Source: an uncultured Actinomycetota bacterium (GTDB taxonomy: Bacteria > Actinomycetota > Humimicrobiia > Humimicrobiales > Humimicrobiaceae). Taken from it: a stretch of 64,000 nt of DNA. A program made the position numbers and the translations under genes. The DNA is taken from contig CAZSXW010000006.1 in assembly GCA_964610385.1 (NCBI GenBank), forward strand, positions 17,534 through 81,533. Reading direction: 5' to 3'. A model generated the notes under the pieces. It did not search any database and was not told where the DNA came from. It saw nothing but the letters and a program-made list of their open reading frames with translations. Below, piece by piece: positions 1 through 64,000 of the stretch (position 1 is the first letter of the stretch; the number at the start of each line of letters is the position of its first letter).

Positions 1-722
1 AACTTGCCGTAAAGAAATCAAATAGTATTAATTTTAAGGAAGTGCGGAAATTAATTGAGAAAAATGACTTAAAAGTAATTGCAGTTGGTACGGGACAAGT
101 TTTTCATGACGAAGGGTTGAGTTTTACTGATACTAGCAGAAGTATAAGGAATGGAGCAATCCAGAGAGTAAAGGAGATTATTGATATAGCTTCATATTTT
201 AATTCCTCAATTATTATTGGATTGATTAGAGGGAGAATAAGTTATTCTGATAATCATAATAAATTAAGGATTGCAGAAAGGAGAATATTTGAATGTCTGG
301 AAAAATGTTTGTGTTATTCCAGTAATAAGAACATAAAGTTTTTAATCGAACCCATTAATAGATATGAAACCAATATTTTTAATAAAATAGAGGATATTGC
401 TTTTTTTTTAAAAAGATTTGAAGGCAAGCTGGACTTAAAAAGAATTGGAATTTTAGCCGATACGTTTCATATGAATATTGAGGAACCAATTATTGAAGAA
501 AGCATTAATAATCATGCTGAGTTAATTTCTCATATACATCTTGCAGATAGTAATAGACTGGCACCTGGATTTGGTCATTTAGATTTTTTTGAAATTATGA
601 AGGTTTTAAAAAAAAATAAGTATGAAGGATTTCTGTCATTTGAGATATTCCCATATCCAGATTCGGATACGGCAGCAAAAAAAGCTTTGGAATTTATGAA
701 AAGTATTAATTCAGAGCAATAA
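1..722 (+). CDS. sugar phosphate isomerase/epimerase (xylose isomerase-like TIM barrel), 5' partial
   Basis: The reading frame is open back to window position 3 with no stop; GTG at 42 is only the first start-like codon. The C-terminal pattern matches TIM-barrel AP endonuclease 2 / sugar isomerase family proteins (HLADS, GFGHLDF). Confidence 0.55.
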   Translation, partial: LAVKKSNSINFKEVRKLIEKNDLKVIAVGTGQVFHDEGLSFTDTSRSIRNGAIQRVKEIIDIASYFNSSIIIGLIRGRISYSDNHNKLRIAERRIFECLEKCLCYSSNKNIKFLIEPINRYETNIFNKIEDIAFFLKRFEGKLDLKRIGILADTFHMNIEEPIIEESINNHAELISHIHLADSNRLAPGFGHLDFFEIMKVLKKNKYEGFLSFEIFPYPDSDTAAKKALEFMKSINSEQ

Positions 723-1077
723 TCAATGTTTCCATATACTTAGTCCATACATGGGTTATCTGAAATCTGAAGGTAATTGCTGCTTCATTCTATAAAAAAA
801 GATGGTGAAGAGCTGCTATTGTGCTATGTTCCCAGTCTAGTATAAGTCATAGTCCGCTTTTTTATAATTGTATTTTAGTACATGATAGTGTTTTTATAAA
901 GCTGAAGGATCTTATTACGGTTTTTTAAATTTTAAAACTTAAATAATATATAATCCGGATTTGCTGGTACCAATTTATCCTAAGTTTATAATGAAAATGA
1001 GTTCTTATACTGCAGTTGAAATTTGCAAACTAATCTTATTAAAATCTCAAGAATTTATATAGTCTAAGACTGAACTA

Positions 1078-1105
1078 TTGACACAGTTTTTATTTTTAGT
1101 AAAAT
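1078..1105 (+). promoter_or_regulatory. sigma70-like promoter TTGACA-N16-TAAAAT upstream of the PadR/ABC operon
   Basis: Near-consensus -35 at 1078..1083 and a -10-like TAAAAT at 1100..1105, 40 bp upstream of the ORF start. Confidence 0.35.
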
Positions 1106-1144
1106 GTATTGACTTTAATATATATTTAATTTAATTTTACTATT

Positions 1145-1702
1145 ATGTGTTCCGGTAAAAAAGATAAAAATTACAGCAGCAAAGAAAAAGATAACTTGCC
1201 TTTTGAGGAGGAAATTAGGAAGATTATCAAGGATAAAATAAGCAAGGATCCTGATAAATTTATAGAAAAAATGCTGGGAAAATTTAAAAATCACTGGGTA
1301 TTTGGTAGGAGAAGTTTTATATCCTGGCAGGAATGTCCAGATATAAATCCATTTGTTAATATGATATTAACCCGAAGCGGCCTTCTTCCCCTTTATACTC
1401 TACACCTTCTTGAAGGTAGAGAAATGTTTGGAAATGAGATTATAAATGAAATAGAGAAGAGAACTTCGGCAGCGTGGAGCCCTAATCCAGGAGCGATATA
1501 TCCTCTACTTAAGGAACTAGAAGAAAGGCAGTTTGTGGAGGGACGCTGGAATCTGGAAGAAGAACACCCAAGGCGAATTTACAGATTAACTGATAAGGGA
1601 AAACAGGAATATAAAGTACTAAAAATTATTCTGGAAAAACATTTGAAGCAGGCAATAGGGATATTCCAAAAGATTTATAATGAATTGTTTCATAAAGTAT
1701 GA
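1145..1702 (+). CDS. PadR family transcriptional regulator
   Basis: Residues 73-185 match the PadR winged-helix pattern (LLPLYTLHLL, NPGAIYPLLKELEE, RRIYRLTDKG). The N-terminal ~70 residues may be extension, or the true start is the internal ATG near 1361. Confidence 0.7.
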   Translation: MCSGKKDKNYSSKEKDNLPFEEEIRKIIKDKISKDPDKFIEKMLGKFKNHWVFGRRSFISWQECPDINPFVNMILTRSGLLPLYTLHLLEGREMFGNEIINEIEKRTSAAWSPNPGAIYPLLKELEERQFVEGRWNLEEEHPRRIYRLTDKGKQEYKVLKIILEKHLKQAIGIFQKIYNELFHKV

Positions 1703-1748
1703 AACTAGAGTAAAATCAGTGAATAAAAAAAATGAGATTTAATATAAA

Positions 1749-2747
1749 ATGAGTGAAGCAGATATAAATCACAATATAATTGAAGTAAAGAACCTGGTCA
1801 AGCAGTTTAAGAAAGTAAAAGCGGTTGATGACATAACTTTTTCGGTAAAAGAAGATGAGATATTCGGTTTTTTAGGCCCTAATGGTGCAGGTAAGACTAC
1901 TACTATAAATATTATATGCACGCTTTTATCAAAGACTTCCGGTGAAGTCATATTAAACGGCCATGATGTGACCAGGGAGAGAAATGAAATTAGAAATTGT
2001 ATCGGGATGGTATTTCAGGACCCCAGTCTTGATGATAGGCTGACAGCGCTTGAGAATCTATATTTCCACGGCCTTTTATATAATATACCCAGAGGAGAGA
2101 TGAAGAAAAGATCCGAAGAAGTGCTGGAGATGGTAAACCTTTCTGACAGGAAGAACAGCCTGGTCATGACTTATTCCGGTGGTATGAAAAGAAGACTGGA
2201 GATTGCAAGAGGACTTCTTCATTATCCAAAAATCTTATTTTTGGATGAGCCTACTCTCGGTCTTGATCCCCAGACCAGAAATAAAATATGGAATTATATT
2301 ATAAAGCTAAAAAAGAGCAAGAAGATAACTATATTTCTTACCTCACATTATATGGAAGAAACGGAGATATGCGACCGGATAGCTATTATAGATGAAGGGA
2401 AGATAATTGCTCTGGACACTCCGGATAACCTTAAAAACACTATCGGCGGGGATATCATAACAATACTTTCGGAAGATAATATTAAATTAAAAAATCATAT
2501 AAGAGAAATAGCCGGTGTTGAAGTACATGATGCACAGGAAGGAAAAATCAGATTTGAGGTAAAGGACAGTTCAAGCTTTATTCCTAGGTTCATCAAAAAC
2601 AGCCCGGTAAAAATTTTATCCATAAGTGCCAGGAAGCCTACATTAAATGATGTTTTTCTTGATCTTACCGGAAGGGAAATAAGGGAAGAGAATGCCAGCG
2701 CTAAAGACGCTATGAGAACGCGTATGAGGAGGAGAATGCGACATTGA
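1749..2747 (+). CDS. ABC transporter ATP-binding protein (ABC-2/DrrA type)
   Basis: Walker A GPNGAGKTTT, ABC signature YSGGMKRRLEIARGL, Walker B LFLDEPT. Confidence 0.85.
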   Translation: MSEADINHNIIEVKNLVKQFKKVKAVDDITFSVKEDEIFGFLGPNGAGKTTTINIICTLLSKTSGEVILNGHDVTRERNEIRNCIGMVFQDPSLDDRLTALENLYFHGLLYNIPRGEMKKRSEEVLEMVNLSDRKNSLVMTYSGGMKRRLEIARGLLHYPKILFLDEPTLGLDPQTRNKIWNYIIKLKKSKKITIFLTSHYMEETEICDRIAIIDEGKIIALDTPDNLKNTIGGDIITILSEDNIKLKNHIREIAGVEVHDAQEGKIRFEVKDSSSFIPRFIKNSPVKILSISARKPTLNDVFLDLTGREIREENASAKDAMRTRMRRRMRH

Positions 2748-3514
2748 AAAAAGAACTGACCGGGATTTATACAATATGGCTGAGGGATATTAAAAGATAT
2801 TTCAGAGACAAACCAAGGATAATAGGATCATTTGCCCAGCCTATACTTTTTTTATTTGTACTGGGGACTGGAATTGCCAGCTCTTTCAGCACGTTTGGGG
2901 GTGGAGGTGGTAAGGAATTTCTTAATTTCATGTTTCCCGGTATTGTTGGAATGACTGTACTATTTACATCTTTTTTCAGTGCCATGTCTATTGTATGGGA
3001 CAGAGAGTTCGGATTCTTAAGAGAAGTCCTTGTAGCGCCGATATCCAGGACCTCTATAGTGGTAGGAAAACTGCTCGGCGGTTCGACCATAGCTTTGATC
3101 CAGGGTTCTATAATACTGCTTTTTAGTCCACTCCTTAATATACCCATTAATTTTATAATATTCTTTAAAGTGCTGGGTATCATGTTTTTAGTCGCTATGA
3201 CCATCTCTACCATGGGGATTATACTGGCTTCTGTAATAAAATCCATGCAGGCTTTTCAGGTAATAACCAATTTTCTGCTTATGCCCATGTTTTTTCTTTC
3301 AGGTGCTCTTTTTCCTTTAAATAATACGGTTGAATGGATGAATATTGTTTCTAAAATCAATCCCCTTTCTTACGGGATTGATGCAATGAGGTTTGCAATA
3401 TTAAATGATTCTTCCCTCCAGTTATATCCACTATGGTTAAATATTATAGTATTGCTGTCTTTGATAGTGGTTTTTAGTATATTAGGAGCTTTCTTGTTCA
3501 ACAGGCAGGAATAA
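2744..3514 (+). CDS. ABC-2 family transporter permease
   Basis: Six predicted TM helices; 4-bp ATGA overlap with the upstream ATPase gene. Confidence 0.7.
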   Translation: MKKELTGIYTIWLRDIKRYFRDKPRIIGSFAQPILFLFVLGTGIASSFSTFGGGGGKEFLNFMFPGIVGMTVLFTSFFSAMSIVWDREFGFLREVLVAPISRTSIVVGKLLGGSTIALIQGSIILLFSPLLNIPINFIIFFKVLGIMFLVAMTISTMGIILASVIKSMQAFQVITNFLLMPMFFLSGALFPLNNTVEWMNIVSKINPLSYGIDAMRFAILNDSSLQLYPLWLNIIVLLSLIVVFSILGAFLFNRQE

Positions 3515-3528
3515 AAACTTGTTCAATT

Positions 3529-4359
3529 TCAGGATATAATACTTGCTTCGTTTAAAATTTTTAACACTGCACCGTGGTCTGCTCCTATCAGGTTGGTCAA
3601 TTTATCAATATTGCAGTCTGCTAGTTCTTTAACCAGTATGATATTGTAATCAAACAATTTATCTTTCTGCTTTTCAGTGATTGTAGAAAGGATGCTTATG
3701 GGATATAAATTTTTGGTTTCTATAAAATACTGCAGGTTTTTTGTCTTTGGATAATGCCAGGCTAGAATATTTAAGCCTACACAGTTGCAATATTTTACTG
3801 CATCTGATGTACATTTGGTATTAGTAACTAGCCAGGCTTCAAGCTTGTTATTATCGCTGTCTTTTATTCCACCGGCTTTTTTTATATCCAGAAACCTGCT
3901 GTAGATATAAAGAGCGGTTTTTATATCAGACTTTATTCCTGGTGAGTTATGATATTTACATTCTATCAGGTAGGTATTGTTATTTCTTTCTGCTACTACA
4001 TCTACTTCATGTTCAACGCAGTAGCCCTTTATGATCTGTCCTACTTCCGTAGCAAAACCATGTTCTCCGAGTATTTTTGCTATATATTTTTCAAAAATAT
4101 AACCCTCCGGGCCCATATTCATAATAGCTCTTTTCAAGGTATATTTGAGTGCCACTTTGGGCTCCATCACTTTTAACTGGTCCAGTGCCTTTTGATGGAT
4201 CTCGCCAGTACTCATATTATGTTTTATTTTCTTACTTATCGTTTTGGCGGCTTCTGTGGCGATCTCGGAGGAGGCTCCGGCTTTTTTGAAAGATGAATTT
4301 ATTTTTTCCTCATTGTACAGTTCTTTTTTACCATCGGCTTTTATAATATACTTTTCCAT
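3529..4359 (-). CDS. ATP-cone domain protein fused to a restriction-endonuclease-like (PD-(D/E)xK) domain
   Basis: N-terminus matches the ATP-cone pattern (YIIKADGKKELYNEEKI). The C-terminus has a D...E-x-K motif (EVDVVAERNNNTYLIECKYH). Confidence 0.5.
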   Translation of the reverse strand: MEKYIIKADGKKELYNEEKINSSFKKAGASSEIATEAAKTISKKIKHNMSTGEIHQKALDQLKVMEPKVALKYTLKRAIMNMGPEGYIFEKYIAKILGEHGFATEVGQIIKGYCVEHEVDVVAERNNNTYLIECKYHNSPGIKSDIKTALYIYSRFLDIKKAGGIKDSDNNKLEAWLVTNTKCTSDAVKYCNCVGLNILAWHYPKTKNLQYFIETKNLYPISILSTITEKQKDKLFDYNIILVKELADCNIDKLTNLIGADHGAVLKILNEASIIS

Positions 4360-4692
4360 AAATGTTTAAGATATAATTTCTCTTAGATATTATATCATTT
4401 TTTAAAAAGGATAATCTTAACTTGTTTCCAGGTCAAGACATTGATTTTAAGTTAAAAGTTTTTAATTTTACCATGATCTTATTTGTAGCAATCGTATTAT
4501 CCTGGGAAGCAGCGACGGCTGTGGCAGAAGAAGGTTTGATTGAAAAATGTCTTAGGATATTGTATTGAAGTATTTAAGCGTCGTGATTATAGGGTGGAGA
4601 TCTGCGGAGGATGTGATAAGGGAGTGGTTTGTAGAAGGTAGTTAAGTCAGGTATTATTATAAGATGTAAAGAAATCTTTCAGTCATAAGCTA

Positions 4693-5556
4693 ATGAGTAT
4701 AGTAAAAAGTAAAAACAAGAATCTTATTTACCCTGGTCTTCTATGGTTTTTTATTTTTTTCCTTCTACCGCTTTCGGTCATATTAATATATTCATTGACT
4801 ATAGGCACCCTATTTTCCGGGGAACCAGTAAAATTAACGTTTGAGAATTTTATTGTTATTTTCCAGAAAAAACATTACCTTACAATACTTTTGAGATCCC
4901 TTAAGATAAGCTCTCTTACTACGGTCTTTTCCATAATATTCTCATATCCTGTTGCTTTTTATCTGGCTAAAAGAACCAGATTTGACAAGGTGCTGGTAGT
5001 GGTTTTGATGATACCTTTCTGGATAAATTATCTTATAAGGACTTTTGCCTGGAAACTGATACTTTCCGAAAACGGAGTTTTAAATCAATTCCTCCTGTGG
5101 CTGGGTGTCATTGATGAACCGTTGAGAATACTATACAGTCAGACTTCTGTCCTGCTGGGGCTTATATATACTTATACCCCGATGATGGTGCTACCGCTGT
5201 ATGCATCACTTTTAAGAATCGATGATTCCCTTATAGAAGCATCGCTGGATCTGGGAGCATCGAGAGCAAGGTCTTTTTTTGATATAACTTTTAAGTTGAG
5301 TCTGACCGGGATTTTTGCGGGGACACTTCTGGTATTTATACCTGCTCTGGGTTCTTTTGCCATACCGGCTATACTCGGCGGAACAGATTCGGTAATGATC
5401 GGAAATATAATAGAGAATCAGTTCAGTAAAATAGGTGACTGGAATTTCGGTTCTGCCTTTACTGTTGCACTGGCGCTGCTTTCAATAGCTCTGGTACTGT
5501 TTTATTCGAAAATATTTGGGCTGGAATCGATTTATAAAAATAGAGATACTGTTTAG
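4693..5556 (+). CDS. potB: spermidine/putrescine-type ABC transporter permease (PotB-like)
   Basis: Binding-protein-dependent permease with an EAA-like loop (IEASLDLGASRARSFFDITF) and 6 TM helices. Confidence 0.7.
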   Translation: MSIVKSKNKNLIYPGLLWFFIFFLLPLSVILIYSLTIGTLFSGEPVKLTFENFIVIFQKKHYLTILLRSLKISSLTTVFSIIFSYPVAFYLAKRTRFDKVLVVVLMIPFWINYLIRTFAWKLILSENGVLNQFLLWLGVIDEPLRILYSQTSVLLGLIYTYTPMMVLPLYASLLRIDDSLIEASLDLGASRARSFFDITFKLSLTGIFAGTLLVFIPALGSFAIPAILGGTDSVMIGNIIENQFSKIGDWNFGSAFTVALALLSIALVLFYSKIFGLESIYKNRDTV

Positions 5557-5567
5557 GTTAAATAGAG

Positions 5568-6368
5568 ATGAAAAATAAAAGACCATTTTTTTTAACAATA
5601 TATACCGGAATATTTTTCCTTTATATCTTTGTTCCCATAATCCTTATTTTCATATTTGCATGGAACAGCGGTGAAGGTTACAGTTTCCCGCTGGAGGGTT
5701 TTACCTGGAAGTGGTTTGCAGAGCTATTCAGGGATCAGCTGGCAAAGAAAGCAATCGGAAATAGTGTCATTATTGCTTTTTCCTCGGCTACGATTTCAAC
5801 GGTACTGGCAACGTTTTTATCCATAGGTCTCCTTAAAGGTCTGACCGGTAGGCGCGGTCTTTATATGATTTTACTTATACTTCCAGTAATAATGCCCAGT
5901 CTGACTATAGGAATATCTGCTCTGGTATTCTTCAGGACCATAAACATTCCACTTGGAATACCTGTAGTGATTTTATCTCATGTATCTATATGCATGAGTT
6001 ATGTTTTCTTAATACTGATGGGGAGGATTGAAGGATTGCCGTTGAGCCTGCAGGAGGCTTCGGTTGATCTCGGTGCGAGCTGGTTCTCGAGTGTCAGGGA
6101 TATAATACTACCGGTTTTAATACCTGCTGCGGTGGCAGGATGGCTGTTTGCTTTTATGATAAGCTGGAATGAGTTCATAATAACCTATTTTTTAGTAGGT
6201 AATAATCTTACCCTTCCAGTCTATATATTTTCCCAGCTGAGATTTGGCATTTCGCCAAAAGTAAATGTTATATCGGTTCTTATAACTTTATTTTCTTTAA
6301 GTATGATAGCGATTCTTGTAGCCAGCAGAAAAATTTATGAAAAAGTCTTGGTGAAGAGAAAGCAGTAA
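5568..6368 (+). CDS. potC: spermidine/putrescine-type ABC transporter permease (PotC-like)
   Basis: EAA loop (LQEASVDLGASWFSSVRDIILP); it pairs with the upstream permease. Confidence 0.7.
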   Translation: MKNKRPFFLTIYTGIFFLYIFVPIILIFIFAWNSGEGYSFPLEGFTWKWFAELFRDQLAKKAIGNSVIIAFSSATISTVLATFLSIGLLKGLTGRRGLYMILLILPVIMPSLTIGISALVFFRTINIPLGIPVVILSHVSICMSYVFLILMGRIEGLPLSLQEASVDLGASWFSSVRDIILPVLIPAAVAGWLFAFMISWNEFIITYFLVGNNLTLPVYIFSQLRFGISPKVNVISVLITLFSLSMIAILVASRKIYEKVLVKRKQ

Positions 6369-6423
6369 ACTGTTTTTTAAATCTCTTGATAAAGTATAAT
6401 AAGAAAAATAGGAGGAGGTTTTT

Positions 6424-7512
6424 ATGAAGATAATAAAATCTATCATTATTGTGATAGTGGTTATTTTCTTACTTTTAATTGCTTTTCCAGCCTGTAAGGG
6501 TGGAGCAGCGCCGGGAGAGCTGGATGTATATGTCTGGGAAGGATATCTGCCTGAGGAAGTCGCAGAAATGTTTGAAGAGGAATCCGGCATAAAACTGAAT
6601 ATAAACCTTATAGCAGATAACGGATCAATCTTTACCCTGCTTAAGGGCGGAGGCCATGCAGATATTATTATGCCTACGCAGAATCAGGTCAACCGTTTCT
6701 ACACCGAAGATCTTGCTCAGCCTCTTGATTTGGATAAAATACCTAACTATGAAAATGTTTCTGAATCCTTCAAAGATCAGAGCTGGAGTATGTGGGATGG
6801 TAATCAGATGGGAACAGGGGATACCTATGTGATAGCTTATGTATTTGGGACAAGCGGCATTGTGGTAAATACTGAAAAATATACCGGCTCACTTGAAGGA
6901 ATTGGCTGGGAAATATTATTTGATCCGGAGCTTAAGTCAAGAGTATCTTCAAGGAACTCTGCAGAGTCGCTGATGATATGCCTGGATCTTATGGGAATCC
7001 CCAGAGAAAATCTTATGACTGATACCCAAGGAACACTTGATGCTATAAGGGATAAGGCAATTGAACTAAAAAATAATGTGCGTAAATTTTATGACACCGG
7101 TTCCGAGCTGCTTGACCTCCTAAAAAATGAAGAAGTATGGGTTAGTCATATCTGGGATGGTGGGGGCAGGAAACTTGCAGCCTCTGATCCGAAATTTAAG
7201 TATATACTGCCCTCAACCGGTGGCTTCGGATGGACTGATACATTTATGATACCTGCTGATGCAGTAAATCCCGAAGGTGCGCATAAGTTTATAGATTTCA
7301 TGCTCAGGACTGACATTGCAGCTTTAGTGACTACCGATGGCGGCTATTCAACTACAGTTAAGGGTTCAATAGATCTGGCAGAAGGAATAGATAAAGAACT
7401 GTATGTATTTACAGATGAAGAACTTGCAAATCTTGTATGGCAGTTGAATTTCTCTGAGGATGTGATCAAGGCCTACAATGATTTCTGGGAAGAACTCTCG
7501 ACTGTCGATTAA
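6424..7512 (+). CDS. potD: extracellular solute-binding lipoprotein (PotD/PotF-like polyamine-binding)
   Basis: Signal peptide with a lipobox-like AFPAC and a type II periplasmic binding protein pattern. Strong Shine-Dalgarno sequence AGGAGGAGG upstream. Confidence 0.65.
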   Translation: MKIIKSIIIVIVVIFLLLIAFPACKGGAAPGELDVYVWEGYLPEEVAEMFEEESGIKLNINLIADNGSIFTLLKGGGHADIIMPTQNQVNRFYTEDLAQPLDLDKIPNYENVSESFKDQSWSMWDGNQMGTGDTYVIAYVFGTSGIVVNTEKYTGSLEGIGWEILFDPELKSRVSSRNSAESLMICLDLMGIPRENLMTDTQGTLDAIRDKAIELKNNVRKFYDTGSELLDLLKNEEVWVSHIWDGGGRKLAASDPKFKYILPSTGGFGWTDTFMIPADAVNPEGAHKFIDFMLRTDIAALVTTDGGYSTTVKGSIDLAEGIDKELYVFTDEELANLVWQLNFSEDVIKAYNDFWEELSTVD

Positions 7513-7550
7513 TAAATGGGGCAAATCAAGTCCGGATATTTTAAAAATTT

Positions 7551-8672
7551 ATGAAATATACTGTACAGGCAGATAAGATATCAAAAAGCTATGGCAGGAT
7601 CCTGGCTGTAGACGGGGTCAGCTTTAGAGTAAAAGAAGGTGAATTTTTTTCAATTCTTGGGCCGTCGGGATGCGGTAAGACCACAATTTTAAGGATACTG
7701 GGGGGTTTTATAGATCAGGATGCCGGAACAGTTTTAATTGACGGAAAGGATATGAAAGGCATACCTCCCAACAGAAGAGATACTGCCATGGTCTTTCAGA
7801 ACCTGGCTCTTTTTCCACATATGAATGTCAGGGAAAATATTATCTATGGATTAAAGAAGAGAAGGTATCCGGACATCAGGATCAGGGAGGAACTGGCTGT
7901 TATTCTTGACATAGTCAACCTTAAGGGATTTGAATCAAGGAAGATCTCAGAGCTTTCCGGCGGCCAGCAGCAGAGAGTGGCACTGGCAAGGTCTCTTGTA
8001 GTAAAACCTAAAATCTTACTTTTAGATGAGCCTCTGGCTTCACTGGATAAGAAGCTTAGAATTTCCATGCAGGAGGAATTAAAAGCGATTCAGAAAAAAA
8101 TCGGTACTACTTTCCTTTACGTTACACATGATCAGAGTGAAGCTCTTACCATGTCAGATGATATTGCGGTCATGTATGAGGGAAGTATTATTCAAACAGG
8201 AAGCCCCGATATCATCTATAACTGTCCCGAGAGTATATTTGTTGCGGATTTCATCGGCGCAGGTAATTTTATTCCTGTCTCTTCGGTAAAAAAGGACGGC
8301 AGCATATATGTAATGAAAACCGCAAAGGGTGGAAATATTTTTTTAAGTAGCGACTTTAAAAAGCAGTGTGATCATATACCTGGAGAAAAGAAAACTGCAG
8401 AGTCTGGAGTAGAAATATCACCGCCGGTATTTTTTATTAGACCTGAAAAAATAAGGATATCTGGAAGGAAAAAGGAAGTCAGAAACTGCTTTGAGGGAGA
8501 GGTAAGATCAACTGTATTTGAAGGGCCGGATATAAAGATCGAGGTGGATTCGAAAGAACTGGGGAATGTCAAAATTGAAATAAAAAATGTTGGAAGCCTT
8601 CCCGATTTCAAACAGAGTTCGAATATCTTGTTTTACTGGGAGCAAAACGACGGGATTCTTCTGGAATACTGA
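7551..8672 (+). CDS. potA: ABC transporter ATP-binding protein (PotA-like) with C-terminal TOBE-like domain
   Basis: Walker A GPSGCGKTT, signature LSGGQQQRVALARSL, Walker B LLLDEPL. Confidence 0.8.
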   Translation: MKYTVQADKISKSYGRILAVDGVSFRVKEGEFFSILGPSGCGKTTILRILGGFIDQDAGTVLIDGKDMKGIPPNRRDTAMVFQNLALFPHMNVRENIIYGLKKRRYPDIRIREELAVILDIVNLKGFESRKISELSGGQQQRVALARSLVVKPKILLLDEPLASLDKKLRISMQEELKAIQKKIGTTFLYVTHDQSEALTMSDDIAVMYEGSIIQTGSPDIIYNCPESIFVADFIGAGNFIPVSSVKKDGSIYVMKTAKGGNIFLSSDFKKQCDHIPGEKKTAESGVEISPPVFFIRPEKIRISGRKKEVRNCFEGEVRSTVFEGPDIKIEVDSKELGNVKIEIKNVGSLPDFKQSSNILFYWEQNDGILLEY

Positions 8673-8739
8673 TTTTTTTTATAGAATAAACGGTATCTGG
8701 TATGAAAATACTTTTATAAGATAAAAGCAGTACAAGTTC

Positions 8740-9738
8740 TTAAATATTTTTTAAGTCTTTGAATTTTTCCGGATAGCAGGCTTTCATAGTAGAGATAATC
8801 GATTCTTTCAGTCCACCTCTCCCGTATCTTAGTTTTTCTGCTGTATCAGAAGGATCAAAGAACAGATTGTTAGTCAGGATGTCGCTCATAAGATACCTGG
8901 CATCAAGACCTCCCTCAAGCCCTTTTTTCTTCCATCTCCTATTTATCATGATACCTGCTGTAATAGATATGAATCGGGGAATATTTATTATTTTTTTATT
9001 CATTCCTACGGCTTTAAACATCATATCCAGCATTTCATTGTATGAGTGGTTTTCGTCCCCCACGGTATAATGCCTTCTGTGTTCTCCGTGTTCCAGAGCT
9101 CCTATGATCGCTTCACCGACATGCTCTACTGCGATCATATTTGTCCCGCCCTTTGGGAAGAATATGATTTTACTTTTTATGAAACCATCCAGGAAGACAT
9201 CCTTCCATAAGGGAATGCGGTTAGGCATAGAACCGAATATGTAAGGAAGCTCTAGAATCATAACTGCCATTTTGTTGCCACCTGCAGAAACAGCACGCTC
9301 CGACTGTTCCACACGGCATCTTATATAGGGATGGTGTTTGCTTAGTCCTTTTTCCGGCCAGTGCCTGTCAAAATACGCAAAATATGAATTGAGGATGACG
9401 CATTTTTTAACACCAGCCTTTCGTGCTGCAGTGACTGTTTTTTCACAAGCCACTACAAGTCTTGGGTGAAAAAATTCATAGGCGGGGATTGGTGGTGTTA
9501 TTCTATCATCGGGACCCACTGCATACACCATAGCATCATAACCGGTAAAGTGTTTTTTAAGTTTATCTTCTGAAAGTTCAAATACATCACCATAACGCAC
9601 ATTTACTTTTTTAGGATACCACTTCCCAAGATCTATATCGTCAATTGCAAGAGTATCAACAGAGTATCCCCTATCCAGTGCTACAAGCAGTGCATGATAG
9701 CCAAGAAATCCTGTTCCTCCTACAATTATGATTTTCAT
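8740..9738 (-). CDS. NAD(P)-dependent epimerase/dehydratase family protein (SDR extended/NmrA-like)
   Basis: Rossmann motif MKIIIVGGTGFLG. Start trimmed to this internal ATG because the upstream 38 codons of the ORF-track call look non-coding. Confidence 0.6.
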   Translation of the reverse strand: MKIIIVGGTGFLGYHALLVALDRGYSVDTLAIDDIDLGKWYPKKVNVRYGDVFELSEDKLKKHFTGYDAMVYAVGPDDRITPPIPAYEFFHPRLVVACEKTVTAARKAGVKKCVILNSYFAYFDRHWPEKGLSKHHPYIRCRVEQSERAVSAGGNKMAVMILELPYIFGSMPNRIPLWKDVFLDGFIKSKIIFFPKGGTNMIAVEHVGEAIIGALEHGEHRRHYTVGDENHSYNEMLDMMFKAVGMNKKIINIPRFISITAGIMINRRWKKKGLEGGLDARYLMSDILTNNLFFDPSDTAEKLRYGRGGLKESIISTMKACYPEKFKDLKNI

Positions 9739-10038
9739 ATCTATTTTTTGCTTATGATAAGTTTTTACTGAAATTGATTTCATTAAAATAGAAAGTCTTA
9801 AATATGTCAAATTTTTAACCTGTATTGTGCAGGATGATACTGTTACTGGCAATTACTATAGTCTAATAGTATTAATGGAATAGTATAATTTTAAAAGTCT
9901 AAATATTTATTTGTGGGATTTGTTGATTTGGTAACAGAAGAACTACAAGTGTACTCTGATGGTGTTACAGCAATGTAGTATTCAAATCTTGACTTAACTC
10001 TATTATAATTATTTTATTAGATTTTATTTGGAGATGGT

Positions 10039-10770
10039 TTGATCAGACAGAAGTTATTTAATTTTTTAAAAAAGCAGACCTCAAGAGTGCTGCAGGAGAA
10101 GACTGATTTGATAATAGTATCAGTTTTTCTAATTATGATCATATTCTGTATTATAAGTAGCGCTGTATTTCAAAGAGATGACCAAGAAGCTCCTCAGGAT
10201 CGATTGGAAGTTGCCGGTATCTATGAAAGCAACCTTGCCGCTGTAAGTGAGGGTTCTGCTGGAGATGACATTTCGGAGCCGGCCGGTTCGGATCCATCAG
10301 GCGCATCGGCAGATGAAGAAATACAGGAGGAGAACAGCGGGATGGATGATTTGGTTCTGGAACCTGAAGGAGAACAGATTATTGATTTCAGCAATAGTGA
10401 TAATTTTAAAATTGAAGTAGACATTAAAAAACAGAGAGCGTTCGTATATTATAAAGGAGAGATCATAAAGGAGATGATATGCTCCTCGGGAGCTGACAGT
10501 TCACCTACCCCTACGGGGGAATTTACTACCTCACAGAAGATCGAATATGATTGGGTAGACAGGTTTGATATGGGAGCATATTACTGGATCAGATTTTATA
10601 AGAGTTATCTTTTTCACAGTATTCCTTTTGATAAAGACGGAAATATGATCGTTGAGGAATATGAAAAACTTGGAAGCCCTGCAAGTCATGGTTGTATCAG
10701 ATTGGACTTGAAAAATGCAAAGTGGCTGTATGAGAAGCTGCCGTTAGGGGTAAAGGTGTGGATATATTGA
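10039..10770 (+). CDS. L,D-transpeptidase (YkuD domain), membrane-anchored with acidic linker
   Basis: C-terminal catalytic motif HGCIRL; N-terminal TM helix; acidic low-complexity linker. Confidence 0.7.
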   Translation: MIRQKLFNFLKKQTSRVLQEKTDLIIVSVFLIMIIFCIISSAVFQRDDQEAPQDRLEVAGIYESNLAAVSEGSAGDDISEPAGSDPSGASADEEIQEENSGMDDLVLEPEGEQIIDFSNSDNFKIEVDIKKQRAFVYYKGEIIKEMICSSGADSSPTPTGEFTTSQKIEYDWVDRFDMGAYYWIRFYKSYLFHSIPFDKDGNMIVEEYEKLGSPASHGCIRLDLKNAKWLYEKLPLGVKVWIY

Positions 10771-10956
10771 CAGCTGCACATAGGTACTGATTTAAAGTCA
10801 TAATAAAACCATTTTAACTAAAAAAGTATCCTGTTTATTAATTGACAAAATAAACCCCTGGAACATAGTATATAATAATGTCGAATATCACAATTTATGC
10901 GACACTTTTTAAGCCGATGTGATACTGGAGTCTTTATTGCTTCAAATTACCTGTCT

Positions 10957-11580
10957 TTATCCATAAATTATTATCACTACAATCCAACAAGTTGCAGCAG
11001 CTATAGAGCAAAGGGAATAGTATTTTCTGCTTCTAATGAAAGAAACACCAATCTGTTTTACCAAGGCTACAGCGGGAAAGACTACCCCCCCTATCAATCC
11101 AGCCACAAGACCCTTGGATAAAATAGTAGGAATAAGGACAGCCAGATCACCAAGCCGTAGTTTAGCATCTGAAAAGAATAAAGGAGTAACAATCTGACTC
11201 ATCACATAGGCGAGAGTATAACAGGCATAAGCAGTGACTATGCCTGCACATATTTTAATACTTATACTTTCTGCTTTTTCTATATTTGAAGAGAAGGTAA
11301 ACCAGACCAGCTCAAAGACAGCTCCCTCGGCGACGACTGCTATAACTGAACAAATTACACATCCTCCTAATGGATTGAAAGCTATTAGAGCTGCCGCTAC
11401 AAGTGCCATTCCTGCCTGCATGCCTTTTTGATTATATATAAATCTCGTGGCTGTCATTATTCCTAGAGCTACAACTCCAGTAAGCACACTTCCCGGAAGA
11501 TGACTTCCCAGGACACACTCCAATAGACCCCAGATAGAACCGAAAACCACTACTCCCAATATTATTTTTGTTTTATTCAT
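10957..11580 (-). CDS. polytopic membrane protein (possible ECF-type substrate-capture component)
   Basis: About 5-6 TM helices; overlaps the upstream gene by 4 bp; co-oriented with mobA and the fdh genes. Function not recognised. Confidence 0.35.
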   Translation of the reverse strand: MNKTKIILGVVVFGSIWGLLECVLGSHLPGSVLTGVVALGIMTATRFIYNQKGMQAGMALVAAALIAFNPLGGCVICSVIAVVAEGAVFELVWFTFSSNIEKAESISIKICAGIVTAYACYTLAYVMSQIVTPLFFSDAKLRLGDLAVLIPTILSKGLVAGLIGGVVFPAVALVKQIGVSFIRSRKYYSLCSIAAATCWIVVIIIYG

Positions 11581-11984
11581 TTCTCCCTTATCTCTATTTT
11601 AGTTGTATTTTTTATCCAATACTGTTGAGGCAAATCAGAGAAAACAACTCGTTTTTCACTGGTAAATATCCCTTCTTGAATACTTTCCCACTCCACTGTT
11701 TTTTGATATCCATCTTCTGCTATTATCGTATATTCCTGTGCTTCCGGATTTTCTATTCCTGCTTTGTTAATAATTTCTGCCAGAGACACTCCCTGATATT
11801 CTTCTACTGTTGTTAACTCTGAGGTGTCGAAAAGCTCATTGAGAGAAAATTCTGTTTCTCCTACAAGTAAACCTTCGGTCTTCTCGGTACCCTTAAATAA
11901 AGTTACGTAAAGAGTAGACCCTACGCCAATAACTATTAAAATAGCCACCAGCAAAATGAGAAACCTTTTCTTTCCTTTCACCAT
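11577..11984 (-). CDS. membrane-anchored small exported protein. Its C-terminal pattern is reminiscent of the Mo-oxidoreductase (YedY/sulfite-oxidase-like) or DUF4430 beta-domain.
   Basis: N-terminal TM anchor, then GVSLAEIINKAG...IIAEDGY...LPQQYWIKNTTKIEI. It is too short for a complete Mo-binding domain. Confidence 0.3.
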   Translation of the reverse strand: MVKGKKRFLILLVAILIVIGVGSTLYVTLFKGTEKTEGLLVGETEFSLNELFDTSELTTVEEYQGVSLAEIINKAGIENPEAQEYTIIAEDGYQKTVEWESIQEGIFTSEKRVVFSDLPQQYWIKNTTKIEIREK

Positions 11985-12026
11985 TTACCTCCTTACCTTA
12001 TGTAAGCTTTTATGATAAACATTGTA

Positions 12027-12611
12027 TTATCTGTTATTTACTATTCTTCTCGCCTTCTTTAAATGAAATGGCGTATTAATATTAAAGAAAAACTCCCGCC
12101 AATTTCCGAATTTTTCCATCTCTTCTTCCGTAATGTATTTCACCTTTACCTTAGGAAAAATAGATTGAATACTGCAGGTCCCTTGCTCTATATTCTCTTT
12201 TATCACAGGAATGATACTTTTTGAATACACGGCATGTAAGGGCTCAAAACGTTCACCGTATTTGGGAATCAGCACATTATAATCAGTCTTTTTTCTAACC
12301 ATATATTGAATTAAGTCTATATTAAGAAAAGGCATATCACAGCCACAAATAAAGTTATATTTACTTTGGGATACTGATAGTCCTGTATAAATTCCTCCTA
12401 AAGGTCCTTTTTCAGAAACTATATCTTTTACTAATCTTACTTCTGAAAATCGGCAATCAGGAAAAGAGTTACAGATTATAAAAACATCATCGAAAACGAT
12501 TTTTAGTTTTTCTACAATTGTCTCTATTACCAGATTTTTATTAATTTGTAGCAAGAGTTTATTTTTTTTCATCCGCCGGCTTTTTCCTCCGGCGAGAATT
12601 ATACCAGTCAT
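12027..12611 (-). CDS. mobA: molybdenum cofactor guanylyltransferase MobA
   Basis: N-terminal GIILAGGKSRRM motif and MobA length; sits in the fdh operon. Confidence 0.75.
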   Translation of the reverse strand: MTGIILAGGKSRRMKKNKLLLQINKNLVIETIVEKLKIVFDDVFIICNSFPDCRFSEVRLVKDIVSEKGPLGGIYTGLSVSQSKYNFICGCDMPFLNIDLIQYMVRKKTDYNVLIPKYGERFEPLHAVYSKSIIPVIKENIEQGTCSIQSIFPKVKVKYITEEEMEKFGNWREFFFNINTPFHLKKARRIVNNR

Positions 12612-12624
12612 TTTGTCTCTTTTT

Positions 12625-13914
12625 TTATATTTTACAAACCCCTGTGGGGCATCTTCCTTTTATATGTTCGGTGATCTCTTCTTGAAAATATTTTAAAATC
12701 GTGGAAATGGGTAAAATCAGCGATTGGCCAAGAGCACAAAGAGAAGTCTTTTGCATCACTTTGGCCATATGAAGTATTAGATCAATATCATCCTCCTTAC
12801 CCTTTCCCCGGGAAATAGCAGTGGCTAGTTCTAGAAGTTTTTTTGTTCCTGCTCGACAAGGAGTGCACTTGCCACAGGACTCGCGTTTAAAAAAGTTCAA
12901 GAAACATTTTAGCATATCCAGAGCACAGGTAGTCTCGTCCATTACCAGGATAGCTCCCGAGCCCAAGATTAGTCCTTTTTCTCCGAGAGAGGTGTAATCG
13001 AGAGGTACATCAAGCATATCCTCACCTAAGATAGCTCCCACTGCTCCTCCTACTTGAGCCATTTTAAATTTACCGTCTCGCATCCCATGAGCATAACGAG
13101 TAATAATTTCTCTTAAAGTGATACCCATGGGGGCTTCAATCAAACCGGCCTCTTTAACCTGCCCCGATATTGCATAAACCTTTGTTCCCGGGCACTCTTT
13201 TGTTCCAGAAGTCCTGAACCAATCTGCACCCTTAAGAATAATAGGAGCGATATTGGCTAATGTTTCTACATTATTGATAAGTGTTGGTTTCCCCCAAAGA
13301 CCGCTACTTGAAGGAAAGGGTGGTTTAAAGCGGGGAGTACTGCGTTTACCTTCCAGAGATTCTATTAAAGCAGTCTCTTCCCCACAAACATAGGAACCTG
13401 CCCCCTGATGAATCTCGATCTGGAAGTCGAATCCGCTTCCAAGAATATCCTCACCTAAGAATCTATGCTCTCTGGCCTGTTTGAGTGCCTTATTGAATCG
13501 GTTAATGGAAAGGAGATATTCTCCACGAATATAAATATAGCCGTAATGGGCACCCACAGCATATCCAGCAATTATCATTCCCTCGATAATCTTATGGGGA
13601 TCACCTTCTAAAATAGCCCTATCCTTAAATGTTCCTGGCTCTCCCTCATCAGCATTACAGATAATATATTTAGGAGCATCTTTTGCTTTAGCTGTAAACT
13701 CCCATTTTAAACCGGTGGGAAATGCTGCTCCGCCCCGGCCTTGCAGGCCTGAGGCCTTAATTTCACTGAGTACTTGCTTCGGTTTCATCTCCCGTAAAAC
13801 CTTACCCACTGCTTTGTAACCATCTTGAACAATATATTCTTCAATGCTTTCCGGATTAATCCTGCCATAATTCTCCAGGACAACTCGCAGTGGACTTTTT
13901 AGTTCTTTTATCAT
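12625..13914 (-). CDS. NAD-dependent formate dehydrogenase beta / NuoF-like flavoprotein subunit (FMN, 4Fe-4S)
   Basis: NuoF motifs GLQGRGGAAFPTGLKW and CGKCTPCR. Confidence 0.85.
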   Translation of the reverse strand: MIKELKSPLRVVLENYGRINPESIEEYIVQDGYKAVGKVLREMKPKQVLSEIKASGLQGRGGAAFPTGLKWEFTAKAKDAPKYIICNADEGEPGTFKDRAILEGDPHKIIEGMIIAGYAVGAHYGYIYIRGEYLLSINRFNKALKQAREHRFLGEDILGSGFDFQIEIHQGAGSYVCGEETALIESLEGKRSTPRFKPPFPSSSGLWGKPTLINNVETLANIAPIILKGADWFRTSGTKECPGTKVYAISGQVKEAGLIEAPMGITLREIITRYAHGMRDGKFKMAQVGGAVGAILGEDMLDVPLDYTSLGEKGLILGSGAILVMDETTCALDMLKCFLNFFKRESCGKCTPCRAGTKKLLELATAISRGKGKEDDIDLILHMAKVMQKTSLCALGQSLILPISTILKYFQEEITEHIKGRCPTGVCKI

Positions 13915-14348
13915 TTCTTCTTCCTTAACTCTCTCAAAATTTCTCTAATTTTTTGGGGAGTCAAGTTGTCGTAAACTTTCTCATTAATCATCATTGCCGG
14001 TGCTTCATTACATATCCCCAGACAACTTACCTCTTCTATAGTAAACTTGCCATCGGCTGTTGTTTCTCCAACTTTAATCTTTAATTCTTTCTCTAAAACT
14101 TTAAAAATACTCTTCGACCCCATTAGGTGACAGGGTCCACTGTCGCAAATCCGAATTACATACTCACCCCGCGGTTTTAAGCTAAACAGTGAGTAAAAAG
14201 TAGCCACACCATAAACCTCGCTATAACTTAAACCTGCCTCCTGAGCAATAAGCTTCAACTTATATTCAGTAATGTAATTATGCTTGTTTGCCCTTTGCTC
14301 TTTGTTTAAAAGGGCAATGATATCTTTTTCTTTATTTCTTAACTTCAT
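13911..14348 (-). CDS. NuoE-like [2Fe-2S] thioredoxin-like ferredoxin subunit
   Basis: Cys pattern CDSGPC...CLGICNEAP; 4-bp overlap with the nuoF-like gene. Confidence 0.85.
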   Translation of the reverse strand: MKLRNKEKDIIALLNKEQRANKHNYITEYKLKLIAQEAGLSYSEVYGVATFYSLFSLKPRGEYVIRICDSGPCHLMGSKSIFKVLEKELKIKVGETTADGKFTIEEVSCLGICNEAPAMMINEKVYDNLTPQKIREILRELRKKK

Positions 14349-14350
14349 TT

Positions 14351-17047
14351 TTAAATTCTTTCTATCTTTACGGCTGACACTTTATATTCAGGAATTTTAG
14401 CCACAGGGTCTAGAGCATCATTGGTTAAAAGGTTTGCTGCTGATTCCGCAAAATGGAAAGTCATAAAGACTACTCCCTTATCCACACGGTCGGTGATTTT
14501 TACTTTAACTTTAAGCTTTCCACGACGTGAGCTTACCCTCACCCAATCATTATTTTTAATTTTTAATTTTTCTGCGTCTTGTGGATTAATCTCTAAAAAG
14601 CCTTTGGGGGCAATACTATCCAGTGGTTTTGACCTGCGGGATAAAGAGCCAGTATGAAAATGGTAGAGAACTCTACCCGTGGAGAGAAGGAAGGGATATT
14701 CTTTATTGGGTAGTTCTGCTGGGGGAATATAATCTACAGGAGTAAAAAGACCCCTTCCCCGAGTAAATTTATCTTTATGTAAATAGGGTGTACCTGGATG
14801 TTCGCGACTCGGGCACGGCCACTGTAAGCCCTGTCCTTCTAAGCGATTAAAATGGACACCGCCATAAATAGGAGTTAAAGAAGCAATCTCGTCCATTATC
14901 TCTCTTGGCGAATGATAAGCTATTGGATAGCCCATTCTCTTACCTATTTCCATGATAATCTTCCAGTCCTCTTTGCTTTTTCCAATGGGAGGAATTGCCT
15001 TATGTAGAAGCTGAATTCTGCGGCATGTATTGGTGAAAGTTCCCTCTTTTTCAGCAAAAGATACGCCAGGAAGGACCACATCAGCGAGTTCGGCTGTCTC
15101 AGTTAAAAAAATATCCTGAACTACTAAGAAATCAAGGTTTTCCAGTCCTTCTCTTACATGATTAAGATTGGGATCGCTGAGCATAGGATTTTCACCCATT
15201 ATGTAAAGCCCTTTAATCTCACCTTTGCTTGCTGCATCTATGATCTCTACTACAGTTAGCCCTTCCTTTGAAGGAAGCTTTACTCCCCAGGTGGTTTCAA
15301 AGTTCTCTCTAATTTTCGCCTCACTTACCCTCTGGTAACCCGGAAAAACATTGGGTAAGGCTCCCAAATCACAAGCACCCTGGACATTATTCTGTCCACG
15401 TAGAGGATTAACACCAGTACCTTCTCGCCCCACATTGCCGCAGAGCATAGCTAAATTGGCCAGGGATAAAACATTATCAGTCCCTGTAGTATGTTGAGTT
15501 ATACCCATAGCAAAAACAATAGAGCCTCTATCTGCTTTTCCATACATTCTTGCAGCAGTAATCAATTTTTCTTCAGGTATACCGGTAATTTTCTCTACTT
15601 TTCCAGGAGTATATTTAGAGACTACTTTCCTGAATTCATCAAAGTTTTCTGTACGATTTCTTAAGAATTCTTTATTATAAAGGCCTTCATTAATAATTAC
15701 ATTCATCAGACCATTAATCCATGCAACATCGGTTCCACTTTTTTGCCTTAACCAGATTTCGGCATATTCAGTTAACTCGATTGCTCGTGGGTCTACTACT
15801 ATTAATTTTGTACCATTATAAGCTGCCAGGTGTTTAAAATAGCTTCCAATTATCGGGTGGTTCTCCGTAGTATTAGAACCGGTTACTAAAATGACATCTG
15901 CTCTCTCAAAATCCCAGATAGAATTGGTCATTGCTCCACTGCCAAAAGCGCGAGCAAGGCCAGCCACAGTAGAAGCATGACAAAGACGAGCACAGTGGTC
16001 AACATTATTAGTGCCGAAGCAGATGCGGATAAACTTTTGAAATAGATAATTTTCCTCATTAGTACACTTAGCTGATGATAATCCAGCTAAAGCATCACTG
16101 CCGTATTTATCCTTCAATTCCTTAAATTTAGTGGTTACTAAATTTAGCGCTTCATCCCAGCTTGCTTCTTCAAATTTTCCATTGTGTTTAATTAAGGGAG
16201 TAGTAAGGCGGTCTTTGTGATGGACATAGTCAAGTCCAAAACGTCCTTTAACACAGAGACTTCCTTTATTGTCAGGACCCTTCTCAACTCCATAGACTTT
16301 TACGATTCTATCATTTTTAATGTTTAATTCTATCTGACAGCCAACTCCACAATAAGGGCAAGTAGTTTGTACTTTTCGAAACTCCCAGCTCCTACCTTGA
16401 AACCGGGCTAATTTTTCAGTTAATGCACCAGTAGGGCATGCTTGGATGCAAGCTCCACAAGAGACACAGTCAGTGTCTGCCAGCGGTTGGTCTAATCCCG
16501 AAATAAGAAATGTACCGCTGCCGCGATCAGCAAAATTTAATACCCTCTGAACTGTAATTTCGGCACAGGCACGCACACATCGTCCACAAAGAATACATTT
16601 ATTAAGATCTTTTTGGATTACCGGGCTGGAATCTTCAATAGGCTCAATTGACTTACTGACGGGAAAACGTATCCTATCAATACCCAATTCATAAGCTAGA
16701 TCCTGAAGCTCACACTGACCATTACTCTCACAAAATAAACAATCATGCTCATGCTCTGATAGGATTAGTTCTACAATCAATTTCCGCGCATCATCTATTT
16801 CCTCATCGGAGGTTATAACATTCATCCCTTCAACTACTTCTGTTGTACAGGCAGTTTCCCAGCTTGGCCTATCATTAATCTTTACCATGCAGACCCGACA
16901 GCTTCCAGCAATACTTAAGCCTTTTTTATAGCATAAATGAGGAATTTTAATTCCATTGGCTAAAGCTACCTCCATGATGGTAGAACCTTTTTCTGCCTGA
17001 ATAAGTTTGCCATTAATAGTTAGATTTACTGTATTGTTCTTTTCCAA
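14351..17047 (-). CDS. fdhA: formate dehydrogenase alpha subunit, molybdopterin/tungstopterin, cysteine-type (NAD-dependent FdhA with NuoG-like N-terminus)
   Basis: N-terminal 2Fe-2S plus several 4Fe-4S Cys clusters and a molybdopterin oxidoreductase body. The active-site context ARLCHASTVAGL has Cys, not a TGA/Sec codon. Confidence 0.9.
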   Translation of the reverse strand: MEKNNTVNLTINGKLIQAEKGSTIMEVALANGIKIPHLCYKKGLSIAGSCRVCMVKINDRPSWETACTTEVVEGMNVITSDEEIDDARKLIVELILSEHEHDCLFCESNGQCELQDLAYELGIDRIRFPVSKSIEPIEDSSPVIQKDLNKCILCGRCVRACAEITVQRVLNFADRGSGTFLISGLDQPLADTDCVSCGACIQACPTGALTEKLARFQGRSWEFRKVQTTCPYCGVGCQIELNIKNDRIVKVYGVEKGPDNKGSLCVKGRFGLDYVHHKDRLTTPLIKHNGKFEEASWDEALNLVTTKFKELKDKYGSDALAGLSSAKCTNEENYLFQKFIRICFGTNNVDHCARLCHASTVAGLARAFGSGAMTNSIWDFERADVILVTGSNTTENHPIIGSYFKHLAAYNGTKLIVVDPRAIELTEYAEIWLRQKSGTDVAWINGLMNVIINEGLYNKEFLRNRTENFDEFRKVVSKYTPGKVEKITGIPEEKLITAARMYGKADRGSIVFAMGITQHTTGTDNVLSLANLAMLCGNVGREGTGVNPLRGQNNVQGACDLGALPNVFPGYQRVSEAKIRENFETTWGVKLPSKEGLTVVEIIDAASKGEIKGLYIMGENPMLSDPNLNHVREGLENLDFLVVQDIFLTETAELADVVLPGVSFAEKEGTFTNTCRRIQLLHKAIPPIGKSKEDWKIIMEIGKRMGYPIAYHSPREIMDEIASLTPIYGGVHFNRLEGQGLQWPCPSREHPGTPYLHKDKFTRGRGLFTPVDYIPPAELPNKEYPFLLSTGRVLYHFHTGSLSRRSKPLDSIAPKGFLEINPQDAEKLKIKNNDWVRVSSRRGKLKVKVKITDRVDKGVVFMTFHFAESAANLLTNDALDPVAKIPEYKVSAVKIERI

Positions 17048-17302
17048 ATTCTTCTTTAAATAATTTAATTTTAACAGTTTATCCTGAAGCTCTGAGTTTT
17101 TTTAAGCTTGGCTGGATTTATCTTATCGCAATTATTTTCTATTTTCTTCTTTTTATCTTTCAAAATATTATCTAAAACAAGATGATAAAAGTAAAGAGTT
17201 TAAAATTATTAGTTAGAATTAAAGTTTTAAATTATAAATGATATTATTAAAAGTATCGGATGCAATTATATAAGAAAATATTACAGAATTTATAAAATCA
17301 TA

Positions 17303-18487
17303 GTGTATTTAAAGAAATTAGAATTAAAGGACTATAGAAATTACAGTGACGTAAGTTTAAATTTAGATAAAAATACTATTCTCATATTAGGCAACAACGG
17401 CAACGGCAAAACAAACTTGCTGGAGTCAATATATTATTTATCTACAGGAAGGTCTCACAGGACGTACATCCAGGACGAGATAATCAGATGGGGAAGTGAG
17501 TACTCTATAATAAGGGCCCTGGTCGGATCTGAAAAGAACGATCAAAAGGATAATCTTATAGAAATTGAGCTGGGCAGAGATAATAATATTAAGATAAGAA
17601 TTAATGGGATATACCATAGGAAAAAATCTGCTTTTATATCCATTCTTCCTTCAGTTATATTTTCTCCAGATGATCTGAAGATTATAAAATCAGGGCCTCT
17701 GGATAGAAGAAATTTTCTTGATTCAATACTTGATAGAATAGATAAGCAATATTACAGACAGAGGCTTCAGTATAACAAAATTCTTACTCAAAGAAACAGC
17801 CTGGTCAAAAGCATCAGTGGTGGGACCAAAAACGCTGCATTATCTACCCTGGAAGTTTGGAATGAAAATATAATCAAATATGGTACTGGCATAATAGAGA
17901 AAAGAAGCAGTCTGCTGGCTGAATTCAGAAATGAGTTTAAAGGTTATATGAATGATTTTTTCAAAGGAGTAGAAGTAGACCTCTTTTATATATTCAGCTG
18001 GGATAGAGGAGAAGACTCTTATAACCAGGTAGTCAATAGCGGTGATGAAATTATAGAGAAAGACGGTCTTAGCGGAAGCGAGTTAAAGGATATATTCAGA
18101 TTAAAATTAAAGCAAAGCCTGGAAAAAGACCTTCTGTATAAAACTACGACTGTCGGGCCGCATAGGGATGATTTCATTATTTTACTGGATGGTAAGAATT
18201 TAAGATCCTTTGGCTCTCAGGGCCAGCAGAGAGCTGCTTCTATAAGTCTGAAGCTCTGCGAGTTGAACGTCCTTGAGAAGAGGTTCAAGAGAAATCCGGT
18301 ATTCCTTCTTGATGACGTATTTTCGGAACTTGACATCAGTAGAAGAAAAGTATTGGTAAAAGCCATAGGCAGCGGGTTTCAAACTTTTGTAACTACTACA
18401 AATATCAGTTACCTTGATAAACTGGACCTGGAGTTCGGGGATAAATTCTTAATAGAAGATAATAAAATAGCGGTCATAGGCCTGTGA
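17303..18487 (+). CDS. recF: DNA replication and repair protein RecF
   Basis: Walker A GNNGNGKTNLLESI and the RecF signature region; located upstream of gyrB. Confidence 0.9.
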   Translation: MYLKKLELKDYRNYSDVSLNLDKNTILILGNNGNGKTNLLESIYYLSTGRSHRTYIQDEIIRWGSEYSIIRALVGSEKNDQKDNLIEIELGRDNNIKIRINGIYHRKKSAFISILPSVIFSPDDLKIIKSGPLDRRNFLDSILDRIDKQYYRQRLQYNKILTQRNSLVKSISGGTKNAALSTLEVWNENIIKYGTGIIEKRSSLLAEFRNEFKGYMNDFFKGVEVDLFYIFSWDRGEDSYNQVVNSGDEIIEKDGLSGSELKDIFRLKLKQSLEKDLLYKTTTVGPHRDDFIILLDGKNLRSFGSQGQQRAASISLKLCELNVLEKRFKRNPVFLLDDVFSELDISRRKVLVKAIGSGFQTFVTTTNISYLDKLDLEFGDKFLIEDNKIAVIGL

Positions 18488-18508
18488 CCGGGAGTGTATA
18501 ATAGGACC

Positions 18509-18802
18509 ATGAAAAACTTCGAAGATATCGGCAGTATAATAGAAGGTATTATAAAAGATACGGATGTCAGACACAGATTAACCGAATCCAAGATTTTTAT
18601 TCATTGGAGAGAGATCGTTGGTACTGAAATATCCAAGAAAGCGAAGCCTGAAAGGATAAGCAGGGGAACGTTGTATGTATCTGTAACAACTTCCATATGG
18701 GCAAATGAACTAAGTCTTATGTCTGATAAACTTATTGAGAAAATCAATTCATTTATTGGTGGAGAATTGGTTAAAAAGATAAGATTTAAGCAAAATCTTT
18801 AG
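18509..18802 (+). CDS. DUF721 (YaaB/RemB-like) protein
   Basis: Conserved recF-gyrB spacer gene; pattern ...FIHWREIVG...GTLYVSV...W.NEL. Start set at the internal ATG, which has a GGGAG Shine-Dalgarno sequence. Confidence 0.6.
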   Translation: MKNFEDIGSIIEGIIKDTDVRHRLTESKIFIHWREIVGTEISKKAKPERISRGTLYVSVTTSIWANELSLMSDKLIEKINSFIGGELVKKIRFKQNL

Positions 18803-18986
18803 CCCATTTTAGGCAAATTTATAGTGAAATATGGTATAATAATCGTATGCTAAAATAGTAGAATTATAAGTCTTTTTTATAAAAAATATTTACATTTGAG
18901 TAAGAAAGGGTAATGGATTCCAAGATATTTTTATTGTCTTCTTGTTACCCTTTAACAATATTCTAAAAAGTAAATTATACATTTAA

Positions 18987-20903
<1,917 letters not shown>

Positions 20904-20915
20904 TTGGGAGTATAA

Positions 20916-23348
20916 ATGGTATTCGAACTTAGAGGTAAAATAAAAAATATTGAGATCGAATCGGAGATGCAGGATTCCTACCTTAGCTATGCCATGAGTG
21001 TTATTATAGGCAGGGCACTGCCGGATGTAAAAGATGGTCTCAAGCCGGTCCACCGGAGAATATTGTATGCCATGTATGATATGGGCATCAAATCCAATAT
21101 CCCTTATAAAAAGTGCGCCCGAATTGTGGGAGAGGTGCTTGGCAAATATCACCCCCACGGTGACACTGCGGTATATGATGCCATGGTACGTATGGCTCAG
21201 GATTTTTCCCAGCGTTATATTCTGGTAGACGGGCATGGAAATTTTGGTTCTGTTGACGGTGATAGTGCCGCAGCTATGAGATATACGGAAGCAAGGCTCT
21301 CTAAGATTGCTGAGGAGCTTCTGGTCGATATAGAAAAGGATACCATAGAGTTTGTCGACAATTTTGACAGTTCACTAAAAGAGCCATCGAAACTGCCTTC
21401 AAAATTCCCAAATCTTTTAGTAAATGGATCTTCCGGTATTGCCGTGGGAATGGCTACCAATATCCCGCCTCATAACCTGGGAGAGATAATAGATGGGGTC
21501 ATCCATTATATAGACGATCCTAAAGCTAAAGTCACCGATCTTATGAAGAATGTAAAGGGCCCTGATTTTCCTACCGGCGGTATCATAATGGGGATAGGAG
21601 GGATAAAAGAAGCATATGAGACCGGCAGGGGGCGTATAGTCATAAGAGGCAGGGTTCATCAAGAACAGCCCAGAAAAGGAAGAACCCAGATAATAATCAC
21701 CGAACTCCCATACCAGGTAAATAAATCAAGATTTATTGAAAAAATAGCCGCGCTGGTCAGAGCTAAAAGGATAGAGGGTATTAGTGACCTGCGGGATGAA
21801 TCAGATAAGAGCGGGATGAGAGTGGTAATTGAACTAAAAAGAGATTCAGTCCCGAACGTTATCATTAATTCTTTGTACAAAAACACACAGCTTGAAGACA
21901 CCTTTGGAATAATTATGCTGGCTCTTGTTGATGGTGTACCCAGGACTCTTAATTTACTGGGTCTGATAGCAGAATATGCCAAACATAGATTTGATGTGGT
22001 AGTGAGGAGAACCAAATACGAATTAAAGAAAGCTGAAGAGCGGGATCATATCCTAAAAGGTCTTTTAATAGCTCTAGATAATCTGGATGAGGTTATAAAG
22101 ACCATAAAATCTTCAAAAGATGTACCTACGGCAAGAAAAAGATTGGTTAAGGATTTTAAACTCACTGTCATACAGGCACAGGCCATACTGGATTTGAAGT
22201 TACAGCGCTTGACCGGATTGGAAAGAGATAAGATAAAATTAGAACACAAACAGTTAATTGAAAAAATAAAACAGTTAAAGAAGCTCCTCGGTAGTGATAA
22301 GTTGATATACGGAGTGATAAAAGATGAACTGTCTGAGATCAAAAAGAAATACGGCGATGATAGAAGGACAGATATGACCACAGATATCTCTGATATCGAG
22401 ATCGAGGATCTTATACCTGAAGAAGAAAATGTCATATCAATATCCCACTCGGGTTATATAAAAAGAGTACCTGTTACTACATATAGAAAGCAGGGAAGGG
22501 GCGGAAGAGGAGTAACCGGTACCAATCTCAAGGAAGACGATTTTGTCAAACACCTGTTTATAGCATCTACACATCATTATATTATGTTTTTCTCAAATCT
22601 GGGCAAGGTGTATAGATTAAAAGTTCATCAAATACCTACGGGAAGCAGGATGTCAAAAGGCAAGGCAATCGTAAATCTGCTTCCCTTTAGACCCGGGGAG
22701 ACTGTAACAGCCATAATCGCGGTAAGAGATTATGGAGATGATAAGTATTTGATAATGTCCACAAAGAAAGGAATAGTTAAAAAGACTCCCATTAAAGCTT
22801 ATGACTCTTCCAGAAGAGACGGGATCATCGCCATGACCATAAAAGAAGGAGATGAATTGATAGGAGTAGAAAAGTCCAACGGCAGCGATGAAGTCATAAT
22901 GGTTTCAAGAAATGCACAGGCTATAAGGTTCAGTGAAAAAGACTGCAGACCGATGGGTAGAACTTCGCAGGGAGTAAAGGGGATGAAGCTTGCCAGAGGA
23001 GATGAAGCCCTTTCTATGATGGTTGTAAAGGAGCTTGAAGGAGACCTTTTTGTGCTTACGGAGAATGGTTATGGGAAAAGAACGCAGCTGTCTGAGTATA
23101 AGACACAGAGAAGAGGGGGGGTTGGTCTAAGAACCTTAAAAATAACAGAAAAGAAAGGAAAAGTAGCCGGGGCAGGGATAATCAAGGATGAGCATGATGT
23201 AATGATAATTTCTGATACAGGATTACTGATAAGGATTCCCGCCAAGTCCATATCAAGGATAGGGAGATCCACCCAGGGAGTTAAAGTCATTAATCTGGGA
23301 GAAGGAGCTAAAGTAGCATCTTATTCCATAGTTACTTCTGAAAGTTAA
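20916..23348 (+). CDS. gyrA: DNA gyrase subunit A
   Basis: N-terminal [25 protein letters not shown] pattern with the active-site Tyr region, plus C-terminal beta-pinwheel repeats. Confidence 0.95.
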
Positions 23349-23474
23349 TAAAATGATTTAATTTAATTTATTTTCTAAATCTGATATCATATTTTTCAAT
23401 AGTGATGTTTTGATACAATCAATAGGTTTGCTTTAGAATATTAATAAAATATCAATTAAAAGGAGGAAAACTAA

Positions 23475-23864
23475 ATGGCAGTAAGTAAATCAGAGATTGA
23501 TGCAGATTGTACCAAGAAGAGTTCTACTGGTATGGACCCAAAAGTGGCTGTATTACTCGCTTATCTTTTCAGTTGGGTCGGCGGATTGGTATTCTGGCTC
23601 ATTGAAAAAGAAAACAAATTCGTTAAGTGGAATGCGCTTCAAGCACTTATCATAGGAATTATTGAAATCGGATCTTTAATAATAATTTCTCTTCTCTTAG
23701 GCATGATTCCTTTTATTGGATGGTTTTTCTTTTCATGGCTGGGATGGTTAATTTTTGGTATTGCAAGAGTGCTCGCAATTGTAGCATTAATTATGGCATT
23801 TCAATGCAATACATTCAGGATCCCAGGTGTCTGTAAATTAACAGATAAGTACTTTAAGATGTAA
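23475..23864 (+). CDS. DUF4870-like small membrane protein
   Basis: Pattern LAYLFSWVGGLVFWLIEKENKFVKWNALQAL; 3 TM helices. Confidence 0.5.
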   Translation: MAVSKSEIDADCTKKSSTGMDPKVAVLLAYLFSWVGGLVFWLIEKENKFVKWNALQALIIGIIEIGSLIIISLLLGMIPFIGWFFFSWLGWLIFGIARVLAIVALIMAFQCNTFRIPGVCKLTDKYFKM

Positions 23865-23961
23865 TAAATAGATATTAGCAAGTCATAGATTTTAAAGTTT
23901 TGTGCTGTGAAATAGGGTATGACTTCAAGTAGTCTATGATGTATGCGTCCAAGGAGAAAAT

Positions 23962-24363
23962 ATGGATGTTGAGAGGAAAGTATTAAGAAGCGTAAGCGAA
24001 CTTTCTATGTTTAAGTACCTGCTGGTTTTCTATTTAATATTTTTTATTTTAACCGTTGTTCTGATGGGAATATTTGGGCTTATTGCCTGGTTGAGTGTTT
24101 CTGCTCTTGGCTTTGATATAAGCAGAGTTTTAGCAAGTCTGGGTCTCGGTAACTTCACCTTTAATAACCTTAACCTCAGGGGCGGTGGGACCGCAGCTGT
24201 TCTTATATTTATAGGAAGCGGTCTGGTTGCTTCAGTGTTTTATGCTGCTGTCGGGACACTGGCTGTATGGATAATGAATGTTGTTTTAAAAATCGTCGGC
24301 GGAGTGGAACTGAGATTCTTAATGAAAAAGGAAGAAGAGGCAAGCCCCAAGAAATCGAAGTAG
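23962..24363 (+). CDS. hypothetical membrane protein
   Basis: Three predicted TM helices; no recognisable family. Confidence 0.35.
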   Translation: MDVERKVLRSVSELSMFKYLLVFYLIFFILTVVLMGIFGLIAWLSVSALGFDISRVLASLGLGNFTFNNLNLRGGGTAAVLIFIGSGLVASVFYAAVGTLAVWIMNVVLKIVGGVELRFLMKKEEEASPKKSK

Positions 24364-24467
24364 GTACGTTACTTTTTAAAATCGATTTAAAGTTATATAC
24401 TGCCGTGTTTTCACCTTGACAAAAATATATTAAATTGTTATTTTGACCTCTGTTAAAAATTCGGACA

Positions 24468-24544
24468 GGGCCTATAGCTCAGTTGGTTAGAGCGCATCCC
24501 TGATAAGGATGAGGCCTCTGGTTCGAGTCCAGATAGGCCCACCA
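24468..24544 (+). tRNA. tRNA-Ile (anticodon GAT)
   Basis: 77 nt including CCA: GGGCCTATAGCTCAGTTGGTTAGAGC... Anticodon loop CTGATAA; T-arm GGTTCGAGTCC. Confidence 0.9.
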
Positions 24545-24557
24545 GTTTACAGAATGT

Positions 24558-24633
24558 GGGGGTGTAGCTCAGCTGGGAGAGCGCCTGCCTTGCAAGCAGG
24601 AGGTCAGCGGTTCGATCCCGCTCATCTCCACCA
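24558..24633 (+). tRNA. tRNA-Ala (anticodon TGC)
   Basis: 76 nt including CCA: GGGGGTGTAGCTCAGCTGGGAGAGCGCC... Anticodon loop CTTGCAA; G3:U70 identity pair present. Confidence 0.9.
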
Positions 24634-24650
24634 TAAGTATAGCCATTTTA

Positions 24651-25076
24651 TCAGGTCTTGGAAGCTAATTTGTCCTGCATTATCAGCATATCCTTTAGGG
24701 TGATGGATTCAAATACATCATAAAATTGTCTGCTTGCCTTTTCCCATATCTTACGGGCCACGCAGTTTTTGGACCTGTAGCATATGTCGGGACTTTTGAT
24801 GCATTCTGCAATATCAAGTGTTCCCTCTACGGCTTTTAAGATCTCGCTTAAATTTATTTTTTCGGGAGACCTTGCAAGGAAATATCCTCCATGAGAACCG
24901 CGTGTGGATTTGATAAGACCAGCGACCTTTAGCGGTATTATAAGCTGGCCGAGATATTTAAGAGATATATCCTGTGAACTGCTGATATCCTTTAGAAGTA
25001 CCGGGCCGGTATTATACCTGAAGGCTAACTCCAGCATCAATCTTGTACTGTATCTTCCTCTCGTGGATAATTTCAT
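24651..25076 (-). CDS. Rrf2 family transcriptional regulator (IscR/NsrR-like, Cys ligands present)
   Basis: N-terminal HTH (LSTRGRYSTRLMLELA) and three spaced Cys (CIKSPDICYRSKNC) typical of Fe-S-binding Rrf2 proteins. Confidence 0.75.
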   Translation of the reverse strand: MKLSTRGRYSTRLMLELAFRYNTGPVLLKDISSSQDISLKYLGQLIIPLKVAGLIKSTRGSHGGYFLARSPEKINLSEILKAVEGTLDIAECIKSPDICYRSKNCVARKIWEKASRQFYDVFESITLKDMLIMQDKLASKT

Positions 25077-25237
25077 GTATTTATATTATCGTTATTCTTT
25101 TTTATTTTAATTATTATTATTGCTATCATATTAATAGAATTAATTTATTTTGTAAAATTTTGTTATTTATAACAAGTATACGGGCACTGCGATTTCTGTT
25201 AGAATGTTTAAATATTGACCGGGGAGATTATAGAAGA

Positions 25238-25723
25238 ATGGCTAATACATGGCTTGAAATATTTTTAGGCAAAATAGGGACATATATTTATATCTTTTTT
25301 TCCAGGTATTATTACTATATTATCCCATTAATAATGGCATACGGCATTTTTATGGCCTTGTCATCTTATAATTTTAGGAGAATTGAAAAAAGAGTCGATC
25401 TGGAGATATTAAATCAGTCCAAAAAAATTTTAAAGGAAGTCCCGGATATCAATTATATAGATTTGGTTGAAAGAATAAAAATACTATGGAAAAAGATGGT
25501 AAAGACTTATTCTTTTTTCCCGTATATATCACAGGAGTCTGGTCTGTGGGTGAAAAAGACTGATCCACTGGTAATAAGGGATACTATTATGCAGGATGAG
25601 AAAAAAATAAGGTTAGTCCTGGAAAGAAATGGCATTTACAATTTCCGGGAGAAATCGCTTGGACCGAGAAACCTGTATACAGAAAGTATCCACAGAATCA
25701 CCAGGAGAAAAGATTTTAAGTGA
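25238..25723 (+). CDS. hypothetical protein with one TM helix
   Basis: ORF trimmed to the ATG that has a GGGGAG Shine-Dalgarno sequence. The upstream 65 codons are AT-rich low-complexity and overlap the Rrf2 gene on the other strand. Confidence 0.3.
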   Translation: MANTWLEIFLGKIGTYIYIFFSRYYYYIIPLIMAYGIFMALSSYNFRRIEKRVDLEILNQSKKILKEVPDINYIDLVERIKILWKKMVKTYSFFPYISQESGLWVKKTDPLVIRDTIMQDEKKIRLVLERNGIYNFREKSLGPRNLYTESIHRITRRKDFK

Positions 25724-25725
25724 TT

Positions 25726-27027
25726 TTATAGGAAAAGATTGAATATGGGGTGTATGATTTTAAGCAGGATCCAGAAAAATATATTTGAACTGCTGCCGAT
25801 AGATGAAAGTCTTTTATAACCTTCGATTAGTTCCATATCATGTTTTAGAAAAAAGTCTGTGAAAAGATGGCCCATATCGGTTGTTATCCAGAGGATTATT
25901 GGTATTATAATCAACGCGATAATAAAACTTCTAAATATGTCACCTCTGGAAGGAATTATTATCCAAAGCAGTATAAAGGGGATCATTACGAGATCAGCAT
26001 TTGGGAGTACTGCATTACCAGGAAGTACAGTTGAAATATAAACGGTAAGGGGGATGATAATAACCGATAGAGCGATAACAGAAGGCTGCCCCACAAGGAT
26101 TATAGGATCTAGCCCGATATATATTTCTCTTTTTGTGATCCTTCGCCTGATAAAATCTTTTATTCCATGAACAGTAGGTATAAGGCCTGTTAGAAGGATG
26201 TTTACCGCCCTGGGCATTAGTATCATTATAATAGATAAAGCCAGGCCGCTTGACAGAGCGTAGAGAAGACTCGGACCTGTATTTGATAGAAGCTCACTGT
26301 ATTTTGTAATCAGGCCGATTATAAATCCTAGAATAAATCCCATTATGATAGATTCAGAAAAAATACCGAGCTTGTACTGTATCTTTTCGTAGGAGATATG
26401 GATTCTTTTGATAAACGGGATCTTACTAAAGATTATATTGAATAGATGAGAGACAGGTGCCCAGCAGATAGTGTGAGCCTGAGGATTGGAAATACCGCTG
26501 ATTCCGAAATAACTCTCTGTATATACTGCATATATATCTGATAGCACAAAAGTCACGACAGCGGTTATTAACGCGATTAATATTCCAAACCATTTTATTT
26601 CTGTAATAGAAAATATTACAGAACCTACCAGCAGAAAGCTCCAGTAATTCCAGAGATCTAAATTTATAGTTCTGGTAAATCTCAGGGAGAGCATGACGAT
26701 ATTCAAAATAAAAACAGCTATTATAATCTGAAAGATTATAGGAGAATTTAAAATAACTGTTTTGGATACCAGCCAGCCTGCGTCAATAATATCAAATTCC
26801 TTAGAGGAATTTGCCACTATGGTATTTATAAGAGGTTCGAAAAAATTGACAAAAAGCGTCAGCAGTATTGAAACGCTGGTAAGGCCGATAAAGATAAGCA
26901 CGCAATTCTTTAGATTTTTAAGAGGTTTTCTTTCTACAATAAGGCTTATTACAAGTAATAAGACCGGGATTATTATTACCGGCCCCAGTTCTATTATATA
27001 TTCTAAAGTATTGTATCCAGAAGGCAT
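25726..27027 (-). CDS. PTS galactitol-family EIIC permease (GatC family), orphan
   Basis: Clear block similarity to E. coli GatC (YI.ELGP...P; N.D.WN.W; MLLMPR; IGLDP..L.G...V.AS.I.IPLT....VLPGN.VLP..DL). No EIIA or EIIB gene nearby. Confidence 0.7.
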   Translation of the reverse strand: MPSGYNTLEYIIELGPVIIIPVLLLVISLIVERKPLKNLKNCVLIFIGLTSVSILLTLFVNFFEPLINTIVANSSKEFDIIDAGWLVSKTVILNSPIIFQIIIAVFILNIVMLSLRFTRTINLDLWNYWSFLLVGSVIFSITEIKWFGILIALITAVVTFVLSDIYAVYTESYFGISGISNPQAHTICWAPVSHLFNIIFSKIPFIKRIHISYEKIQYKLGIFSESIIMGFILGFIIGLITKYSELLSNTGPSLLYALSSGLALSIIMILMPRAVNILLTGLIPTVHGIKDFIRRRITKREIYIGLDPIILVGQPSVIALSVIIIPLTVYISTVLPGNAVLPNADLVMIPFILLWIIIPSRGDIFRSFIIALIIIPIILWITTDMGHLFTDFFLKHDMELIEGYKRLSSIGSSSNIFFWILLKIIHPIFNLFL

Positions 27028-27095
27028 AAAAAAGTTTTATTTTTTTAATGATGATATATTATACTTATTATTCAGTATAAAAAAAAGGAACTATT

Positions 27096-27758
27096 ATGAA
27101 CAGGTTTAGTATGGACCTGCCTTCTGAAACAGCCAAATATATCAATAAGAGCAGGGATAATTTTAAGAAATTTTATAGCCAGATGTTTAAAGAGCTGTCA
27201 GCCAGGGATATGGATGACGTTTTGGATAAAACAAAATCGGGTCTTTTGGATAATAGAAAAATAAGTCTCCCCTTTTTTAAAAGGGAGATTATAGTAGATT
27301 TAAATAGAAATATTATTTATTACAGTGGGAAGAAAAAATCGGGAGCAGGAGAAGATCTGGATAAATATTCATCTTCTATTGTCTTGCATTATCTTCTTAA
27401 TGCAGATGGCACTCCGCTTTCAGGGAACTGGATATCTTACCGGGAGCTTCCTGGAGGACTTTTTTACTGGCGGACGATTCCCGGAATACTGGCGATCCTG
27501 GCAAAGAGATACGGCAGCAATGGAGAGGGTTTTTTAAAAAAAGCGCTTGAGATAGGCGGTGAGAAATATACCGGATTCAAATTTGGATCGGTTATTTATC
27601 CCTTTAAAATGTTTCCTGTTCTTTTGGTCCTTGATGAGGAAAGCGATGAGTTTGGAGCAAGCGCCAGAGTCTTATTTGATAGCAGTGCTTCCCATTATTT
27701 AAAGACCTACGTGGTAAAGTTAATCTTGATATATACCATAAACAAACTCTGCAGTTGA
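27096..27758 (+). CDS. hypothetical protein (possibly DUF3786 family)
   Basis: No catalytic motifs recognised; the family assignment is from memory only. Confidence 0.3.
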   Translation: MNRFSMDLPSETAKYINKSRDNFKKFYSQMFKELSARDMDDVLDKTKSGLLDNRKISLPFFKREIIVDLNRNIIYYSGKKKSGAGEDLDKYSSSIVLHYLLNADGTPLSGNWISYRELPGGLFYWRTIPGILAILAKRYGSNGEGFLKKALEIGGEKYTGFKFGSVIYPFKMFPVLLVLDEESDEFGASARVLFDSSASHYLKTYVVKLILIYTINKLCS

Positions 27759-27896
27759 TTTATATGATTTTATTTAAAAATCCGTTCTTTACCTGAATGT
27801 AGGCGTATAAAAGATGCTTTTACCGCAAAACACACGACCTTTAAAATTTTAATTATTTATTATATAATAGGAAAAATGTTCACTCCTTGAACAATT

Positions 27897-28865
27897 GTGC
27901 AAAATTTAAAGCAAGAAATAATGGACGGAGCGGAAAGAAAAAAATTGATCTTAAAAATAGCAAGGCTTTATTATATCGAGAGTCTCACCCAGCAGAAAAT
28001 AGCTGATAAACTAAATATTTCAAGGACAAAAGTCTCTAGGTATTTAAATACTGCTAGGAAAGAAAAGATAGTGGAGATAAAAATAAATCCGGGAGTAGAG
28101 GATTATTCTAAAATCGAATATGAAATAGAAAAAAAGTTTAAAATAAAAGAATGTTCCGTGGTGCCTTCTTTTGAAAGCAGTGAAGAAATCCTAGGGATGA
28201 TGGCGGATACATTTAATAATCTGCTGGAAAGAATACTGGTCAATGGCAGTTATTTGGGGATCGGCTGGGGGAGCTCGCTTAAAGCATTATCGGATTGCAT
28301 AAATATTGACGGTAAATCTGATATCAAGGTAGTACCTATAATCGGGTGTCTTGGAAAGATTGGGACAGGAATACATACTAATTCTGTAGCTAAAAATATT
28401 GCAGATAAGCTGGGCAGTATAAGTTATATGATACATTCCCCGGCTATTCTGGACAGCAGGGAGATAAGAGAAACTGTGGAAAAAGACAGCAATACCAGGG
28501 AAATACTTGAACTGTCGGCAAAAATAGACGCCGCGCTTATTGGATTAAGCGATATTGGTCCTGATTCTTCATTGATAAAAACAGGTAGTTTTAGTATGGA
28601 GGAATTCAGATATTTGCAGAGACTGGGCGTGGTAGGAGATGTAAATCTTATTTTTATAAATAAGCAAGGGAAACATGTACCCAATAAAATAGATGAAAGG
28701 ATTGTAAGAATTTCACCCGAGAGATTAAAGAGAGTTAAAAATGTCATCGGGGTTGCATTCGGAAAAAGAAAGTTGCCGGTAATAGTAGGCGCACTTAGAG
28801 GCGGACTGATTAACATCCTGTTTACGGATGAAGAGACGGCACAGGATATAATAAGGTGGGGATAA
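27897..28865 (+). CDS. SorC/DeoR-family sugar-binding transcriptional regulator
   Basis: N-terminal HTH (ARLYYIESLTQQKIADKLNISRTKVSRYL) plus a C-terminal putative sugar-binding domain, CggR/SorC-like. Confidence 0.7.
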   Translation: MQNLKQEIMDGAERKKLILKIARLYYIESLTQQKIADKLNISRTKVSRYLNTARKEKIVEIKINPGVEDYSKIEYEIEKKFKIKECSVVPSFESSEEILGMMADTFNNLLERILVNGSYLGIGWGSSLKALSDCINIDGKSDIKVVPIIGCLGKIGTGIHTNSVAKNIADKLGSISYMIHSPAILDSREIRETVEKDSNTREILELSAKIDAALIGLSDIGPDSSLIKTGSFSMEEFRYLQRLGVVGDVNLIFINKQGKHVPNKIDERIVRISPERLKRVKNVIGVAFGKRKLPVIVGALRGGLINILFTDEETAQDIIRWG

Positions 28866-28868
28866 AAT

Positions 28869-29897
28869 ATGGACAGGGACTTAAAAAATAAAAAGGATTA
28901 TCTAAATATTGGCGGTTTTAAGATTAAAGATAGGTTTGGTCCGCTGGATAATAAGGTAAAGATTGAAATGCTTGAGAAAATGTATCAGATAAGACATTTC
29001 GAAGAAGAGACCGAGCAATTTATCATAAGGGGAATGATACACGGTACCTGTCATCTTTATACCGGTGAAGAGGCCACTGCTGTGGGGGCGGTATTTGCAT
29101 TAAAAAATGACGATTATATCACATCTACTCACAGGGGCCACGGCCACTGCATAGCAAAAGGATCAGACCTTAATATAATGATGGCGGAATTACTGGGCAA
29201 AAGAACTGGTTACTGCAAGGGTAAGGGTGGGTCCATGCACATTGCTGATATTGACTCGGGAAACCTTGGGGCAAATGGAGTAGTGGGGGGAAGTATTGGT
29301 ATTGCTACAGGGGCTGCGCTTACCTGTAAGATGAAAAAAAATGGTAAAATCACCGTTTGTTTTTTTGGAGATGGAGCATCTAATCTGGGGATATTTCACA
29401 GCTCCATAAATATGGCTTCCATATGGGATCTGCCAGTGATCTATCTTTGCGAGAATAACGTTTACGGGATGTCAACACCAGTAAAGGAATCGCTTAACAT
29501 AGAAAAGATATCAGATAGAAAGGCAGCCTACGGCATCAAGGGTCTTACCATTGACGGCAATGATCTTGTTGAGGTATTTAATACAGTTTCACATTTTGCA
29601 GACGAGTGCAGGGCAGGAAGAGGGCCTGTCCTGATTGAGAGTCTGACATATAGATGGAAGGGCCATTCTAAAAGTGATGCTCAGGTCTACAGAAAGAAAG
29701 AAGAGGTAAAAAGCTGGAAGGAAAAAGATCCTATAAAAAAGTATAAAAATGTTTTAATCGGCAGCAAAGTCTTAACTGAAGAGATGGACAGCGCCCTGGA
29801 AAAAGAAGTGGAAGACCAGCAGGATAAAGCTGTTAAATATGCCAAGGAGAGTCCCTTTCCCGAGCCTTCGGAAGTCGAAGAAGATGTATACGCTTGA
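28869..29897 (+). CDS. pyruvate/acetoin dehydrogenase E1 component alpha subunit (TPP-dependent)
   Basis: TPP-binding motif GDGASNLG...ENN and the E1-alpha pattern YRWKGHS. Confidence 0.85.
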
Positions 29898-29941
29898 GAA
29901 CATTATTATTAATGGATATACCTGATCAGAGGAGTCATATA

Positions 29942-30931
29942 ATGACAAGAGAACTTACTTATGCAGAAGCAATAAGAGAAGCCTTACAGCAGAAGATGAG
30001 GGAAGATAAAAACGTATACCTTATAGGAGAGGATATAGCAGAATACGGAGGTGCCTTTGGCGTGACAGCAGGTATGCTGGAGGAATTCGGTAAAGAGAGG
30101 ATAAGAAATACTCCCATTTCGGAAGCGGCCATAATAGGTGTCGCCACAGGCAGTGCCATTACAGGGATGAGACCAGTAGCCGAGATAATGTTTTCAGATT
30201 TTATGACAATAGCTATGAACGAGATCGTAAACCAGGCTGCCAAGATAAGGTATATGTTCGGAGGAAAAGCAAGGGTACCAATGGTAATAAGAACGGCAGG
30301 AGGCGGTGGAACCGGCGCTGCTGCCCAGCACTCGCAGAGCCTGGAAGCGCTTGTTGCTCATATACCTGGTCTGAAAGTGGTTATGCCGACTTGTCCCTAT
30401 GATGCAAAAGGGCTTCTGATCGCATCGATAAATGATGATAACCCTGTTGTTTTCATAGAACATAAACTTCTTTATAAAAATAAAAAATGCATTCAAAATG
30501 TCCCTCTTGAGATGTATGAGGTGCCGCTTGGGAAAGGTGATATTAAAAGGGAAGGTAGTGATATAAGCGTGGTCGCAACTTCCTATATGGTTCAGAAGTC
30601 ACTGGAAGTAGCTGAAAAATTATCAAAAGAGAAGGGCATTGAATGCGAAGTAATAGATATAAGAACACTCAGGCCTCTTGATATTGATATTATATTGGAT
30701 TCAGTCAGGAAGACAGGGAGACTTATATGTGTGGAGGAGGCACCGATTTTCGGAGGTTTTATGGGAGAGGTATCAGCCCAGGTAGCTGAGAAAGGATTTG
30801 ACTTGCTGGACGCTCCTATAATAAGAGTTGCGGGTAGAAATTGCCCTGTTCCATATAGTCTGGTGCTTGAGCAGGAAATGATCCCGAGTATTGAAAGGAT
30901 CGAAAAGGGAATTTTAAATTTCTTTAAATAA
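29942..30931 (+). CDS. pyruvate/acetoin dehydrogenase E1 component beta subunit
   Basis: Transketolase-like pyrimidine-binding and C-terminal domains. Start set at the ATG after the AGGAG Shine-Dalgarno sequence. Confidence 0.85.
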
Positions 30932-31010
30932 TGTGCGTATTTTATGGATTTCTATATACTGTTATGTATATTAATATAAATTCAATGTTTATTATATAAG
31001 GAGCTAAATT

Positions 31011-32225
31011 ATGCACGAAGTGATTATGCCTAAACTGGGCCTCACTATGGAGACGGGAAGAATAGAAAAATGGCATAAAAAAGAAGGAGATAGCATAGAA
31101 AAAGGAGAAGTACTTTTCGAGGTTATGACTGATAAGGTGACGATTGAAGTGGAATCATACAATTCTGGTACTTTATTGAAGATAATGCATGCCGAGGGTG
31201 AAGACGTGCCTGTTACTGAAGTAGTGGCATATATAGGCGAGAAGGGTGAAAAGGTACCTGAAAAAGTGATTAAACAAAAAACTGTCAAAAAAAATAAAGA
31301 ACCGGAATTAAAAAATATATCGGAGTCAAAGGGCAGAGAAAAGAGAGTAAAAATATCACCGCTGGCGAGAAAAATGGCCGAGGATATGGGTATTGATTAC
31401 ACATCGGGAGAAATTACAGGTTCCGGTCCGGGAGGAAGAATAGTAAAAGAGGATGTAATAGCCTATGGTAAATCAAGAAAAGAAGGGAAAAAGGAAGATC
31501 TGGTATCTCAACAGGGGGCTGTTTCTATAAAATCATCCAGCAGGCTTACGGGTTTAAAGAAGGTGGTAGCGGAGCGTATGAGTTATTCAAAGTCAACCAT
31601 CCCTCATTTAGTTTTAAATGTAAAAGCTGATGTTACGAGACTTGTAGAGTTGAAAAAAAAGTTGGAGGAAGAAATCATAAAAAAATACGGTGTAAAGTTG
31701 ACTTATACAGATTTTATATTAAAGGCAACTGCTGTTGCGCTTAGAGAAAATCTGGAAGTAAATTCAACTTTTTCCGATGGAAATTATATAATATACAATG
31801 AGGTAAATGTAGGTGTGGCAGTTTCAATTGAAGAAGGTCTTATAGTCCCTTGCATCACTGGCTGTGATAAGTTAAAGATCACCGATATTGCAAAAAAGAG
31901 ATTGGAGCTGGTAAAAAAAGCCCGTCAAGGAAAACTAGGTCTGGAGGAAGTTTCAAAAGGTACCTTTACAGTAACAAATTTAGGGATGTACGGAATAAGA
32001 TCTTTTTCACCTATTATAAATCCTCCACAGGCGGCCATACTTGCTGTTGGTGACATATATATCGAGCCTGCAGCAGTAAAAGGAAAAATAGAACAGAGAT
32101 CCTTTATGAACCTTTCTATTTCCTGTGATCATAGAATAATCAATGGGACAGTAGGAGCAAAGTTCTTAAGAAGAGTAGTAGAACTTGTAGAAGATCCTGA
32201 TAAAATAACTGTTAATCAGATTTGA
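31011..32225 (+). CDS. dihydrolipoamide acyltransferase E2 component (single lipoyl domain)
   Basis: Lipoyl-lysine context (VMTDKVTIEVES), an E3-binding domain and a catalytic DHR..NG motif. Confidence 0.85.
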   Translation: MHEVIMPKLGLTMETGRIEKWHKKEGDSIEKGEVLFEVMTDKVTIEVESYNSGTLLKIMHAEGEDVPVTEVVAYIGEKGEKVPEKVIKQKTVKKNKEPELKNISESKGREKRVKISPLARKMAEDMGIDYTSGEITGSGPGGRIVKEDVIAYGKSRKEGKKEDLVSQQGAVSIKSSSRLTGLKKVVAERMSYSKSTIPHLVLNVKADVTRLVELKKKLEEEIIKKYGVKLTYTDFILKATAVALRENLEVNSTFSDGNYIIYNEVNVGVAVSIEEGLIVPCITGCDKLKITDIAKKRLELVKKARQGKLGLEEVSKGTFTVTNLGMYGIRSFSPIINPPQAAILAVGDIYIEPAAVKGKIEQRSFMNLSISCDHRIINGTVGAKFLRRVVELVEDPDKITVNQI

Positions 32226-32236
32226 CGGTTTTAAAA

Positions 32237-32581
32237 ATGAAAGATGAAAAGACAAAAATAGTATTATTTTGCGTCAATTGCAATAGAGATTCTCCACATA
32301 CGGTATATTATATAGGTAACTATCTGCGCAGTGTGGTCTGTGACAGCTGCCATAAAAAAATAGAGATTGACAGGCGTCATCTCAGAACTGTGTTTGCCGA
32401 GGACTTTATAAACAGGATTTTAACCAAACCGCATAGAATGACAGAGGATATGAAAAAAGCGATAGCGACACTGATGCCCTTTTTCCCCAAGAGACTGTTC
32501 AAGGAGCCGTTAAAAGTGATGAAAGAGATATATGCGGTATTAAAGAGGGAAAACGGCAATTCAAAAAAAAGAGGTAAGTAA
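32237..32581 (+). CDS. small zinc-ribbon protein (CxxC...CxxC)
   Basis: CVNCNRD...CDSCHKK. The ORF overlaps the E2 stop; function unknown. Confidence 0.35.
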   Translation: MKDEKTKIVLFCVNCNRDSPHTVYYIGNYLRSVVCDSCHKKIEIDRRHLRTVFAEDFINRILTKPHRMTEDMKKAIATLMPFFPKRLFKEPLKVMKEIYAVLKRENGNSKKRGK

Positions 32582-32591
32582 TTCAAAGAGT

Positions 32592-33248
32592 TCAAGTAAT
32601 CTTTAAAATTGGGATTTTGAAAGTATTTTCAAAGCTGTGTACTATTTGTTCTTTGACATCATGGATAGGGATATGACGATTAAGGATTTTTTGTATAGAG
32701 GTCTGGGGGTGGTTTTTTAAGCCGCAGGCTATTATATTATCATAATATTTCAGATCGTTATTTACATTTATTGAAAATCCGTGGAGTGTTATCCATTTTT
32801 TAACTTTCAGGCCGATTGATGCTATTTTAAAATTATTGACAAATATCCCCCGGTGTCTGATTACTCTGGTCCCCTGTATGTTATAATGGGCAAGTACTTC
32901 TATTATGACCTGTTCAAGATTATGGACAAAAAGGGTCAAATCTTTTTTTATCCTGGAAAGATTTAGAATAGTATAGCAGACCACCTGGCCCGGAGTATGA
33001 AGAGTGATATCACCACCGCGGTCGGACTGGAATAGTTCTATGTTTTGGTTTTTAAGTTTTTCTCTGGTGGCAAGCAGGTTGCCGGTACTCCTGTTACTTC
33101 CTATAGTTATTACCGGATAGTGTTCCAGGATCAATATTACGCCGGGATTATTATTTGATTTTATAAGTTCAAAAAGTTTTAGCTGCAGGTCATATGCTTC
33201 ATTATAGGAGATGAGACCAAGATCAAAACTTAATATATTTTTTTGCAT
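32592..33248 (-). CDS. lipB: lipoyl(octanoyl) transferase LipB
   Basis: LipB/LplA BPL-LPL catalytic domain pattern (ILEHYPVITIG; RGGDITLHTPGQVVCY; KIASIGLKV). Start trimmed to the internal ATG. Confidence 0.7.
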   Translation of the reverse strand: MQKNILSFDLGLISYNEAYDLQLKLFELIKSNNNPGVILILEHYPVITIGSNRSTGNLLATREKLKNQNIELFQSDRGGDITLHTPGQVVCYTILNLSRIKKDLTLFVHNLEQVIIEVLAHYNIQGTRVIRHRGIFVNNFKIASIGLKVKKWITLHGFSINVNNDLKYYDNIIACGLKNHPQTSIQKILNRHIPIHDVKEQIVHSFENTFKIPILKIT

Positions 33249-33407
33249 ATTTTTATGATCGATACTGTCTATTGTTTTAGTTATGGAAAAGGTAATATTT
33301 TGTTTTAGCGCTTTCATAATTTAGAATATTTTTGCTTTTTAAATTATTTTATCATATAAATAAATATTTTTTATTTTACGGTAACAGATAAAAGGAGTCC
33401 TAAAACT

Positions 33408-34796
33408 ATGGATATTAAAAAAGCAGATCTTGCAGTACTGGGCGGAGGACCGGGCGGATATGTAGCATCCATAAGAGCTTCTAAGATGGGTCTTAAGACC
33501 GTGGTGATTGAAAAAGAACATCTGGGAGGAGTATGCCTGAACTATGGGTGTATACCAACAAAAGCTATTTATCATGTAGCAGTAGTGTTAAATGAAATAA
33601 AAAAAGCAGAAGATTTCGGAATAGATGTCTCTAGGCCAAAATTGAATTTTAAAAAAACAATGGCCAGGAAAAACAGAATAGTCGAAATGCTGAAAAATGC
33701 GCTACAGTCTAATTTTAAGAAAAATAATATAGAACTTATAAAAGGGAGGGGCGAAATAATCGCCAAAGGTAAAATAGCGGTTAGGACAGATGATCAACAG
33801 GATATTGAGATTGAAGCAAAAAATATAATAATCGCCACCGGTTCTACTGCTGCAGATGTCAAGCCTTTTAGTCTATTGGAAAAAGGAGTGATGGATAATA
33901 CCGGAATATTATCTATTGAGGAAATACCGGAATCACTTTTGATTGTGGGAGGCGGGGTGGTAGGAAGCGAGTTTGCAAATATTTTTTCTTCATTTGGTAC
34001 CAGGGTTACTATAGTCGAGATGCTCCCTAGAATACTGTCAACCGAAGACGAGGAGGTCTCAAAAGTGATTCACAAGGTATTCATACAAAGAGGGATCGAT
34101 ATATTTACAGATACAGTAATAGAAAGAGTAGAAAAAAGCGGCGGAAGCCTTATCTGCACTTCCAGCAGTGGTAAAAGGATAACTGCAGATAAGGTGCTTA
34201 TATCAGTAGGCAGAAAACCAAATTCCAGCGGCATTGGTATTGAGAACATCGGCCTGGAAGTAGACCAGAAAGGTTATATAAAAACAGACTTACACCTCAA
34301 GACAAATATCCAGGGAATTTATGCTGTAGGTGATGTCATAGGGGGGCTGCAGCTTGCTCATGTAGCGTCTGAAGAAGGCAAGATTGCTGCAGAAAATATT
34401 GCCGGTAAAAATAAGAAAATGGATTACAGCATTGTCCCCGTAGCAGTCTTTACATACCCGGAGATAGGAAGCGTCGGACTTAATGAAGCCCAGGCAAGAA
34501 AAAAGAATATAAAGGTATGTACAGGAATATTTCCATTCAGCTCCAGCGGTAAGGCTTATATCACGGGAGAGACCGAGGGCTTTATAAAGATAGTCACCAA
34601 CAGCGAGACCGGAGAAATACTCGGAGCCCAGATGATAGGGCCAAGGGCGACTGATTTGGTACATGAGATTGCCGTGGCGATGAAGGGAGAGATATTGGTG
34701 GATGATCTTGTTTCAACCATCCATTCTCATCCTACATTCTCTGAATCAGTTTTAGAAGCTGCAGAAGATTGTTTCGGGATAGCTACTCATAAGTGA
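33408..34796 (+). CDS. lpdA: dihydrolipoyl dehydrogenase E3
   Basis: FAD motif GGGPGGY, redox disulfide GGVCLNYGCIPTK, NAD-binding GGGVVGSE and C-terminal HPT.SE. Confidence 0.9.
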   Translation: MDIKKADLAVLGGGPGGYVASIRASKMGLKTVVIEKEHLGGVCLNYGCIPTKAIYHVAVVLNEIKKAEDFGIDVSRPKLNFKKTMARKNRIVEMLKNALQSNFKKNNIELIKGRGEIIAKGKIAVRTDDQQDIEIEAKNIIIATGSTAADVKPFSLLEKGVMDNTGILSIEEIPESLLIVGGGVVGSEFANIFSSFGTRVTIVEMLPRILSTEDEEVSKVIHKVFIQRGIDIFTDTVIERVEKSGGSLICTSSSGKRITADKVLISVGRKPNSSGIGIENIGLEVDQKGYIKTDLHLKTNIQGIYAVGDVIGGLQLAHVASEEGKIAAENIAGKNKKMDYSIVPVAVFTYPEIGSVGLNEAQARKKNIKVCTGIFPFSSSGKAYITGETEGFIKIVTNSETGEILGAQMIGPRATDLVHEIAVAMKGEILVDDLVSTIHSHPTFSESVLEAAEDCFGIATHK

Positions 34797-34914
34797 TGTA
34801 AATAATGGGAGCCTGTGTTTAAATACTTTGACATAATATGAAGTTATGTTAGAATTATTTTCCTAAATCTAAAATATTATTATTTTATTAAAATATAAGA
34901 TATTTAAGATTTCT

Positions 34915-35283
34915 ATGAATACTGACAGTTCGGTAGTTTTAACCAAAAGGGTAATAATAACGTCATCTAATCCTGTTGCCAAAGAAGATTTTGTCAAGAA
35001 AATTAAGGAATTTGCTAAAAATATTATTGCTTTCCTGAAAAAGAACGGCTGCAGGAGATTAGGTCATATGAAATTGATCTCTACTACTGACGGAGAAGAT
35101 TATCTGCAGCTCAGTATTTTAGGTATGACCCAGAGTCCTAAAATACAGGGCATCCTAAAAAAAACTTTCGAAAAAATCAAATTGACCCTTAATATAATCG
35201 AATTTGGGGTCGGTAAGGAAATCATAGACAGTAAAGTTAATGAAGAAATAAAAAACATGCAGACTTATTTTGTCAATAAGTAA
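34915..35283 (+). CDS. hypothetical protein
   Basis: ORF only; no recognisable family. Confidence 0.3.
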   Translation: MNTDSSVVLTKRVIITSSNPVAKEDFVKKIKEFAKNIIAFLKKNGCRRLGHMKLISTTDGEDYLQLSILGMTQSPKIQGILKKTFEKIKLTLNIIEFGVGKEIIDSKVNEEIKNMQTYFVNK

Positions 35284-35306
35284 ATTACTGATTTTATGTA
35301 ATGATT

Positions 35307-35933
35307 TTACCTGTCACTATCGTATTTGAATTCAAAATCCGATGGAAGATACTTCAAGTATATGAACTTTGATATATTTCTATAATCTATATCCAGAAGA
35401 TCTTCCGGGTCGAGGTATTTATTATCATATATTACGCCGAAGTGAAGATGACACCCTGGACTTGAAGGGTCATCATCTGCACCTATAGAAGCGATCACTT
35501 CACCCTGTCTTATATATTTGCCGGTAAATACATAGATATTCATAAGGTTAAGATAAGTAGTCCTGATTTTTTGATTGTGCTTTATTACCAGTGTTCTCCC
35601 TCCTATGGGGGAAAAGCCTATATAACTGACTATACCGCTGCCGGCTGCGCGTACCTTCTGGCCGTATTTTCCTTCTATGTCTATTCCGGTATGTTTATAA
35701 TCTTTTCCCTTCTCCTCATCCCGGTATGTTTGTCTAAAGCCGACTATTGTTTTACCTTCGAGAGGCATAATAAATGGAATTTTGTAGTCAGGATAAAGCG
35801 GTGATTTCAGAGCGGTCAGAATATAGACCAATAACAGCAGGAATATAATCGGACCTGTAATGCGGGTTCTTTTAATACCGGCGAAAAGATCTTTGTGTTT
35901 TTGCTTTGCAGTCGCCCTGTACTTTTTTATCAT
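35307..35933 (-). CDS. M23 family metallopeptidase (LytM-like), membrane-anchored
   Basis: HTGIDI...G.V...G...GG..L.I.H...... and HLHFGV motifs. Confidence 0.75.
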   Translation of the reverse strand: MIKKYRATAKQKHKDLFAGIKRTRITGPIIFLLLLVYILTALKSPLYPDYKIPFIMPLEGKTIVGFRQTYRDEEKGKDYKHTGIDIEGKYGQKVRAAGSGIVSYIGFSPIGGRTLVIKHNQKIRTTYLNLMNIYVFTGKYIRQGEVIASIGADDDPSSPGCHLHFGVIYDNKYLDPEDLLDIDYRNISKFIYLKYLPSDFEFKYDSDR

Positions 35934-36105
35934 AAAACAGTCTGTCAGTTAATCCTTTTTTATATCAGGCATTAAGTATATATCATAAACGTAATTATGT
36001 AAATACATATATAAACAATAGCATATAATAATAAAGGGGAGTTTTACTATTTGAGTGTTAAACCTTATAATTATAAATGTCTATAATTCTACGAGAGGAG
36101 TAAAT

Positions 36106-37023
36106 ATGAGCAGTAATATAAAGGAAATACTCTCATGGTATAAAAGCGAAAACCCTGGAACCATCAGGAATCTATACAGCATGTTGATGCACGGAAAATT
36201 GGGCGGTACCGGCAAACTTGTGATCCTGCCCGTAGATCAGGGATTTGAACATGGACCTGCAAGAAGTTTTGCACCAAATCCGGATGGCTATGACCCGACC
36301 TATCACGTAAAACTGGCAATCGATGCCGGCTTGAATGCACATGCAGCGCCACTCGGATCGATACAGATAATCGCAAAGGAATATGCCGGACAGATCCCTC
36401 TTATTTTAAAGGCAAACAGCCATGATGTAATGGACAACAGTTCTGACCCGATACCGGCTGTGACTGCTTCTGTAGAAGATGCTTTAAAACTTGGATGCGC
36501 TGCAATCGGTTTCAGCATTTATCCAGGCAGTGCTAATTTTAAACGGATGTATGAGGAGATAAGAGAAATAGCCCTTGAAGCGAAAAGAAACGGCCTGGTA
36601 GTGGTAATATGGTCCTATCCAAGAGGATCGGGCCTGTCAAAAAAGGGAGAAACTGCAGTGGATATAGTAGCCTATGCAGCACAGATCGCAGTCCAGCTGG
36701 GTGCGCATATAATAAAAGTAAAACCGCCTACCGAGCACATAGAGCTTGAAGAGGCAAAAAAGGTATATGAAAAGTACAATATTCCCATAGATACACTGGC
36801 CGATAGAGTGAGACATGTAGTACAGAGTGCCTTTGATGGAAAGAGGATCGTTATATTTTCAGGCGGCCCGGCGAAAGGCAGAGAAGAAGTGATCGAGGAA
36901 ATAAAGCAGATAAACAAAGGTGGAGGATTCGGCTCCATAATCGGAAGGAATTCTTTCCAGAGACCAAGGGAAGAAGCTCTGGATTTTCTTAGTGAAGTGC
37001 TTGAAGTTTACAGTGGAAATTAA
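36106..37023 (+). CDS. fbaB: class I fructose-bisphosphate aldolase (FbaB/DhnA archaeal type)
   Basis: The ILPVDQGFEHGP block and overall colinearity with E. coli FbaB. Start set at the ATG with a GAGGAG Shine-Dalgarno sequence. Confidence 0.8.
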   Translation: MSSNIKEILSWYKSENPGTIRNLYSMLMHGKLGGTGKLVILPVDQGFEHGPARSFAPNPDGYDPTYHVKLAIDAGLNAHAAPLGSIQIIAKEYAGQIPLILKANSHDVMDNSSDPIPAVTASVEDALKLGCAAIGFSIYPGSANFKRMYEEIREIALEAKRNGLVVVIWSYPRGSGLSKKGETAVDIVAYAAQIAVQLGAHIIKVKPPTEHIELEEAKKVYEKYNIPIDTLADRVRHVVQSAFDGKRIVIFSGGPAKGREEVIEEIKQINKGGGFGSIIGRNSFQRPREEALDFLSEVLEVYSGN

Positions 37024-37121
37024 AACTCTAAAGAATTTTTAAGGTGAAAAAATTTTTTTTAAGGTATAATTTTTATATCTAAATAATTTTTTAAATTATC
37101 AATATTATTCTGGGGGATATT

Positions 37122-38201
37122 ATGAAAAGAAATAAGCTGTATGTCATTATTGCTATCCTAGCAATAATAAGTTTATTTAGTTTCTCAGCTCTCTGCAGTG
37201 ATTGGAAAGCAACTGGTGATGAAGAGGTAGATGTAGAGGAAGAAGCCGAAGAGGAAGCTGAGGAAGAAGCCGAAGAGGAAGCTGAAGAAGAAACCGAGGA
37301 AGAAGCCGAAGAGGAAGCTGAAGAAGAAACCGAGGAGGAAGCCGAAGAGGAAGCTGAAGAAGAAACCGAGGAGGAAGAAGAAGAAAAGACAGCACCTACC
37401 ATTAGTCTTGAAATATACCAGGATGCTACTGCTACTGACGGCATATGTTTCTACCGGGTACAGGCAAATGTCACTGGTAATCCTTCTCCTTCTGTAACTT
37501 GGAATAAAGATGATAGCGGCAGTGCCTGGGGTACTAGAAAAGCACAGGTAAATCTCAATGATCCGAGTGAGACGTTCACTCTTATAGGCACTGCTACAAA
37601 TTCAGAAGGGACCGCAACAGATTCGATTACCTTGAGCTGGGGATGTGCAATACCTGAGCCAGAGCCAACTGAAGTAGAAGATGAATTTCCAGCTGAAGTC
37701 AGCAATTGTGGTTATATATTTCAAGATACAGGAGCATATTCAGGTACAGATATAGTATATGTTGGTGATACTTCTGGTGATAAGATCATTAAGGGTTATC
37801 TAAGTTTTGATATTAGCAGCATAAGTTCTTTAGAAGATATAACAATTACTGAAGTCAGAGTAGTAGTTCCAGGGGTTATAGTAGCATACGGGTCTCCCTG
37901 GCTTGCCGGTAATTTACTGAATATTAAAGTCTATTATTATGGAGAAACATTGGACGAGCCTGCTGATTTCGCAGTAGGAGGCGAACTTGTAAAGACTTTT
38001 AATACCTCTGATACTATAGATAATTTCACATTTTCTACCAGTAGTCTTAAAGGAGCACTCCAAGATGCTGTAAATGTAGGAAGAGAGGATTTTCAATTTA
38101 AATTTGGTCTTAATAATTACAGTAACAACCATGATGCTGATTGTTATAGATTTACACCGAGTGATTGCAAACTAGAAGTGACATATGAAATTGTAGAATA
38201 G
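37122..38201 (+). CDS. lipoprotein with an EEEAEEEAEEET acidic repeat linker and a two-domain C-terminal body; paralogue of the 51044 gene
   Basis: Signal peptide with lipobox FSALC, then an acidic repeat, then the same conserved core as the 51044 gene (conserved blocks given in the paralogue finding). Confidence 0.5.
   Translation: MKRNKLYVIIAILAIISLFSFSALCSDWKATGDEEVDVEEEAEEEAEEEAEEEAEEETEEEAEEEAEEETEEEAEEEAEEETEEEEEEKTAPTISLEIYQDATATDGICFYRVQANVTGNPSPSVTWNKDDSGSAWGTRKAQVNLNDPSETFTLIGTATNSEGTATDSITLSWGCAIPEPEPTEVEDEFPAEVSNCGYIFQDTGAYSGTDIVYVGDTSGDKIIKGYLSFDISSISSLEDITITEVRVVVPGVIVAYGSPWLAGNLLNIKVYYYGETLDEPADFAVGGELVKTFNTSDTIDNFTFSTSSLKGALQDAVNVGREDFQFKFGLNNYSNNHDADCYRFTPSDCKLEVTYEIVE
37238..37385 (+). 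repeat. in-frame tandem DNA repeat, about 4 copies of a 36-bp unit (gaagccgaagaggaagctgaagaagaaaccgaggag)
   Basis: Read directly from the sequence; it encodes EAEEEAEEETEE units. Confidence 0.7.
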
Positions 38202-38244
38202 TTTATTGATTATTTGATATTAATTATCTGATATTTATTCAATT

Positions 38245-38290
38245 GGCTCTGTGAATCGTTTTTATAAATGTTTCACAGGGCCTTTTTATT
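38245..38290 (+). terminator. putative rho-independent terminator
   Basis: Stem GGCTCTGTGAA / TTCACAGGGCC (one mismatch) followed by TTTTTATTT, downstream of the lipoprotein gene. Confidence 0.4.
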
Positions 38291-38392
38291 TAAAAATGTT
38301 ATAACAGTTAATATTCTTCAATATACACAGACTTCTAACTGCTGTCGTAAAGATTTATAATTAATGATGTTAAAATTTTAAAGGGAATAATT

Positions 38393-39439
38393 ATGAAACT
38401 ATACAGACTATATATTATAACTGCAGCAATAATCTTGGTTTTATTTTTTAGTTTTTCGACTGCCTGTGAAAAAGAATCAGTGGCGGTAGAGGAATCTGCA
38501 GGCGAAATAAAAGATATAATAACAGAGGAATTTGAAGATGAAGTTGCTGAAGAAGAAGGGGAAAAGCAAGCAGGAGAAAATGAGAGAATTGAAACAGAAG
38601 AATTCACAGAAAAGGAAAAACTGGACGAAATAGAGCAAACTTACTCAATAGAATTCAGGCAGTATCTGGAGACACTTGATAAAGACTATCTGGAGAGTCT
38701 GTTAGAGGATGATAATGCGGTAAAGCAGGAATACGATCTTTTTGACTGGCGAAACAAGTTTTATGAAAATAATATAATCTTTACAGCAGATGGGAATATT
38801 TTTCCCAGCGGCTGGTATGGATCGGGGATCGATGCCAAAGCTGAAAGCTTATCTCCGGGTGAGGTAGAAAGGTCTAAGAATATTATCGTTACTGCTCTTG
38901 ATAAATATCCTACTCTGCTGTTAAAAAATAATCTTAAGAATGTATATGTTTTGAAATCTATGAGTTTTTATGGAGTAAACTATGGAGGGACAAATTTACC
39001 TCCGGACATTGTTTATGTTGCAAACGACGGGGTAAGTATGGGATATATGGATACTGCTATAGAAAAGACATTTCACCACGAATTTTCTAGTGTATTGAAA
39101 TATAACTATGGATTTGATGAAACAGCATGGAGGCAGGTCAATCCAGTCGGATTTGTATATTTTGATGAAGCTACCGGTGGAGCGGGTGCGATAAAGGCAG
39201 GGAAAGCCTCCCAAACTTTTGATTCAAAGGAACATGAAATGGGATTTCTATATGAATATGCTGAGTCTACTCTTGAAAATGATCTCAACTCATTTGCTGA
39301 AAATATATTTATGGGGGAGGAAAGTTTTTTTAATATAGTAGAAAGCTACGACAAATTGAAATTGAAACTGGATCTTACCGTAGCTTTCTATAACTCGTTA
39401 GACCCCATGTTTACCATAGAGTACTTTAAAGGGCTTTGA
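38393..39439 (+). CDS. hypothetical lipoprotein with acidic linker
   Basis: Signal peptide with lipobox FSTAC, a Glu-rich linker, and a C-terminal domain of unknown function (HHEF but no full HExxH). Confidence 0.45.
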   Translation: MKLYRLYIITAAIILVLFFSFSTACEKESVAVEESAGEIKDIITEEFEDEVAEEEGEKQAGENERIETEEFTEKEKLDEIEQTYSIEFRQYLETLDKDYLESLLEDDNAVKQEYDLFDWRNKFYENNIIFTADGNIFPSGWYGSGIDAKAESLSPGEVERSKNIIVTALDKYPTLLLKNNLKNVYVLKSMSFYGVNYGGTNLPPDIVYVANDGVSMGYMDTAIEKTFHHEFSSVLKYNYGFDETAWRQVNPVGFVYFDEATGGAGAIKAGKASQTFDSKEHEMGFLYEYAESTLENDLNSFAENIFMGEESFFNIVESYDKLKLKLDLTVAFYNSLDPMFTIEYFKGL

Positions 39440-39456
39440 TAGTTTTTAAACCATAA

Positions 39457-39732
39457 TCAAAGAGATTTTTGATAATAATACGGGTGCCGGAATCTCCTGC
39501 CCTTAAAGGCACCACTTATAAAACCAGAGAACAATGCCAGAGCTATGGCGATTTTAAAAGAGGTAAACCATGAAATAGTCTCGGTTACCAGACCCTGTTT
39601 TACGGCTTCAGGGAAGATATCTGGTACCACCCAGGCCCACATTACTTTTACAAGAAAAAGGCCTAAAACTAAAACAATAGCTATTAGCATCAATGTCCCG
39701 GGTATTATTCCAAACCACAGTCTTCTTATCAT
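39457..39732 (-). CDS. small two-TM membrane protein
   Basis: ORF with two hydrophobic helices; downstream of the PadR and HicB-like genes on the same strand. Confidence 0.3.
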   Translation of the reverse strand: MIRRLWFGIIPGTLMLIAIVLVLGLFLVKVMWAWVVPDIFPEAVKQGLVTETISWFTSFKIAIALALFSGFISGAFKGRRFRHPYYYQKSL

Positions 39733-39753
39733 TTCTTACATACCTCCTGTATT

Positions 39754-39918
39754 TTAGATATTTTTCGATTTATTATTTGTCAATGAATCAATATATGAGT
39801 AAACTGTATTTTTAAAATCTTTGATTGCTTCGGATCTAGTTTTTCCCGAACTTATTATTATGGGAGATTCCCATATGATATAGTAATCGCCAGACTCGTC
39901 ATCAAACATGATCTTCAT
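39754..39918 (-). CDS. HicB-like/UPF0150 small protein (54 aa), missing from the ORF track because it is under 60 aa
   Basis: Hand translation gives MKIMFDDESGDYYIIWESPIIISSGKTRSEAIKDFKNTVYSYIDSLTNNKSKNI. The pattern (E.G.YYI..ESP...S.G.T..EA...) resembles HicB-N/UPF0150. Confidence 0.3.
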   Translation of the reverse strand: MKIMFDDESGDYYIIWESPIIISSGKTRSEAIKDFKNTVYSYIDSLTNNKSKNI

Positions 39919-39965
39919 TTTTTTTCCATTTTGCAGCTTCTTATTTATAATTAAGTATATCCTTC

Positions 39966-40481
39966 TTATTCTTCTTCTAGTATGGATTCTATTTCCTGTC
40001 GCGCTTTTTCAATAATCTTTTTTACTCTTTTCATTTTTTCAGGGCTGGTATTTCTCATTCTAGGCCCTAAAGATCTTCTCATTTTTATAACTTCGCTAAC
40101 TATCTGACCGATGATCTCAAAATTTCCATGATCCCATTGATGTCTCATATGACTTTTTACTTCATCTGCAAATTCACTGCGTTCACTTAGGAATTCAAGG
40201 CCCTGCTTTGTTATTTTATATACCTTCTTACCGTCTCTCTCCTTAGAAGTCGCATAACCCATTTCTTCAAGCATCTGTAGAGTAGGATAAACGGTACCGG
40301 CACTGGGTTTGTAAAAACCATGGGAACTTTCTTCCAGGTGACGTATGATCTCATATCCGTATCTTGGCTTCTCTTTCAGCAGATCCAGAATTACATATTT
40401 TAGATCTCCCTTCTGGAAGGGACTGTCATATCTAAAACCGTTAAAGAATCTTTCTCTTCTAAAAAATCTATCACGGAACAT
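39966..40481 (-). CDS. PadR family transcriptional regulator (with C-terminal extension)
   Basis: PadR pattern DLLKEKPRYGYEI...HGFYKPSAGTVYPTLQMLEEMGY...KKVYKITKQG. Confidence 0.75.
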   Translation of the reverse strand: MFRDRFFRRERFFNGFRYDSPFQKGDLKYVILDLLKEKPRYGYEIIRHLEESSHGFYKPSAGTVYPTLQMLEEMGYATSKERDGKKVYKITKQGLEFLSERSEFADEVKSHMRHQWDHGNFEIIGQIVSEVIKMRRSLGPRMRNTSPEKMKRVKKIIEKARQEIESILEEE

Positions 40482-40516
40482 TCAAATCACTCCTCCTAAT
40501 ATAATATATCAAGTAT

Positions 40517-40536
40517 TATCACGATATATCGTGATA
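40517..40536. promoter_or_regulatory. perfect 20-bp palindrome TATCACGATATATCGTGATA, candidate PadR operator
   Basis: Seen in the sequence 36 bp upstream of the PadR start codon. Inverted repeats of this size are typical PadR operators. Confidence 0.45.
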
Positions 40537-40749
40537 TATTATAATCAATTTTCTTATCATGTCAAGTATTTTGTATAAATTTTTTACCGACAAGATTGCA
40601 GGTGCTGTATAAAATTTTTTGAGTCTACAGGTTTGAACTCTTGCCCTACAGTATGTCGTATATTTATATAGATATTGTCATAATAGTATGGTATGTTTTA
40701 TTCAGGCTGAGATTTTTAATAATTATTAAACATTGAAAGAGGAGTAGAT

Positions 40750-41331
40750 ATGAGAGCAGTCCGATTTATTATTAGAGTATTTAGACTGATTGGATCTCTA
40801 GCTTTCGTACTCGGGCTTTTTACCACTATCTTTGCAGGGATACCCTGGTATGTCTATCATGAACCGATCACGCCCTGGTGGGTTAAAACTGCAATATACT
40901 GTGTTTTAGGTGGTGTCCTACTGGTCTTACTTACGGTAGCCGCAGAACATGGAAAAGGCAGGAATGGGGAAAGGGAGCTTCCAAATATTAAGACAGGATC
41001 CAGAATGTTGATCCAGACTTCTGCAGAAGTCCCCGGTCGAAAAGTGATTAAGACTTTAGGTCTGGTACAGGGACATACAATCTTTGCCATCTGGATTGGA
41101 AGAGACCTCTCTGCACTGGTACGCCTGATTCTTGGTGGAGAGTTAATTGAGTATACAGAGATGATGGGACATGCTCGTAAAATAGCTACTAGCAGGATGG
41201 TGGCAAATGCTGAGAAACTTAAAGCTGACGCTGTAATCAACCTGCGTTTTATGACCACCAGTGTCATGGGAAGTGCTGCCGAGCTGCTGGCATATGGTAC
41301 AGCGGTAAAGCTCAGCAGGTCAACTAAGTAA
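40750..41331 (+). CDS. membrane-anchored YbjQ/UPF0145 (DUF74) domain protein
   Basis: Two N-terminal TM helices plus a C-terminal UPF0145 pattern (KTLGLVQG...GGEL.EYT.M....R.A..RM...A..L.ADAVINLRF........GSAAELLAYGTAVKL). Confidence 0.55.
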   Translation: MRAVRFIIRVFRLIGSLAFVLGLFTTIFAGIPWYVYHEPITPWWVKTAIYCVLGGVLLVLLTVAAEHGKGRNGERELPNIKTGSRMLIQTSAEVPGRKVIKTLGLVQGHTIFAIWIGRDLSALVRLILGGELIEYTEMMGHARKIATSRMVANAEKLKADAVINLRFMTTSVMGSAAELLAYGTAVKLSRSTK

Positions 41332-41389
41332 ACTCCAGATTTACTATTCAGCTTCCATGAACTCGTCCGGATATCTAACGGTTCCGTAT

Positions 41390-41632
41390 TTACCTTCCAA
41401 TGATTTTTATCTTTGAAAAAAGAATATGTCCGACAATTCTGTTGCCGGAGACTGCTACTAGAGATAGGTCAGGAACGAAGTTACTGCCAGCTCTTATTTT
41501 ATCAATAAGCTTGCTCTCGTTTTCCTGTCCGAAGGCAAGTCTATTTATTTCATAAATCTCTTTGAGATTCTTTTTTTCTTCTTTTCTTATTAATATATCC
41601 ATGACGCATCTTTTTTCTGTTAATGATTTCAA
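41390..41632 (-). pseudogene. truncated GNAT N-acetyltransferase remnant (N-terminal about 80 aa only)
   Basis: Starts like a GNAT (ILIRKEEKKNLKEIYEINRLAFGQENE...LSLVAV) but stops after about 80 aa. No acetyl-CoA-binding motif follows in any frame. Confidence 0.4.
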
Positions 41633-41767
41633 AATAGTTTATTTGCCGATGGTTTTTGTCAAATATGATAAGAAATACTTGTCATATATAAAACCAATAA
41701 GAAAAAGTACTGAATCATTGTTAAAATAGGGTAATTTATATCTTTTATTCCCGTGAATAGAAGAAGG

Positions 41768-42553
41768 TTATGAACCTTCTTCATTTTTTATATCAGAAGA
41801 TAAACTTATAGAATTGTCGTTTCCCCCGTAACTTCCTATCGCAGTCATGACCCCGTTTTCAAATACTATATCATCATCGGTCCCAGATTCTTTATCTACT
41901 CCGTTACTCTGTAAAGTATATTTTATTCCATCGGATATATAACTGTAAGGATTGTCCCATAAATCATGAGTAGAAAGATTTTTAATATATCCCTTACTCG
42001 TCAATTCATCCAGGCCTTGTTTGGTGGTCGGATAATAGTTATCATATGCGTTATATATTTCAAATCTAATTATGAATATTATGACCAGGTACATGGTAAC
42101 AAAATAAAAAACATTGACAATAGCCATGTTCGGGATGCGCAAAATGTAGCCATACTTACTATCTGAAACATTGACGCTTCTAGTTATTAGAATTACCGCA
42201 CTTATTATAAGAGCAGGTATATACATAATCTGTTGTAAAAGTCTACTCGTTTTTGAAAGCTCGGTCTCTAAAAAACTAATAATAAAACAGAGTAAAGATA
42301 TTGGTGAAAGGAATAGGAATACGATTAATATTTGTGAAGATATAAAAGCTATTTTATACAAGGATGTTGATAAACTGATGAAGGTCAGAGCAGATACAAT
42401 AAAAATAACAAGACTATATATCAGGAAATAAATAATTGCCTTTACTTCTCTTCGTCTTAAATGTATATAGTATATAAGTGCGCTAAAGGCGATAGAGTAT
42501 ACACTTAGTACATATGACAATAAAACAAAAATATTAGTATTTGAAAATAACAT
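41768..42553 (-). CDS. polytopic membrane protein with C-terminal type II secretion pseudopilin (GspG-like) domain
   Basis: C-terminus YDNYYPTTKQGLDEL...LWDNPYSYIS.G..Y.L.S.G.D...GTDDDI matches the GspG signature (YPTTEQGL...DPWGNPY...DDI). The N-terminal 160 aa hold about 5 TM helices and there is no prepilin G/FTLIE cleavage motif. Confidence 0.45.
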   Translation of the reverse strand: MLFSNTNIFVLLSYVLSVYSIAFSALIYYIHLRRREVKAIIYFLIYSLVIFIVSALTFISLSTSLYKIAFISSQILIVFLFLSPISLLCFIISFLETELSKTSRLLQQIMYIPALIISAVILITRSVNVSDSKYGYILRIPNMAIVNVFYFVTMYLVIIFIIRFEIYNAYDNYYPTTKQGLDELTSKGYIKNLSTHDLWDNPYSYISDGIKYTLQSNGVDKESGTDDDIVFENGVMTAIGSYGGNDNSISLSSDIKNEEGS

Positions 42554-42779
42554 GGTTAAATATTAATTATGTATATTAATATAATTTACTTTGTGGTCTT
42601 TAACTATTGCTTTTTTAAATATTTCCTCTTTTATCATAATAAATGACATTTTTGCCGAATGAATTTAAAATTATGGTATTGCTTAATAAATGAATTCTAA
42701 TGAAGTACAATTGAAAAGTGTAAATTAAATTTGTATAATGCAGTGTATTTTCCTGTTAAGTATTTTGTAAGGAGGAAGA

Positions 42780-43592
42780 ATGCTTGGACCGGAAGATTTT
42801 TTTGATTTATCGCAAACCCAGTTTAAAGGGCTTTTTGAAGGTATTGAATATGTTTGGGATGCCCTGAAGAAAATTGAGGGATATATCAGAGGTAATATTA
42901 AGCCAAATGTTTCTGGCATTAGAAAAGGTAAGGCATTTATAAATAAAACTACAGTCTTATATGATGGCGGAGTGATTGAATCGGGATTTGATATAAGTTT
43001 TGTAAAAAAGAGATTGATAATAAAAAGCGGAGGCAAAATCTTGGATGGGGCAAGTGTGGTGTATGCCGGCGCAGTCCTTATGGATGATGAGATATGTATA
43101 GGGAAAGGTACGGTTATGGAGCCGGGTGTATTAATAAAAGGCCCGGCTATTATCGGCGATAATACCGAACTAAGACAGGGAGCCTATTTAAGAGGTGATA
43201 ACCTGGTTGGGAATGACTGTGTAGTAGGGCATGCGACTGAGGTGAAATCCAGTGTAATACTGGGAGGAAGTAAGGCAGGGCACTTTGCATATATAGGAGA
43301 CAGTATCCTTGGAAAGGTAAATCTTGGAGCGGGAACGAAACTCGCAAATTTGAAGATAATCGAATCCGATATAGTGCTGAATATTAAAGGTAGAAGATAC
43401 GAAACTGGTTTAAGGAAGTTTGGAGCAATACTTGCAGACGGAGTAGAAACAGGGTGTAACAGCGTTACGGCTCCAGGGACTCTGCTGGGAAAAAACGTCC
43501 TTTTATACCCCAATACAACTGCAAAAGGTTATCACTCCCCGAAAACAATAATCAAATTGAAGCAGAGACAAAAGTCAGTTCAAAGGAGGTAA
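42780..43592 (+). CDS. left-handed beta-helix (hexapeptide-repeat) acyltransferase, GlmU C-terminal-domain-like
   Basis: Repeated [LIV]G-x-x-x-x hexapeptides; sits immediately upstream of glmM with a 4-bp gap. Confidence 0.55.
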   Translation: MLGPEDFFDLSQTQFKGLFEGIEYVWDALKKIEGYIRGNIKPNVSGIRKGKAFINKTTVLYDGGVIESGFDISFVKKRLIIKSGGKILDGASVVYAGAVLMDDEICIGKGTVMEPGVLIKGPAIIGDNTELRQGAYLRGDNLVGNDCVVGHATEVKSSVILGGSKAGHFAYIGDSILGKVNLGAGTKLANLKIIESDIVLNIKGRRYETGLRKFGAILADGVETGCNSVTAPGTLLGKNVLLYPNTTAKGYHSPKTIIKLKQRQKSVQRR

Positions 43593-43596
43593 AAGT

Positions 43597-44946
43597 ATGG
43601 GAAAATTATTCGGAACAGACGGAATAAGGGGAGTTGCAAACGAGTACCCGATTACTCCTGATATGGCTATGCAGATAGGGCAGGCTACCGCATATATATT
43701 AAAAAAAGAAGGGCACCGCTCAAGAATCGTAATAGGTAAAGACACCAGGCTTTCCGGTTATATGATAGAAAGTGCTCTGGTATCAGGTATATGTTCAATG
43801 GGGTCAGATGTGATACTTGTAGGGCCCGTACCCACACCAGGTATTGCTTTTTTAACAACAAATTTGGATGCAGATGCAGGAATAGTGATTTCTGCTTCAC
43901 ATAACCATTATAAGGATAATGGGATTAAAATTTTCTCAAAAAACGGTTATAAGCTAACAGATGAAGAAGAGAAGAAAATTGAAGATTTGATATTTTCAAA
44001 AAAACTTCCCACTTTTCTTACGGATGCTGAAAGTCTGGGACGTGCATTCAGAGAGGAAGATGCAAGTGGAAGGTATATAGTTTTTCTGAAGCATTCATTT
44101 CCCAGAAATCTTGATCTTGAAGAAATAAAGATTGTGCTTGACTGCGCCAATGGTGCTACATATAAAGTTGCCCCTACACTTTTCAGGGAGATGAGAGCGG
44201 AAGTTGCTTCTTTGAACGTTGACCCTGATGGGGAGAATATTAATCTTAATTGCGGAGCGCTTTACCCGGAAGCTCTGGCAGAAGCAGTAGTCGGAGATAA
44301 AGCAGATATAGGACTTGCTTTCGATGGTGACGGAGACAGACTGATAGCGGTTGATGAAAAAGGAGATATAGTCAATGGTGATAAAATAATCGCCATATGT
44401 GCAAATAGATTAAAAGAGGAAGACGTATTAAAGAATAACACTGTTGTTACAACAGTGATGAGCAATCTTGGTCTTTCTATTGCATTTAAAGAGATGGGAA
44501 TCAGGCATGTTAAGACTAAGGTCGGTGACAGATATGTGCTTGAAGAAATGTTAAAAAACGGCAGCGTGATCGGCGGAGAGGATTCGGGTCATGTCATCTT
44601 TAAAGAGCATCATACAACGGGTGATGGTATTCTTACTGCACTTCAGCTTCTGTCGGTTATGAAGAAGGAAAAAAAGCCGCTTTCAGAGCTGGCTAAAATA
44701 ATAAAAACATTCCCGCAGGTTTTAATAAACGTAAAAGTAAAAAGGAAAGCACCACTTGAGGAAATACCGGAGCTCAGGAACGTGATATCAAAAGTTGAAA
44801 AGGAACTTGGTGATAAAGGCAGGGTTCTTGTAAGATATTCCGGTACCCAGTCTATATGCAGGGTAATGATTGAGGGTCCTACAAAAGATAATACCGAGAG
44901 ATTTGCTAAAGAAATTGCTCGGGTCGTAGAAGATAAATTAAATTAA
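43597..44946 (+). CDS. glmM: phosphoglucosamine mutase GlmM
   Basis: N-terminal GTDGIRG, active-site Ser loop GIVISASHN, Mg site FDGDGDR and the GEDSGH sugar-binding loop. Confidence 0.9.
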   Translation: MGKLFGTDGIRGVANEYPITPDMAMQIGQATAYILKKEGHRSRIVIGKDTRLSGYMIESALVSGICSMGSDVILVGPVPTPGIAFLTTNLDADAGIVISASHNHYKDNGIKIFSKNGYKLTDEEEKKIEDLIFSKKLPTFLTDAESLGRAFREEDASGRYIVFLKHSFPRNLDLEEIKIVLDCANGATYKVAPTLFREMRAEVASLNVDPDGENINLNCGALYPEALAEAVVGDKADIGLAFDGDGDRLIAVDEKGDIVNGDKIIAICANRLKEEDVLKNNTVVTTVMSNLGLSIAFKEMGIRHVKTKVGDRYVLEEMLKNGSVIGGEDSGHVIFKEHHTTGDGILTALQLLSVMKKEKKPLSELAKIIKTFPQVLINVKVKRKAPLEEIPELRNVISKVEKELGDKGRVLVRYSGTQSICRVMIEGPTKDNTERFAKEIARVVEDKLN

Positions 44947-45056
44947 GCAAAATAATTTACGGTCTTCCGTAATTCTGCAGAATTAATAGTATAAAAATGT
45001 TGTGATTTTGATCTATGATAAAATAAAAAAACATTTTAAAATGTGGGCAAGGGTAT

Positions 45057-45902
45057 TTGTATAACATGAGTGATTTCAAAAATGATTTGGGCGATATAAA
45101 CGTAGAAGACAACGTAAGTGATTTCGCCGGATTGATTGACAGCAGATATATTAAAAAAATCGATAAGGTAATAAGGGATATCGAAAGCAAAACGACAATA
45201 GAGGTAGCGGTTATTACCATCGATTCACTAAGGGGAGAACCGATTGAAAAGCTTGCATTCCGGCTGTTTAATAAATTCGGAGTCGGTAAACAGGATATAA
45301 ATAACGGGATCCTCATTTTACTTTCAAGAAACGATAATAAATTCAGAATCGAAGTAGGCCTCGGTCTGGAGAAGATAGTGACCGATGATCTGCTAAAGAA
45401 TCTAAAGCAAAACTTTATACTGCCGAGCTTTAAATATAAAAAGTTCGGGAAGGGCATACTGAAGTTCGTTGATGCGATATCCGATAAAGTCAGTGAAAGC
45501 TGGTCCAGCAGGCTGTCAATCGCATCTTTGGCTTCAGGGATACTCTCAGGGATTTATAGTATCGTTACAATGATATCGCTTTTTATTTTATACCTGGGTG
45601 ATAAATATGGGGCTTATCCTTACGGTACTTCAATAGTATATGGACTGGAAAACCTTTTATCCGCTGCAGCATGGTGGATTTATTTTTCAGTATGGAATCT
45701 GATATTTTTTGTTTCTGTGCCCTCTCTAGTTGCAGTAATATGCGGTATTATCGACCTGGTGCATATAAAGAAAGGTATTTCTGAAAAAGTAAGAACGAAG
45801 TTGGATATAGCAGGCATATTGCTTGGCCTATCTCCTATTGTTGTCGTGGGGATATTTTTTATTCCTATAGTATCCAGGCTGGTTTCAACGATACCGGGGT
45901 AG
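45057..45902 (+). CDS. TPM-domain (YgcG/TLP18.3-like) membrane protein
   Basis: TPM pattern (DFAGLIDSRYI..ID..I...E..T..E.AVITIDSL.GE....A..LFN..G.GK...NNGILILLS...NKFRIEVG.GLE) plus C-terminal TM helices. Confidence 0.65.
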   Translation: MYNMSDFKNDLGDINVEDNVSDFAGLIDSRYIKKIDKVIRDIESKTTIEVAVITIDSLRGEPIEKLAFRLFNKFGVGKQDINNGILILLSRNDNKFRIEVGLGLEKIVTDDLLKNLKQNFILPSFKYKKFGKGILKFVDAISDKVSESWSSRLSIASLASGILSGIYSIVTMISLFILYLGDKYGAYPYGTSIVYGLENLLSAAAWWIYFSVWNLIFFVSVPSLVAVICGIIDLVHIKKGISEKVRTKLDIAGILLGLSPIVVVGIFFIPIVSRLVSTIPG

Positions 45903-46323
45903 AGTTAAATTGAAAATTTTTAAAGTTTTTTACTATGACCATTTTATCTCCAGTTGATAAGAGTATATGGTAAAGATTTCCTATTTTTTGCCTCCTAATC
46001 TTTAGATTTAAGCTTCTCAATTTCTTCGGCTATCTTTTCAAAGGAATCAAATATACAATTGACTGTCTTATAAGTAAAGTCGCAGTGGAAAATATTGGGC
46101 TTGGTGCAGACATCCTTGAATTTTAGCTCACTCATAACTATAAACCTCTGAGTATTTAGATATTCAATTAATTTACTCATCTTTCTTTCCTTGATTAACT
46201 TTTTTTAAGACGATTATATCAGAATATGTAATTTTTTTTACATACTTGATTAAATTACACTTCTGATTTTTAAAAATAACTTAGTAAATAAATATTAAAA
46301 AGAGCAGTAAAGGCTGAAAATTG

Positions 46324-46352
46324 TTGACAAAGTTATTATTTAGTATTAATAT
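46324..46352 (+). promoter_or_regulatory. sigma70-like promoter TTGACA-N17-TAATAT
   Basis: Seen in the sequence: -35 at 46324..46329 and -10 at 46347..46352, just upstream of the Fur-box-like repeats. Confidence 0.4.
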
Positions 46353-46357
46353 TCTTT

Positions 46358-46391
46358 GATAAATATTATCATTATCATTATCAATATCAAT
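46358..46391 (+). promoter_or_regulatory. Fur-box-like array of ATTATC/GATAAT hexamers
   Basis: GATAAATATTATCATTATCATTATCAATATCAAT. Its first 19 nt match the classical Fur box GATAATGATAATCATTATC at 16 of 19 positions. It overlaps the transcription start and start-codon region. Confidence 0.45.
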
Positions 46392-46395
46392 ATGA

Positions 46396-47376
46396 TTGAA
46401 CAGCATGGACGACAAAGAGAGAGCCATAAATTTCTGGAAAGATAAAATTAAGGCCAGCGGTTTTAGGTTTACTGAAACTAGAAAAGCAATTCTTTATACT
46501 CTAATAGAGAATCCTGGAGAATATAATATAGAAGAATTACATTCTTTAGTTTGTGTCAAATATCCAAAAATCGGGATTGCTACAATTTACAGGGCTATGA
46601 AACTAATGGAGAAAATAGGTTTGGTAAATAAATATTATGATAATGAGAACATTAGATCTAATTACAGGCTTAATAATATTAGGACTTCAAAAACTTTTAA
46701 AAATTTTCAAAAGATGGAACAACATAGTTCTGTTCTAAAGAAAAATCATAAAACTGATTCACGAGATTACCATGATGTGCTCTCATTATCCGATACGGGT
46801 AGTAATTATAAGGATTTAAGGGAACCTGAAAGAATAAAGACACTCGAAAGACAGATGTCAATATGGTTAAAGGATTTAAATAAATTAAAAAGAGAAAAGG
46901 AGATAACATTGGAAGATATGGTCAAGGACCTGACAAAAATTGATGAGATTCTCAAAAACCACGGTAATGAAAGAAGTAATCTAATTCAGATTCTGCTGGA
47001 TATCCAGAAAGATTGCAATTGGCTCCCAAAACATGTTTTATTTTATATTAGCGATAAATTAAAAATACCACTGACTAATGTCTATAATATTGCTTCGTTT
47101 TACAAGTATTTTAATTTAGAACCCCAGGGTAAATACAATATAGTAGTATGTATGGGTACTGCCTGTTATGTAAGGGGTAGTATGAATCTGCTGCAGAGGA
47201 TTGTGAATGTTCTGGGAGTCGATCCGGGAGACACTACTAATGATTTAAGATTTACATTAGATACTGTTAATTGTCTGGGGGCTTGTGCCCTGGGGCCGGT
47301 TATGATGGTGGGAAATAAATACTATACAAATCCTTCTACCAAAAAATTAAAGCAGATATTTAGTAAATTTGATTGA
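46396..47376 (+). CDS. fusion protein: N-terminal Fur-family winged-helix DNA-binding domain plus C-terminal NuoE-type [2Fe-2S] thioredoxin-like ferredoxin domain
   Basis: N-terminus FTETRKAILYTLIENPGEYNIEELHSLV...KIGIATIYRAMKLMEKIGLV matches the Fur/PerR DNA-binding domain. C-terminus CMGTAC...CLGAC carries the NuoE Cys pattern. Alternative ATG start at 46405. Confidence 0.6.
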   Translation: MNSMDDKERAINFWKDKIKASGFRFTETRKAILYTLIENPGEYNIEELHSLVCVKYPKIGIATIYRAMKLMEKIGLVNKYYDNENIRSNYRLNNIRTSKTFKNFQKMEQHSSVLKKNHKTDSRDYHDVLSLSDTGSNYKDLREPERIKTLERQMSIWLKDLNKLKREKEITLEDMVKDLTKIDEILKNHGNERSNLIQILLDIQKDCNWLPKHVLFYISDKLKIPLTNVYNIASFYKYFNLEPQGKYNIVVCMGTACYVRGSMNLLQRIVNVLGVDPGDTTNDLRFTLDTVNCLGACALGPVMMVGNKYYTNPSTKKLKQIFSKFD

Positions 47377-47442
47377 CCTTATGGTAAATAGTTATGACAA
47401 ATAAGATAGATTTAAAGTGACATTTTTGAAAAAGGGGTAATT

Positions 47443-49380
47443 ATGGCTATAAAAACGAATAAAAGGGTAATAAACTCGCCAGAAGTATTAAAGGAAAGAG
47501 CGAAAGAACTTGAAAAAGAATTAGAGAACAAGATCATTATTTCTATCTGTTCAGGGACAGGCTGTAAAGCCCTATCATCAGATAATCTTTTCGATGCCCT
47601 AAAAAAGGAAATAGGAAAAAGAAATAAAGAAGAAATAAAAAAAATAGTATTAAAGAAGACCGGGTGTCACGGATACTGTGAGAGGGGTCCTATTATAGTA
47701 ATACAGCCACAGGGGGTATGTTATTTGGGAGTAAGTGAAAAAGATATCCCTGAAATAGTAGAAAAAACTTTGAATGGGGAGATTATTACTTCACTACTTT
47801 ACAATAATGACGAAGGAAATACTATTAAGAATGAATCAGAAATTCCATTTTATAAATATCAGCAGAGAATCATTTTAAGTAATAATTCAAAAATAGACCC
47901 TGAAAGTATTGAAGATTATATAAGAGTCGGAGGTTATCAAGCTATGGCAAAGGCTCTTAAAGAAATGACTCCGGATGAAATCTTAAACGAAGTAAAAAAG
48001 TCTAATCTTAGAGGAAGAGGAGGCGGCGGTTTCCCTGCAGGAATAAAATGGGAAACGACAAGGAATACTCCTTCGGATCAGAAATATATAGTTGTCAATG
48101 CTGATGAGGGAGACCCTGGTGCTTATATGGATAGATCCCTACTGGAGGGCAATCCACATGGTGTTCTGGAAGGACTTATTATAGGAGCATATGCCATAGG
48201 AGCGAGCAGGGGTTATGTCTATGTTAGACAGGAATATCCACAGGCAGTAAAGAATATAAAAACGGCAATCGAACAGGCCAGGGAATATGGTTTTCTTGGT
48301 AATAATATCTTTGGTTCTGGGTTTGATTTTGATGTTATGGTCCATAGAGGTGCCGGAGCTTTCGTTTCCGGTGAATCCAGCGCACTTATGGCGGCAATTG
48401 AAGGAAATGTAGGTGAACCAAGACTTAAATATACCAGAACCGCAGTTAGTGGATTATGGGGAAAACCAACTAACTTGAATAATGTTGAGACCTGGGCAAA
48501 TGTACCATATATCATTAAAAATGGATCAGAATGGTTTACAAGTATCGGTACCAAGAAAAGCCCCGGAACAAAGATCTTCTCTCTGGTCGGGAAAGTCAAT
48601 AATACCGGGCTTGTCGAAGTGCCTATGGGAATATCCCTAAGAGATATTATATTTAAAATTGGGGGAGGAATAAAGAACGGGAGAAAATTTAAAGCAGTTC
48701 AGACAGGAGGACCTTCGGGTGGAGTTTTACCTGATAATTTAATTGATCTTCCGGTTGATTTCGATGAACTGGATAAAGCTGGGTCAATGATGGGTTCTGG
48801 CGGCATGATAGTCATGGATGAATCGGATTGTATGGTTAATGTAGCTCATTACTTCTTAAAGTTTTTGGCTGATGAATCATGTGGCAAATGTGTTCCATGT
48901 CGCGAAGGATTAAGGCAAATGCTTTATATCTATGAAAGAATAATGAATGGTAAAGGAAAAGAGGAAGACTTAAAACTTTTAGGAGACCTTTCCATTATGA
49001 TGAAAGAAGCTTCAATGTGTGCTCTTGGTACAACTGCTCCAAACATTGTGCTGACCACCCTGAAATATTTTAAAGAAGAATATGAAGCTCATATATACTA
49101 TAATATGTGCCCAGCAAAGGTATGCAAGCCTCTGGTGACTTATATTATAGAGAAAGAAAAATGTGCAGGTTGTGGAAGTTGCGCCAAAGTGTGCCCGGTA
49201 AATGCGATAGAGGGTGAACTAAAGAAACCTTATGAGATAAATACTGATATATGTATAAAATGCGGGTCATGTATTGAGGTCTGTCCGTCAAAATATAATG
49301 CGATTGTCAAGAAGACTGGTATTGTTGAAAAGGTAAAAGCGGAAAAGAAGGAAGTCAAAGATGGACTGGAAGCCACCTAA
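47443..49380 (+). CDS. NuoF/HydB/HndC-like NAD(P)H-binding flavoprotein with N-terminal Trx-like 2Fe-2S and C-terminal 2x[4Fe-4S] ferredoxin domains
   Basis: GGGGFPAGIKWE and CGKCVPCREG motifs; C-terminal CAGCGSCAKVCP and CIKCGSCIEVCP. Confidence 0.85.
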   Translation: MAIKTNKRVINSPEVLKERAKELEKELENKIIISICSGTGCKALSSDNLFDALKKEIGKRNKEEIKKIVLKKTGCHGYCERGPIIVIQPQGVCYLGVSEKDIPEIVEKTLNGEIITSLLYNNDEGNTIKNESEIPFYKYQQRIILSNNSKIDPESIEDYIRVGGYQAMAKALKEMTPDEILNEVKKSNLRGRGGGGFPAGIKWETTRNTPSDQKYIVVNADEGDPGAYMDRSLLEGNPHGVLEGLIIGAYAIGASRGYVYVRQEYPQAVKNIKTAIEQAREYGFLGNNIFGSGFDFDVMVHRGAGAFVSGESSALMAAIEGNVGEPRLKYTRTAVSGLWGKPTNLNNVETWANVPYIIKNGSEWFTSIGTKKSPGTKIFSLVGKVNNTGLVEVPMGISLRDIIFKIGGGIKNGRKFKAVQTGGPSGGVLPDNLIDLPVDFDELDKAGSMMGSGGMIVMDESDCMVNVAHYFLKFLADESCGKCVPCREGLRQMLYIYERIMNGKGKEEDLKLLGDLSIMMKEASMCALGTTAPNIVLTTLKYFKEEYEAHIYYNMCPAKVCKPLVTYIIEKEKCAGCGSCAKVCPVNAIEGELKKPYEINTDICIKCGSCIEVCPSKYNAIVKKTGIVEKVKAEKKEVKDGLEAT

Positions 49381-49439
49381 ATTCCATTTAAATGATTAAA
49401 GTGACATCAAGTTTAATTTATTAAATAAAAATTTCAGGA

Positions 49440-50066
49440 GTGGAGACTATGAATAAAAAAATAAATACGGATGAAAAAAAAGTCAATATAGTTATAGATG
49501 GCGAGAAAATACGAATTGAAAAAGGAAGCACTTTGATGCAGGCAGCCAAAAAACTCGGAATCCATATCCCTTCTCTTTGTTATCATGAGAAAATAAAGCC
49601 GCATGGTGCTTGCAGATTATGCATAGTTGAAATAGAAAAAAGAGGAAAGTCAAAAATAGTTGCCTCATGTGCTTTTCCTGTTGAAGAAGGACTAATAGTA
49701 CATACTGAGAGCCCCAAGGTAGAACAGATAAGGAAGAATCTCGTAGAACTCTATATGGCATTATTCCCTTTTAACCTGGAGATTAAAAGATTGGTAAAAA
49801 AATACGAACTAGTTTCAACCAGATATAAAAAAGAATATAATTACTGCATACTTTGTGGCCTTTGTGTAAGATACTGTGAAGAGGTAAAGAAAAATAACGC
49901 TATTGGATTTGTAGGTAGGGGAATAAATAAAAAAGTGGTATTCATACCTGAGTCAGCATATTTTAAGAAATGTAAAGACTGTATGGAATGCATGGATATC
50001 TGTCCTACAGGAGTATTTCCATCGAATTATGGGATAGAAAGAATACCTCAAGTCAGCGACTTATAA
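49440..50066 (+). CDS. NuoG/HydA N-terminal-like ferredoxin (2Fe-2S plus 4Fe-4S), with no catalytic domain
   Basis: Cys pattern C.......C..C ... CILCGLCVRYC ... C..C..C characteristic of the N-terminal domain of NuoG/FdhA/[FeFe]-hydrogenase large subunits. Only 208 aa. Confidence 0.6.
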   Translation: METMNKKINTDEKKVNIVIDGEKIRIEKGSTLMQAAKKLGIHIPSLCYHEKIKPHGACRLCIVEIEKRGKSKIVASCAFPVEEGLIVHTESPKVEQIRKNLVELYMALFPFNLEIKRLVKKYELVSTRYKKEYNYCILCGLCVRYCEEVKKNNAIGFVGRGINKKVVFIPESAYFKKCKDCMECMDICPTGVFPSNYGIERIPQVSDL

Positions 50067-50188
50067 AATACTATAATATAATCAAGCTTTAATATCTTCT
50101 ATACTGCATTGATTTATTTGATGGTATATCATTTCTAATATTAAAAATCTGTTTACTTTCCAAAAAATGTCTGAAAGCTGCCCGATAC

Positions 50189-50217
50189 TTGACTATTAAG
50201 CCTATTTTATTTATATT
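50189..50217 (+). promoter_or_regulatory. sigma70-like promoter TTGACT-N17-TATATT
   Basis: Seen in the sequence upstream of the Fur-family gene. Confidence 0.35.
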
Positions 50218-50220
50218 AAT

Positions 50221-50250
50221 TGATAATAGTAACAATTATTACTATCGATA
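50221..50250. promoter_or_regulatory. Fur-box-like imperfect palindrome TGATAATAGTAACAATTATTACTATCGATA
   Basis: GATAAT ... ACTATC inverted arms immediately downstream of the putative -10 and about 60 bp upstream of the Fur-family start. Confidence 0.35.
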
Positions 50251-50309
50251 GATGTTCAGTTTTTATTTTTAGAAGGTTAATAATATAAAAAATATAATAG
50301 ATTAAGAAA

Positions 50310-50798
50310 GTGGCAAAAGTATCTAAAGAAAATCTAAATAATAAGCATATTAGTTTTTATAAGGAAAAATTAATAAAGGCTGGATATAAGCTTACCAAAT
50401 CCAGGGAAGCAATAATTAAGATTATGGGGGAAACTTTTAAATTATATGATGCAGACAGCCTTTATCTGGAATTGAAAAAAGATAATCTTGATATTGGTAT
50501 TGCTACAATTTATAGAACACTGGAACTTTTAAGCAGACTTCAGATAATTTGTAAGATCATATTTGGCAGCGGGAAAACGTATTATATGCTTGCGGAAAAT
50601 TGCCATAAACAGACTTCCATATATATGGTTTGCAATAATTGTAAAAAGATTATTACTAATAATAAATGCCTTAACAATTCTATAGTAATAAGACTCAAGG
50701 ACAGCGCTGAGAAAGACATTCTTAATAACTGCAATCTTAAAATAGATAACTACCAGATTCTATTTACCGGCCTCTGTGATGAGTGTAACAAAAGCTGA
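50310..50798 (+). CDS. Fur family transcriptional regulator (Fur/PerR/Zur type with two CxxC)
   Basis: DNA-binding-domain pattern LTKSREAIIKIM...IGIATIYRTLELL, plus CNNC and CDEC structural-zinc motifs. Confidence 0.7.
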   Translation: MAKVSKENLNNKHISFYKEKLIKAGYKLTKSREAIIKIMGETFKLYDADSLYLELKKDNLDIGIATIYRTLELLSRLQIICKIIFGSGKTYYMLAENCHKQTSIYMVCNNCKKIITNNKCLNNSIVIRLKDSAEKDILNNCNLKIDNYQILFTGLCDECNKS

Positions 50799-51043
50799 TT
50801 CAATTATTCATATTTAATTATCTTACCTATATACGAGTAAAGTAATTTACACATTCTATAATCCTTAAACAAGCTTTGAAAACTTTTATCAATAATCAAA
50901 TTCGTTAGAAATGTAAACTTTCCTAAATTATTTCTTACCTACTATATTTATTCTATGCTAATATCCTCTTTCTAAACAAATTAAATAAAAAAATAGTATA
51001 ATTAATGATAACGGATTATTAATAATACGTCTTGATGGTGTAA

Positions 51044-52162
51044 ATGAAGAAAAATAGATTATACTTAATCATTTTAGTCTTGACTGCAATCTTCTTTTTC
51101 ATTATTTCTGCTACGTCTATCCAGTGCACTGCACTAAAAGGAGAAGGAACTGAATTTGATAATAAAGAAGAAGTATCTAAAACAGAAGAAAGTAAAGAGT
51201 CGAAAGAATCAAATGAAGTATCTGAAGAAATAGAGGGAGAAGAAGAGGCAGTTGAGGAGGAGACTACCGAGGGAGAATCTTCAGAAGAGGGAAAAGAAGT
51301 TACCAAAGCAGAAGAACTGGAAGCTCCTACAATAGAAATTAAAATTTATGAAGGGCCTCTTTTTTCAGAAGCTGATGAGGTATGCTACTGGAGAGTAGAA
51401 GCCAAGGTAACCGGCAATCCCACTCCAGAGGTTGAGTTTTCGAAGGATGATTCAGAAGGGACATTGGGGTCAGGAAAATGCCAAATAAACCTTAATGATC
51501 CTCTTGATACCTACACTCTTACCGCCACCGCCACCAATTCAGAAGGTTCTTCTTCTGATTCTATAAATTTGAGCTGGGGATGTGAAGAGGAACCCTCTGG
51601 AGGAGAAGCTGGCGGAGGTACCGATGGAGAAGATTTTGAACCTCCAGAATGGGAAGGGAGAGATATATTGGATTATCCTGAGATGATTTTCAGCCCTTTT
51701 GAGATTGGCTATATTGTTTATCCCACCGGAGTAAATACCACGGAACTAATAATAGGTGATTCAATAAGCAACACAGATGTTAGAGGTTTTTTTGCTTTTG
51801 ATTTAATTACCCTTAGAGGAAAAGAGATAGTTTCAGCAACCCTTAGGCTGAATACTTATAAATATTATCCAGACCCATCCTTTAAGGGTAAGATAAATAT
51901 ATCCTTTAGGGAGTATTTACCTTTAGATGCAGGTGATTATAATACACCACCTGGTTTAATTATAATGTTTCCCTTTGAGAATAATGAGAATCCCATCGAG
52001 TTCGATTTATTTACATCTTATGTTCAAGAAAAAGTAAATGATAGTTGTATATTAGGATTTTGTATATGGTACGAGTCTTCAGATACTGATTGGGATCATG
52101 AGGTTGATGGAAGAGAATATACAAAAGATTCTATCGAGTTGACTATAAGGTATATAGACTAG
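51044..52162 (+). CDS. lipoprotein with acidic linker; paralogue of the 37122 gene
   Basis: Shares the conserved core blocks (APTI..I.IY...YRV.A.VTGNP.P.V....DDS...G.....NLNDP..T.TL..TATNSEG...DSI.LSWGC and a following GY...TG......GD domain) with the 37122..38201 protein. Confidence 0.5.
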   Translation: MKKNRLYLIILVLTAIFFFIISATSIQCTALKGEGTEFDNKEEVSKTEESKESKESNEVSEEIEGEEEAVEEETTEGESSEEGKEVTKAEELEAPTIEIKIYEGPLFSEADEVCYWRVEAKVTGNPTPEVEFSKDDSEGTLGSGKCQINLNDPLDTYTLTATATNSEGSSSDSINLSWGCEEEPSGGEAGGGTDGEDFEPPEWEGRDILDYPEMIFSPFEIGYIVYPTGVNTTELIIGDSISNTDVRGFFAFDLITLRGKEIVSATLRLNTYKYYPDPSFKGKINISFREYLPLDAGDYNTPPGLIIMFPFENNENPIEFDLFTSYVQEKVNDSCILGFCIWYESSDTDWDHEVDGREYTKDSIELTIRYID

Positions 52163-52217
52163 TTGAGAATTTTTAATTAGTTTGTATATTAAATATAAAA
52201 CAATAGGAGATGAGAAA

Positions 52218-52448
52218 ATGCAAGCTTATGTTTTAGTTACTACGGATGCAGGAAAGGTAATGGGTGCATTAGCTGAAATTAGAGCAATAGAAGGTGTAAA
52301 AAATGCTCATGCAACGATTGGACCTTACGATATTATTGCATTTGTTGAATTTGAGAGTCCAAGTGATCTTACAGGTTTAATCGTTGATAAGATCCAAAAA
52401 GCTGGAGGAGTTTCCAGAACACTTACCTGTATAGCAGCAAGTGATTAA
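52218..52448 (+). CDS. stand-alone Lrp/AsnC C-terminal (RAM/ligand-binding) domain protein
   Basis: Pattern MQAYVLVTTDAGKV...EIRAIEGVKNAHATIGPYDIIAFVEFES. Start set at the ATG after the AGGAG Shine-Dalgarno sequence. Confidence 0.5.
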   Translation: MQAYVLVTTDAGKVMGALAEIRAIEGVKNAHATIGPYDIIAFVEFESPSDLTGLIVDKIQKAGGVSRTLTCIAASD

Positions 52449-52914
52449 ACTAAAGAAAGAAATAGTATTGAAAGTACTAATAATCTATCATTCGGAACAC
52501 CACGGCAACACAAAAAAGATAGCAAAAGCAATGGCAGAAAAAGTCAATGCAGATATTTCAAAAGCGGCCGATGTAAATCTCAATAAATTTGGAGAATATG
52601 ATATTGTGGGCTTTGGGTCGGGAGTTTACAATGGTAAATTACATAAGGAGCTTTCAGAAATTTTAAGCAAACTATCCCAGCAAAGCGGTAAAAAGGCTTT
52701 TATTTTTTCTACAGCGGGCTCTAAAACATACGGCCCTATAGCCAACGAACAGTTCAGGCCGATGCTTGAAGAAAAGGGTTTTAAGATAGTTGGAGAATTC
52801 TCCTGTCTCGGTTTTGATACCGCACTGACCAGAGAAGGTATTAATAAGGGCAGACCGAACAAACAGGACTTTAAGGACGCAGAAGATTTCATCGTAAATA
52901 TTATTAGAAAATAG
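52441..52914 (+). CDS. flavodoxin family protein
   Basis: KVLIIYHSEHHGNTKKIAKAMAEK FMN-binding N-terminus. GTG start overlaps the upstream gene; an alternative TTG start lies at 52468. Confidence 0.55.
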   Translation: MIKLKKEIVLKVLIIYHSEHHGNTKKIAKAMAEKVNADISKAADVNLNKFGEYDIVGFGSGVYNGKLHKELSEILSKLSQQSGKKAFIFSTAGSKTYGPIANEQFRPMLEEKGFKIVGEFSCLGFDTALTREGINKGRPNKQDFKDAEDFIVNIIRK

Positions 52915-53033
52915 TGACAATAATCTTAAAAGATGTATGCTGGCATATATGGATGTAGAGCTGGATGGTCTGCAGTCAGCCTTGATGATAAAGATAGAAA
53001 TAGTTTACAGTAAATGAAGAAATATCAGTCATC

Positions 53034-53594
53034 ATGTATAAAAAATTTTTTATCACTGGTTATCCGGGAAGTGGAAAAACCACCATTTTCAATGATATTG
53101 TAACCAGCCTTAAAAAAAGCCTCTCTAAATTAACTATATATGGATTTATTACCAAAGAGATAAGAATAAAAGGAATTCGTGTTGGCTTCAGTATAGAAAA
53201 TTTTCGTGGTGAAAAAGGGACTCTTTCACATATAGATTACAAGAACGGCCCCAGGGTAGGAAAATATGGGGTTGATTTACAAGATATAGAAAAAGTGGGG
53301 ATAAATACCTTGCGTGATGCTCTAAGAAAACCTGAAGCCAAGATAATTGCCATAGATGAGATTGGAAGGATGGAGCTTTTTCACCCCGAGTTTTTAAAAA
53401 TTTTAGATAGAATAATAGCTTCCGATAAAATGATGCTTGCAACCATCTCTTATAAAATGACTGAACTTCTGACAAAATTTAAGAATAGAAGGGATACCTG
53501 TATTTTCAATTTAGAAAATGTCCCAAAAGATAATATAGAAAGAGAAAAACTAAAAGAGAAAATATTAAAAATCATTTTTAAAAATTACATTTAG
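53034..53594 (+). CDS. THEP1-type nucleoside-triphosphatase (NTPase_1 family)
   Basis: Walker A GYPGSGKTT, then GF.T.E.R..G.R.GF and Walker B IIAIDEIGRMEL. Confidence 0.7.
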   Translation: MYKKFFITGYPGSGKTTIFNDIVTSLKKSLSKLTIYGFITKEIRIKGIRVGFSIENFRGEKGTLSHIDYKNGPRVGKYGVDLQDIEKVGINTLRDALRKPEAKIIAIDEIGRMELFHPEFLKILDRIIASDKMMLATISYKMTELLTKFKNRRDTCIFNLENVPKDNIEREKLKEKILKIIFKNYI

Positions 53595-53596
53595 TT

Positions 53597-53650
53597 CACT
53601 GTACAAGGTGGCTGAGCATTATGGTCAGGATTAAAATTATTCATAAATCA
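53597..53650 (+). repeat. dispersed intergenic repeat, degenerate copy R0
   Basis: CACTGTACAAGGTGGCTGAGCATTATGGTCAGG shares the 5' part (ACTGYACAAGGTGGCTG) with copy R5. Confidence 0.45.
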
Positions 53651-53706
53651 ATGTATTAAAGTTTTAGGATAATACTGATTAACTATGCTATTATAGTCTA
53701 TATATT

Positions 53707-53961
53707 TTGTTATTTATTTTTAATGCAAATATGAACGAAAGAAAAGAATTTCTTTATTATATTGAAGTGAAAGAAAGAGATGGTAAAAGAACCAGATATC
53801 CGATTTATAGAGATGATAAGAATTACTATATTCGTGACCACCTCGTTAAGGCAGGCAAAAGTATAGAAGATGAGATTAAAGATTTCTTTAAAGTTGAAGT
53901 CATAGGACCAATATTAGAAAAGCCTATTCATCAGGATCTAAAATTTAAAAAAACAGAATAA
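53707..53961 (+). CDS. hypothetical small protein
   Basis: ORF only. Confidence 0.25.
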   Translation: MLFIFNANMNERKEFLYYIEVKERDGKRTRYPIYRDDKNYYIRDHLVKAGKSIEDEIKDFFKVEVIGPILEKPIHQDLKFKKTE

Positions 53962-54018
53962 TTAATAATATTGATCCAAACTTAATATCCTAATCCTTTC
54001 TATCCGAAAGATTTAAAA

Positions 54019-54537
54019 TCAGAAATTAAGCTTTCCGAACAATGCATTAGCTAATAAACCTGCTAGTGGCGGGAAAAAGAATGTACATGCCAGGCGTACA
54101 AGTGTAAACTTCCACCCCAATATTCCTATATCCATTGGTAATCTTCCAATTGCCCATAATGACCATCCAGTCAGAAAAGCGACCATAGTCCCAACACTTG
54201 CACCAGTCCTTAAAAAACCACCTGCTAAAGGTAAGCTGACATAGGGTCCTCCAGGCATGATACCGCCTGCAGCAGTTCCTATAAATATTCCCCTTAGACC
54301 GGAACCTTCTCCAATCCATCTGGAAATTATTTCCATCGGGACCAATGCCTGTATCATTCCGGCTATAATAAAGGCAAAAATAAGCAGTGGTAGTATTTCA
54401 ATAGTCATATTCAAGGCTGCTTTCAGACCGGTTATATGCTGGCCTTGCCCCCTGAAATAACCGACTAGTATCAGTGCTACAGCTATTGCCCCCATTATCG
54501 ATGTTGATATTAACATTTGTGATTTCCTCCTGCTCAT
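54019..54537 (-). CDS. predicted permease (DUF318/ArsP-like), short form
   Basis: Four TM helices with Gly-rich loops (GIMPGGPYVSLPLAGG). Confidence 0.45.
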   Translation of the reverse strand: MSRRKSQMLISTSIMGAIAVALILVGYFRGQGQHITGLKAALNMTIEILPLLIFAFIIAGMIQALVPMEIISRWIGEGSGLRGIFIGTAAGGIMPGGPYVSLPLAGGFLRTGASVGTMVAFLTGWSLWAIGRLPMDIGILGWKFTLVRLACTFFFPPLAGLLANALFGKLNF

Positions 54538-54772
54538 AGTCCTCTCTCCATCTTTAGGATTTAATTACTTAAAGACTGTATTTTAAATATAATTAGTAAT
54601 ATTTTATAAATTAAACCCTTACATTGAAACAGCAATTATTTTTTATCACCTCTGATTCTGTAGACTTCCATTTAAAGACCTCATCTTCTTAAATATAAAA
54701 GAAATATGAGTTTTTATTATAATACTAATAAAAATTAATAGTAAATTAGATAATAAAAAAATAAATAATGAT

Positions 54773-54858
54773 TGACTTGGTATAGTAGACGAAGTTAGAA
54801 CTGAATTAATAGGCTTGAATGGGGGGGGGATATTTTTAATCCTGAATTTAATTATTAA
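54773..54858 (+). repeat. dispersed intergenic repeat copy R1
   Basis: GGTATAGTAGACGAAGTTAGAACTGAATTAATAGGCTTGAATGGGGGGGGATATTTTTAATCCTGAATTTAATTATTA. Confidence 0.6.
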
Positions 54859-54960
54859 AAAATAGTCAGCATTATTATTCCAGCACAAATACACTTTTTT
54901 ACCAAATAAAAAAAGTATTATAATTACATTAAGTTTGATTACAAAATAATCTAAATTAAT

Positions 54961-55464
54961 ATGGTTAGATTTTATAAAAAACTACTCAATACGGGACTGC
55001 TTTTTTCCATTGCCTGTATACTTTCTATTCTATCTTTCCCCGTTAACCCTCTTGCTATACTTAAAGTAATAAATCCTCTTGATATAAAGGTCTTATGGTA
55101 TATTGGTTGGATAGTCTGGTCAGCTGGTATGGTTCTTATAGGTTTTGCTTACTATTATATATACATAAGAAAGATAAAAGTATTAATTAAGCAGGGAATT
55201 TATAAAGTTATCCGCCATCCTATGTATCTGGGCTGGATTTTAGCAGTATTTATTGCAACTATTTTTCTTTACCAGCATTGGGTATTTATTGTTATTGGAA
55301 TTCCTGGAGTATTATCAATTTATTTAATTTCAATTAGAGAAGAAATCTCTAATATTAGGCGGTTTGGTAAAAGCTATAAAAACTATATAGAAAATGTACC
55401 CAGAATGAACATTATTTTAGGAATTATAAGATTATTAAGAAGAAGGAATAAAATTCCAAACTAA
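54961..55464 (+). CDS. isoprenylcysteine carboxyl methyltransferase (ICMT/PEMT) family protein
   Basis: RHPMYLG hallmark motif in a polytopic membrane protein. Confidence 0.7.
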   Translation: MVRFYKKLLNTGLLFSIACILSILSFPVNPLAILKVINPLDIKVLWYIGWIVWSAGMVLIGFAYYYIYIRKIKVLIKQGIYKVIRHPMYLGWILAVFIATIFLYQHWVFIVIGIPGVLSIYLISIREEISNIRRFGKSYKNYIENVPRMNIILGIIRLLRRRNKIPN

Positions 55465-55518
55465 AGAAAGATTTAAAAAGCCTGAACATTAATATAAATA
55501 TGAGGTATTTATCTTAAG

Positions 55519-55595
55519 TGTGGCTGGGGCAGTGAACGACGTTAGAACCAGTTTATTGAGGTTAAATGAAGGTTTTTTATATTAGAATTGAGCTT
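55519..55595 (+). repeat. dispersed intergenic repeat copy R2
   Basis: GTGGCTGGGGCAGTGAACGACGTTAGAACCAGTTTATTGAGGTTAAATGAAGGTTTTTTATATTAGAATTGAGC. Confidence 0.6.
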
Positions 55596-56174
55596 TTAAA
55601 GTCTCATTTTCCTATTCTTGAGCATTCCTGTAAAGAAATTCCACATAGGAACCTTCTTCATATATTCAATATATTCTCTACCAAACTTTTTAATATTATA
55701 GTTATCCTCAACTTTTGAGGCTATATAAAATAATATAACTGCAGCAATACCAATTATTATTAGAACAATTGCCTGATAGGCGAATAAAAAACTTATGGTA
55801 ACCAAGGAAAGTCCCAGGTAGAGTGGGTGTCTTAGTATTTTAAATATTCCTTTATGTATCATCTTGGTAGTATCTTCCAAACCCGATGCTGGCTTGCCAA
55901 TACGCTTTAAGCTTACAAATGAAGATATTATTAAAAATATACCAGTCACAAAAAAAATTATGGATATATACTGCAGATAGGTAATACCAGCTCTCTTTAA
56001 CATAAAATTATCAAAGCTGGTTAATCCCAGAACAATTACAGAAATGAAAAGACCTATACCGATTTCAGCAAATATTTCAAATCTTTTACGCTTTTTTGTA
56101 CCTCTGGGTAAACATCTTACCAGGATTGTTATTGCTAATATGCAGATTATTATATATGCAATAAAGGGCTTCAT
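55596..56174 (-). CDS. isoprenylcysteine carboxyl methyltransferase (ICMT/PEMT) family protein, second paralogue
   Basis: RHPLYLG motif; opposite strand to its neighbours. Confidence 0.7.
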   Translation of the reverse strand: MKPFIAYIIICILAITILVRCLPRGTKKRKRFEIFAEIGIGLFISVIVLGLTSFDNFMLKRAGITYLQYISIIFFVTGIFLIISSFVSLKRIGKPASGLEDTTKMIHKGIFKILRHPLYLGLSLVTISFLFAYQAIVLIIIGIAAVILFYIASKVEDNYNIKKFGREYIEYMKKVPMWNFFTGMLKNRKMRL

Positions 56175-56262
56175 TTTTATATAAAAAGTTAATGAATAAT
56201 TTTGATTATTATCATATACTCATAATCAATATCTTTCAATTTTATGAATTCTTTTATTTTTT

Positions 56263-56345
56263 GGCTGGGGACAGTGGACAAAGTTAGAACCGCTTTATTG
56301 GGCTTAAATGAAGATATTTTTATACCATAATTGAGTATTAGTTAG
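56263..56345 (+). repeat. dispersed intergenic repeat copy R3
   Basis: GGCTGGGGACAGTGGACAAAGTTAGAACCGCTTTATTGGGCTTAAATGAAGATATTTTTATACCATAATTGAGTATTA. Confidence 0.65.
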
Positions 56346-56569
56346 CTAAAACATCCTAATTTGTTGAAAGTTGTATGTCTATAATAAAAGTATTGTAATT
56401 TTTTTACAATAATTATATATTTTTATGGTGTGTAAAATCATTTAGAAGCTTGGAAACTTTTTTTATGGTTACTTGAGTACAGCAGAACTGATTATGAAAC
56501 TAACTAAATAGCTGGTTTTATATTTTTAAATAAATTTTTAGACTAATAATTTTTTAAAAATATGTTCTT

Positions 56570-57886
56570 ATGAAATTAGAGCTAATTGTCCCTGCTACGC
56601 AAGAGAATCTCCTAAATCGGAAGAAGACACCAGGACCACACCTAGGTCTAGCAATGGTTGCCGCCCTGACCCCACCAGAGGTTGAAGTCTCAATAACTGA
56701 TGAGAATGTCACAGATATTGATTTCCAAAAGCAAATTGACTTAGTTGGAATAACAGCAATGACTATTACGGCGGATAGAGCCTATAAGATCGCTGATACT
56801 TTCAGAGAAAGAGGGGTTAAAGTTATCTTGGGAGGTAGTCACCCTAGTGCTCTTCCTAAAGAGGCAAGTCAATACGCTGATGCTGTAGTAATCGGGGAAG
56901 CTGAGGGAATTTGGACAAATGTAATCGAGGATTTTAAGGCAAACAAGCTAAAAAAGATATATAGACAACGCGAGCGGCCCAGCTTGCTCAACTTGCCTAT
57001 CCCCCGGCGAGATTTATTTATCGATGGAGCATATCTCTTCATGAACTCAATCTCAACCACTAGAGGCTGTCCCCATGCCTGCTCTTTCTGCTCAGTTACT
57101 TCATTCTTCGGCAATACTTATCGCTGCCGTCCTATAGAGGAAATACTCAAGGAAATCGAAACAATGAATTATAAGAGACTTATGTGGTTTATTGATGACA
57201 ATATTGTGGGCAATCCTAGGTTTGCTAAAGAGCTCTTTCGTGCCCTTATTCCTTTCAAACTAAAGTGGGCTGGCCAAGCCTCAGTTACTATTGCAAAAGA
57301 TGACGAATTACTCAAACTTGCATCTGAAAGTGGCTGTATGATCCTACTTATTGGGTTTGAGACATTATCTCCGGATAATCTAGTAGCAATGGGAAAAAGG
57401 GTGAATGTAGTAGACAAATACGAAATGGTAATCAGAAAGATCCACTCCTATGGCATTGCCATCCACGGCTTCTTTATCCTGGGATTAGACGATGATGATG
57501 AAGATGTTTTCGAGCGTACTGTCCGCTTTGCCCAGAGCATGCAGCTTGAGAGTGCTCAATTTGCTTGGCCCACACCATATCCAGGTACTGCCCTATACGA
57601 ATCTTTGGATAAGGCTGGACGATTAATTACTAAAAGTTGGTCACAGTATGAGTCTAACGTTGTATTTGAACCAAAGCTAATGTCACGGGATATTCTGAAA
57701 AGGGGACGTGACTGGGTTTGGAAAGAGTTCTATAGCTTGCCCTCTATTTGGAGGAGATTAGGAATTACACACCGTTATTTAGTTCCACTCTGGACGCTTA
57801 ATCTTTATTACCGCTCCTTCTGGCGAAGAAAATCCAAAGTTATTAAAGATAGCCACAAGGTCAAATCCCAATTAGTCTCTGGGTAG
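56570..57886 (+). CDS. B12-binding-domain radical SAM protein (class B)
   Basis: N-terminal B12-binding/Rossmann-like region plus the radical SAM CxxxCxxC (CPHACSFC). GC content is clearly higher than in the flanks. Confidence 0.8.
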   Translation: MKLELIVPATQENLLNRKKTPGPHLGLAMVAALTPPEVEVSITDENVTDIDFQKQIDLVGITAMTITADRAYKIADTFRERGVKVILGGSHPSALPKEASQYADAVVIGEAEGIWTNVIEDFKANKLKKIYRQRERPSLLNLPIPRRDLFIDGAYLFMNSISTTRGCPHACSFCSVTSFFGNTYRCRPIEEILKEIETMNYKRLMWFIDDNIVGNPRFAKELFRALIPFKLKWAGQASVTIAKDDELLKLASESGCMILLIGFETLSPDNLVAMGKRVNVVDKYEMVIRKIHSYGIAIHGFFILGLDDDDEDVFERTVRFAQSMQLESAQFAWPTPYPGTALYESLDKAGRLITKSWSQYESNVVFEPKLMSRDILKRGRDWVWKEFYSLPSIWRRLGITHRYLVPLWTLNLYYRSFWRRKSKVIKDSHKVKSQLVSG

Positions 57887-58065
57887 TATTAAAAGTTGGT
57901 CTGATTTGATTAGAAACCAAATTATATAAAAGATCATTCTAATAATTACGGGTAATCATCTCTAGTTGAAACTAAAGCTATATCTGGATGACTTACACGA
58001 AATTCTTCTTCTTTGATTGGTGAATCAGATTAGGTAAAATAATAGAAATAGTTTGAAAAATGACA

Positions 58066-58110
58066 ATTGGCTGAGCATTGTGGTCAAGATAAAATGAGAC
58101 ACTATAAAAA
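58066..58110 (+). repeat. dispersed intergenic repeat, degenerate/partial copy R4
   Basis: TTGGCTGAGCATTGTGGTCAAGATAAAATGAG resembles R0. Confidence 0.4.
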
Positions 58111-58390
58111 AAGTCTAACTTAGAAGAAAAATCTTATGTATATAAATTCAAGTTCATAAATAATAGACTTTCTCAAAGTGACCTTTCTTACCCTTTCTTA
58201 TTTTACTGGCCCGAATCCCAACATTCAAACTGAACTAGTTTTTAAGGAACCTTCAAGATGGCTTAGATACTAAATTAAAAACTATACTAAAGAATGGGGA
58301 AAGGTAGGTTATATGCTTAAATAATTTAATAAAAAAACGACTCATCTTTTAAAACTCTTATTGAAATTAGGGAGGTTGGTCACTTTTTTT

Positions 58391-58485
58391 ACTGCACAAG
58401 GTGGCTGGGGACAGTAGACAAAGTTCAAACCAGATTATTGGGTTCAAACGGGAATATTTTTATACCTGAATTAAGTTTTTGCCTA
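58391..58485 (+). repeat. dispersed intergenic repeat copy R5
   Basis: ACTGCACAAGGTGGCTGGGGACAGTAGACAAAGTTCAAACCAGATTATTGGGTTCAAACGGGAATATTTTTATACCTGAATTAAG. Confidence 0.65.
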
Positions 58486-58585
58486 AGATAGTTAAATATA
58501 AAAAATTTGCATTCTCATAATAATCCTGTTTTAATCTACTGATGAGAATCTGCATCTTAATTTAAAAATATCTGGAGGTAAACAA

Positions 58586-59338
58586 GTGGATATCTGGAAA
58601 TATTACGATATCACCCATAAGAAACACATAATCTGTAATCCCATGAGTAAATTTAAACTTGATGGATTATTTTTATTGTTGGATATAAAAACAGGCTCCA
58701 AAGTTTTAGATATTGGTTGTGGCAAAGGAGAGTTCCTGATAAGACTTACTGAATTATTTAATATTCATGGTACAGGAGTTGATATTTCACCTTATTTTAT
58801 AAAAGATTGTAAAAGGAAGAAAAGCGAAAGAATTCCTAAATCCGATGTCAAATTTTTAGAAATGGATGGCGCCAAATATAAACCTGAAAACAATGAATTG
58901 TTTGACTTAACCATATGTCTTGGCGCAAGCTTTGTTTACAATGGATTTACAGGAACAATAAATGCATTAAAGAAAATGACAAAACCAAAGGGGCTGCTTA
59001 TTATAGGAGAGCCCTATTGGTTAAAAGACCCGCCTGAAGAATATCTTAAAATGAGTGGAATAAATAAAGAGGAGTTTAATAACCATTTTAAAAATATAGA
59101 TATTGCTGAAAAAGAAGGACTAAATTGTATATACACACTTGTAAGTAATCATGATGACTGGGACCATTATGAAACACTTCAATGGTGGTCAGCATATGAT
59201 TATGTAACCCTCAATCCTAATGATTCAGATAACTCTGAATTGTTGGAGAAGATAAAAAAAGCAAAAACAGAGTATCTATTATACGGTAGAGACACTCTTG
59301 GCTGGGCAATATATATTTTTAAAAGACAATTACAATAA
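58586..59338 (+). CDS. class I SAM-dependent methyltransferase
   Basis: Motif I VLDIGCGKGEF and a post-I acidic residue. Confidence 0.65.
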   Translation: MDIWKYYDITHKKHIICNPMSKFKLDGLFLLLDIKTGSKVLDIGCGKGEFLIRLTELFNIHGTGVDISPYFIKDCKRKKSERIPKSDVKFLEMDGAKYKPENNELFDLTICLGASFVYNGFTGTINALKKMTKPKGLLIIGEPYWLKDPPEEYLKMSGINKEEFNNHFKNIDIAEKEGLNCIYTLVSNHDDWDHYETLQWWSAYDYVTLNPNDSDNSELLEKIKKAKTEYLLYGRDTLGWAIYIFKRQLQ

Positions 59339-59385
59339 ATAACTACTAATTATCCCCCCAGTTTATAAAAGAGGTATAAAGTTAA

Positions 59386-59470
59386 GCTTAGCTGGGGATA
59401 GTAGACAAAGTTAGAACCGCATTATTAGGCATAAGTGAGGATATTTATATACCAGAATTGAGTTATTAAT
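59386..59470 (+). repeat. dispersed intergenic repeat copy R6
   Basis: AGCTTAGCTGGGGATAGTAGACAAAGTTAGAACCGCATTATTAGGCATAAGTGAGGATATTTATATACCAGAATTGAGTTATTA. Confidence 0.65.
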
Positions 59471-59673
59471 ACTTTCTTATCATCAAAGCGTCAAATCACT
59501 AAATATATCTATCTTTTTAACGGATTACAAAAAATAGAATAATTATATTTGGTAGAACATCATTGATAATCCGATCTTTATCTATTTGCTATTCTATACC
59601 TTTTAGTGACATAATCACTGAATATTGACATAATTGCATCAAGCATTTTAGTAGACATATTAAATGGAGAAAA

Positions 59674-60453
59674 ATGGGCAGAGTTCAAAAAATTAATTGC
59701 TACCTTTTCCTAATCTTATTTTTAATACTTATTATAACTTTTTTTACCCGTAATAATATACGTAATGTAGACGAGATCACGGATGAGGTTATAAATCAAC
59801 CTGTTCAAAAAGAAATATCAAATACGGAGGAAATTGAATTTAAAAAGGATGGCTATCTATGGCAGCTAATACCTCTTTATGATTATGAGATAAGCGGTCT
59901 TGTTATTGGCAGAATGAATTATCAGATATTCAGTATCAATAAATATACCAGTTTATTCCCTATTGACTTGGGTTTGATCTGGGGCAATAATGTTGCCAAT
60001 AAAGTCTATCAGGATAAGCGAATCAAATTCATGCAGGACTCCCGCTGGTGCTGGGTCTGGTGGGATGGAGATGCCGTTTTCAACCTCAATGAATTCTCTA
60101 ATAACCATTTATTCACTAAGGAAAAGGATTTGAGCGATGAAGCTAAAAAAATTAACCGCGGCGATCAGATAACAATCAAAGGAAAACTGGTGAATATTAT
60201 AGCTACCCCACTAGAAGATAATGGGATATCCGGACAAAATACTATTACCTGGAAATCGAGTACGACCAGAAAAGATAATGGCACGGGAGCATGTGAAATT
60301 ATCTATGTCGAGGATATAAAAGTATTAAAAAAAGGCAATATGCTCTCCCGTTTTTTATTCTGGTTTAGTTTTTATGGATTGATTTTTATAATTATTTGGA
60401 GCATATCTTATTTTCTATATAGTATTAATATGCAGAAAAAAACTGATTCCTGA
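59674..60453 (+). CDS. hypothetical protein with N- and C-terminal TM helices
   Basis: ORF with a good hydrophobic N-terminal anchor; no recognisable family. Confidence 0.35.
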   Translation: MGRVQKINCYLFLILFLILIITFFTRNNIRNVDEITDEVINQPVQKEISNTEEIEFKKDGYLWQLIPLYDYEISGLVIGRMNYQIFSINKYTSLFPIDLGLIWGNNVANKVYQDKRIKFMQDSRWCWVWWDGDAVFNLNEFSNNHLFTKEKDLSDEAKKINRGDQITIKGKLVNIIATPLEDNGISGQNTITWKSSTTRKDNGTGACEIIYVEDIKVLKKGNMLSRFLFWFSFYGLIFIIIWSISYFLYSINMQKKTDS

Positions 60454-60589
60454 CTCATTTGAAAGTTCGAAAGTTGAGCAAAAAAGACAAATAATTAATT
60501 TTGTACTTACGAACTTACAACTTAGAGGCAAAAAGCTAGAATATACCTTGAAAACCCCCTTTGATGTACTAGTAGATTTAGGTTACCAT

Positions 60590-60675
60590 TCAAGCTGGCT
60601 GGCCACTGTGGACGATGTTAAAACCAAGATCTTACTGTTAAATGAGGATATTTTTATACCTGAATTATCAGGTTA
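60590..60675 (+). repeat. dispersed intergenic repeat copy R7
   Basis: CAAGCTGGCTGGCCACTGTGGACGATGTTAAAACCAAGATCTTACTGTTAAATGAGGATATTTTTATACCTGAATTATCAGG. Confidence 0.6.
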
Positions 60676-60783
60676 ACCCCTATATCTAATACTAAACTCT
60701 ATATAACGATAAATCCTTTCAATTACAAATCCAAATAAGGTAATATATTTTTATATCAGGTATTAATTTAGGAGTATCTATAA

Positions 60784-61974
60784 ATGAAAAATCACAAAAG
60801 CTCTTATTTGATAATAACTATTCTTTTGGTTACTATTCTATTACTCTCATTTGTAAGCTGCAAACAGGATCCCTCTACCCTGAGGACTTATCAGCCTCCC
60901 GAAAATATTGAGGATGGCCTTAAAACAGGTACCCTTGAAGAAGTAAATATGGATAAGGTTTTAATCGAAAAGGCTATAAGCGATATAAACAGGGGTAAAT
61001 ACGGTGAAGTTCATTCACTTCTTATATATAAGGATGGGAAACTGGTAGTGGAGGAGTATTTTACCGGTCATAAGTATCAGTGGGATGCTCCGGGTCATCA
61101 CGGGGACCTTATTGTCTATAACAGGGATACTTTACATAGAATTATGTCTGATACAAAAAGCATTGTATCGATCCTTATAGGACTGGCAATAGAAAATGGT
61201 TATATAGAGAGCGTTGACCAGTCTATATTTGATTATCTGCCGGAACATCAGGACTTAAAAACAGATGGCAAGGATAAAATTACTATAGAAAATCTTTTAA
61301 CTATGGAATCCGGGCTTAAGTGGGATGAATGGAGCGCATCTCTAAGTAGTACATCCAATGACGCAATTGGAATCTGGTTTTCTGATAAAGACCCGGTTAT
61401 TTTTGTTTTAGAAAGGCCTTTTGTATATGAACCGGGAACAAGATTTATCTATAGTGGTGGTAATATGGAAGTCCTTGGTGAGATCATACAAAATGCTACC
61501 GGAATGAATGTCGAGGAATTTGCCGGAAAGTATTTATTCGAACTGCTGGGAATCAATTCATTTACCTGGGAAGAGTTTGGCGAATATTATAATTGTGCCG
61601 GCGGTTTATCACTTACACCAAGAGATATGCTAAAAATCGGTGTAACATTTTTAAATAATGGAGCCTGGGATGGAAAACAGGTGATATCAGAACAATGGGT
61701 TAAGAAAAGCGCTTTTCCATTTGGAAACAATACGGGGATCAATGTCCCCGGTACTGACTCTAAAAGGATGGGTTATTCCTATAGCTGGTGGACAAAAGAT
61801 TACTCCCTTTCAGGCAAGGAAATAAATATTTATTATGCCGGCGGATGGGGAGGACAGAGGATTATGGTCCTGCCTGAAGTAAACTCTGTAATTGTCTTTA
61901 CTGGCGGTAATTATACTTCTACAGTAAGGACCTTTAAGATTCTTGAGAAATATATTTTTCCTGCTATTAAGTAA
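60784..61974 (+). CDS. beta-lactamase-family serine hydrolase lipoprotein
   Basis: Lipobox FVSC; SxxK motif (SDTK), a YSGGN (YxN-like) motif and an HGDLIVYN region. Confidence 0.65.
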   Translation: MKNHKSSYLIITILLVTILLLSFVSCKQDPSTLRTYQPPENIEDGLKTGTLEEVNMDKVLIEKAISDINRGKYGEVHSLLIYKDGKLVVEEYFTGHKYQWDAPGHHGDLIVYNRDTLHRIMSDTKSIVSILIGLAIENGYIESVDQSIFDYLPEHQDLKTDGKDKITIENLLTMESGLKWDEWSASLSSTSNDAIGIWFSDKDPVIFVLERPFVYEPGTRFIYSGGNMEVLGEIIQNATGMNVEEFAGKYLFELLGINSFTWEEFGEYYNCAGGLSLTPRDMLKIGVTFLNNGAWDGKQVISEQWVKKSAFPFGNNTGINVPGTDSKRMGYSYSWWTKDYSLSGKEINIYYAGGWGGQRIMVLPEVNSVIVFTGGNYTSTVRTFKILEKYIFPAIK

Positions 61975-62094
61975 TCTCTTTTAATTTTTAAGGGATGGAT
62001 TATTAAGATATTAACGATATATTTATCTTGAGTGGGTGCCCCCGGGTTGCGAATTTTCGAACCAATTTTTAGGTAAATTAAAAAATATTATTAA

Positions 62095-62180
62095 TATAGT
62101 TAGAGATAGTGGACGAATTTAGAACCGCTTTATCTAGCTTAGAGGGTGATATTTTTATACCTGAATTGAGTTATTAGATT
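62095..62180 (+). repeat. dispersed intergenic repeat copy R8
   Basis: AGATAGTGGACGAATTTAGAACCGCTTTATCTAGCTTAGAGGGTGATATTTTTATACCTGAATTGAGTTATTA. Confidence 0.6.
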
Positions 62181-62303
62181 AAATACAAAATACCAAACAT
62201 TTCTTATTTAAAAAATAATCCTTTCTTATAAGATAGTAAACAATTAAAATTAAAATAGTTCAGATTATCTTTAATTCAATTATAATTCAAAGGATAAATA
62301 TAA

Positions 62304-63182
62304 ATGGAACTAATAATTGATAATGTCAGTAAACTCTATAAGGGTAAGATATGGGGACTGAAAGGTTTTAGCATTAAAATAAATACTGGAATTTTAGGAT
62401 TATTAGGGCCGAATGGTGCCGGTAAATCAACTTTGATGCGAATACTTGCTACTATTACAAAACCAACAGAAGGCAATGTAAACTGGAATGGTATTGATAT
62501 CTTAAAATATCCAAATAAGGCTAGAGCTGTACTCGGTTATCTTCCTCAAGATTTTGGTATTTACCCCAATCTTAGTGCCATCGAATTTTTGGAATATATA
62601 GCTGCTATTAAAGGATTGTATGGCAGGGAAGCAAGAAAACGAATCGATGATTTATTACAAATACTAAACCTTAATGAGGTTAGAAAACAACCGCTAAGTA
62701 GCTATTCAGGTGGGATGAAACAGAGAATAGGCATTGCACAAGCGCTCTTGAATGATCCAAAACTTCTTATAGTTGATGAACCGACTGCTGGATTAGATCC
62801 CGAAGAGAGAATACATTTTAGAAATATACTTTCAGATCTCTCTGGCGAAAGAATAGTAATTCTCTCGACTCATATAGTATCGGATATTGAAGCCTCTGCC
62901 ACTAGTATTGCAATAATCAATAAAGGCAAACTAGTAATTTATTCTTCACCTGAAAAACTAATATCCCAGGCTGAAGAAAAAGTCTGGGAGCTTAACATAC
63001 CAAGTAAGGATTTGACAAAAATTAAGGACAATTATCTTATTAGTAGCTCCGTGCAAAATAAAAATGGAGTCCAGATTAGAATAATTGGTGACAATTCTCC
63101 TGCTAGAGATGCTAGACCTGTGTCACCTAACTTGGAAGATAGCTATCTGTATTTTATCTCCACTTATAGAAAACAAAAATAA
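62304..63182 (+). CDS. ABC transporter ATP-binding protein
   Basis: Walker A GPNGAGKST, signature YSGGMKQRIGIAQAL, Walker B LIVDEPTAGLD. Confidence 0.85.
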   Translation: MELIIDNVSKLYKGKIWGLKGFSIKINTGILGLLGPNGAGKSTLMRILATITKPTEGNVNWNGIDILKYPNKARAVLGYLPQDFGIYPNLSAIEFLEYIAAIKGLYGREARKRIDDLLQILNLNEVRKQPLSSYSGGMKQRIGIAQALLNDPKLLIVDEPTAGLDPEERIHFRNILSDLSGERIVILSTHIVSDIEASATSIAIINKGKLVIYSSPEKLISQAEEKVWELNIPSKDLTKIKDNYLISSSVQNKNGVQIRIIGDNSPARDARPVSPNLEDSYLYFISTYRKQK

Positions 63183-63183
63183 A

Positions 63184-64000
63184 ATGAAATATTTTAGAAT
63201 CCTCTATAATTCAATTCGCACTGACATACTAGGAAGATTAAGAAGTTATCTTTTCTTAATTATTTTGGGTGCAACCATTTTTATTGCTTTTATATCTGTG
63301 CCGCCAAGTGGGGCTAATTATATAGTACTTAGTTTGGATAATATTAGAGGAATTTATAATTCTGCGTGGATTGGTGGAGCAATAGCAATTGTTGTTTCTA
63401 CAATGCTGTCTTTACCTGCTTTTTACTTGGTAAAAGGCGTTATTAAAAGAGATAAGCAGACGGGTGTGGGGCAAATCATAGCAACTACTCCTTTAAGTAA
63501 AGTACTATATATCTTTGGAAAGATACTGGGAAATTTCTTATTTTTGTCAATAATGGTTGCAGTAATAGCATTATCTGCCGGTATTATGCAAATCATAAGA
63601 GGTGAAGAAATAACGATAAACCTATGGAAATTGTTATCACCCTTTTTATTTATAGTATTACCTACAATGTTTTTTATATCTGCACTGGCAGTATTTTTTG
63701 AGACTATATCCTGGTTAAGTGGAAGTTTTGGAAATGTGATCTACTTCTTTTTATGGTTAGGTCTTTATCTTATATATCCAGTGTCATCAATGGCAAGGAG
63801 TGGTCAGGCAGTCTTTGACCCATTAAAGGAAGTAACGGGAATGACGATTCCTTTATCAGCTATGTCTAAAGCAGCAGCTACTAGCTTCCCGAATTATGAA
63901 GGAGGTTCAGGACTAATAAAATTCAATGTTCAAGTAAAAACCTTTATTTGGGAAGGTATAGATTGGAATTTAGAAATTATATACAGCCGTCTGATATGGG
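63184..64000 (+). CDS. ABC-2 type transporter permease, 3' partial (runs off the window end)
   Basis: ATG 1 nt after the ATPase stop. The frame is open for about 272 codons to the window end with multiple TM helices. It is absent from the ORF track because no stop codon falls inside the window. Confidence 0.5.
   Translation, partial: MKYFRILYNSIRTDILGRLRSYLFLIILGATIFIAFISVPPSGANYIVLSLDNIRGIYNSAWIGGAIAIVVSTMLSLPAFYLVKGVIKRDKQTGVGQIIATTPLSKVLYIFGKILGNFLFLSIMVAVIALSAGIMQIIRGEEITINLWKLLSPFLFIVLPTMFFISALAVFFETISWLSGSFGNVIYFFLWLGLYLIYPVSSMARSGQAVFDPLKEVTGMTIPLSAMSKAAATSFPNYEGGSGLIKFNVQVKTFIWEGIDWNLEIIYSRLIW

What the first reader, a model, noticed from the sequence alone, without database searches (positions are those of the whole stretch)
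46324..50798. Candidate undescribed Fur-regulated redox module: Fur-DBD::NuoE fusion, NuoF/HydB-like flavoprotein, NuoG-N-like ferredoxin, and Fur
The four + strand genes form an apparent operon.
- The first protein joins an N-terminal domain with the Fur/PerR DNA-binding signature (…TETRKAILYTL…IGIATIYRAM…GLV) to a complete NuoE-type [2Fe-2S] domain (CMGTAC…CLGAC). The Fur metal-sensing and dimerisation domain is replaced by a redox-active Fe-S domain.
- It is followed by a 645-aa NuoF/HydB-type NAD(P)H flavoprotein with extra ferredoxin domains, then a 208-aa NuoG/HydA N-terminal-like ferredoxin with no catalytic subunit.
- A canonical Fur-family regulator follows, with its own promoter and a Fur-box-like palindrome.
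- The operon promoter TTGACA-N17-TAATAT is immediately followed by tandem ATTATC hexamers, a Fur-box match.
- Two readings are possible. The fusion may be a transcription factor whose DNA binding answers to the redox state of a NuoE-type cluster. Or it may be a diaphorase subunit tethered to DNA. I do not know a characterised precedent for this fusion. My guess is an iron-responsive, NADH-linked ferredoxin oxidoreductase module that serves the Fe-S-rich fdh operon or a hydrogenase encoded elsewhere in the genome.
Basis: partly seen in the sequence, partly recalled or inferred. Interest (0 to 1): 0.75.

Follow-up and report, generated by a model that had tools for sequence, protein, structure and literature searches.

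The report
DNA-binding subunit of a redox enzyme
One subunit of a flavin/iron-sulfur NADH-ferredoxin-type enzyme has swapped its usual N-terminus for the DNA-binding head of a Fur repressor. A matching Fur-box operator sits on its own promoter, so the enzyme probably switches off its own genes. Related enzymes in many other microbes do the same with a different DNA-binding head and a different operator.

Summary
**Observation.** It is confirmed. Window 46405-47376 encodes a Fur-type winged-helix domain, without the Fur metal/dimerisation domain, joined to a complete NuoE-type [2Fe-2S] domain. A HydB/BfuB-type NuoF and a 208-aa minimal BfuA follow. It is not an assembly error: all 120 listed protein clusters (of 1018 hits) and about 33 Humimicrobiia (Actinomycetota) species carry the fusion.

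**The operator.**
- A near-perfect Fur box (TGATAATCATTATCATTATCA) lies directly after the -10 hexamer in 33 of 33 orthologous promoters.
- The same three-gene module occurs in other phyla.
  - There the NuoE subunit often carries a probable ribbon-helix-helix head, with a different palindrome (GTTAAAC-N-GTTTAAC) at the same promoter position in 18 of 21 loci.
  - Other versions carry a receiver domain, with a sigma-54 promoter in 10 of 11 loci.
- The N-terminal domain and the cis-element change together. This argues that the fused head binds its own promoter.

**Reading.** This is an autoregulated "trigger enzyme" in the manner of PutA, built on a Bfu-type bifurcation core with no adjacent catalytic partner.

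- "Fur-regulated, iron-responsive" is not shown.
- The downstream "canonical Fur" is atypical: no regulatory histidines, extra conserved cysteines, and its own distinct operator.

I found no published precedent. DNA binding and the signal that controls it are untested.

The parts
46324..46352 (+). Sigma-70-type promoter of the operon: TTGACA (46324-46329), 17-nt spacer, TAATAT (46347-46352).
   Evidence: The same TTGACA-N17-TATAAT-like promoter stands upstream of the fusion gene in 33 orthologous loci.
46357..46394 (+). Operator O1, a Fur box. It consists of TGATAAATATTATCA (a 7-1-7 match with one mismatch) followed by hexamers ATTATC x3, AATATC and AATATG. It begins 4 nt after the -10 hexamer, so it overlaps the likely transcription start.
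   Evidence: The consensus TGATAATCATTATCATTATCA is present at the same position in 33 of 33 loci. In 414 kb of these loci, 7-1-7 matches with one mismatch or fewer occur almost only there.
46405..47376 (+). Fusion gene, BfuC/NuoE-type subunit with a Fur-type head; alternative TTG start at 46396.
- Residues 1-90 (46405-46674): Fur-type winged helix.
- Residues 93-139 (46681-46821): disordered, variable linker.
- Residues 141-185 (46825-46959): one long amphipathic helix.
- Residues 190-323 (46972-47373): NuoE [2Fe-2S] domain.
   Evidence: - Pfam.
- AF2 model: pLDDT 85-90 for the head, below 50 for the linker, helix at 141-185.
- Invariant residues: A59, T60, Y62, R63 in the recognition helix and Cys249/254/290/294.
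- Regional conservation: 0.64 recognition helix, 0.17 linker, 0.50 long helix, 0.72 NuoE domain.
- Hydrophobic positions at 3-4 spacing along the long helix.
- Best solved match of the C-terminal part is T. maritima HydC, 7P5H_C, E 5e-43.
47443..49380 (+). BfuB/HydB-type NuoF flavoprotein. It has an N-terminal thioredoxin-like [2Fe-2S] domain, an FMN/NADH site, SLBB, an N3-type [4Fe-4S] domain and a C-terminal 2x[4Fe-4S] ferredoxin domain.
   Evidence: Pfam. Best solved matches are bifurcating enzymes: 7T2R_B NiFe-HydB (E 1.4e-230), 9MQX_B, 7Q4V_B, 8A6T_B and 9N5U_B NfnB. It follows the fusion gene in every locus long enough to show it.
49440..50066 (+). Minimal BfuA, like the N-terminus of NuoG/HydA. 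It has one [2Fe-2S] (Fer2_4) and one 2x[4Fe-4S] (Fer4_Nqo3) domain. It has no His-ligated cluster domain and no catalytic domain.
   Evidence: Pfam gives no PF10588, whereas the window's FdhA has it. The best full-length solved match is 9MQX_A, the 247-aa BfuA (WorA) subunit of WorABCSL (paper identified). It is present in 27 loci.
50189..50217 (+). Promoter of the Fur-family paralog: TTGACT, 17-nt spacer, TATATT.
50222..50250 (+). Operator O2: GATAATAGTAACAATTATTACTATC. The core GTAACAATTATTACTATC lies at 50229-50246 and forms a palindrome, GTAAyAA|TTrTTAC. It is distinct from the Fur box.
   Evidence: It lies right after the -10 hexamer upstream of the paralog in about 11 of 13 loci, with a divergent variant in one more. 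In the 414 kb scanned, the only other near-matches are at the ends of L007 and L028, where the paralog presumably lies beyond the contig end, and a 2-mismatch site in the Fur/fusion-gene intergenic region of one contig (fetched as L001 and L029).
50310..50798 (+). Atypical Fur-family regulator and accessory component.
- Full-length fold with two CxxC pairs.
- No His-rich regulatory site.
- Two extra conserved Cys: C120, in an 8-residue insertion, and C141.
   Evidence: Pfam and NCBIfam, below all equivalog cut-offs. Alignment to 9IRE Fur shows HHH replaced by TSIY. Family alignment. It is adjacent to the module in 13 of 33 loci, in three arrangements.
45995..46180 (-). Conserved 61-aa ORF of unknown function, transcribed divergently from the operon promoter region. 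Possible accessory component.
   Evidence: tblastn finds it next to the fusion operon in about 15 species-level loci at 45-95% identity, usually divergent and upstream. No Pfam family.

Best explanation
**What it is.** The operon 46405-50066 encodes the core of a BfuABC-type (HydABC/HoxEFU-like) flavin and iron-sulfur NAD(H)/ferredoxin oxidoreductase, with no catalytic third-substrate subunit next to it.

**The unusual part.** Its NuoE-type [2Fe-2S] subunit (BfuC) carries an N-terminal Fur-type winged-helix DNA-binding domain in place of the Fur metal-sensing and dimerisation domain.

**Proposed mechanism.**
- Two such heads are brought together by the conserved 45-residue amphipathic helix and/or by the dimeric enzyme complex.
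- They bind the palindromic Fur box (46357-46394), which overlaps the transcription start of the operon's own promoter.
- The enzyme subunit therefore represses its own operon, as a "trigger enzyme" in the manner of PutA.
- Release from DNA is presumed to depend on the redox, cofactor or assembly state of the complex. In solved Bfu enzymes the NuoE-type domain moves when NADH and FMN bind.

**Status of each step.**
- Shown: the architecture, the conservation, the operator and the co-variation of head and operator.
- Inferred: DNA binding, dimerisation, repression and the signal.
For: **The fusion is real and selected.**
- All 120 listed clusters carry both domains.
- About 33 GTDB species carry it.
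- The recognition helix is the best-conserved part of the head, with A59, T60, Y62, R63 invariant and K16, T23, R26 at 90% or more. It matches IGLATVYR of the Fur in PDB entry 9IRE.

**It is the only NuoE in the operon.** All four cluster Cys are invariant, so it must also serve as the BfuC subunit.

**The operator is conserved.** It lies directly after the -10 hexamer in 33 of 33 loci and is almost absent elsewhere in 414 kb.

**Head and cis-element change together in the same module** (NuoF 60-65% identical).
- Probable RHH head: GTTAAAC-N1-3-GTTTAAC at the same promoter position in 18 of 21 loci across Bacteria and Archaea, with one other match in 225 kb.
- Receiver-domain head: no palindrome, but a sigma-54 -24/-12 element in 10 of 11 loci, plus a histidine kinase and an NtrC-type activator in the loci checked.

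**Dimerisation and movement are plausible.**
- The long helix has near-invariant hydrophobic positions at 3-4 spacing.
- The closest solved complex is a dimer of protomers, and its HydC C-terminal domain becomes mobile when FMN and NADH bind (PMC8880783).

**A second box.** A perfect box after a -10 hexamer precedes a VOC gene in L013. In other genomes that gene sits in or after the operon.
Against: - There is no experiment. Binding, repression and the signal are all inferred.
- The operator is a generic Fur box. Of 120 metagenomic hits to the 21-mer, only 8 are fusion loci. A conventional Fur, or the neighbouring Fur paralog with its near-identical recognition helix, could bind it instead or as well.
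- I could not check whether these genomes also encode a canonical Fur.
- The head is joined by a disordered linker of 14-94 residues, which gives no obvious allosteric path from the cluster to the DNA.
- Dimerisation through the helix is not tested, because only monomer models were possible.
- The RHH assignment of the sister forms is sub-threshold: best Pfam E 0.0018, and hhalign is not significant.
- Only about 7 kb on each side of each locus was seen, so the regulon is unknown.
Confidence: 0.6

Rival explanations
1. The box is an ordinary Fur site. A conventional Fur, or the neighbouring Cys-rich Fur paralog, represses the operon in response to iron or another metal or redox signal. The fused head then either competes with that regulator or binds elsewhere.
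For: - The 21-mer operator is indistinguishable from classical Fur boxes and occurs widely in unrelated metagenomic contigs.
- The Fur paralog has a recognition helix IGIATIYRTLELL, almost identical to the Fur in PDB entry 9IRE.
- The paralog is linked to the operon in 13 of 33 loci, in three different arrangements.
Against: - The paralog has its own, different and equally conserved operator. It lacks the His ligands of iron-sensing Fur.
- It is absent from the neighbourhood in 20 of 33 loci, although the box is present in all 33.
- Repression of an Fe-S-rich enzyme by iron-replete Fur runs against the usual iron-sparing logic (general knowledge).
- It does not explain why sister modules with an RHH-like head carry a different operator at the same position.
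Confidence: 0.25
2. The Fur-like head no longer binds DNA. It is a leftover of a gene fusion, or serves as a protein-protein or structural module of the enzyme.
For: - It lacks the Fur dimerisation domain.
- It hangs on a long disordered linker.
- In one lineage the equivalent position holds a receiver domain, which does not bind DNA.
Against: - The residues that contact DNA in Fur proteins are the most conserved part of the head: Y62 and R63 are invariant, and K16, T23 and R26 are at 90% or more.
- The linker next to it evolves freely, at 0.17 identity.
- A matching operator is retained in all 33 promoters.
Confidence: 0.07
3. The three proteins are mainly a metabolic NADH:ferredoxin module for a partner encoded elsewhere, such as formate dehydrogenase, CODH/ACS or a hydrogenase. 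In this view regulation through the head is a minor feature.
For: - The closest solved relatives of the NuoF and BfuA subunits belong to enzymes that dock separate catalytic subunits, NiFe-HydABCSL and WorABCSL.
- Neighbours in some clades are CODH/ACS genes, FdhD/MobA/FdhA or an FNT formate channel.
Against: - No partner is conserved next to the module in 27 Humimicrobiia loci or about 40 loci of other phyla.
- The window's own fdh operon has its own NuoE and NuoF.
- This reading is compatible with the best explanation rather than opposed to it.
Confidence: 0.4

Closest known systems
BfuABC family of electron-bifurcating flavoenzymes (HydABC, NiFe-HydABCSL, WorABCSL, NfnABC; Schut et al. 2022, PMC9304861)
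   Same: - The NuoE-type [2Fe-2S] BfuC subunit.
- The NuoF-type BfuB subunit, with the extra N-terminal 2Fe-2S and C-terminal 2x[4Fe-4S] domains. It matches 7T2R_B at E 1e-230.
- The small BfuA subunit, like that of WorABCSL (9MQX_A).

Sources.
   Different: - There is no third-substrate catalytic module in or next to the operon.
- BfuA lacks the His-ligated cluster domain.
- BfuC carries a DNA-binding head, a linker and a long helix. The Bfu papers I read do not mention this.
PutA (proline utilisation A), the classic trigger enzyme: a flavoenzyme with an N-terminal ribbon-helix-helix domain that represses its own put operon (from general knowledge)
   Same: - A redox enzyme carries an N-terminal DNA-binding domain on a flexible tether.
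- The operator lies in its own promoter.
- The sister forms of this module appear to use an RHH head, as PutA does.
   Different: - The enzyme family is unrelated.
- Here the head sits on one subunit of a multi-subunit Fe-S flavoprotein.
- In this lineage the head is a Fur-type winged helix.
- The release mechanism is unknown. In PutA it is membrane binding of the reduced enzyme.
Fur family regulators (Fur, PerR, Zur)
   Same: - The winged-helix fold and the recognition helix IG(I/L)AT(I/V)YR.
- The operator matches the 7-1-7 / 19-bp Fur box.

Sources.
   Different: - The whole C-terminal dimerisation and metal-sensing domain is missing: Pfam profile positions 76-121 are not matched.
- No metal-site ligands are present.
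- The sensing part, if there is one, is a NuoE [2Fe-2S] domain inside an enzyme complex.
HoxEFU diaphorase of bidirectional NiFe hydrogenase, and NuoEFG of complex I
   Same: The same three domain types in the same gene order.
   Different: - Scores fall below every NCBIfam equivalog cut-off shown: HoxE 139 against 224, HoxU 122 against 333, NuoF 491 against 559.
- No hoxYH or nuoA-N genes lie nearby.
- The NuoF subunit has the extra domains typical of bifurcating enzymes.
[2Fe-2S] or [4Fe-4S] cluster transcription factors (SoxR, IscR, RsrR, NsrR, RirA; from general knowledge)
   Same: A DNA-binding domain and an Fe-S cluster in one polypeptide, which may couple redox or cluster state to transcription.
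   Different: - Those are dedicated regulators, with the cluster inside or next to the DNA-binding fold.
- Here the cluster domain is a bona fide enzyme subunit, separated from the head by a disordered linker and a 45-residue helix.

Membership tests
Fur family (PF01475) | N-terminal winged-helix DNA-binding domain with the Fur recognition helix | tested here: met
   - Pfam FUR E 1.4e-11, residues 21-94.
- Match to the Fur in PDB entry 9IRE over residues 7-83.
- AF2 shows four helices and a two-stranded wing at pLDDT 85-90.
Fur family (PF01475) | C-terminal dimerisation domain with structural and regulatory metal sites | tested here: not met
   Only profile positions 2-75 of 121 are matched. 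The region after residue 92 is a disordered linker, then a helix and the NuoE domain.
Fur family (PF01475) | Metal-dependent binding to a Fur box | not testable with these tools
   A Fur box is present and conserved at the protein's own promoter. Binding was not measured.
BfuABC (HydABC-like) bifurcating enzymes | BfuC: NuoE-type thioredoxin-like [2Fe-2S] domain with four Cys ligands | tested here: met
   PF01257 E 2.9e-47. Cys249/254/290/294 are invariant in 67 sequences. 7P5H_C E 5e-43.
BfuABC (HydABC-like) bifurcating enzymes | BfuB: NuoF core plus an N-terminal [2Fe-2S] and a C-terminal 2x[4Fe-4S] domain | tested here: met
   Pfam domains. The top solved matches are all bifurcating BfuB subunits, led by 7T2R_B at E 1.4e-230.
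BfuABC (HydABC-like) bifurcating enzymes | BfuA with at least a [2Fe-2S] and a [4Fe-4S] ferredoxin domain | tested here: met
   Fer2_4 plus Fer4_Nqo3. 9MQX_A aligns over residues 15-193. The His-ligated cluster domain PF10588 was not found.
BfuABC (HydABC-like) bifurcating enzymes | A third-substrate catalytic module (H-cluster, NiFe, Fdh, WOR, Nfn and others), fused or encoded alongside | tested here: not met
   None is in the operon. No conserved neighbour appears in 27 Humimicrobiia loci or about 40 loci of other phyla. A partner encoded elsewhere is not excluded.
BfuABC (HydABC-like) bifurcating enzymes | Electron-bifurcating activity with NAD(H) and ferredoxin | not testable with these tools
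   This needs enzymology.
HoxEFU / respiratory NuoEFG | Equivalog-level similarity and linkage to hoxYH or nuoA-N | tested here: not met
   All NCBIfam scores shown are below the cut-offs. No such genes lie in the window around the operon.
Trigger enzymes (PutA-like autoregulatory enzymes) | An enzyme or enzyme subunit covalently joined to a DNA-binding domain | tested here: met
Trigger enzymes (PutA-like autoregulatory enzymes) | A cognate operator in its own promoter | tested here: met
   33 of 33 loci. The operator type changes with the head type in sister modules.
Trigger enzymes (PutA-like autoregulatory enzymes) | Demonstrated DNA binding that is switched by the enzyme's substrate or redox state | not testable with these tools

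The most novel reading that the evidence does not exclude
The three-protein complex is not a metabolic enzyme. It is a dedicated redox-poise sensor and repressor: a bifurcation core (FMN plus its surrounding clusters) reads the NADH/NAD+ and ferredoxin pools at once and turns that into DNA binding through the head on its NuoE subunit.

This would explain why no catalytic partner is ever encoded beside it. It would also explain why the N-terminus of this subunit has been exchanged repeatedly for different regulatory domains (RHH, Fur winged helix, receiver) across Bacteria and Archaea.
Probability: 0.2. Interest if true: 0.9.

Novelty: new variant of a known kind. Interest (0 to 1): 0.8.

Why it matters
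**A possible direct sensor.** Anaerobes must match gene expression to the redox state of NADH and ferredoxin. Rex, which senses NADH only, is the main sensor I know of. A bifurcation-type flavoprotein whose own subunit binds DNA would link the enzyme's redox and cofactor state directly to transcription.

**Scale.**
- These proteins occur in Syntrophobacteraceae, Dehalococcoidia, Bathyarchaeia, Thermoplasmata and other groups.
- An unrecognised regulatory layer may therefore sit on a widespread and functionally unassigned Bfu module.

**Testability.** The operators are short, perfectly conserved and easy to synthesise. The proteins are small enough to express.

**Annotation.** The result corrects the automatic label "NADH-quinone oxidoreductase subunit E".

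Tried and rejected
**Sequencing or assembly artefact.** Rejected. All 120 listed independent clusters have both domains.

**Metagenome scan for the 21-mer operator, to define the regulon.** Uninformative.

**Independent Fur::NuoE fusions in Pirellulales and others.** Rejected. Those full-length matches are receiver::NuoE fusions.

**Proof of the RHH fold in the sister forms.**
- The profile search of PDB sequences found only kinesin coiled coils.
- The remaining support is sub-threshold Pfam hits to RHH_3 and NikA-like in 7 of 14 sequences, the strand-helix-helix prediction and the sequence pattern.

**A conserved catalytic partner.** None found.

**Specificity residues that would assign the Fur box to the fused head rather than to the Fur paralog.** The recognition helices are too similar to decide.

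**Literature.** Eight searches and three papers searched for relevant terms gave no precedent. The library lacks most subscription journals.

**Not possible with these tools.** Multimer or DNA-complex modelling, and whole-genome scans of the MAGs.

Full report
**1.

- **Protein 1.** Pfam finds FUR at residues 21-94 (E 1.4e-11), matching only profile positions 2-75 of 121, which is the winged-helix DNA-binding half. It also finds a complete thioredoxin-like [2Fe-2S] NuoE domain at residues 182-325 (E 2.9e-47).
- **Protein 2.** A NuoF with the extra N-terminal [2Fe-2S] and C-terminal 2x[4Fe-4S] domains.
- **Protein 3.** Fer2_4 plus Fer4_Nqo3, with no catalytic domain.
- **Protein 4.** A full-length Fur-family protein.
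- **Promoter.** TTGACA-N17-TAATAT at 46324-46352 is followed at 46357 by TGATAAATATTATCA, one mismatch from the 7-1-7 Fur box, and by a run of ATTATC-like hexamers to 46394.
- **Start codons.** Gene callers on other assemblies start the fusion protein at the ATG at 46405, giving 323 aa.

**2. The fusion is a real, conserved family**

- All 120 listed hits, of 1018 in the protein database, carry both Pfam domains at 44-100% identity.
- A scan of one genome per GTDB species found full-length copies in about 33 MAG species labelled Actinomycetota. These include Candidatus Hydromicrobium americanum and Humimicrobiaceae, class Humimicrobiia.
- A sequencing error is excluded.
- The triad of fusion gene, nuoF and small bfuA is present in every locus long enough to show it, 27 loci in all.

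**3. Anatomy of the fusion protein**

An AlphaFold2 model built from 67 homologues gives four parts:

| Residues | Feature | pLDDT |
|---|---|---|
| 1-90 | Fur-type winged helix | 85-90 |
| 93-139 | Disordered segment | below 50 |
| 141-185 | One 45-residue helix | about 60-76 |
| 190-320 | NuoE domain | about 75-95 |

- **Conservation follows this layout** (mean pairwise column identity): recognition helix 0.64, linker 0.17, long helix 0.50, NuoE domain 0.72. The linker length ranges from 14 to 94 residues.
- **Conserved residues in the head.** A59, T60, Y62 and R63 are invariant; K16, T23 and R26 are at 90% or more. These sit in the motif IGIATIYR, which matches IGLATVYR of the Fur in PDB entry 9IRE. 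From general knowledge of Fur-DNA structures, the Tyr-Arg pair and the N-terminal basic residues contact DNA.
- **Cluster ligands.** The four cluster cysteines, 249, 254, 290 and 294, are invariant.
- **The long helix.** It has nearly invariant hydrophobic residues at 3-4 spacing, as expected for a coiled coil or a packed amphipathic helix.

**4. The enzyme part**

- The NuoF subunit's best solved relatives are all BfuB subunits of electron-bifurcating enzymes:
  - NiFe-HydABCSL, 7T2R_B, E 1.4e-230;
  - WorABCSL, 9MQX_B;
  - FeFe-HydABC, 7Q4V, 8A6T and 7P5H;
  - NfnABC, 9N5U.
- The 208-aa protein's best full-length match is the 247-aa BfuA subunit of WorABCSL, 9MQX_A.
- The NuoE domain's best match is T. 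maritima HydC.
- The module therefore meets the BfuB, BfuC and minimal BfuA criteria of the Bfu family (PMC9304861). It has no third-substrate module.
- The small BfuA also lacks the His-ligated cluster domain PF10588, which the window's own FdhA has.
- Scores are below every NCBIfam equivalog cut-off shown for HoxE, HoxU and NuoE/F/G.
- The window's formate dehydrogenase operon (12027-17047, minus strand) has its own NuoE and NuoF. I see no sign that the module serves it.

**5. The operator**

- In all 33 orthologous loci a TTGACA-N17-TATAAT-type promoter is followed within a few bases by the consensus TGATAATCATTATCATTATCA. This contains a perfect 7-1-7 box, TGATAAT-C-ATTATCA.
- In 414 kb of these loci, 7-1-7 matches with one mismatch or fewer are almost confined to this site.
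- The one clear extra site, in L013, follows a -10 hexamer in front of a VOC/glyoxalase gene. In L016 and L025 that gene lies in or after the operon. An FNT formate/nitrite channel is also a recurrent neighbour.
- The box by itself does not say who binds it. The sequence is a generic Fur box.

**6. The decisive comparative evidence**

The genome scan also returned loci from other phyla that match only from about residue 130 onward. They hold the same three-gene module: NuoF 60-65% identical and small BfuA 40-49% identical.

*Form with an RHH-like head*
- The NuoE subunit is 240-260 aa long.
- Its N-terminal extension reads K..FVGVRLTEEQ..LL..LQ...GLSKTELLLRGLELLSEYYSLGL.
- This has the pattern of a ribbon-helix-helix domain.
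  - AlphaFold2 predicts an extended segment, two helices (19-32 and 36-52), then the same long helix (61-104) and the NuoE domain.
  - Seven of 14 N-terminal fragments hit the Pfam RHH families RHH_3 or NikA-like below threshold, best E 0.0018.
  - hhalign aligns it in register with the NikR and CopG heads, but not significantly.
  - I call it a probable RHH.
- Upstream of these genes, between the -10 hexamer and the start codon, lies a palindrome of the type GTTAAAC-N1-3-GTTTAAC.
  - It is present in 18 of 21 loci from Syntrophobacteraceae, Dehalococcoidia, Bathyarchaeia/Hecatellales, Thermoplasmata and Halobacteroidaceae.
  - There is one other match in 225 kb, inside an RNase J-like gene.

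*Form with a receiver head*
- It occurs in Pirellulales, Chitinispirillaceae, Myxococcales and deltaproteobacteria.
- A response-regulator receiver domain (Pfam E 9e-29) replaces the strand and first helix.
- The palindrome is absent.
- A sigma-54 -24/-12 element, TGGCA-N6-TTGC, is present in 10 of 11 loci.
- A Cache-HAMP histidine kinase and an NtrC-type activator lie just upstream.

*What this means*
- The N-terminal domain of this subunit and the cis-element of its promoter change together: RHH with one palindrome, Fur winged helix with a Fur box at the same position, receiver with a sigma-54 promoter.
- The simplest explanation is that the fused head binds its own promoter.
- This is why I put autoregulation by the fusion protein ahead of regulation by a separate Fur.

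**7. How it probably works**

- *Shown.* The protein is the only NuoE-type subunit of the module, so it is part of the enzyme. It carries a conserved Fur-type head, and a matching palindromic operator overlaps the start of its own promoter.
- *Inferred.*
  - Two heads are needed for a palindrome. They could be supplied by a coiled coil of the 45-residue helix, by the dimeric state common in Bfu enzymes, or by both.
  - The closest solved relative is a dimer of pentamers. Its HydC C-terminal domain becomes mobile when FMN and NADH bind (PMC8880783).
  - Binding at the transcription start would repress the operon.
- *Unknown.* What releases the protein. Candidates are NADH or ferredoxin reduction, loss of the cluster, or assembly with partners.
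  - The long disordered linker argues against tight allostery.
  - It favours control by oligomeric state or by sequestration, as in PutA (general knowledge).

**8. The neighbouring regulator is not a canonical Fur**

- It aligns with the Fur in PDB entry 9IRE, but the HHH motif is TSIY and the histidine in the first domain is missing.
- Thirteen homologues share two CxxC pairs plus two further conserved cysteines, one of them in an 8-residue insertion.
- Its promoter carries a different conserved operator, GTAACAATTATTACTATC (window 50229-50246). It is a palindrome, GTAAyAA|TTrTTAC, found in about 11 of 13 loci, with a divergent variant in one more.
- Elsewhere in the 414 kb, near-matches occur only at the ends of L007 and L028 and as a 2-mismatch site in the Fur/fusion-gene intergenic region of one contig.
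- It sits next to the module in 13 of 33 loci, in three arrangements. I treat it as a linked accessory regulator whose ligand is unknown.
- A conserved 61-aa ORF (45995-46180, minus strand) is divergent from the operon promoter in about 15 loci.

**9. Comparison with what is known, and novelty**

- The enzyme part is a member of the Bfu family by subunit criteria, but it fails the third-substrate-module criterion.
- The head is Fur-like, but the protein is not a Fur: it has no dimerisation or metal domain.
- Functionally the closest analogue is PutA.
- Eight full-text searches and term searches within three Bfu-family papers found no description of a DNA-binding BfuC/NuoE/HydC subunit. The library is incomplete.
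- Public annotations call these proteins only "NuoE" or "NAD(P)H-dependent oxidoreductase subunit E".
- I rate it a new variant of a known kind: a trigger enzyme built on a bifurcation core.

**10. Verdict**

- The "Fur-regulated, iron-responsive" label should be dropped in favour of "self-regulating, DNA-binding Bfu subunit".
- Main uncertainties:
  - whether the fused head or another Fur-family protein occupies the box;
  - the signal that controls binding;
  - the enzyme's third substrate.
- Confidence in the best explanation is 0.6.
- Interest is 0.8. The finding extends to a large cross-domain family, and the operators make it directly testable.

Noticed in passing
window 50310-50798 and 50222-50250; homologues in L006, L013, L015, L026, L027, L029-L033, L036 and L038: A Fur-family subfamily without the regulatory histidines. 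It has six to eight conserved cysteines, two of them beyond the structural CxxC pairs and one in an 8-residue insertion. It has its own conserved palindromic operator, GTAACAATTATTACTATC, which is not a Fur box. What it senses is unknown.
   Followed up: partly
window 45995-46180 (- strand): A 61-aa ORF (MSKLIEYLNTQRFIV...CIFDSFEKIAEEIEKL) is conserved at 45-95% identity next to the fusion operon in about 15 species-level loci. It is usually divergent from the operon promoter. No Pfam family matches it.
   Followed up: partly
L041-L080, for example L073:5330-6052, L047:6863-7579 and L050:6770-7534: In many bacterial and archaeal phyla the NuoE subunit of the same three-gene module is 240-260 aa long, with a probable ribbon-helix-helix N-terminus. 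A GTTAAAC-N1-3-GTTTAAC palindrome lies between the -10 hexamer and the start codon in 18 of 21 loci. The search for such proteins reached its 8000-candidate scoring cap, and all 120 listed hits are annotated only as NuoE.
   Followed up: yes
L044, L051, L053, L061, L063, L067-L069, L072, L082 and L083: Receiver-domain::NuoE fusions head the same module. A sigma-54 -24/-12 element (TGGCA-N6-TTGC) is present in 10 of 11 loci. In the two loci checked with Pfam, a Cache-HAMP histidine kinase (L053) and an NtrC-type activator (L082) lie directly upstream.
   Followed up: partly
L013:3697-3711; L016, L024 and L025 downstream of bfuA: A second perfect Fur box follows a -10 hexamer in front of a VOC/glyoxalase gene in L013. 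In other genomes that gene lies in or after the fusion operon. An FNT formate/nitrite channel is a recurrent neighbour. Both are possible further members of the regulon.
   Followed up: partly
window 12027-17047 (- strand): An FdsABG-like formate dehydrogenase operon. It encodes FdhA (898 aa, with a NuoG-like N-terminus that includes the His-ligated cluster domain), NuoE (145 aa), a plain NuoF (429 aa) and MobA. It is separate from the fusion module.
   Followed up: partly
L026, L029 (the same contig as L001), L030, L031 and L038, upstream of the fusion operon: In one clade the module and its Fur paralog lie directly next to Wood-Ljungdahl genes: CODH/ACS subunits, CdhD, the pterin methyltransferase and a CooC-like ATPase. 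In another clade they lie next to FdhD, MobA and a formate-dehydrogenase-like molybdoenzyme that lacks the N-terminal 2Fe-2S domain.
   Followed up: partly
window 17303-23348: recF, gyrB and gyrA lie together, so the window probably sits near the chromosomal replication origin region.
   Followed up: no
window 51044-52162: A 372-aa protein with a signal-peptide-like N-terminus and a long acidic low-complexity stretch has no Pfam match. A homologue occurs in L011.
   Followed up: no

What the first reader, a model, noticed from the sequence alone, without database searches (positions are those of the whole stretch)
53597..62180. Array of at least 9 co-oriented conserved 80-90 bp repeats separating single-gene units: an integron-like (CALIN/VCR-like) cassette array
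The same element occurs in nine consecutive intergenic spacers, all on the + strand, at about 53597, 54773, 55519, 56263, 58066, 58391, 59386, 60590 and 62095.
- The consensus is roughly GGCTGGGGACAGTGGACAAAGTTAGAACCGCTTTATTGGGCTTAAATGAGGATATTTTTATACCTGAATTGAGTTATTA.
- The units between copies are 0.7-2.1 kb. Each carries one or two genes of unrelated function: THEP1 NTPase, a small ORF plus permease, two ICMT methyltransferases, a class B radical SAM, a SAM methyltransferase, a membrane DUF, a beta-lactamase-like hydrolase, and an ABC ATPase with its permease. Two of the units are inverted.
- No copy is seen in the first 53 kb.
- Highly homogeneous repeats punctuating a run of promoter-poor, functionally unrelated cassettes is how sedentary chromosomal integrons with VCR-type attC sites look, or clusters of attC sites lacking an integrase.
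- No integrase is visible in the window, and by eye I cannot confirm canonical R''/R' core sites (RYYYAAC / GTTRRRY). Every copy contains GTTAGAAC-like motifs.
- The alternative is a lineage-specific REP/MITE-like element, or a shared promoter/UTR module.
Basis: partly seen in the sequence, partly recalled or inferred. Interest (0 to 1): 0.85.

Follow-up and report, generated by a model that had tools for sequence, protein, structure and literature searches.

The report
Serine-recombinase gene-cassette array, not an integron
The repeats are real and do bound mobile single-gene cassettes, but they are not integron attC hairpins: they are copies of the last ~85 bases of a large serine recombinase gene, which mimic the 3' end of tRNA-Gln, so this looks like an undescribed integron-like gene-capture system in uncultured low-GC Actinomycetota.

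Summary
The observation largely holds. Seven co-oriented ~83-nt units lie between 54.8 and 62.2 kb, plus two shorter variants and one further site type. None occurs in the first 53 kb.

The attC/integron reading fails. No unit folds better than shuffled sequence on either strand, no consensus hairpin exists, no IntI is present and Rfam gives nothing.

The unit reads as an ORF tail, W-L-G-T-V-D-K-V-R-T…I-F-I-P-E-L-stop. Copy 60596 is fused in frame to the 3' remnant of a large serine recombinase (LSR) gene.

In a related metagenome contig (L176) a full-length 558-aa LSR ends in exactly such a unit. Seven one- or two-gene cassettes follow, separated by co-oriented sites. The run ends at an antisense tRNA-Gln whose 3' end shares the unit's head, TGGCTGGGGA.

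In 156 related loci:
- Adjacent units are co-oriented in 126 of 127 pairs.
- Median spacing is 1.1 kb.
- Cargo genes point either way (136 same strand, 114 opposite).

Cassettes are shared between species and occur in a different order in another contig.

Best reading: an LSR-driven, integron-like cassette array whose recombinase is lost or degenerate in this window. The crossover point is unresolved because breakpoints scatter, and no activity has been shown.

The parts
53609..53660 (+). B-type site (TGGCTGAGCATTATGGTCAGGAT…). It is the left-most site of the array, 15 nt after the stop of the THEP1/NTPase_1 gene, and is preceded by TGT ACA AGG (C-T-R), like the end of the LSR gene.
   Evidence: B sites lie at the left of arrays in 5 of 6 loci; LSR fragments P0007 and P0026 end in this tail
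53707..53961 (+). Cassette gene: an 84-aa ORF with no Pfam match.
   Evidence: 78% nt identity to L010 6933-7208, which lies between two A units in another species
54019..54537 (-). Inverted cassette gene: an ArsP_1-type permease covering only half of the Pfam profile.
54773..54858 (+). A unit 1. The W codon reads TGA, and the unit carries a 9-G insertion at 54822-54830.
54961..55464 (+). Cassette gene: PEMT/ICMT-family methyltransferase.
55521..55600 (+). A unit 2.
55596..56174 (-). Inverted cassette gene: PEMT/ICMT-family. Its 3' end abuts unit 2.
   Evidence: the same cassette is 81% identical in L012 and is flanked by A units there
56262..56340 (+). A unit 3, the copy closest to the consensus.
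56570..57886 (+). Cassette gene: B12-binding radical SAM enzyme.
   Evidence: the Logan contig L181 carries this gene alone and breaks at the sites on both sides
58068..58115 (+). B-type site 2.
58402..58483 (+). A unit 4, preceded by TAC TGC ACA AGG (Y-C-T-R), which resembles the LSR 3' end.
   Evidence: L024 is 94% identical from this unit rightwards but unrelated to its left
58586..59338 (+). Cassette gene: SAM-dependent methyltransferase.
   Evidence: 83% identical in L043, where it is flanked by D-type sites
59389..59470 (+). A unit 5. The W codon reads TAG.
59674..60453 (+). Cassette gene: a 259-aa membrane protein.
   Evidence: 96% identical in L103, which has a different cassette order
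60401..60598 (+). 3' remnant (about 65 codons) of a large serine recombinase gene, in frame with the next unit (…PFDVLVDLGYHSSW|LATVDDVKT…).
60596..60677 (+). A unit 6, which forms the C-terminal tail of the LSR remnant.
60784..61974 (+). Cassette gene: beta-lactamase-fold protein.
   Evidence: homologous cassettes in L032 (73% identical) and L103 (71% identical)
62034..62085 (+). D-type site (TGGGTGCCCCCGGGTTGCGAATTTTCGAACCAA…) with a near-palindromic CGAAWTTTCG core. It forms a D·A doublet with the next unit.
62097..62177 (+). A unit 7. The W codon reads TAG.
62304..64000 (+). Cassette with an ABC ATPase (62304-63182) and a permease that runs off the window end. It is followed by another A unit in contigs of the same strain.

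Best explanation
**What it is**
The region 53.6 to beyond 64 kb is a gene-cassette array built and reshuffled by site-specific recombination of a large serine recombinase (LSR). No integron integrase is involved.

**Anatomy of the site**
- The repeated ~83-nt A unit is the LSR's recombination site.
- The unit is also the last ~27 codons of the LSR gene.
- Its head, TGGCTGGGGA, and its GTT-NN-AACC motif imitate the CCA end, acceptor stem and T-loop of tRNA-Gln read in antisense.

**The intact platform**
This is seen in a relative, L176. The order there is LSR gene, then site, then cassette, then site, repeated, ending at an antisense tRNA-Gln gene.

**Inferred mechanism**
- Circular cassettes that carry one site insert at any resident site and can be excised again.
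- Each insertion next to the LSR gives the enzyme a new but equivalent C-terminal tail. This would explain why the sites keep a mild coding signature.

**State of this window**
- The head LSR is absent. Only a 65-codon remnant survives, at 60401-60598.
- The cassettes are therefore either mobilised in trans by an LSR elsewhere in the genome, or the array is currently frozen.

**Shown versus inferred**
- Shown: site anatomy, the physical link to the LSR gene, strict polarity, the platform in a relative, and cassette sharing and reordering.
- Inferred: that the LSR catalyses the exchanges, the position of the crossover, and the circular intermediate.
For: 1. **The unit is the tail of an LSR gene.**
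   - It reads W-L-G/A-T-V-D-K/D-V-R/K-T…I-F-I-P-E-L-stop.
   - Copy 60596 is fused in frame to a fragment whose homologues (profile search, 2991 hits) are the C-terminal ~105 aa of ~500-aa proteins carrying Resolvase, Recombinase and Zn_ribbon_recom domains.
2. **A full-length LSR ends in an A unit.** This is the 558-aa protein P0173 in L069/L176.
3. **L176 shows the whole platform.**
   - Sites lie at 11586 (A), 12982 (D), 13674 (A), 14344 (D), 15311 (D) and 16669 (A), all on the + strand.
   - They separate a PKD-like gene, DUF6790, HicBA, Rce1-like (inverted), ADH (inverted) and DUF4214.
   - A complete antisense tRNA-Gln(TTG) follows at 18166-18240, with 3' end TGGCTGGGGAGAGAGGATTCGAACC. 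Core genes ksgA, tatD and metG come next.
4. **A different LSR lineage repeats the pattern.** In L180 the last 87 nt of the LSR gene recur 958 nt downstream at 91% identity, around a single inverted gene.
5. **The pattern holds across 156 non-redundant loci.**
   - Adjacent units are co-oriented 126 times and opposed once.
   - Median spacing is 1142 nt.
   - The next gene is on the same strand 136 times and on the opposite strand 114 times.
   - The conserved block starts sharply at the T of TGG.
6. **Cassettes are shared between species in different contexts**. L103 carries the window's membrane-protein cassette at 96% identity, but placed after rather than before the beta-lactamase-like cassette. 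70 unit pairs share only the downstream flank and 172 share only the upstream flank.
7. **Recognisable LSR or LSR-remnant sequence is rare.** It occurs in only about 8 of the ~160 loci, and median spacing is shorter than an LSR gene. Most cassettes therefore never carried their own recombinase.
8. **All four site types are co-oriented and positionally ordered.** B lies at the left. C, which is the tRNA-Gln 3' end, lies at the right: A-then-C 16 and D-then-C 9, against C-then-A 3.
Against: - No recombinase activity, circular cassette or empty site has been observed.
- The window has no intact LSR, and its right end, where a tRNA would be expected, is not in the window.
- Breakpoints in eleven recent recombinant pairs are not at one nucleotide. 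They scatter from -2 to about +75 of the unit, with a cluster between TGG and +12 and two cases near GTT-NN-AAC. A precise serine-recombinase crossover alone would not give this.
- Canonical LSRs recombine attP with attB and do not act on two like sites (PMC5499577), so relaxed specificity has to be assumed.
- There is no obvious dyad symmetry in the A unit, and the left flank of units is barely conserved.
- The coding signature is modest.
   - Codon-position entropy is 0.64, 0.62 and 0.87.
   - 31 of 201 units carry a frame-0 stop, against 38±3 in a column-shuffle null.
   - About 10% of units have lost the W codon.
- Only one full LSR-headed array of this exact site type was recovered.
Confidence: 0.6

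Rival explanations
1. The array arose by tandem accretion of once-autonomous integrative elements, as in tycheposon islands or composite SCC islands. Each 'cassette' would be the decayed remnant of a separate LSR-bearing element that integrated at the tRNA-like site. The units would be the left-end att scars, and the LSR genes would have been deleted afterwards.
For: - An LSR remnant sits inside the window array.
- The databases hold very many truncated LSR 3' fragments. All of them are cut at the same internal point, I-T-Q-D-E-Y.
- Islands built in this way, with partial tRNA repeats and fragmented integrases, are documented (10.1101/2020.12.28.424599).
- Related LSRs sit at the end of a phage-like element next to a tRNA (L178).
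Against: - Only about 8 of the ~160 loci with units show any LSR or LSR-remnant sequence.
- Median unit spacing of 1142 nt is shorter than the 1.6-kb LSR gene.
- In L176 a single LSR heads seven cassettes.
- Canonical attP×attB integration would destroy the target rather than regenerate a full site each time.
Confidence: 0.2
2. The units are simply portable homology. Cassettes would be exchanged and reordered by general (RecA-dependent) homologous recombination or gene conversion between the ~83-nt repeats. The LSR link would be historical, meaning the repeat descends from an LSR gene end, and not mechanistic.
For: - Breakpoints in recent recombinants scatter along the whole unit.
- Linkage of the unit to its downstream flank decays gradually.
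- There is no intact LSR in the window.
Against: - 61-87% identity over about 80 nt is a poor substrate for RecA.
- Homology alone does not explain several features: strict co-orientation (126:1); the coexistence of four site types sharing only the TGGCTG head; their fixed positional order B…A/D…C; the tRNA-Gln terminus; and nucleotide-level invariance of GTT-NN-AAC and other third-codon positions across species.
Confidence: 0.1
3. It is a classical integron cassette array or CALIN. The units would be attC sites recombined as folded bottom strands by an IntI tyrosine recombinase lying outside the window.
For: - The overall architecture is co-oriented repeats between small unrelated gene units.
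- A GTTAGAAC motif loosely resembles GTTRRRY.
Against: - No consensus structure is found on either strand.
- Fourteen single-strand DNA folds are indistinguishable from shuffles, with MFE of -1.2 to -6.6 kcal/mol.
- There is no inverse core partner for GTTAGAAC.
- About 45% of cargo genes are inverted.
- The physically linked recombinase is a serine recombinase.
- No Phage_integrase domain is found in the window.
Confidence: 0.02
4. The units are a shared promoter or 5'UTR, a terminator, a structured RNA, or a REP/MITE-type dispersed repeat.
For: - The units are intergenic and AT-rich at the 3' end (TATTTTTATACC).
- The gap to a co-oriented downstream gene is typically about 176 nt.
Against: - Downstream genes are on the opposite strand in 114 of 250 cases.
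- There is no promoter or terminator enrichment.
- There is no Rfam match at E<=1, and no structure or covariation.
- There are no terminal inverted repeats.
- Copy number is zero in 53 kb of core sequence against 7 in 8 kb.
Confidence: 0.03

Closest known systems
Integrons (IntI / attI / attC cassette arrays, including sedentary chromosomal integrons and CALINs)
   Same: - A recombinase-headed platform followed by an array of co-oriented sites.
- The sites separate mostly single-gene, functionally unrelated, horizontally shared cassettes.
- Toxin-antitoxin cassettes are present (HicBA in L176).
- The array sits in the chromosome next to core genes.
   Different: - The recombinase is a large serine recombinase, not an IntI-type tyrosine recombinase.
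- The sites are not hairpin-forming imperfect palindromes.
- The first site lies inside the 3' coding end of the recombinase gene instead of in an upstream attI.
- Cargo genes point either way about equally, so cassettes probably carry their own promoters.
- The array ends at a tRNA gene.
Staphylococcal cassette chromosome (SCC/SCCmec) composite islands mobilised by CcrAB/CcrC large serine recombinases
   Same: - The enzymes are LSRs.
- Arrays of modules are delimited by direct repeats of the att core.
- Many modules lack their own recombinase and can be mobilised in trans (PMC11470126).
- The att core lies in the 3' end of a gene.
   Different: - The SCC target is the 3' end of rlmH and its core is about 15-18 bp. 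Here the site is about 83 nt, lies in the 3' end of the recombinase gene itself, and mimics tRNA-Gln.
- SCC modules are 3-60 kb multi-gene elements. Here the median unit is 1.1 kb with one gene.
- The host phylum and the LSR lineage are different. No Ccr orthology was tested.
tRNA-targeting genomic islands built by tandem integration (for example tycheposon islands of Prochlorococcus; Islander-type tDNA islands)
   Same: - The island sits at the 3' end of a tRNA gene.
- Co-oriented repeats derive from the tRNA 3' end.
- Degenerate integrase fragments lie inside the island.
- Newer elements sit next to older ones (10.1101/2020.12.28.424599).
   Different: - Those repeats are true partial tRNA copies left by tyrosine (rarely serine) integrases, and each element normally brings its own integrase.
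- Here only 10-13 nt of the repeat match the tRNA. The rest is the LSR tail.
- One LSR heads many integrase-less single-gene cassettes.
Canonical phage/ICE large serine integrases (Bxb1, phiC31, A118, TP901-1)
   Same: - The domain architecture matches: Resolvase + Recombinase + zinc ribbon with coiled coil.
- Relatives of the window's enzyme sit at the end of phage-like elements (L178).
   Different: - Canonical enzymes recombine dissimilar attP and attB sites into hybrid attL and attR, and do not act on like sites without an RDF (PMC5499577).
- They leave no long direct repeats and no cassette arrays.

Membership tests
Integron / CALIN (attC array) | attC sites are imperfect inverted repeats (R''-L''…L'-R') whose bottom strand folds into a bulged hairpin. 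| tested here: not met
   - RNAalifold finds 0 pairs on the bottom strand and a -0.34 kcal/mol marginal stem on the top strand.
- DNA folds of 7 units on both strands give z-scores of -0.95 to +1.28.
Integron / CALIN (attC array) | Core sites RYYYAAC and GTTRRRY lie at the two ends of each site, and the cassette boundary lies in GTT. | tested here: not met
   - A single GTT-NN-AAC motif sits about 25 nt from the left edge, with no inverse partner at the other end.
- Breakpoints are not confined to it.
Integron / CALIN (attC array) | An IntI-type tyrosine recombinase is associated with the array. It is absent in CALINs but present in related complete platforms. | tested here: not met
   - No Phage_integrase domain is found in any window ORF of at least 100 aa.
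- The related platform L176 is headed by an LSR.
- The dedicated attC covariance model and IntI profile of IntegronFinder were not available.
Integron / CALIN (attC array) | An array of co-oriented sites separates small, mostly promoterless cassettes that are co-oriented with the array. | tested here: inconclusive
   - Sites are co-oriented 126:1 and median spacing is 1142 nt.
- However, 114 of 250 downstream genes are inverted.
Large serine recombinase site-specific recombination system | The recombinase has an N-terminal resolvase catalytic domain, a recombinase domain and a zinc-ribbon/coiled-coil domain. | tested here: met
   - Full-length relatives carry PF00239 + PF07508 + PF13408.
- In the window itself only the last ~65 codons survive.
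Large serine recombinase site-specific recombination system | The recombination sites are physically and consistently associated with the recombinase gene. | tested here: met
   - The unit forms the 3' end of LSR genes or remnants in the window, L069/L176, L084, L103, and proteins P0001, P0010, P0025 and P0082.
- The analogous repeat occurs in L180.
Large serine recombinase site-specific recombination system | There is a defined 2-bp crossover flanked by imperfectly symmetric half-sites, and the products are precise. | tested here: inconclusive
   - Breakpoints scatter from -2 to +75, clustering at TGG…+12 and near GTT-NN-AAC.
- No clear dyad symmetry is seen in the A unit. The D unit has a CGAAATTTCG palindrome.
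Large serine recombinase site-specific recombination system | Catalysis of the exchanges by the enzyme. | not testable with these tools
   This needs an in vivo or in vitro recombination assay, or read-level detection of circular intermediates.
SCC-type elements | Integration into the 3' end of rlmH (orfX) by Ccr recombinases. | tested here: not met
   - There is no rlmH at the array borders.
- The platform ends at tRNA-Gln.
- Ccr orthology of the LSR was not tested.
tRNA-targeting tandem genomic islands | The island abuts a tRNA gene, and its repeats are copies of the tRNA 3' segment. | tested here: inconclusive
   - In relatives the arrays end at tRNA-Gln, or at a 25-nt tRNA-Gln 3' fragment next to other tRNAs.
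- A units share only the first 10-13 nt with it.
- The right end of the window array is not available.
REP / MITE dispersed repeats | Copies are dispersed in many intergenic regions, palindromic or with terminal inverted repeats, and occur in both orientations. | tested here: not met
   - Copy number is 0 in 53 kb against 7 in 8 kb.
- Orientation is 126:1.
- There is no self-complementarity.

The most novel reading that the evidence does not exclude
This would be a true serine-recombinase counterpart of the integron: a dedicated gene-capture platform in uncultured Humimicrobiia-like Actinomycetota, and possibly other phyla whose LSRs carry the same tail.
- One LSR inserts, excises and shuffles integrase-less single-gene cassettes.
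- It acts at ~83-bp sites that mimic the 3' end of tRNA-Gln and that also encode the enzyme's own exchangeable C-terminal tail.
- This would be convergent with integrons in architecture but unrelated to them in enzyme, site structure and chemistry.
Probability: 0.4. Interest if true: 0.85.

Novelty: new variant of a known kind. Interest (0 to 1): 0.72.

Why it matters
- Integrons are so far the only well-characterised system that stockpiles and reshuffles single-gene cassettes, and they depend on a tyrosine recombinase acting on folded single-stranded attC sites.
- A cassette platform run by a large serine recombinase on double-stranded, tRNA-mimicking sites would show that this genome architecture evolved more than once.
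- It would give a handle on accessory-gene flux in a poorly known, uncultured actinomycete lineage.
- It would add LSRs with unusual like-site specificity, which are of interest as genome-engineering tools.
- Practically, attC-based tools such as IntegronFinder will miss such arrays. The arrays also break short-read assemblies, so they are probably under-reported.

Tried and rejected
1. **attC hairpin.** Alignment folding and 14 single-strand DNA folds on both strands found nothing.
2. **Known RNA family.** Rfam at gathering threshold over the whole window, and at E<=1 over 53.4-64 kb, found only two unrelated tRNAs.
3. **Promoter or terminator module.** Consensus scans are at shuffle level and gene orientation is random.
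4. **Unit as the 3' end of a real tRNA or tmRNA on the minus strand.**
   - The head matches tRNA-Gln, but the T-arm cannot pair and ARAGORN finds nothing.
   - I kept only the weaker claim that the unit mimics tRNA-Gln.
5. **Unit as the C-terminus of an abundant long protein other than the LSR.** Pfam and NCBIfam gave nothing, and the word-indexed search returned only 22 short ORFs.
6. **Unit as an independent small gene.** There is no consistent start codon, stops lie 0-12 codons upstream, and the W codon is lost in about 10% of units.
7. **A single precise crossover.**
   - I first favoured the W codon and then GTT-NN-AAC.
   - Eleven recent recombinants and pooled mismatch profiles support neither exclusively.
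8. **Strain-level presence/absence variants.** Look-ups of THEP1, rSAM, ABC and the methyltransferase gave only identical arrangements, short contigs broken at units, or no record.
9. **Viral origin.** The site pattern has 0 matches in viral contigs.
10. **Prior description.** Four full-text searches found nothing describing LSR cassette arrays. The library is incomplete, so this does not prove novelty.

Full report
**1. Checking the observation**

A repeat search over 52-64 kb returns one family of seven co-oriented copies of about 76-83 nt. They sit at 54772, 55519, 56261, 58401, 59388, 60595 and 62096 and are 61-87% identical to the reference copy.

- An alignment with flanks shows a block of about 83 nt with sharp edges.
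- The core motif GACRAWGTTMRAAC occurs six times, against 0.15 expected by chance.
It reads TGGCTGAGCATTRTGGTCARGAT and shares only the first ~25 nt with the main unit. I call the main unit 'A' and this one 'B'.
- A third co-oriented site type, 'D', lies at 62034-62085 (GGTTGCGAATTTTCGAACCAA).
- An HMM of 54 units finds no copy in window 1-53000 even at E<=10.
- Contigs from the same strain show that another A unit follows the ABC permease just past the window end.
- The preceding 53 kb is ordinary core chromosome with no recombinase domain. It holds recF-gyrB-gyrA, a 2-oxoacid dehydrogenase complex, formate dehydrogenase-like and NuoEF-like genes, glmM and FUR.

**2. The units are not attC sites, RNAs, promoters or dispersed repeats**

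- RNAalifold finds no consensus pairing on the bottom strand and only a marginal -0.34 kcal/mol stem on the top strand.
- Folding each unit as single-stranded DNA on both strands gives -1.2 to -6.6 kcal/mol, with z-scores from -0.95 to +1.28 against shuffles.
- Rfam gives no match at E<=1 in 53.4-64 kb.
- Promoter-like and terminator-like sites are at shuffle level.
- A pattern scan of GTDB species representatives and of JGI metagenomes brought in more than 160 loci carrying the unit. The genome hits are almost all MAGs labelled uncultured Actinomycetota. Viral contigs gave none.
- Statistics over 156 non-redundant loci are as follows.
   - Adjacent units lie on the same strand in 126 pairs and on opposite strands in one.
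   - Median spacing is 1142 nt.
   - The gene after a unit is on the same strand 136 times and on the opposite strand 114 times.

Strict polarity of the site, combined with random polarity of the cargo, excludes a promoter, leader or terminator. Clustering excludes REP/MITE behaviour.

**3. What the unit is**

Aligned across species, the unit varies in a codon-like way. In one frame it reads (C-x-x-)W-L-G/A-T-V-D-K/D-V-R/K-T-x-L-L-x-L-N-E-D-I-F-I-P-E-L-S-F-stop.

- Most copies have a stop 0-12 codons upstream, so they are not genes.
- Copy 60596 has 68 open codons upstream. Those codons (…SSKVEQKRQIINFVLTNLQLRGKKLEYTLKTPFDVLVDLGYHSSW|LATVDDVKT…) match a set of short database ORFs.
- A profile of those ORFs, searched against 1.84 billion representative proteins, finds 2991 relatives. 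The full-length relatives are about 500 aa and carry the matched region at their extreme C-terminus.
- These full-length proteins have Resolvase, Recombinase and Zn_ribbon_recom domains, so they are large serine recombinases, or LSRs.
- tblastn with eight LSRs finds only this remnant in the window, at about 60401-60613.

The tails of these LSRs after the conserved W fall into two classes.

- The first class is W-L-P-G-x-D-S-N-R-R-P. This is the antisense translation of a tRNA 3' end, where TGG corresponds to CCA and GATTCGAAC to the T-loop.
- The second class is a 'native' tail, W-L-x-x-φ-D-x-φ-R-T-…. It is seen in very diverse, also high-GC, sequences.
- The window's unit belongs to the second class.

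The coding signal within the units is real but modest.

- Codon-position entropy is 0.64, 0.62 and 0.87.
- Frame-0 stops occur in 31 of 201 units, 21 of them at the W codon. The other two frames have stops in 193 and 200 of 201 units, and a column-shuffle null gives 38±3.
- Several third codon positions are nearly invariant, which points to constraint at the DNA level as well.

**4. The intact platform in a relative**

Metagenome contig Ga0351892_10010 (L069/L176) encodes a complete 558-aa LSR, P0173. Its last 27 codons are an A unit: …PLCRTW LGIVDEVRTFLLCVNEDIFIHKF…stop.

Downstream on the same strand come further sites at 12982 (D), 13674 (A), 14344 (D), 15311 (D) and 16669 (A). They separate seven small cassettes:

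- a PKD-like gene
- DUF6790
- HicB/HicA
- an inverted Rce1-like gene
- an inverted alcohol dehydrogenase
- a DUF4214 gene

The run ends at a complete tRNA-Gln(TTG) gene on the opposite strand, at 18166-18240. Its 3' end, read on the array strand, is TGGCTGGGGAGAGAGGATTCGAACC. The core genes ksgA, tatD and metG follow.

- The head of every site type (TGGCTGGGGA…) and the GTT-NN-AACC / TTCGAACC motif therefore imitate the CCA end, acceptor stem and T-loop of tRNA-Gln.
- The same 24-25-nt tRNA-Gln 3' fragment ('C' type) occurs 29 times in the loci. It is always co-oriented and typically lies at the right end of arrays: A-then-C 16 and D-then-C 9, against C-then-A 3. B sites lie at the left.
- In L009, L032 and L043 the C fragment sits just before unrelated antisense tRNA genes.
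- A 55%-identical LSR (P0174), which NCBI assigns to a Candidatus Humimicrobiaceae MAG, closes a phage-like element and ends in the C head next to tRNA-Leu.
- In a separate LSR lineage (P0192, L180) the last 87 nt of the gene are repeated 958 nt downstream at 91% identity, around one inverted gene. The arrangement 'recombinase tail = cassette boundary' is therefore recurrent.

**5. Cassette mobility**

Several window cassettes recur in other species' arrays:

- The methyltransferase is 83% identical in L043, where D sites flank it.
- The inverted ICMT gene is 81% identical in L012, flanked by A units.
- The beta-lactamase-like gene is 73% identical in L032.
- The 84-aa ORF is 78% identical in L010, between A units.
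- Unit 58402 plus its downstream sequence is 94% identical in L024, with an unrelated left flank.

Contig L103 carries the window's membrane-protein cassette at 96% identity, but after rather than before the beta-lactamase-like cassette.

Among all units, 70 pairs share only the downstream flank and 172 share only the upstream flank.

Recognisable LSR or LSR-remnant sequence occurs in only about 8 of the ~160 loci. Most cassettes are also shorter than an LSR gene. Both facts argue that cassettes are integrase-less passengers and not decayed autonomous elements.

**6. What remains unresolved**

The crossover point cannot be located.

- Conservation starts abruptly at the T of TGG. The left flank shows only a weak TGY at -9, present in 27% of units.
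- LSR remnants are found fused to A, B, C and D tails right after TGGCT.
- Pooled mismatch profiles link the unit mainly to its downstream flank, with a gradient.
- In eleven recent recombinant pairs the breakpoints lie anywhere from -2 to about +75. There is a cluster between TGG and +12, and two cases near GTT-NN-AAC.
- Either several crossover sites or site types are in use, or homologous exchange and gene conversion between units blur a site-specific signal.

Canonical LSRs do not recombine like sites (PMC5499577), so relaxed specificity of the kind known for Ccr enzymes has to be assumed.

No circular cassette, empty site or enzyme activity has been seen. Strain-level look-ups only returned identical arrangements or contigs broken at the units.

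**7. Comparison with known systems, and verdict**

- *Integrons.* Architecturally the array works like an integron, with a recombinase-headed platform and co-oriented sites around single-gene, exchangeable cassettes that include a toxin-antitoxin pair. It fails every molecular criterion of integron membership.
- *SCC composite islands.* Enzymatically it is closest to these. LSRs, direct att repeats and recombinase-less modules are shared (PMC11470126).
- *tRNA-anchored tandem islands such as tycheposons.* In genomic placement it is closest to these (10.1101/2020.12.28.424599).
- *Differences from all three.* The cassettes are about 1 kb. The site is about 83 nt, doubles as the recombinase's own C-terminal coding end, and only mimics the tRNA.

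Four full-text searches found no description of such arrays. The library is incomplete, so this is absence of evidence only.

I file it as a new variant of a known kind, site-specific-recombinase cassette and island accretion. There is an appreciable chance that it is a genuine serine-recombinase analogue of the integron.

In this particular window the recombinase is reduced to a remnant, so the array may be trans-mobilised or frozen.

Noticed in passing
window 24468-24633: A tRNA-Ile(GAT) and tRNA-Ala(TGC) pair sits 14 nt apart. This is the classic rRNA-operon spacer pair, but Rfam detects no rRNA anywhere in the 64-kb window.
   Followed up: no
window 46396-47376: A single 326-aa ORF combines an N-terminal FUR domain (aa 21-94) with a NuoE-type 2Fe-2S thioredoxin-like domain (aa 182-325). 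It lies directly upstream of a NuoF-like gene and a 2Fe-2S/4Fe-4S gene. This is an unusual regulator-electron-carrier fusion.
   Followed up: no
window 12625-23348: recF-gyrB-gyrA (17303-23348) has no dnaA or dnaN upstream. Instead, a divergently oriented FdhA-like molybdopterin oxidoreductase with NuoE/NuoF-like subunits lies at 12625-17047.
   Followed up: no
window 54822-54830: Unit 1 carries a 9-G homopolymer, a 5-nt insertion relative to all other units. Its W codon reads TGA.
   Followed up: no
database fragments P0003-P0022; L051 4732, L084, L086, L114, L117: Truncated LSR fragments from many independent contexts all begin homology at the same codon, I-T-Q-D-E-Y (ATTACTCAAGATGAATA). Each is preceded by unrelated sequence ending in GGAGG or GGTGG. 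This looks like a recurrent internal breakpoint or pseudo-site that deletes the catalytic 390 codons.
   Followed up: partly
L051 4708-5291: An LSR remnant plus the first 22 nt of an A unit is joined to the last ~85 codons of a recN gene (…ITNLPQIAAFADNHYFIDK…), directly upstream of pyrG. An array therefore appears to interrupt recN in that organism.
   Followed up: partly
window 62034-62177; 31 other loci: D and A sites form doublets with a fixed head-to-head distance of 89-96 nt in 31 of 54 D-then-A transitions (63 nt in the window). This suggests a composite site or an empty mini-cassette.
   Followed up: partly
all A units, positions +7/+8 after the T of TGG: These two positions are dimorphic, GG in about half of the units and CC in the other half, between near-invariant neighbours. 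They are a candidate central dinucleotide that would define two compatibility classes.
   Followed up: no
L042, L011, L046, L038, L045, L018, L019: Weaker copies of the unit (about 25-38 bits, e.g. WLRTVDDVRTAIERADRRIYIPELK) occur in MAGs labelled Parcubacteria, Saccharibacteria and Peribacteria and in unclassified bacteria. Some contigs carry two copies, so similar arrays may exist outside Actinomycetota.
   Followed up: no
window 57887-58585: About 700 nt hold no ORF of at least 60 aa. The stretch contains a B site (58068) and an A unit (58402) only 334 nt apart, which is effectively an empty cassette.
   Followed up: no
L001 end, L002 end, L181 both ends: Short-read (Logan) contigs of the window's own strain terminate inside units. 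Such arrays fragment assemblies and are likely under-represented in MAGs.
   Followed up: partly
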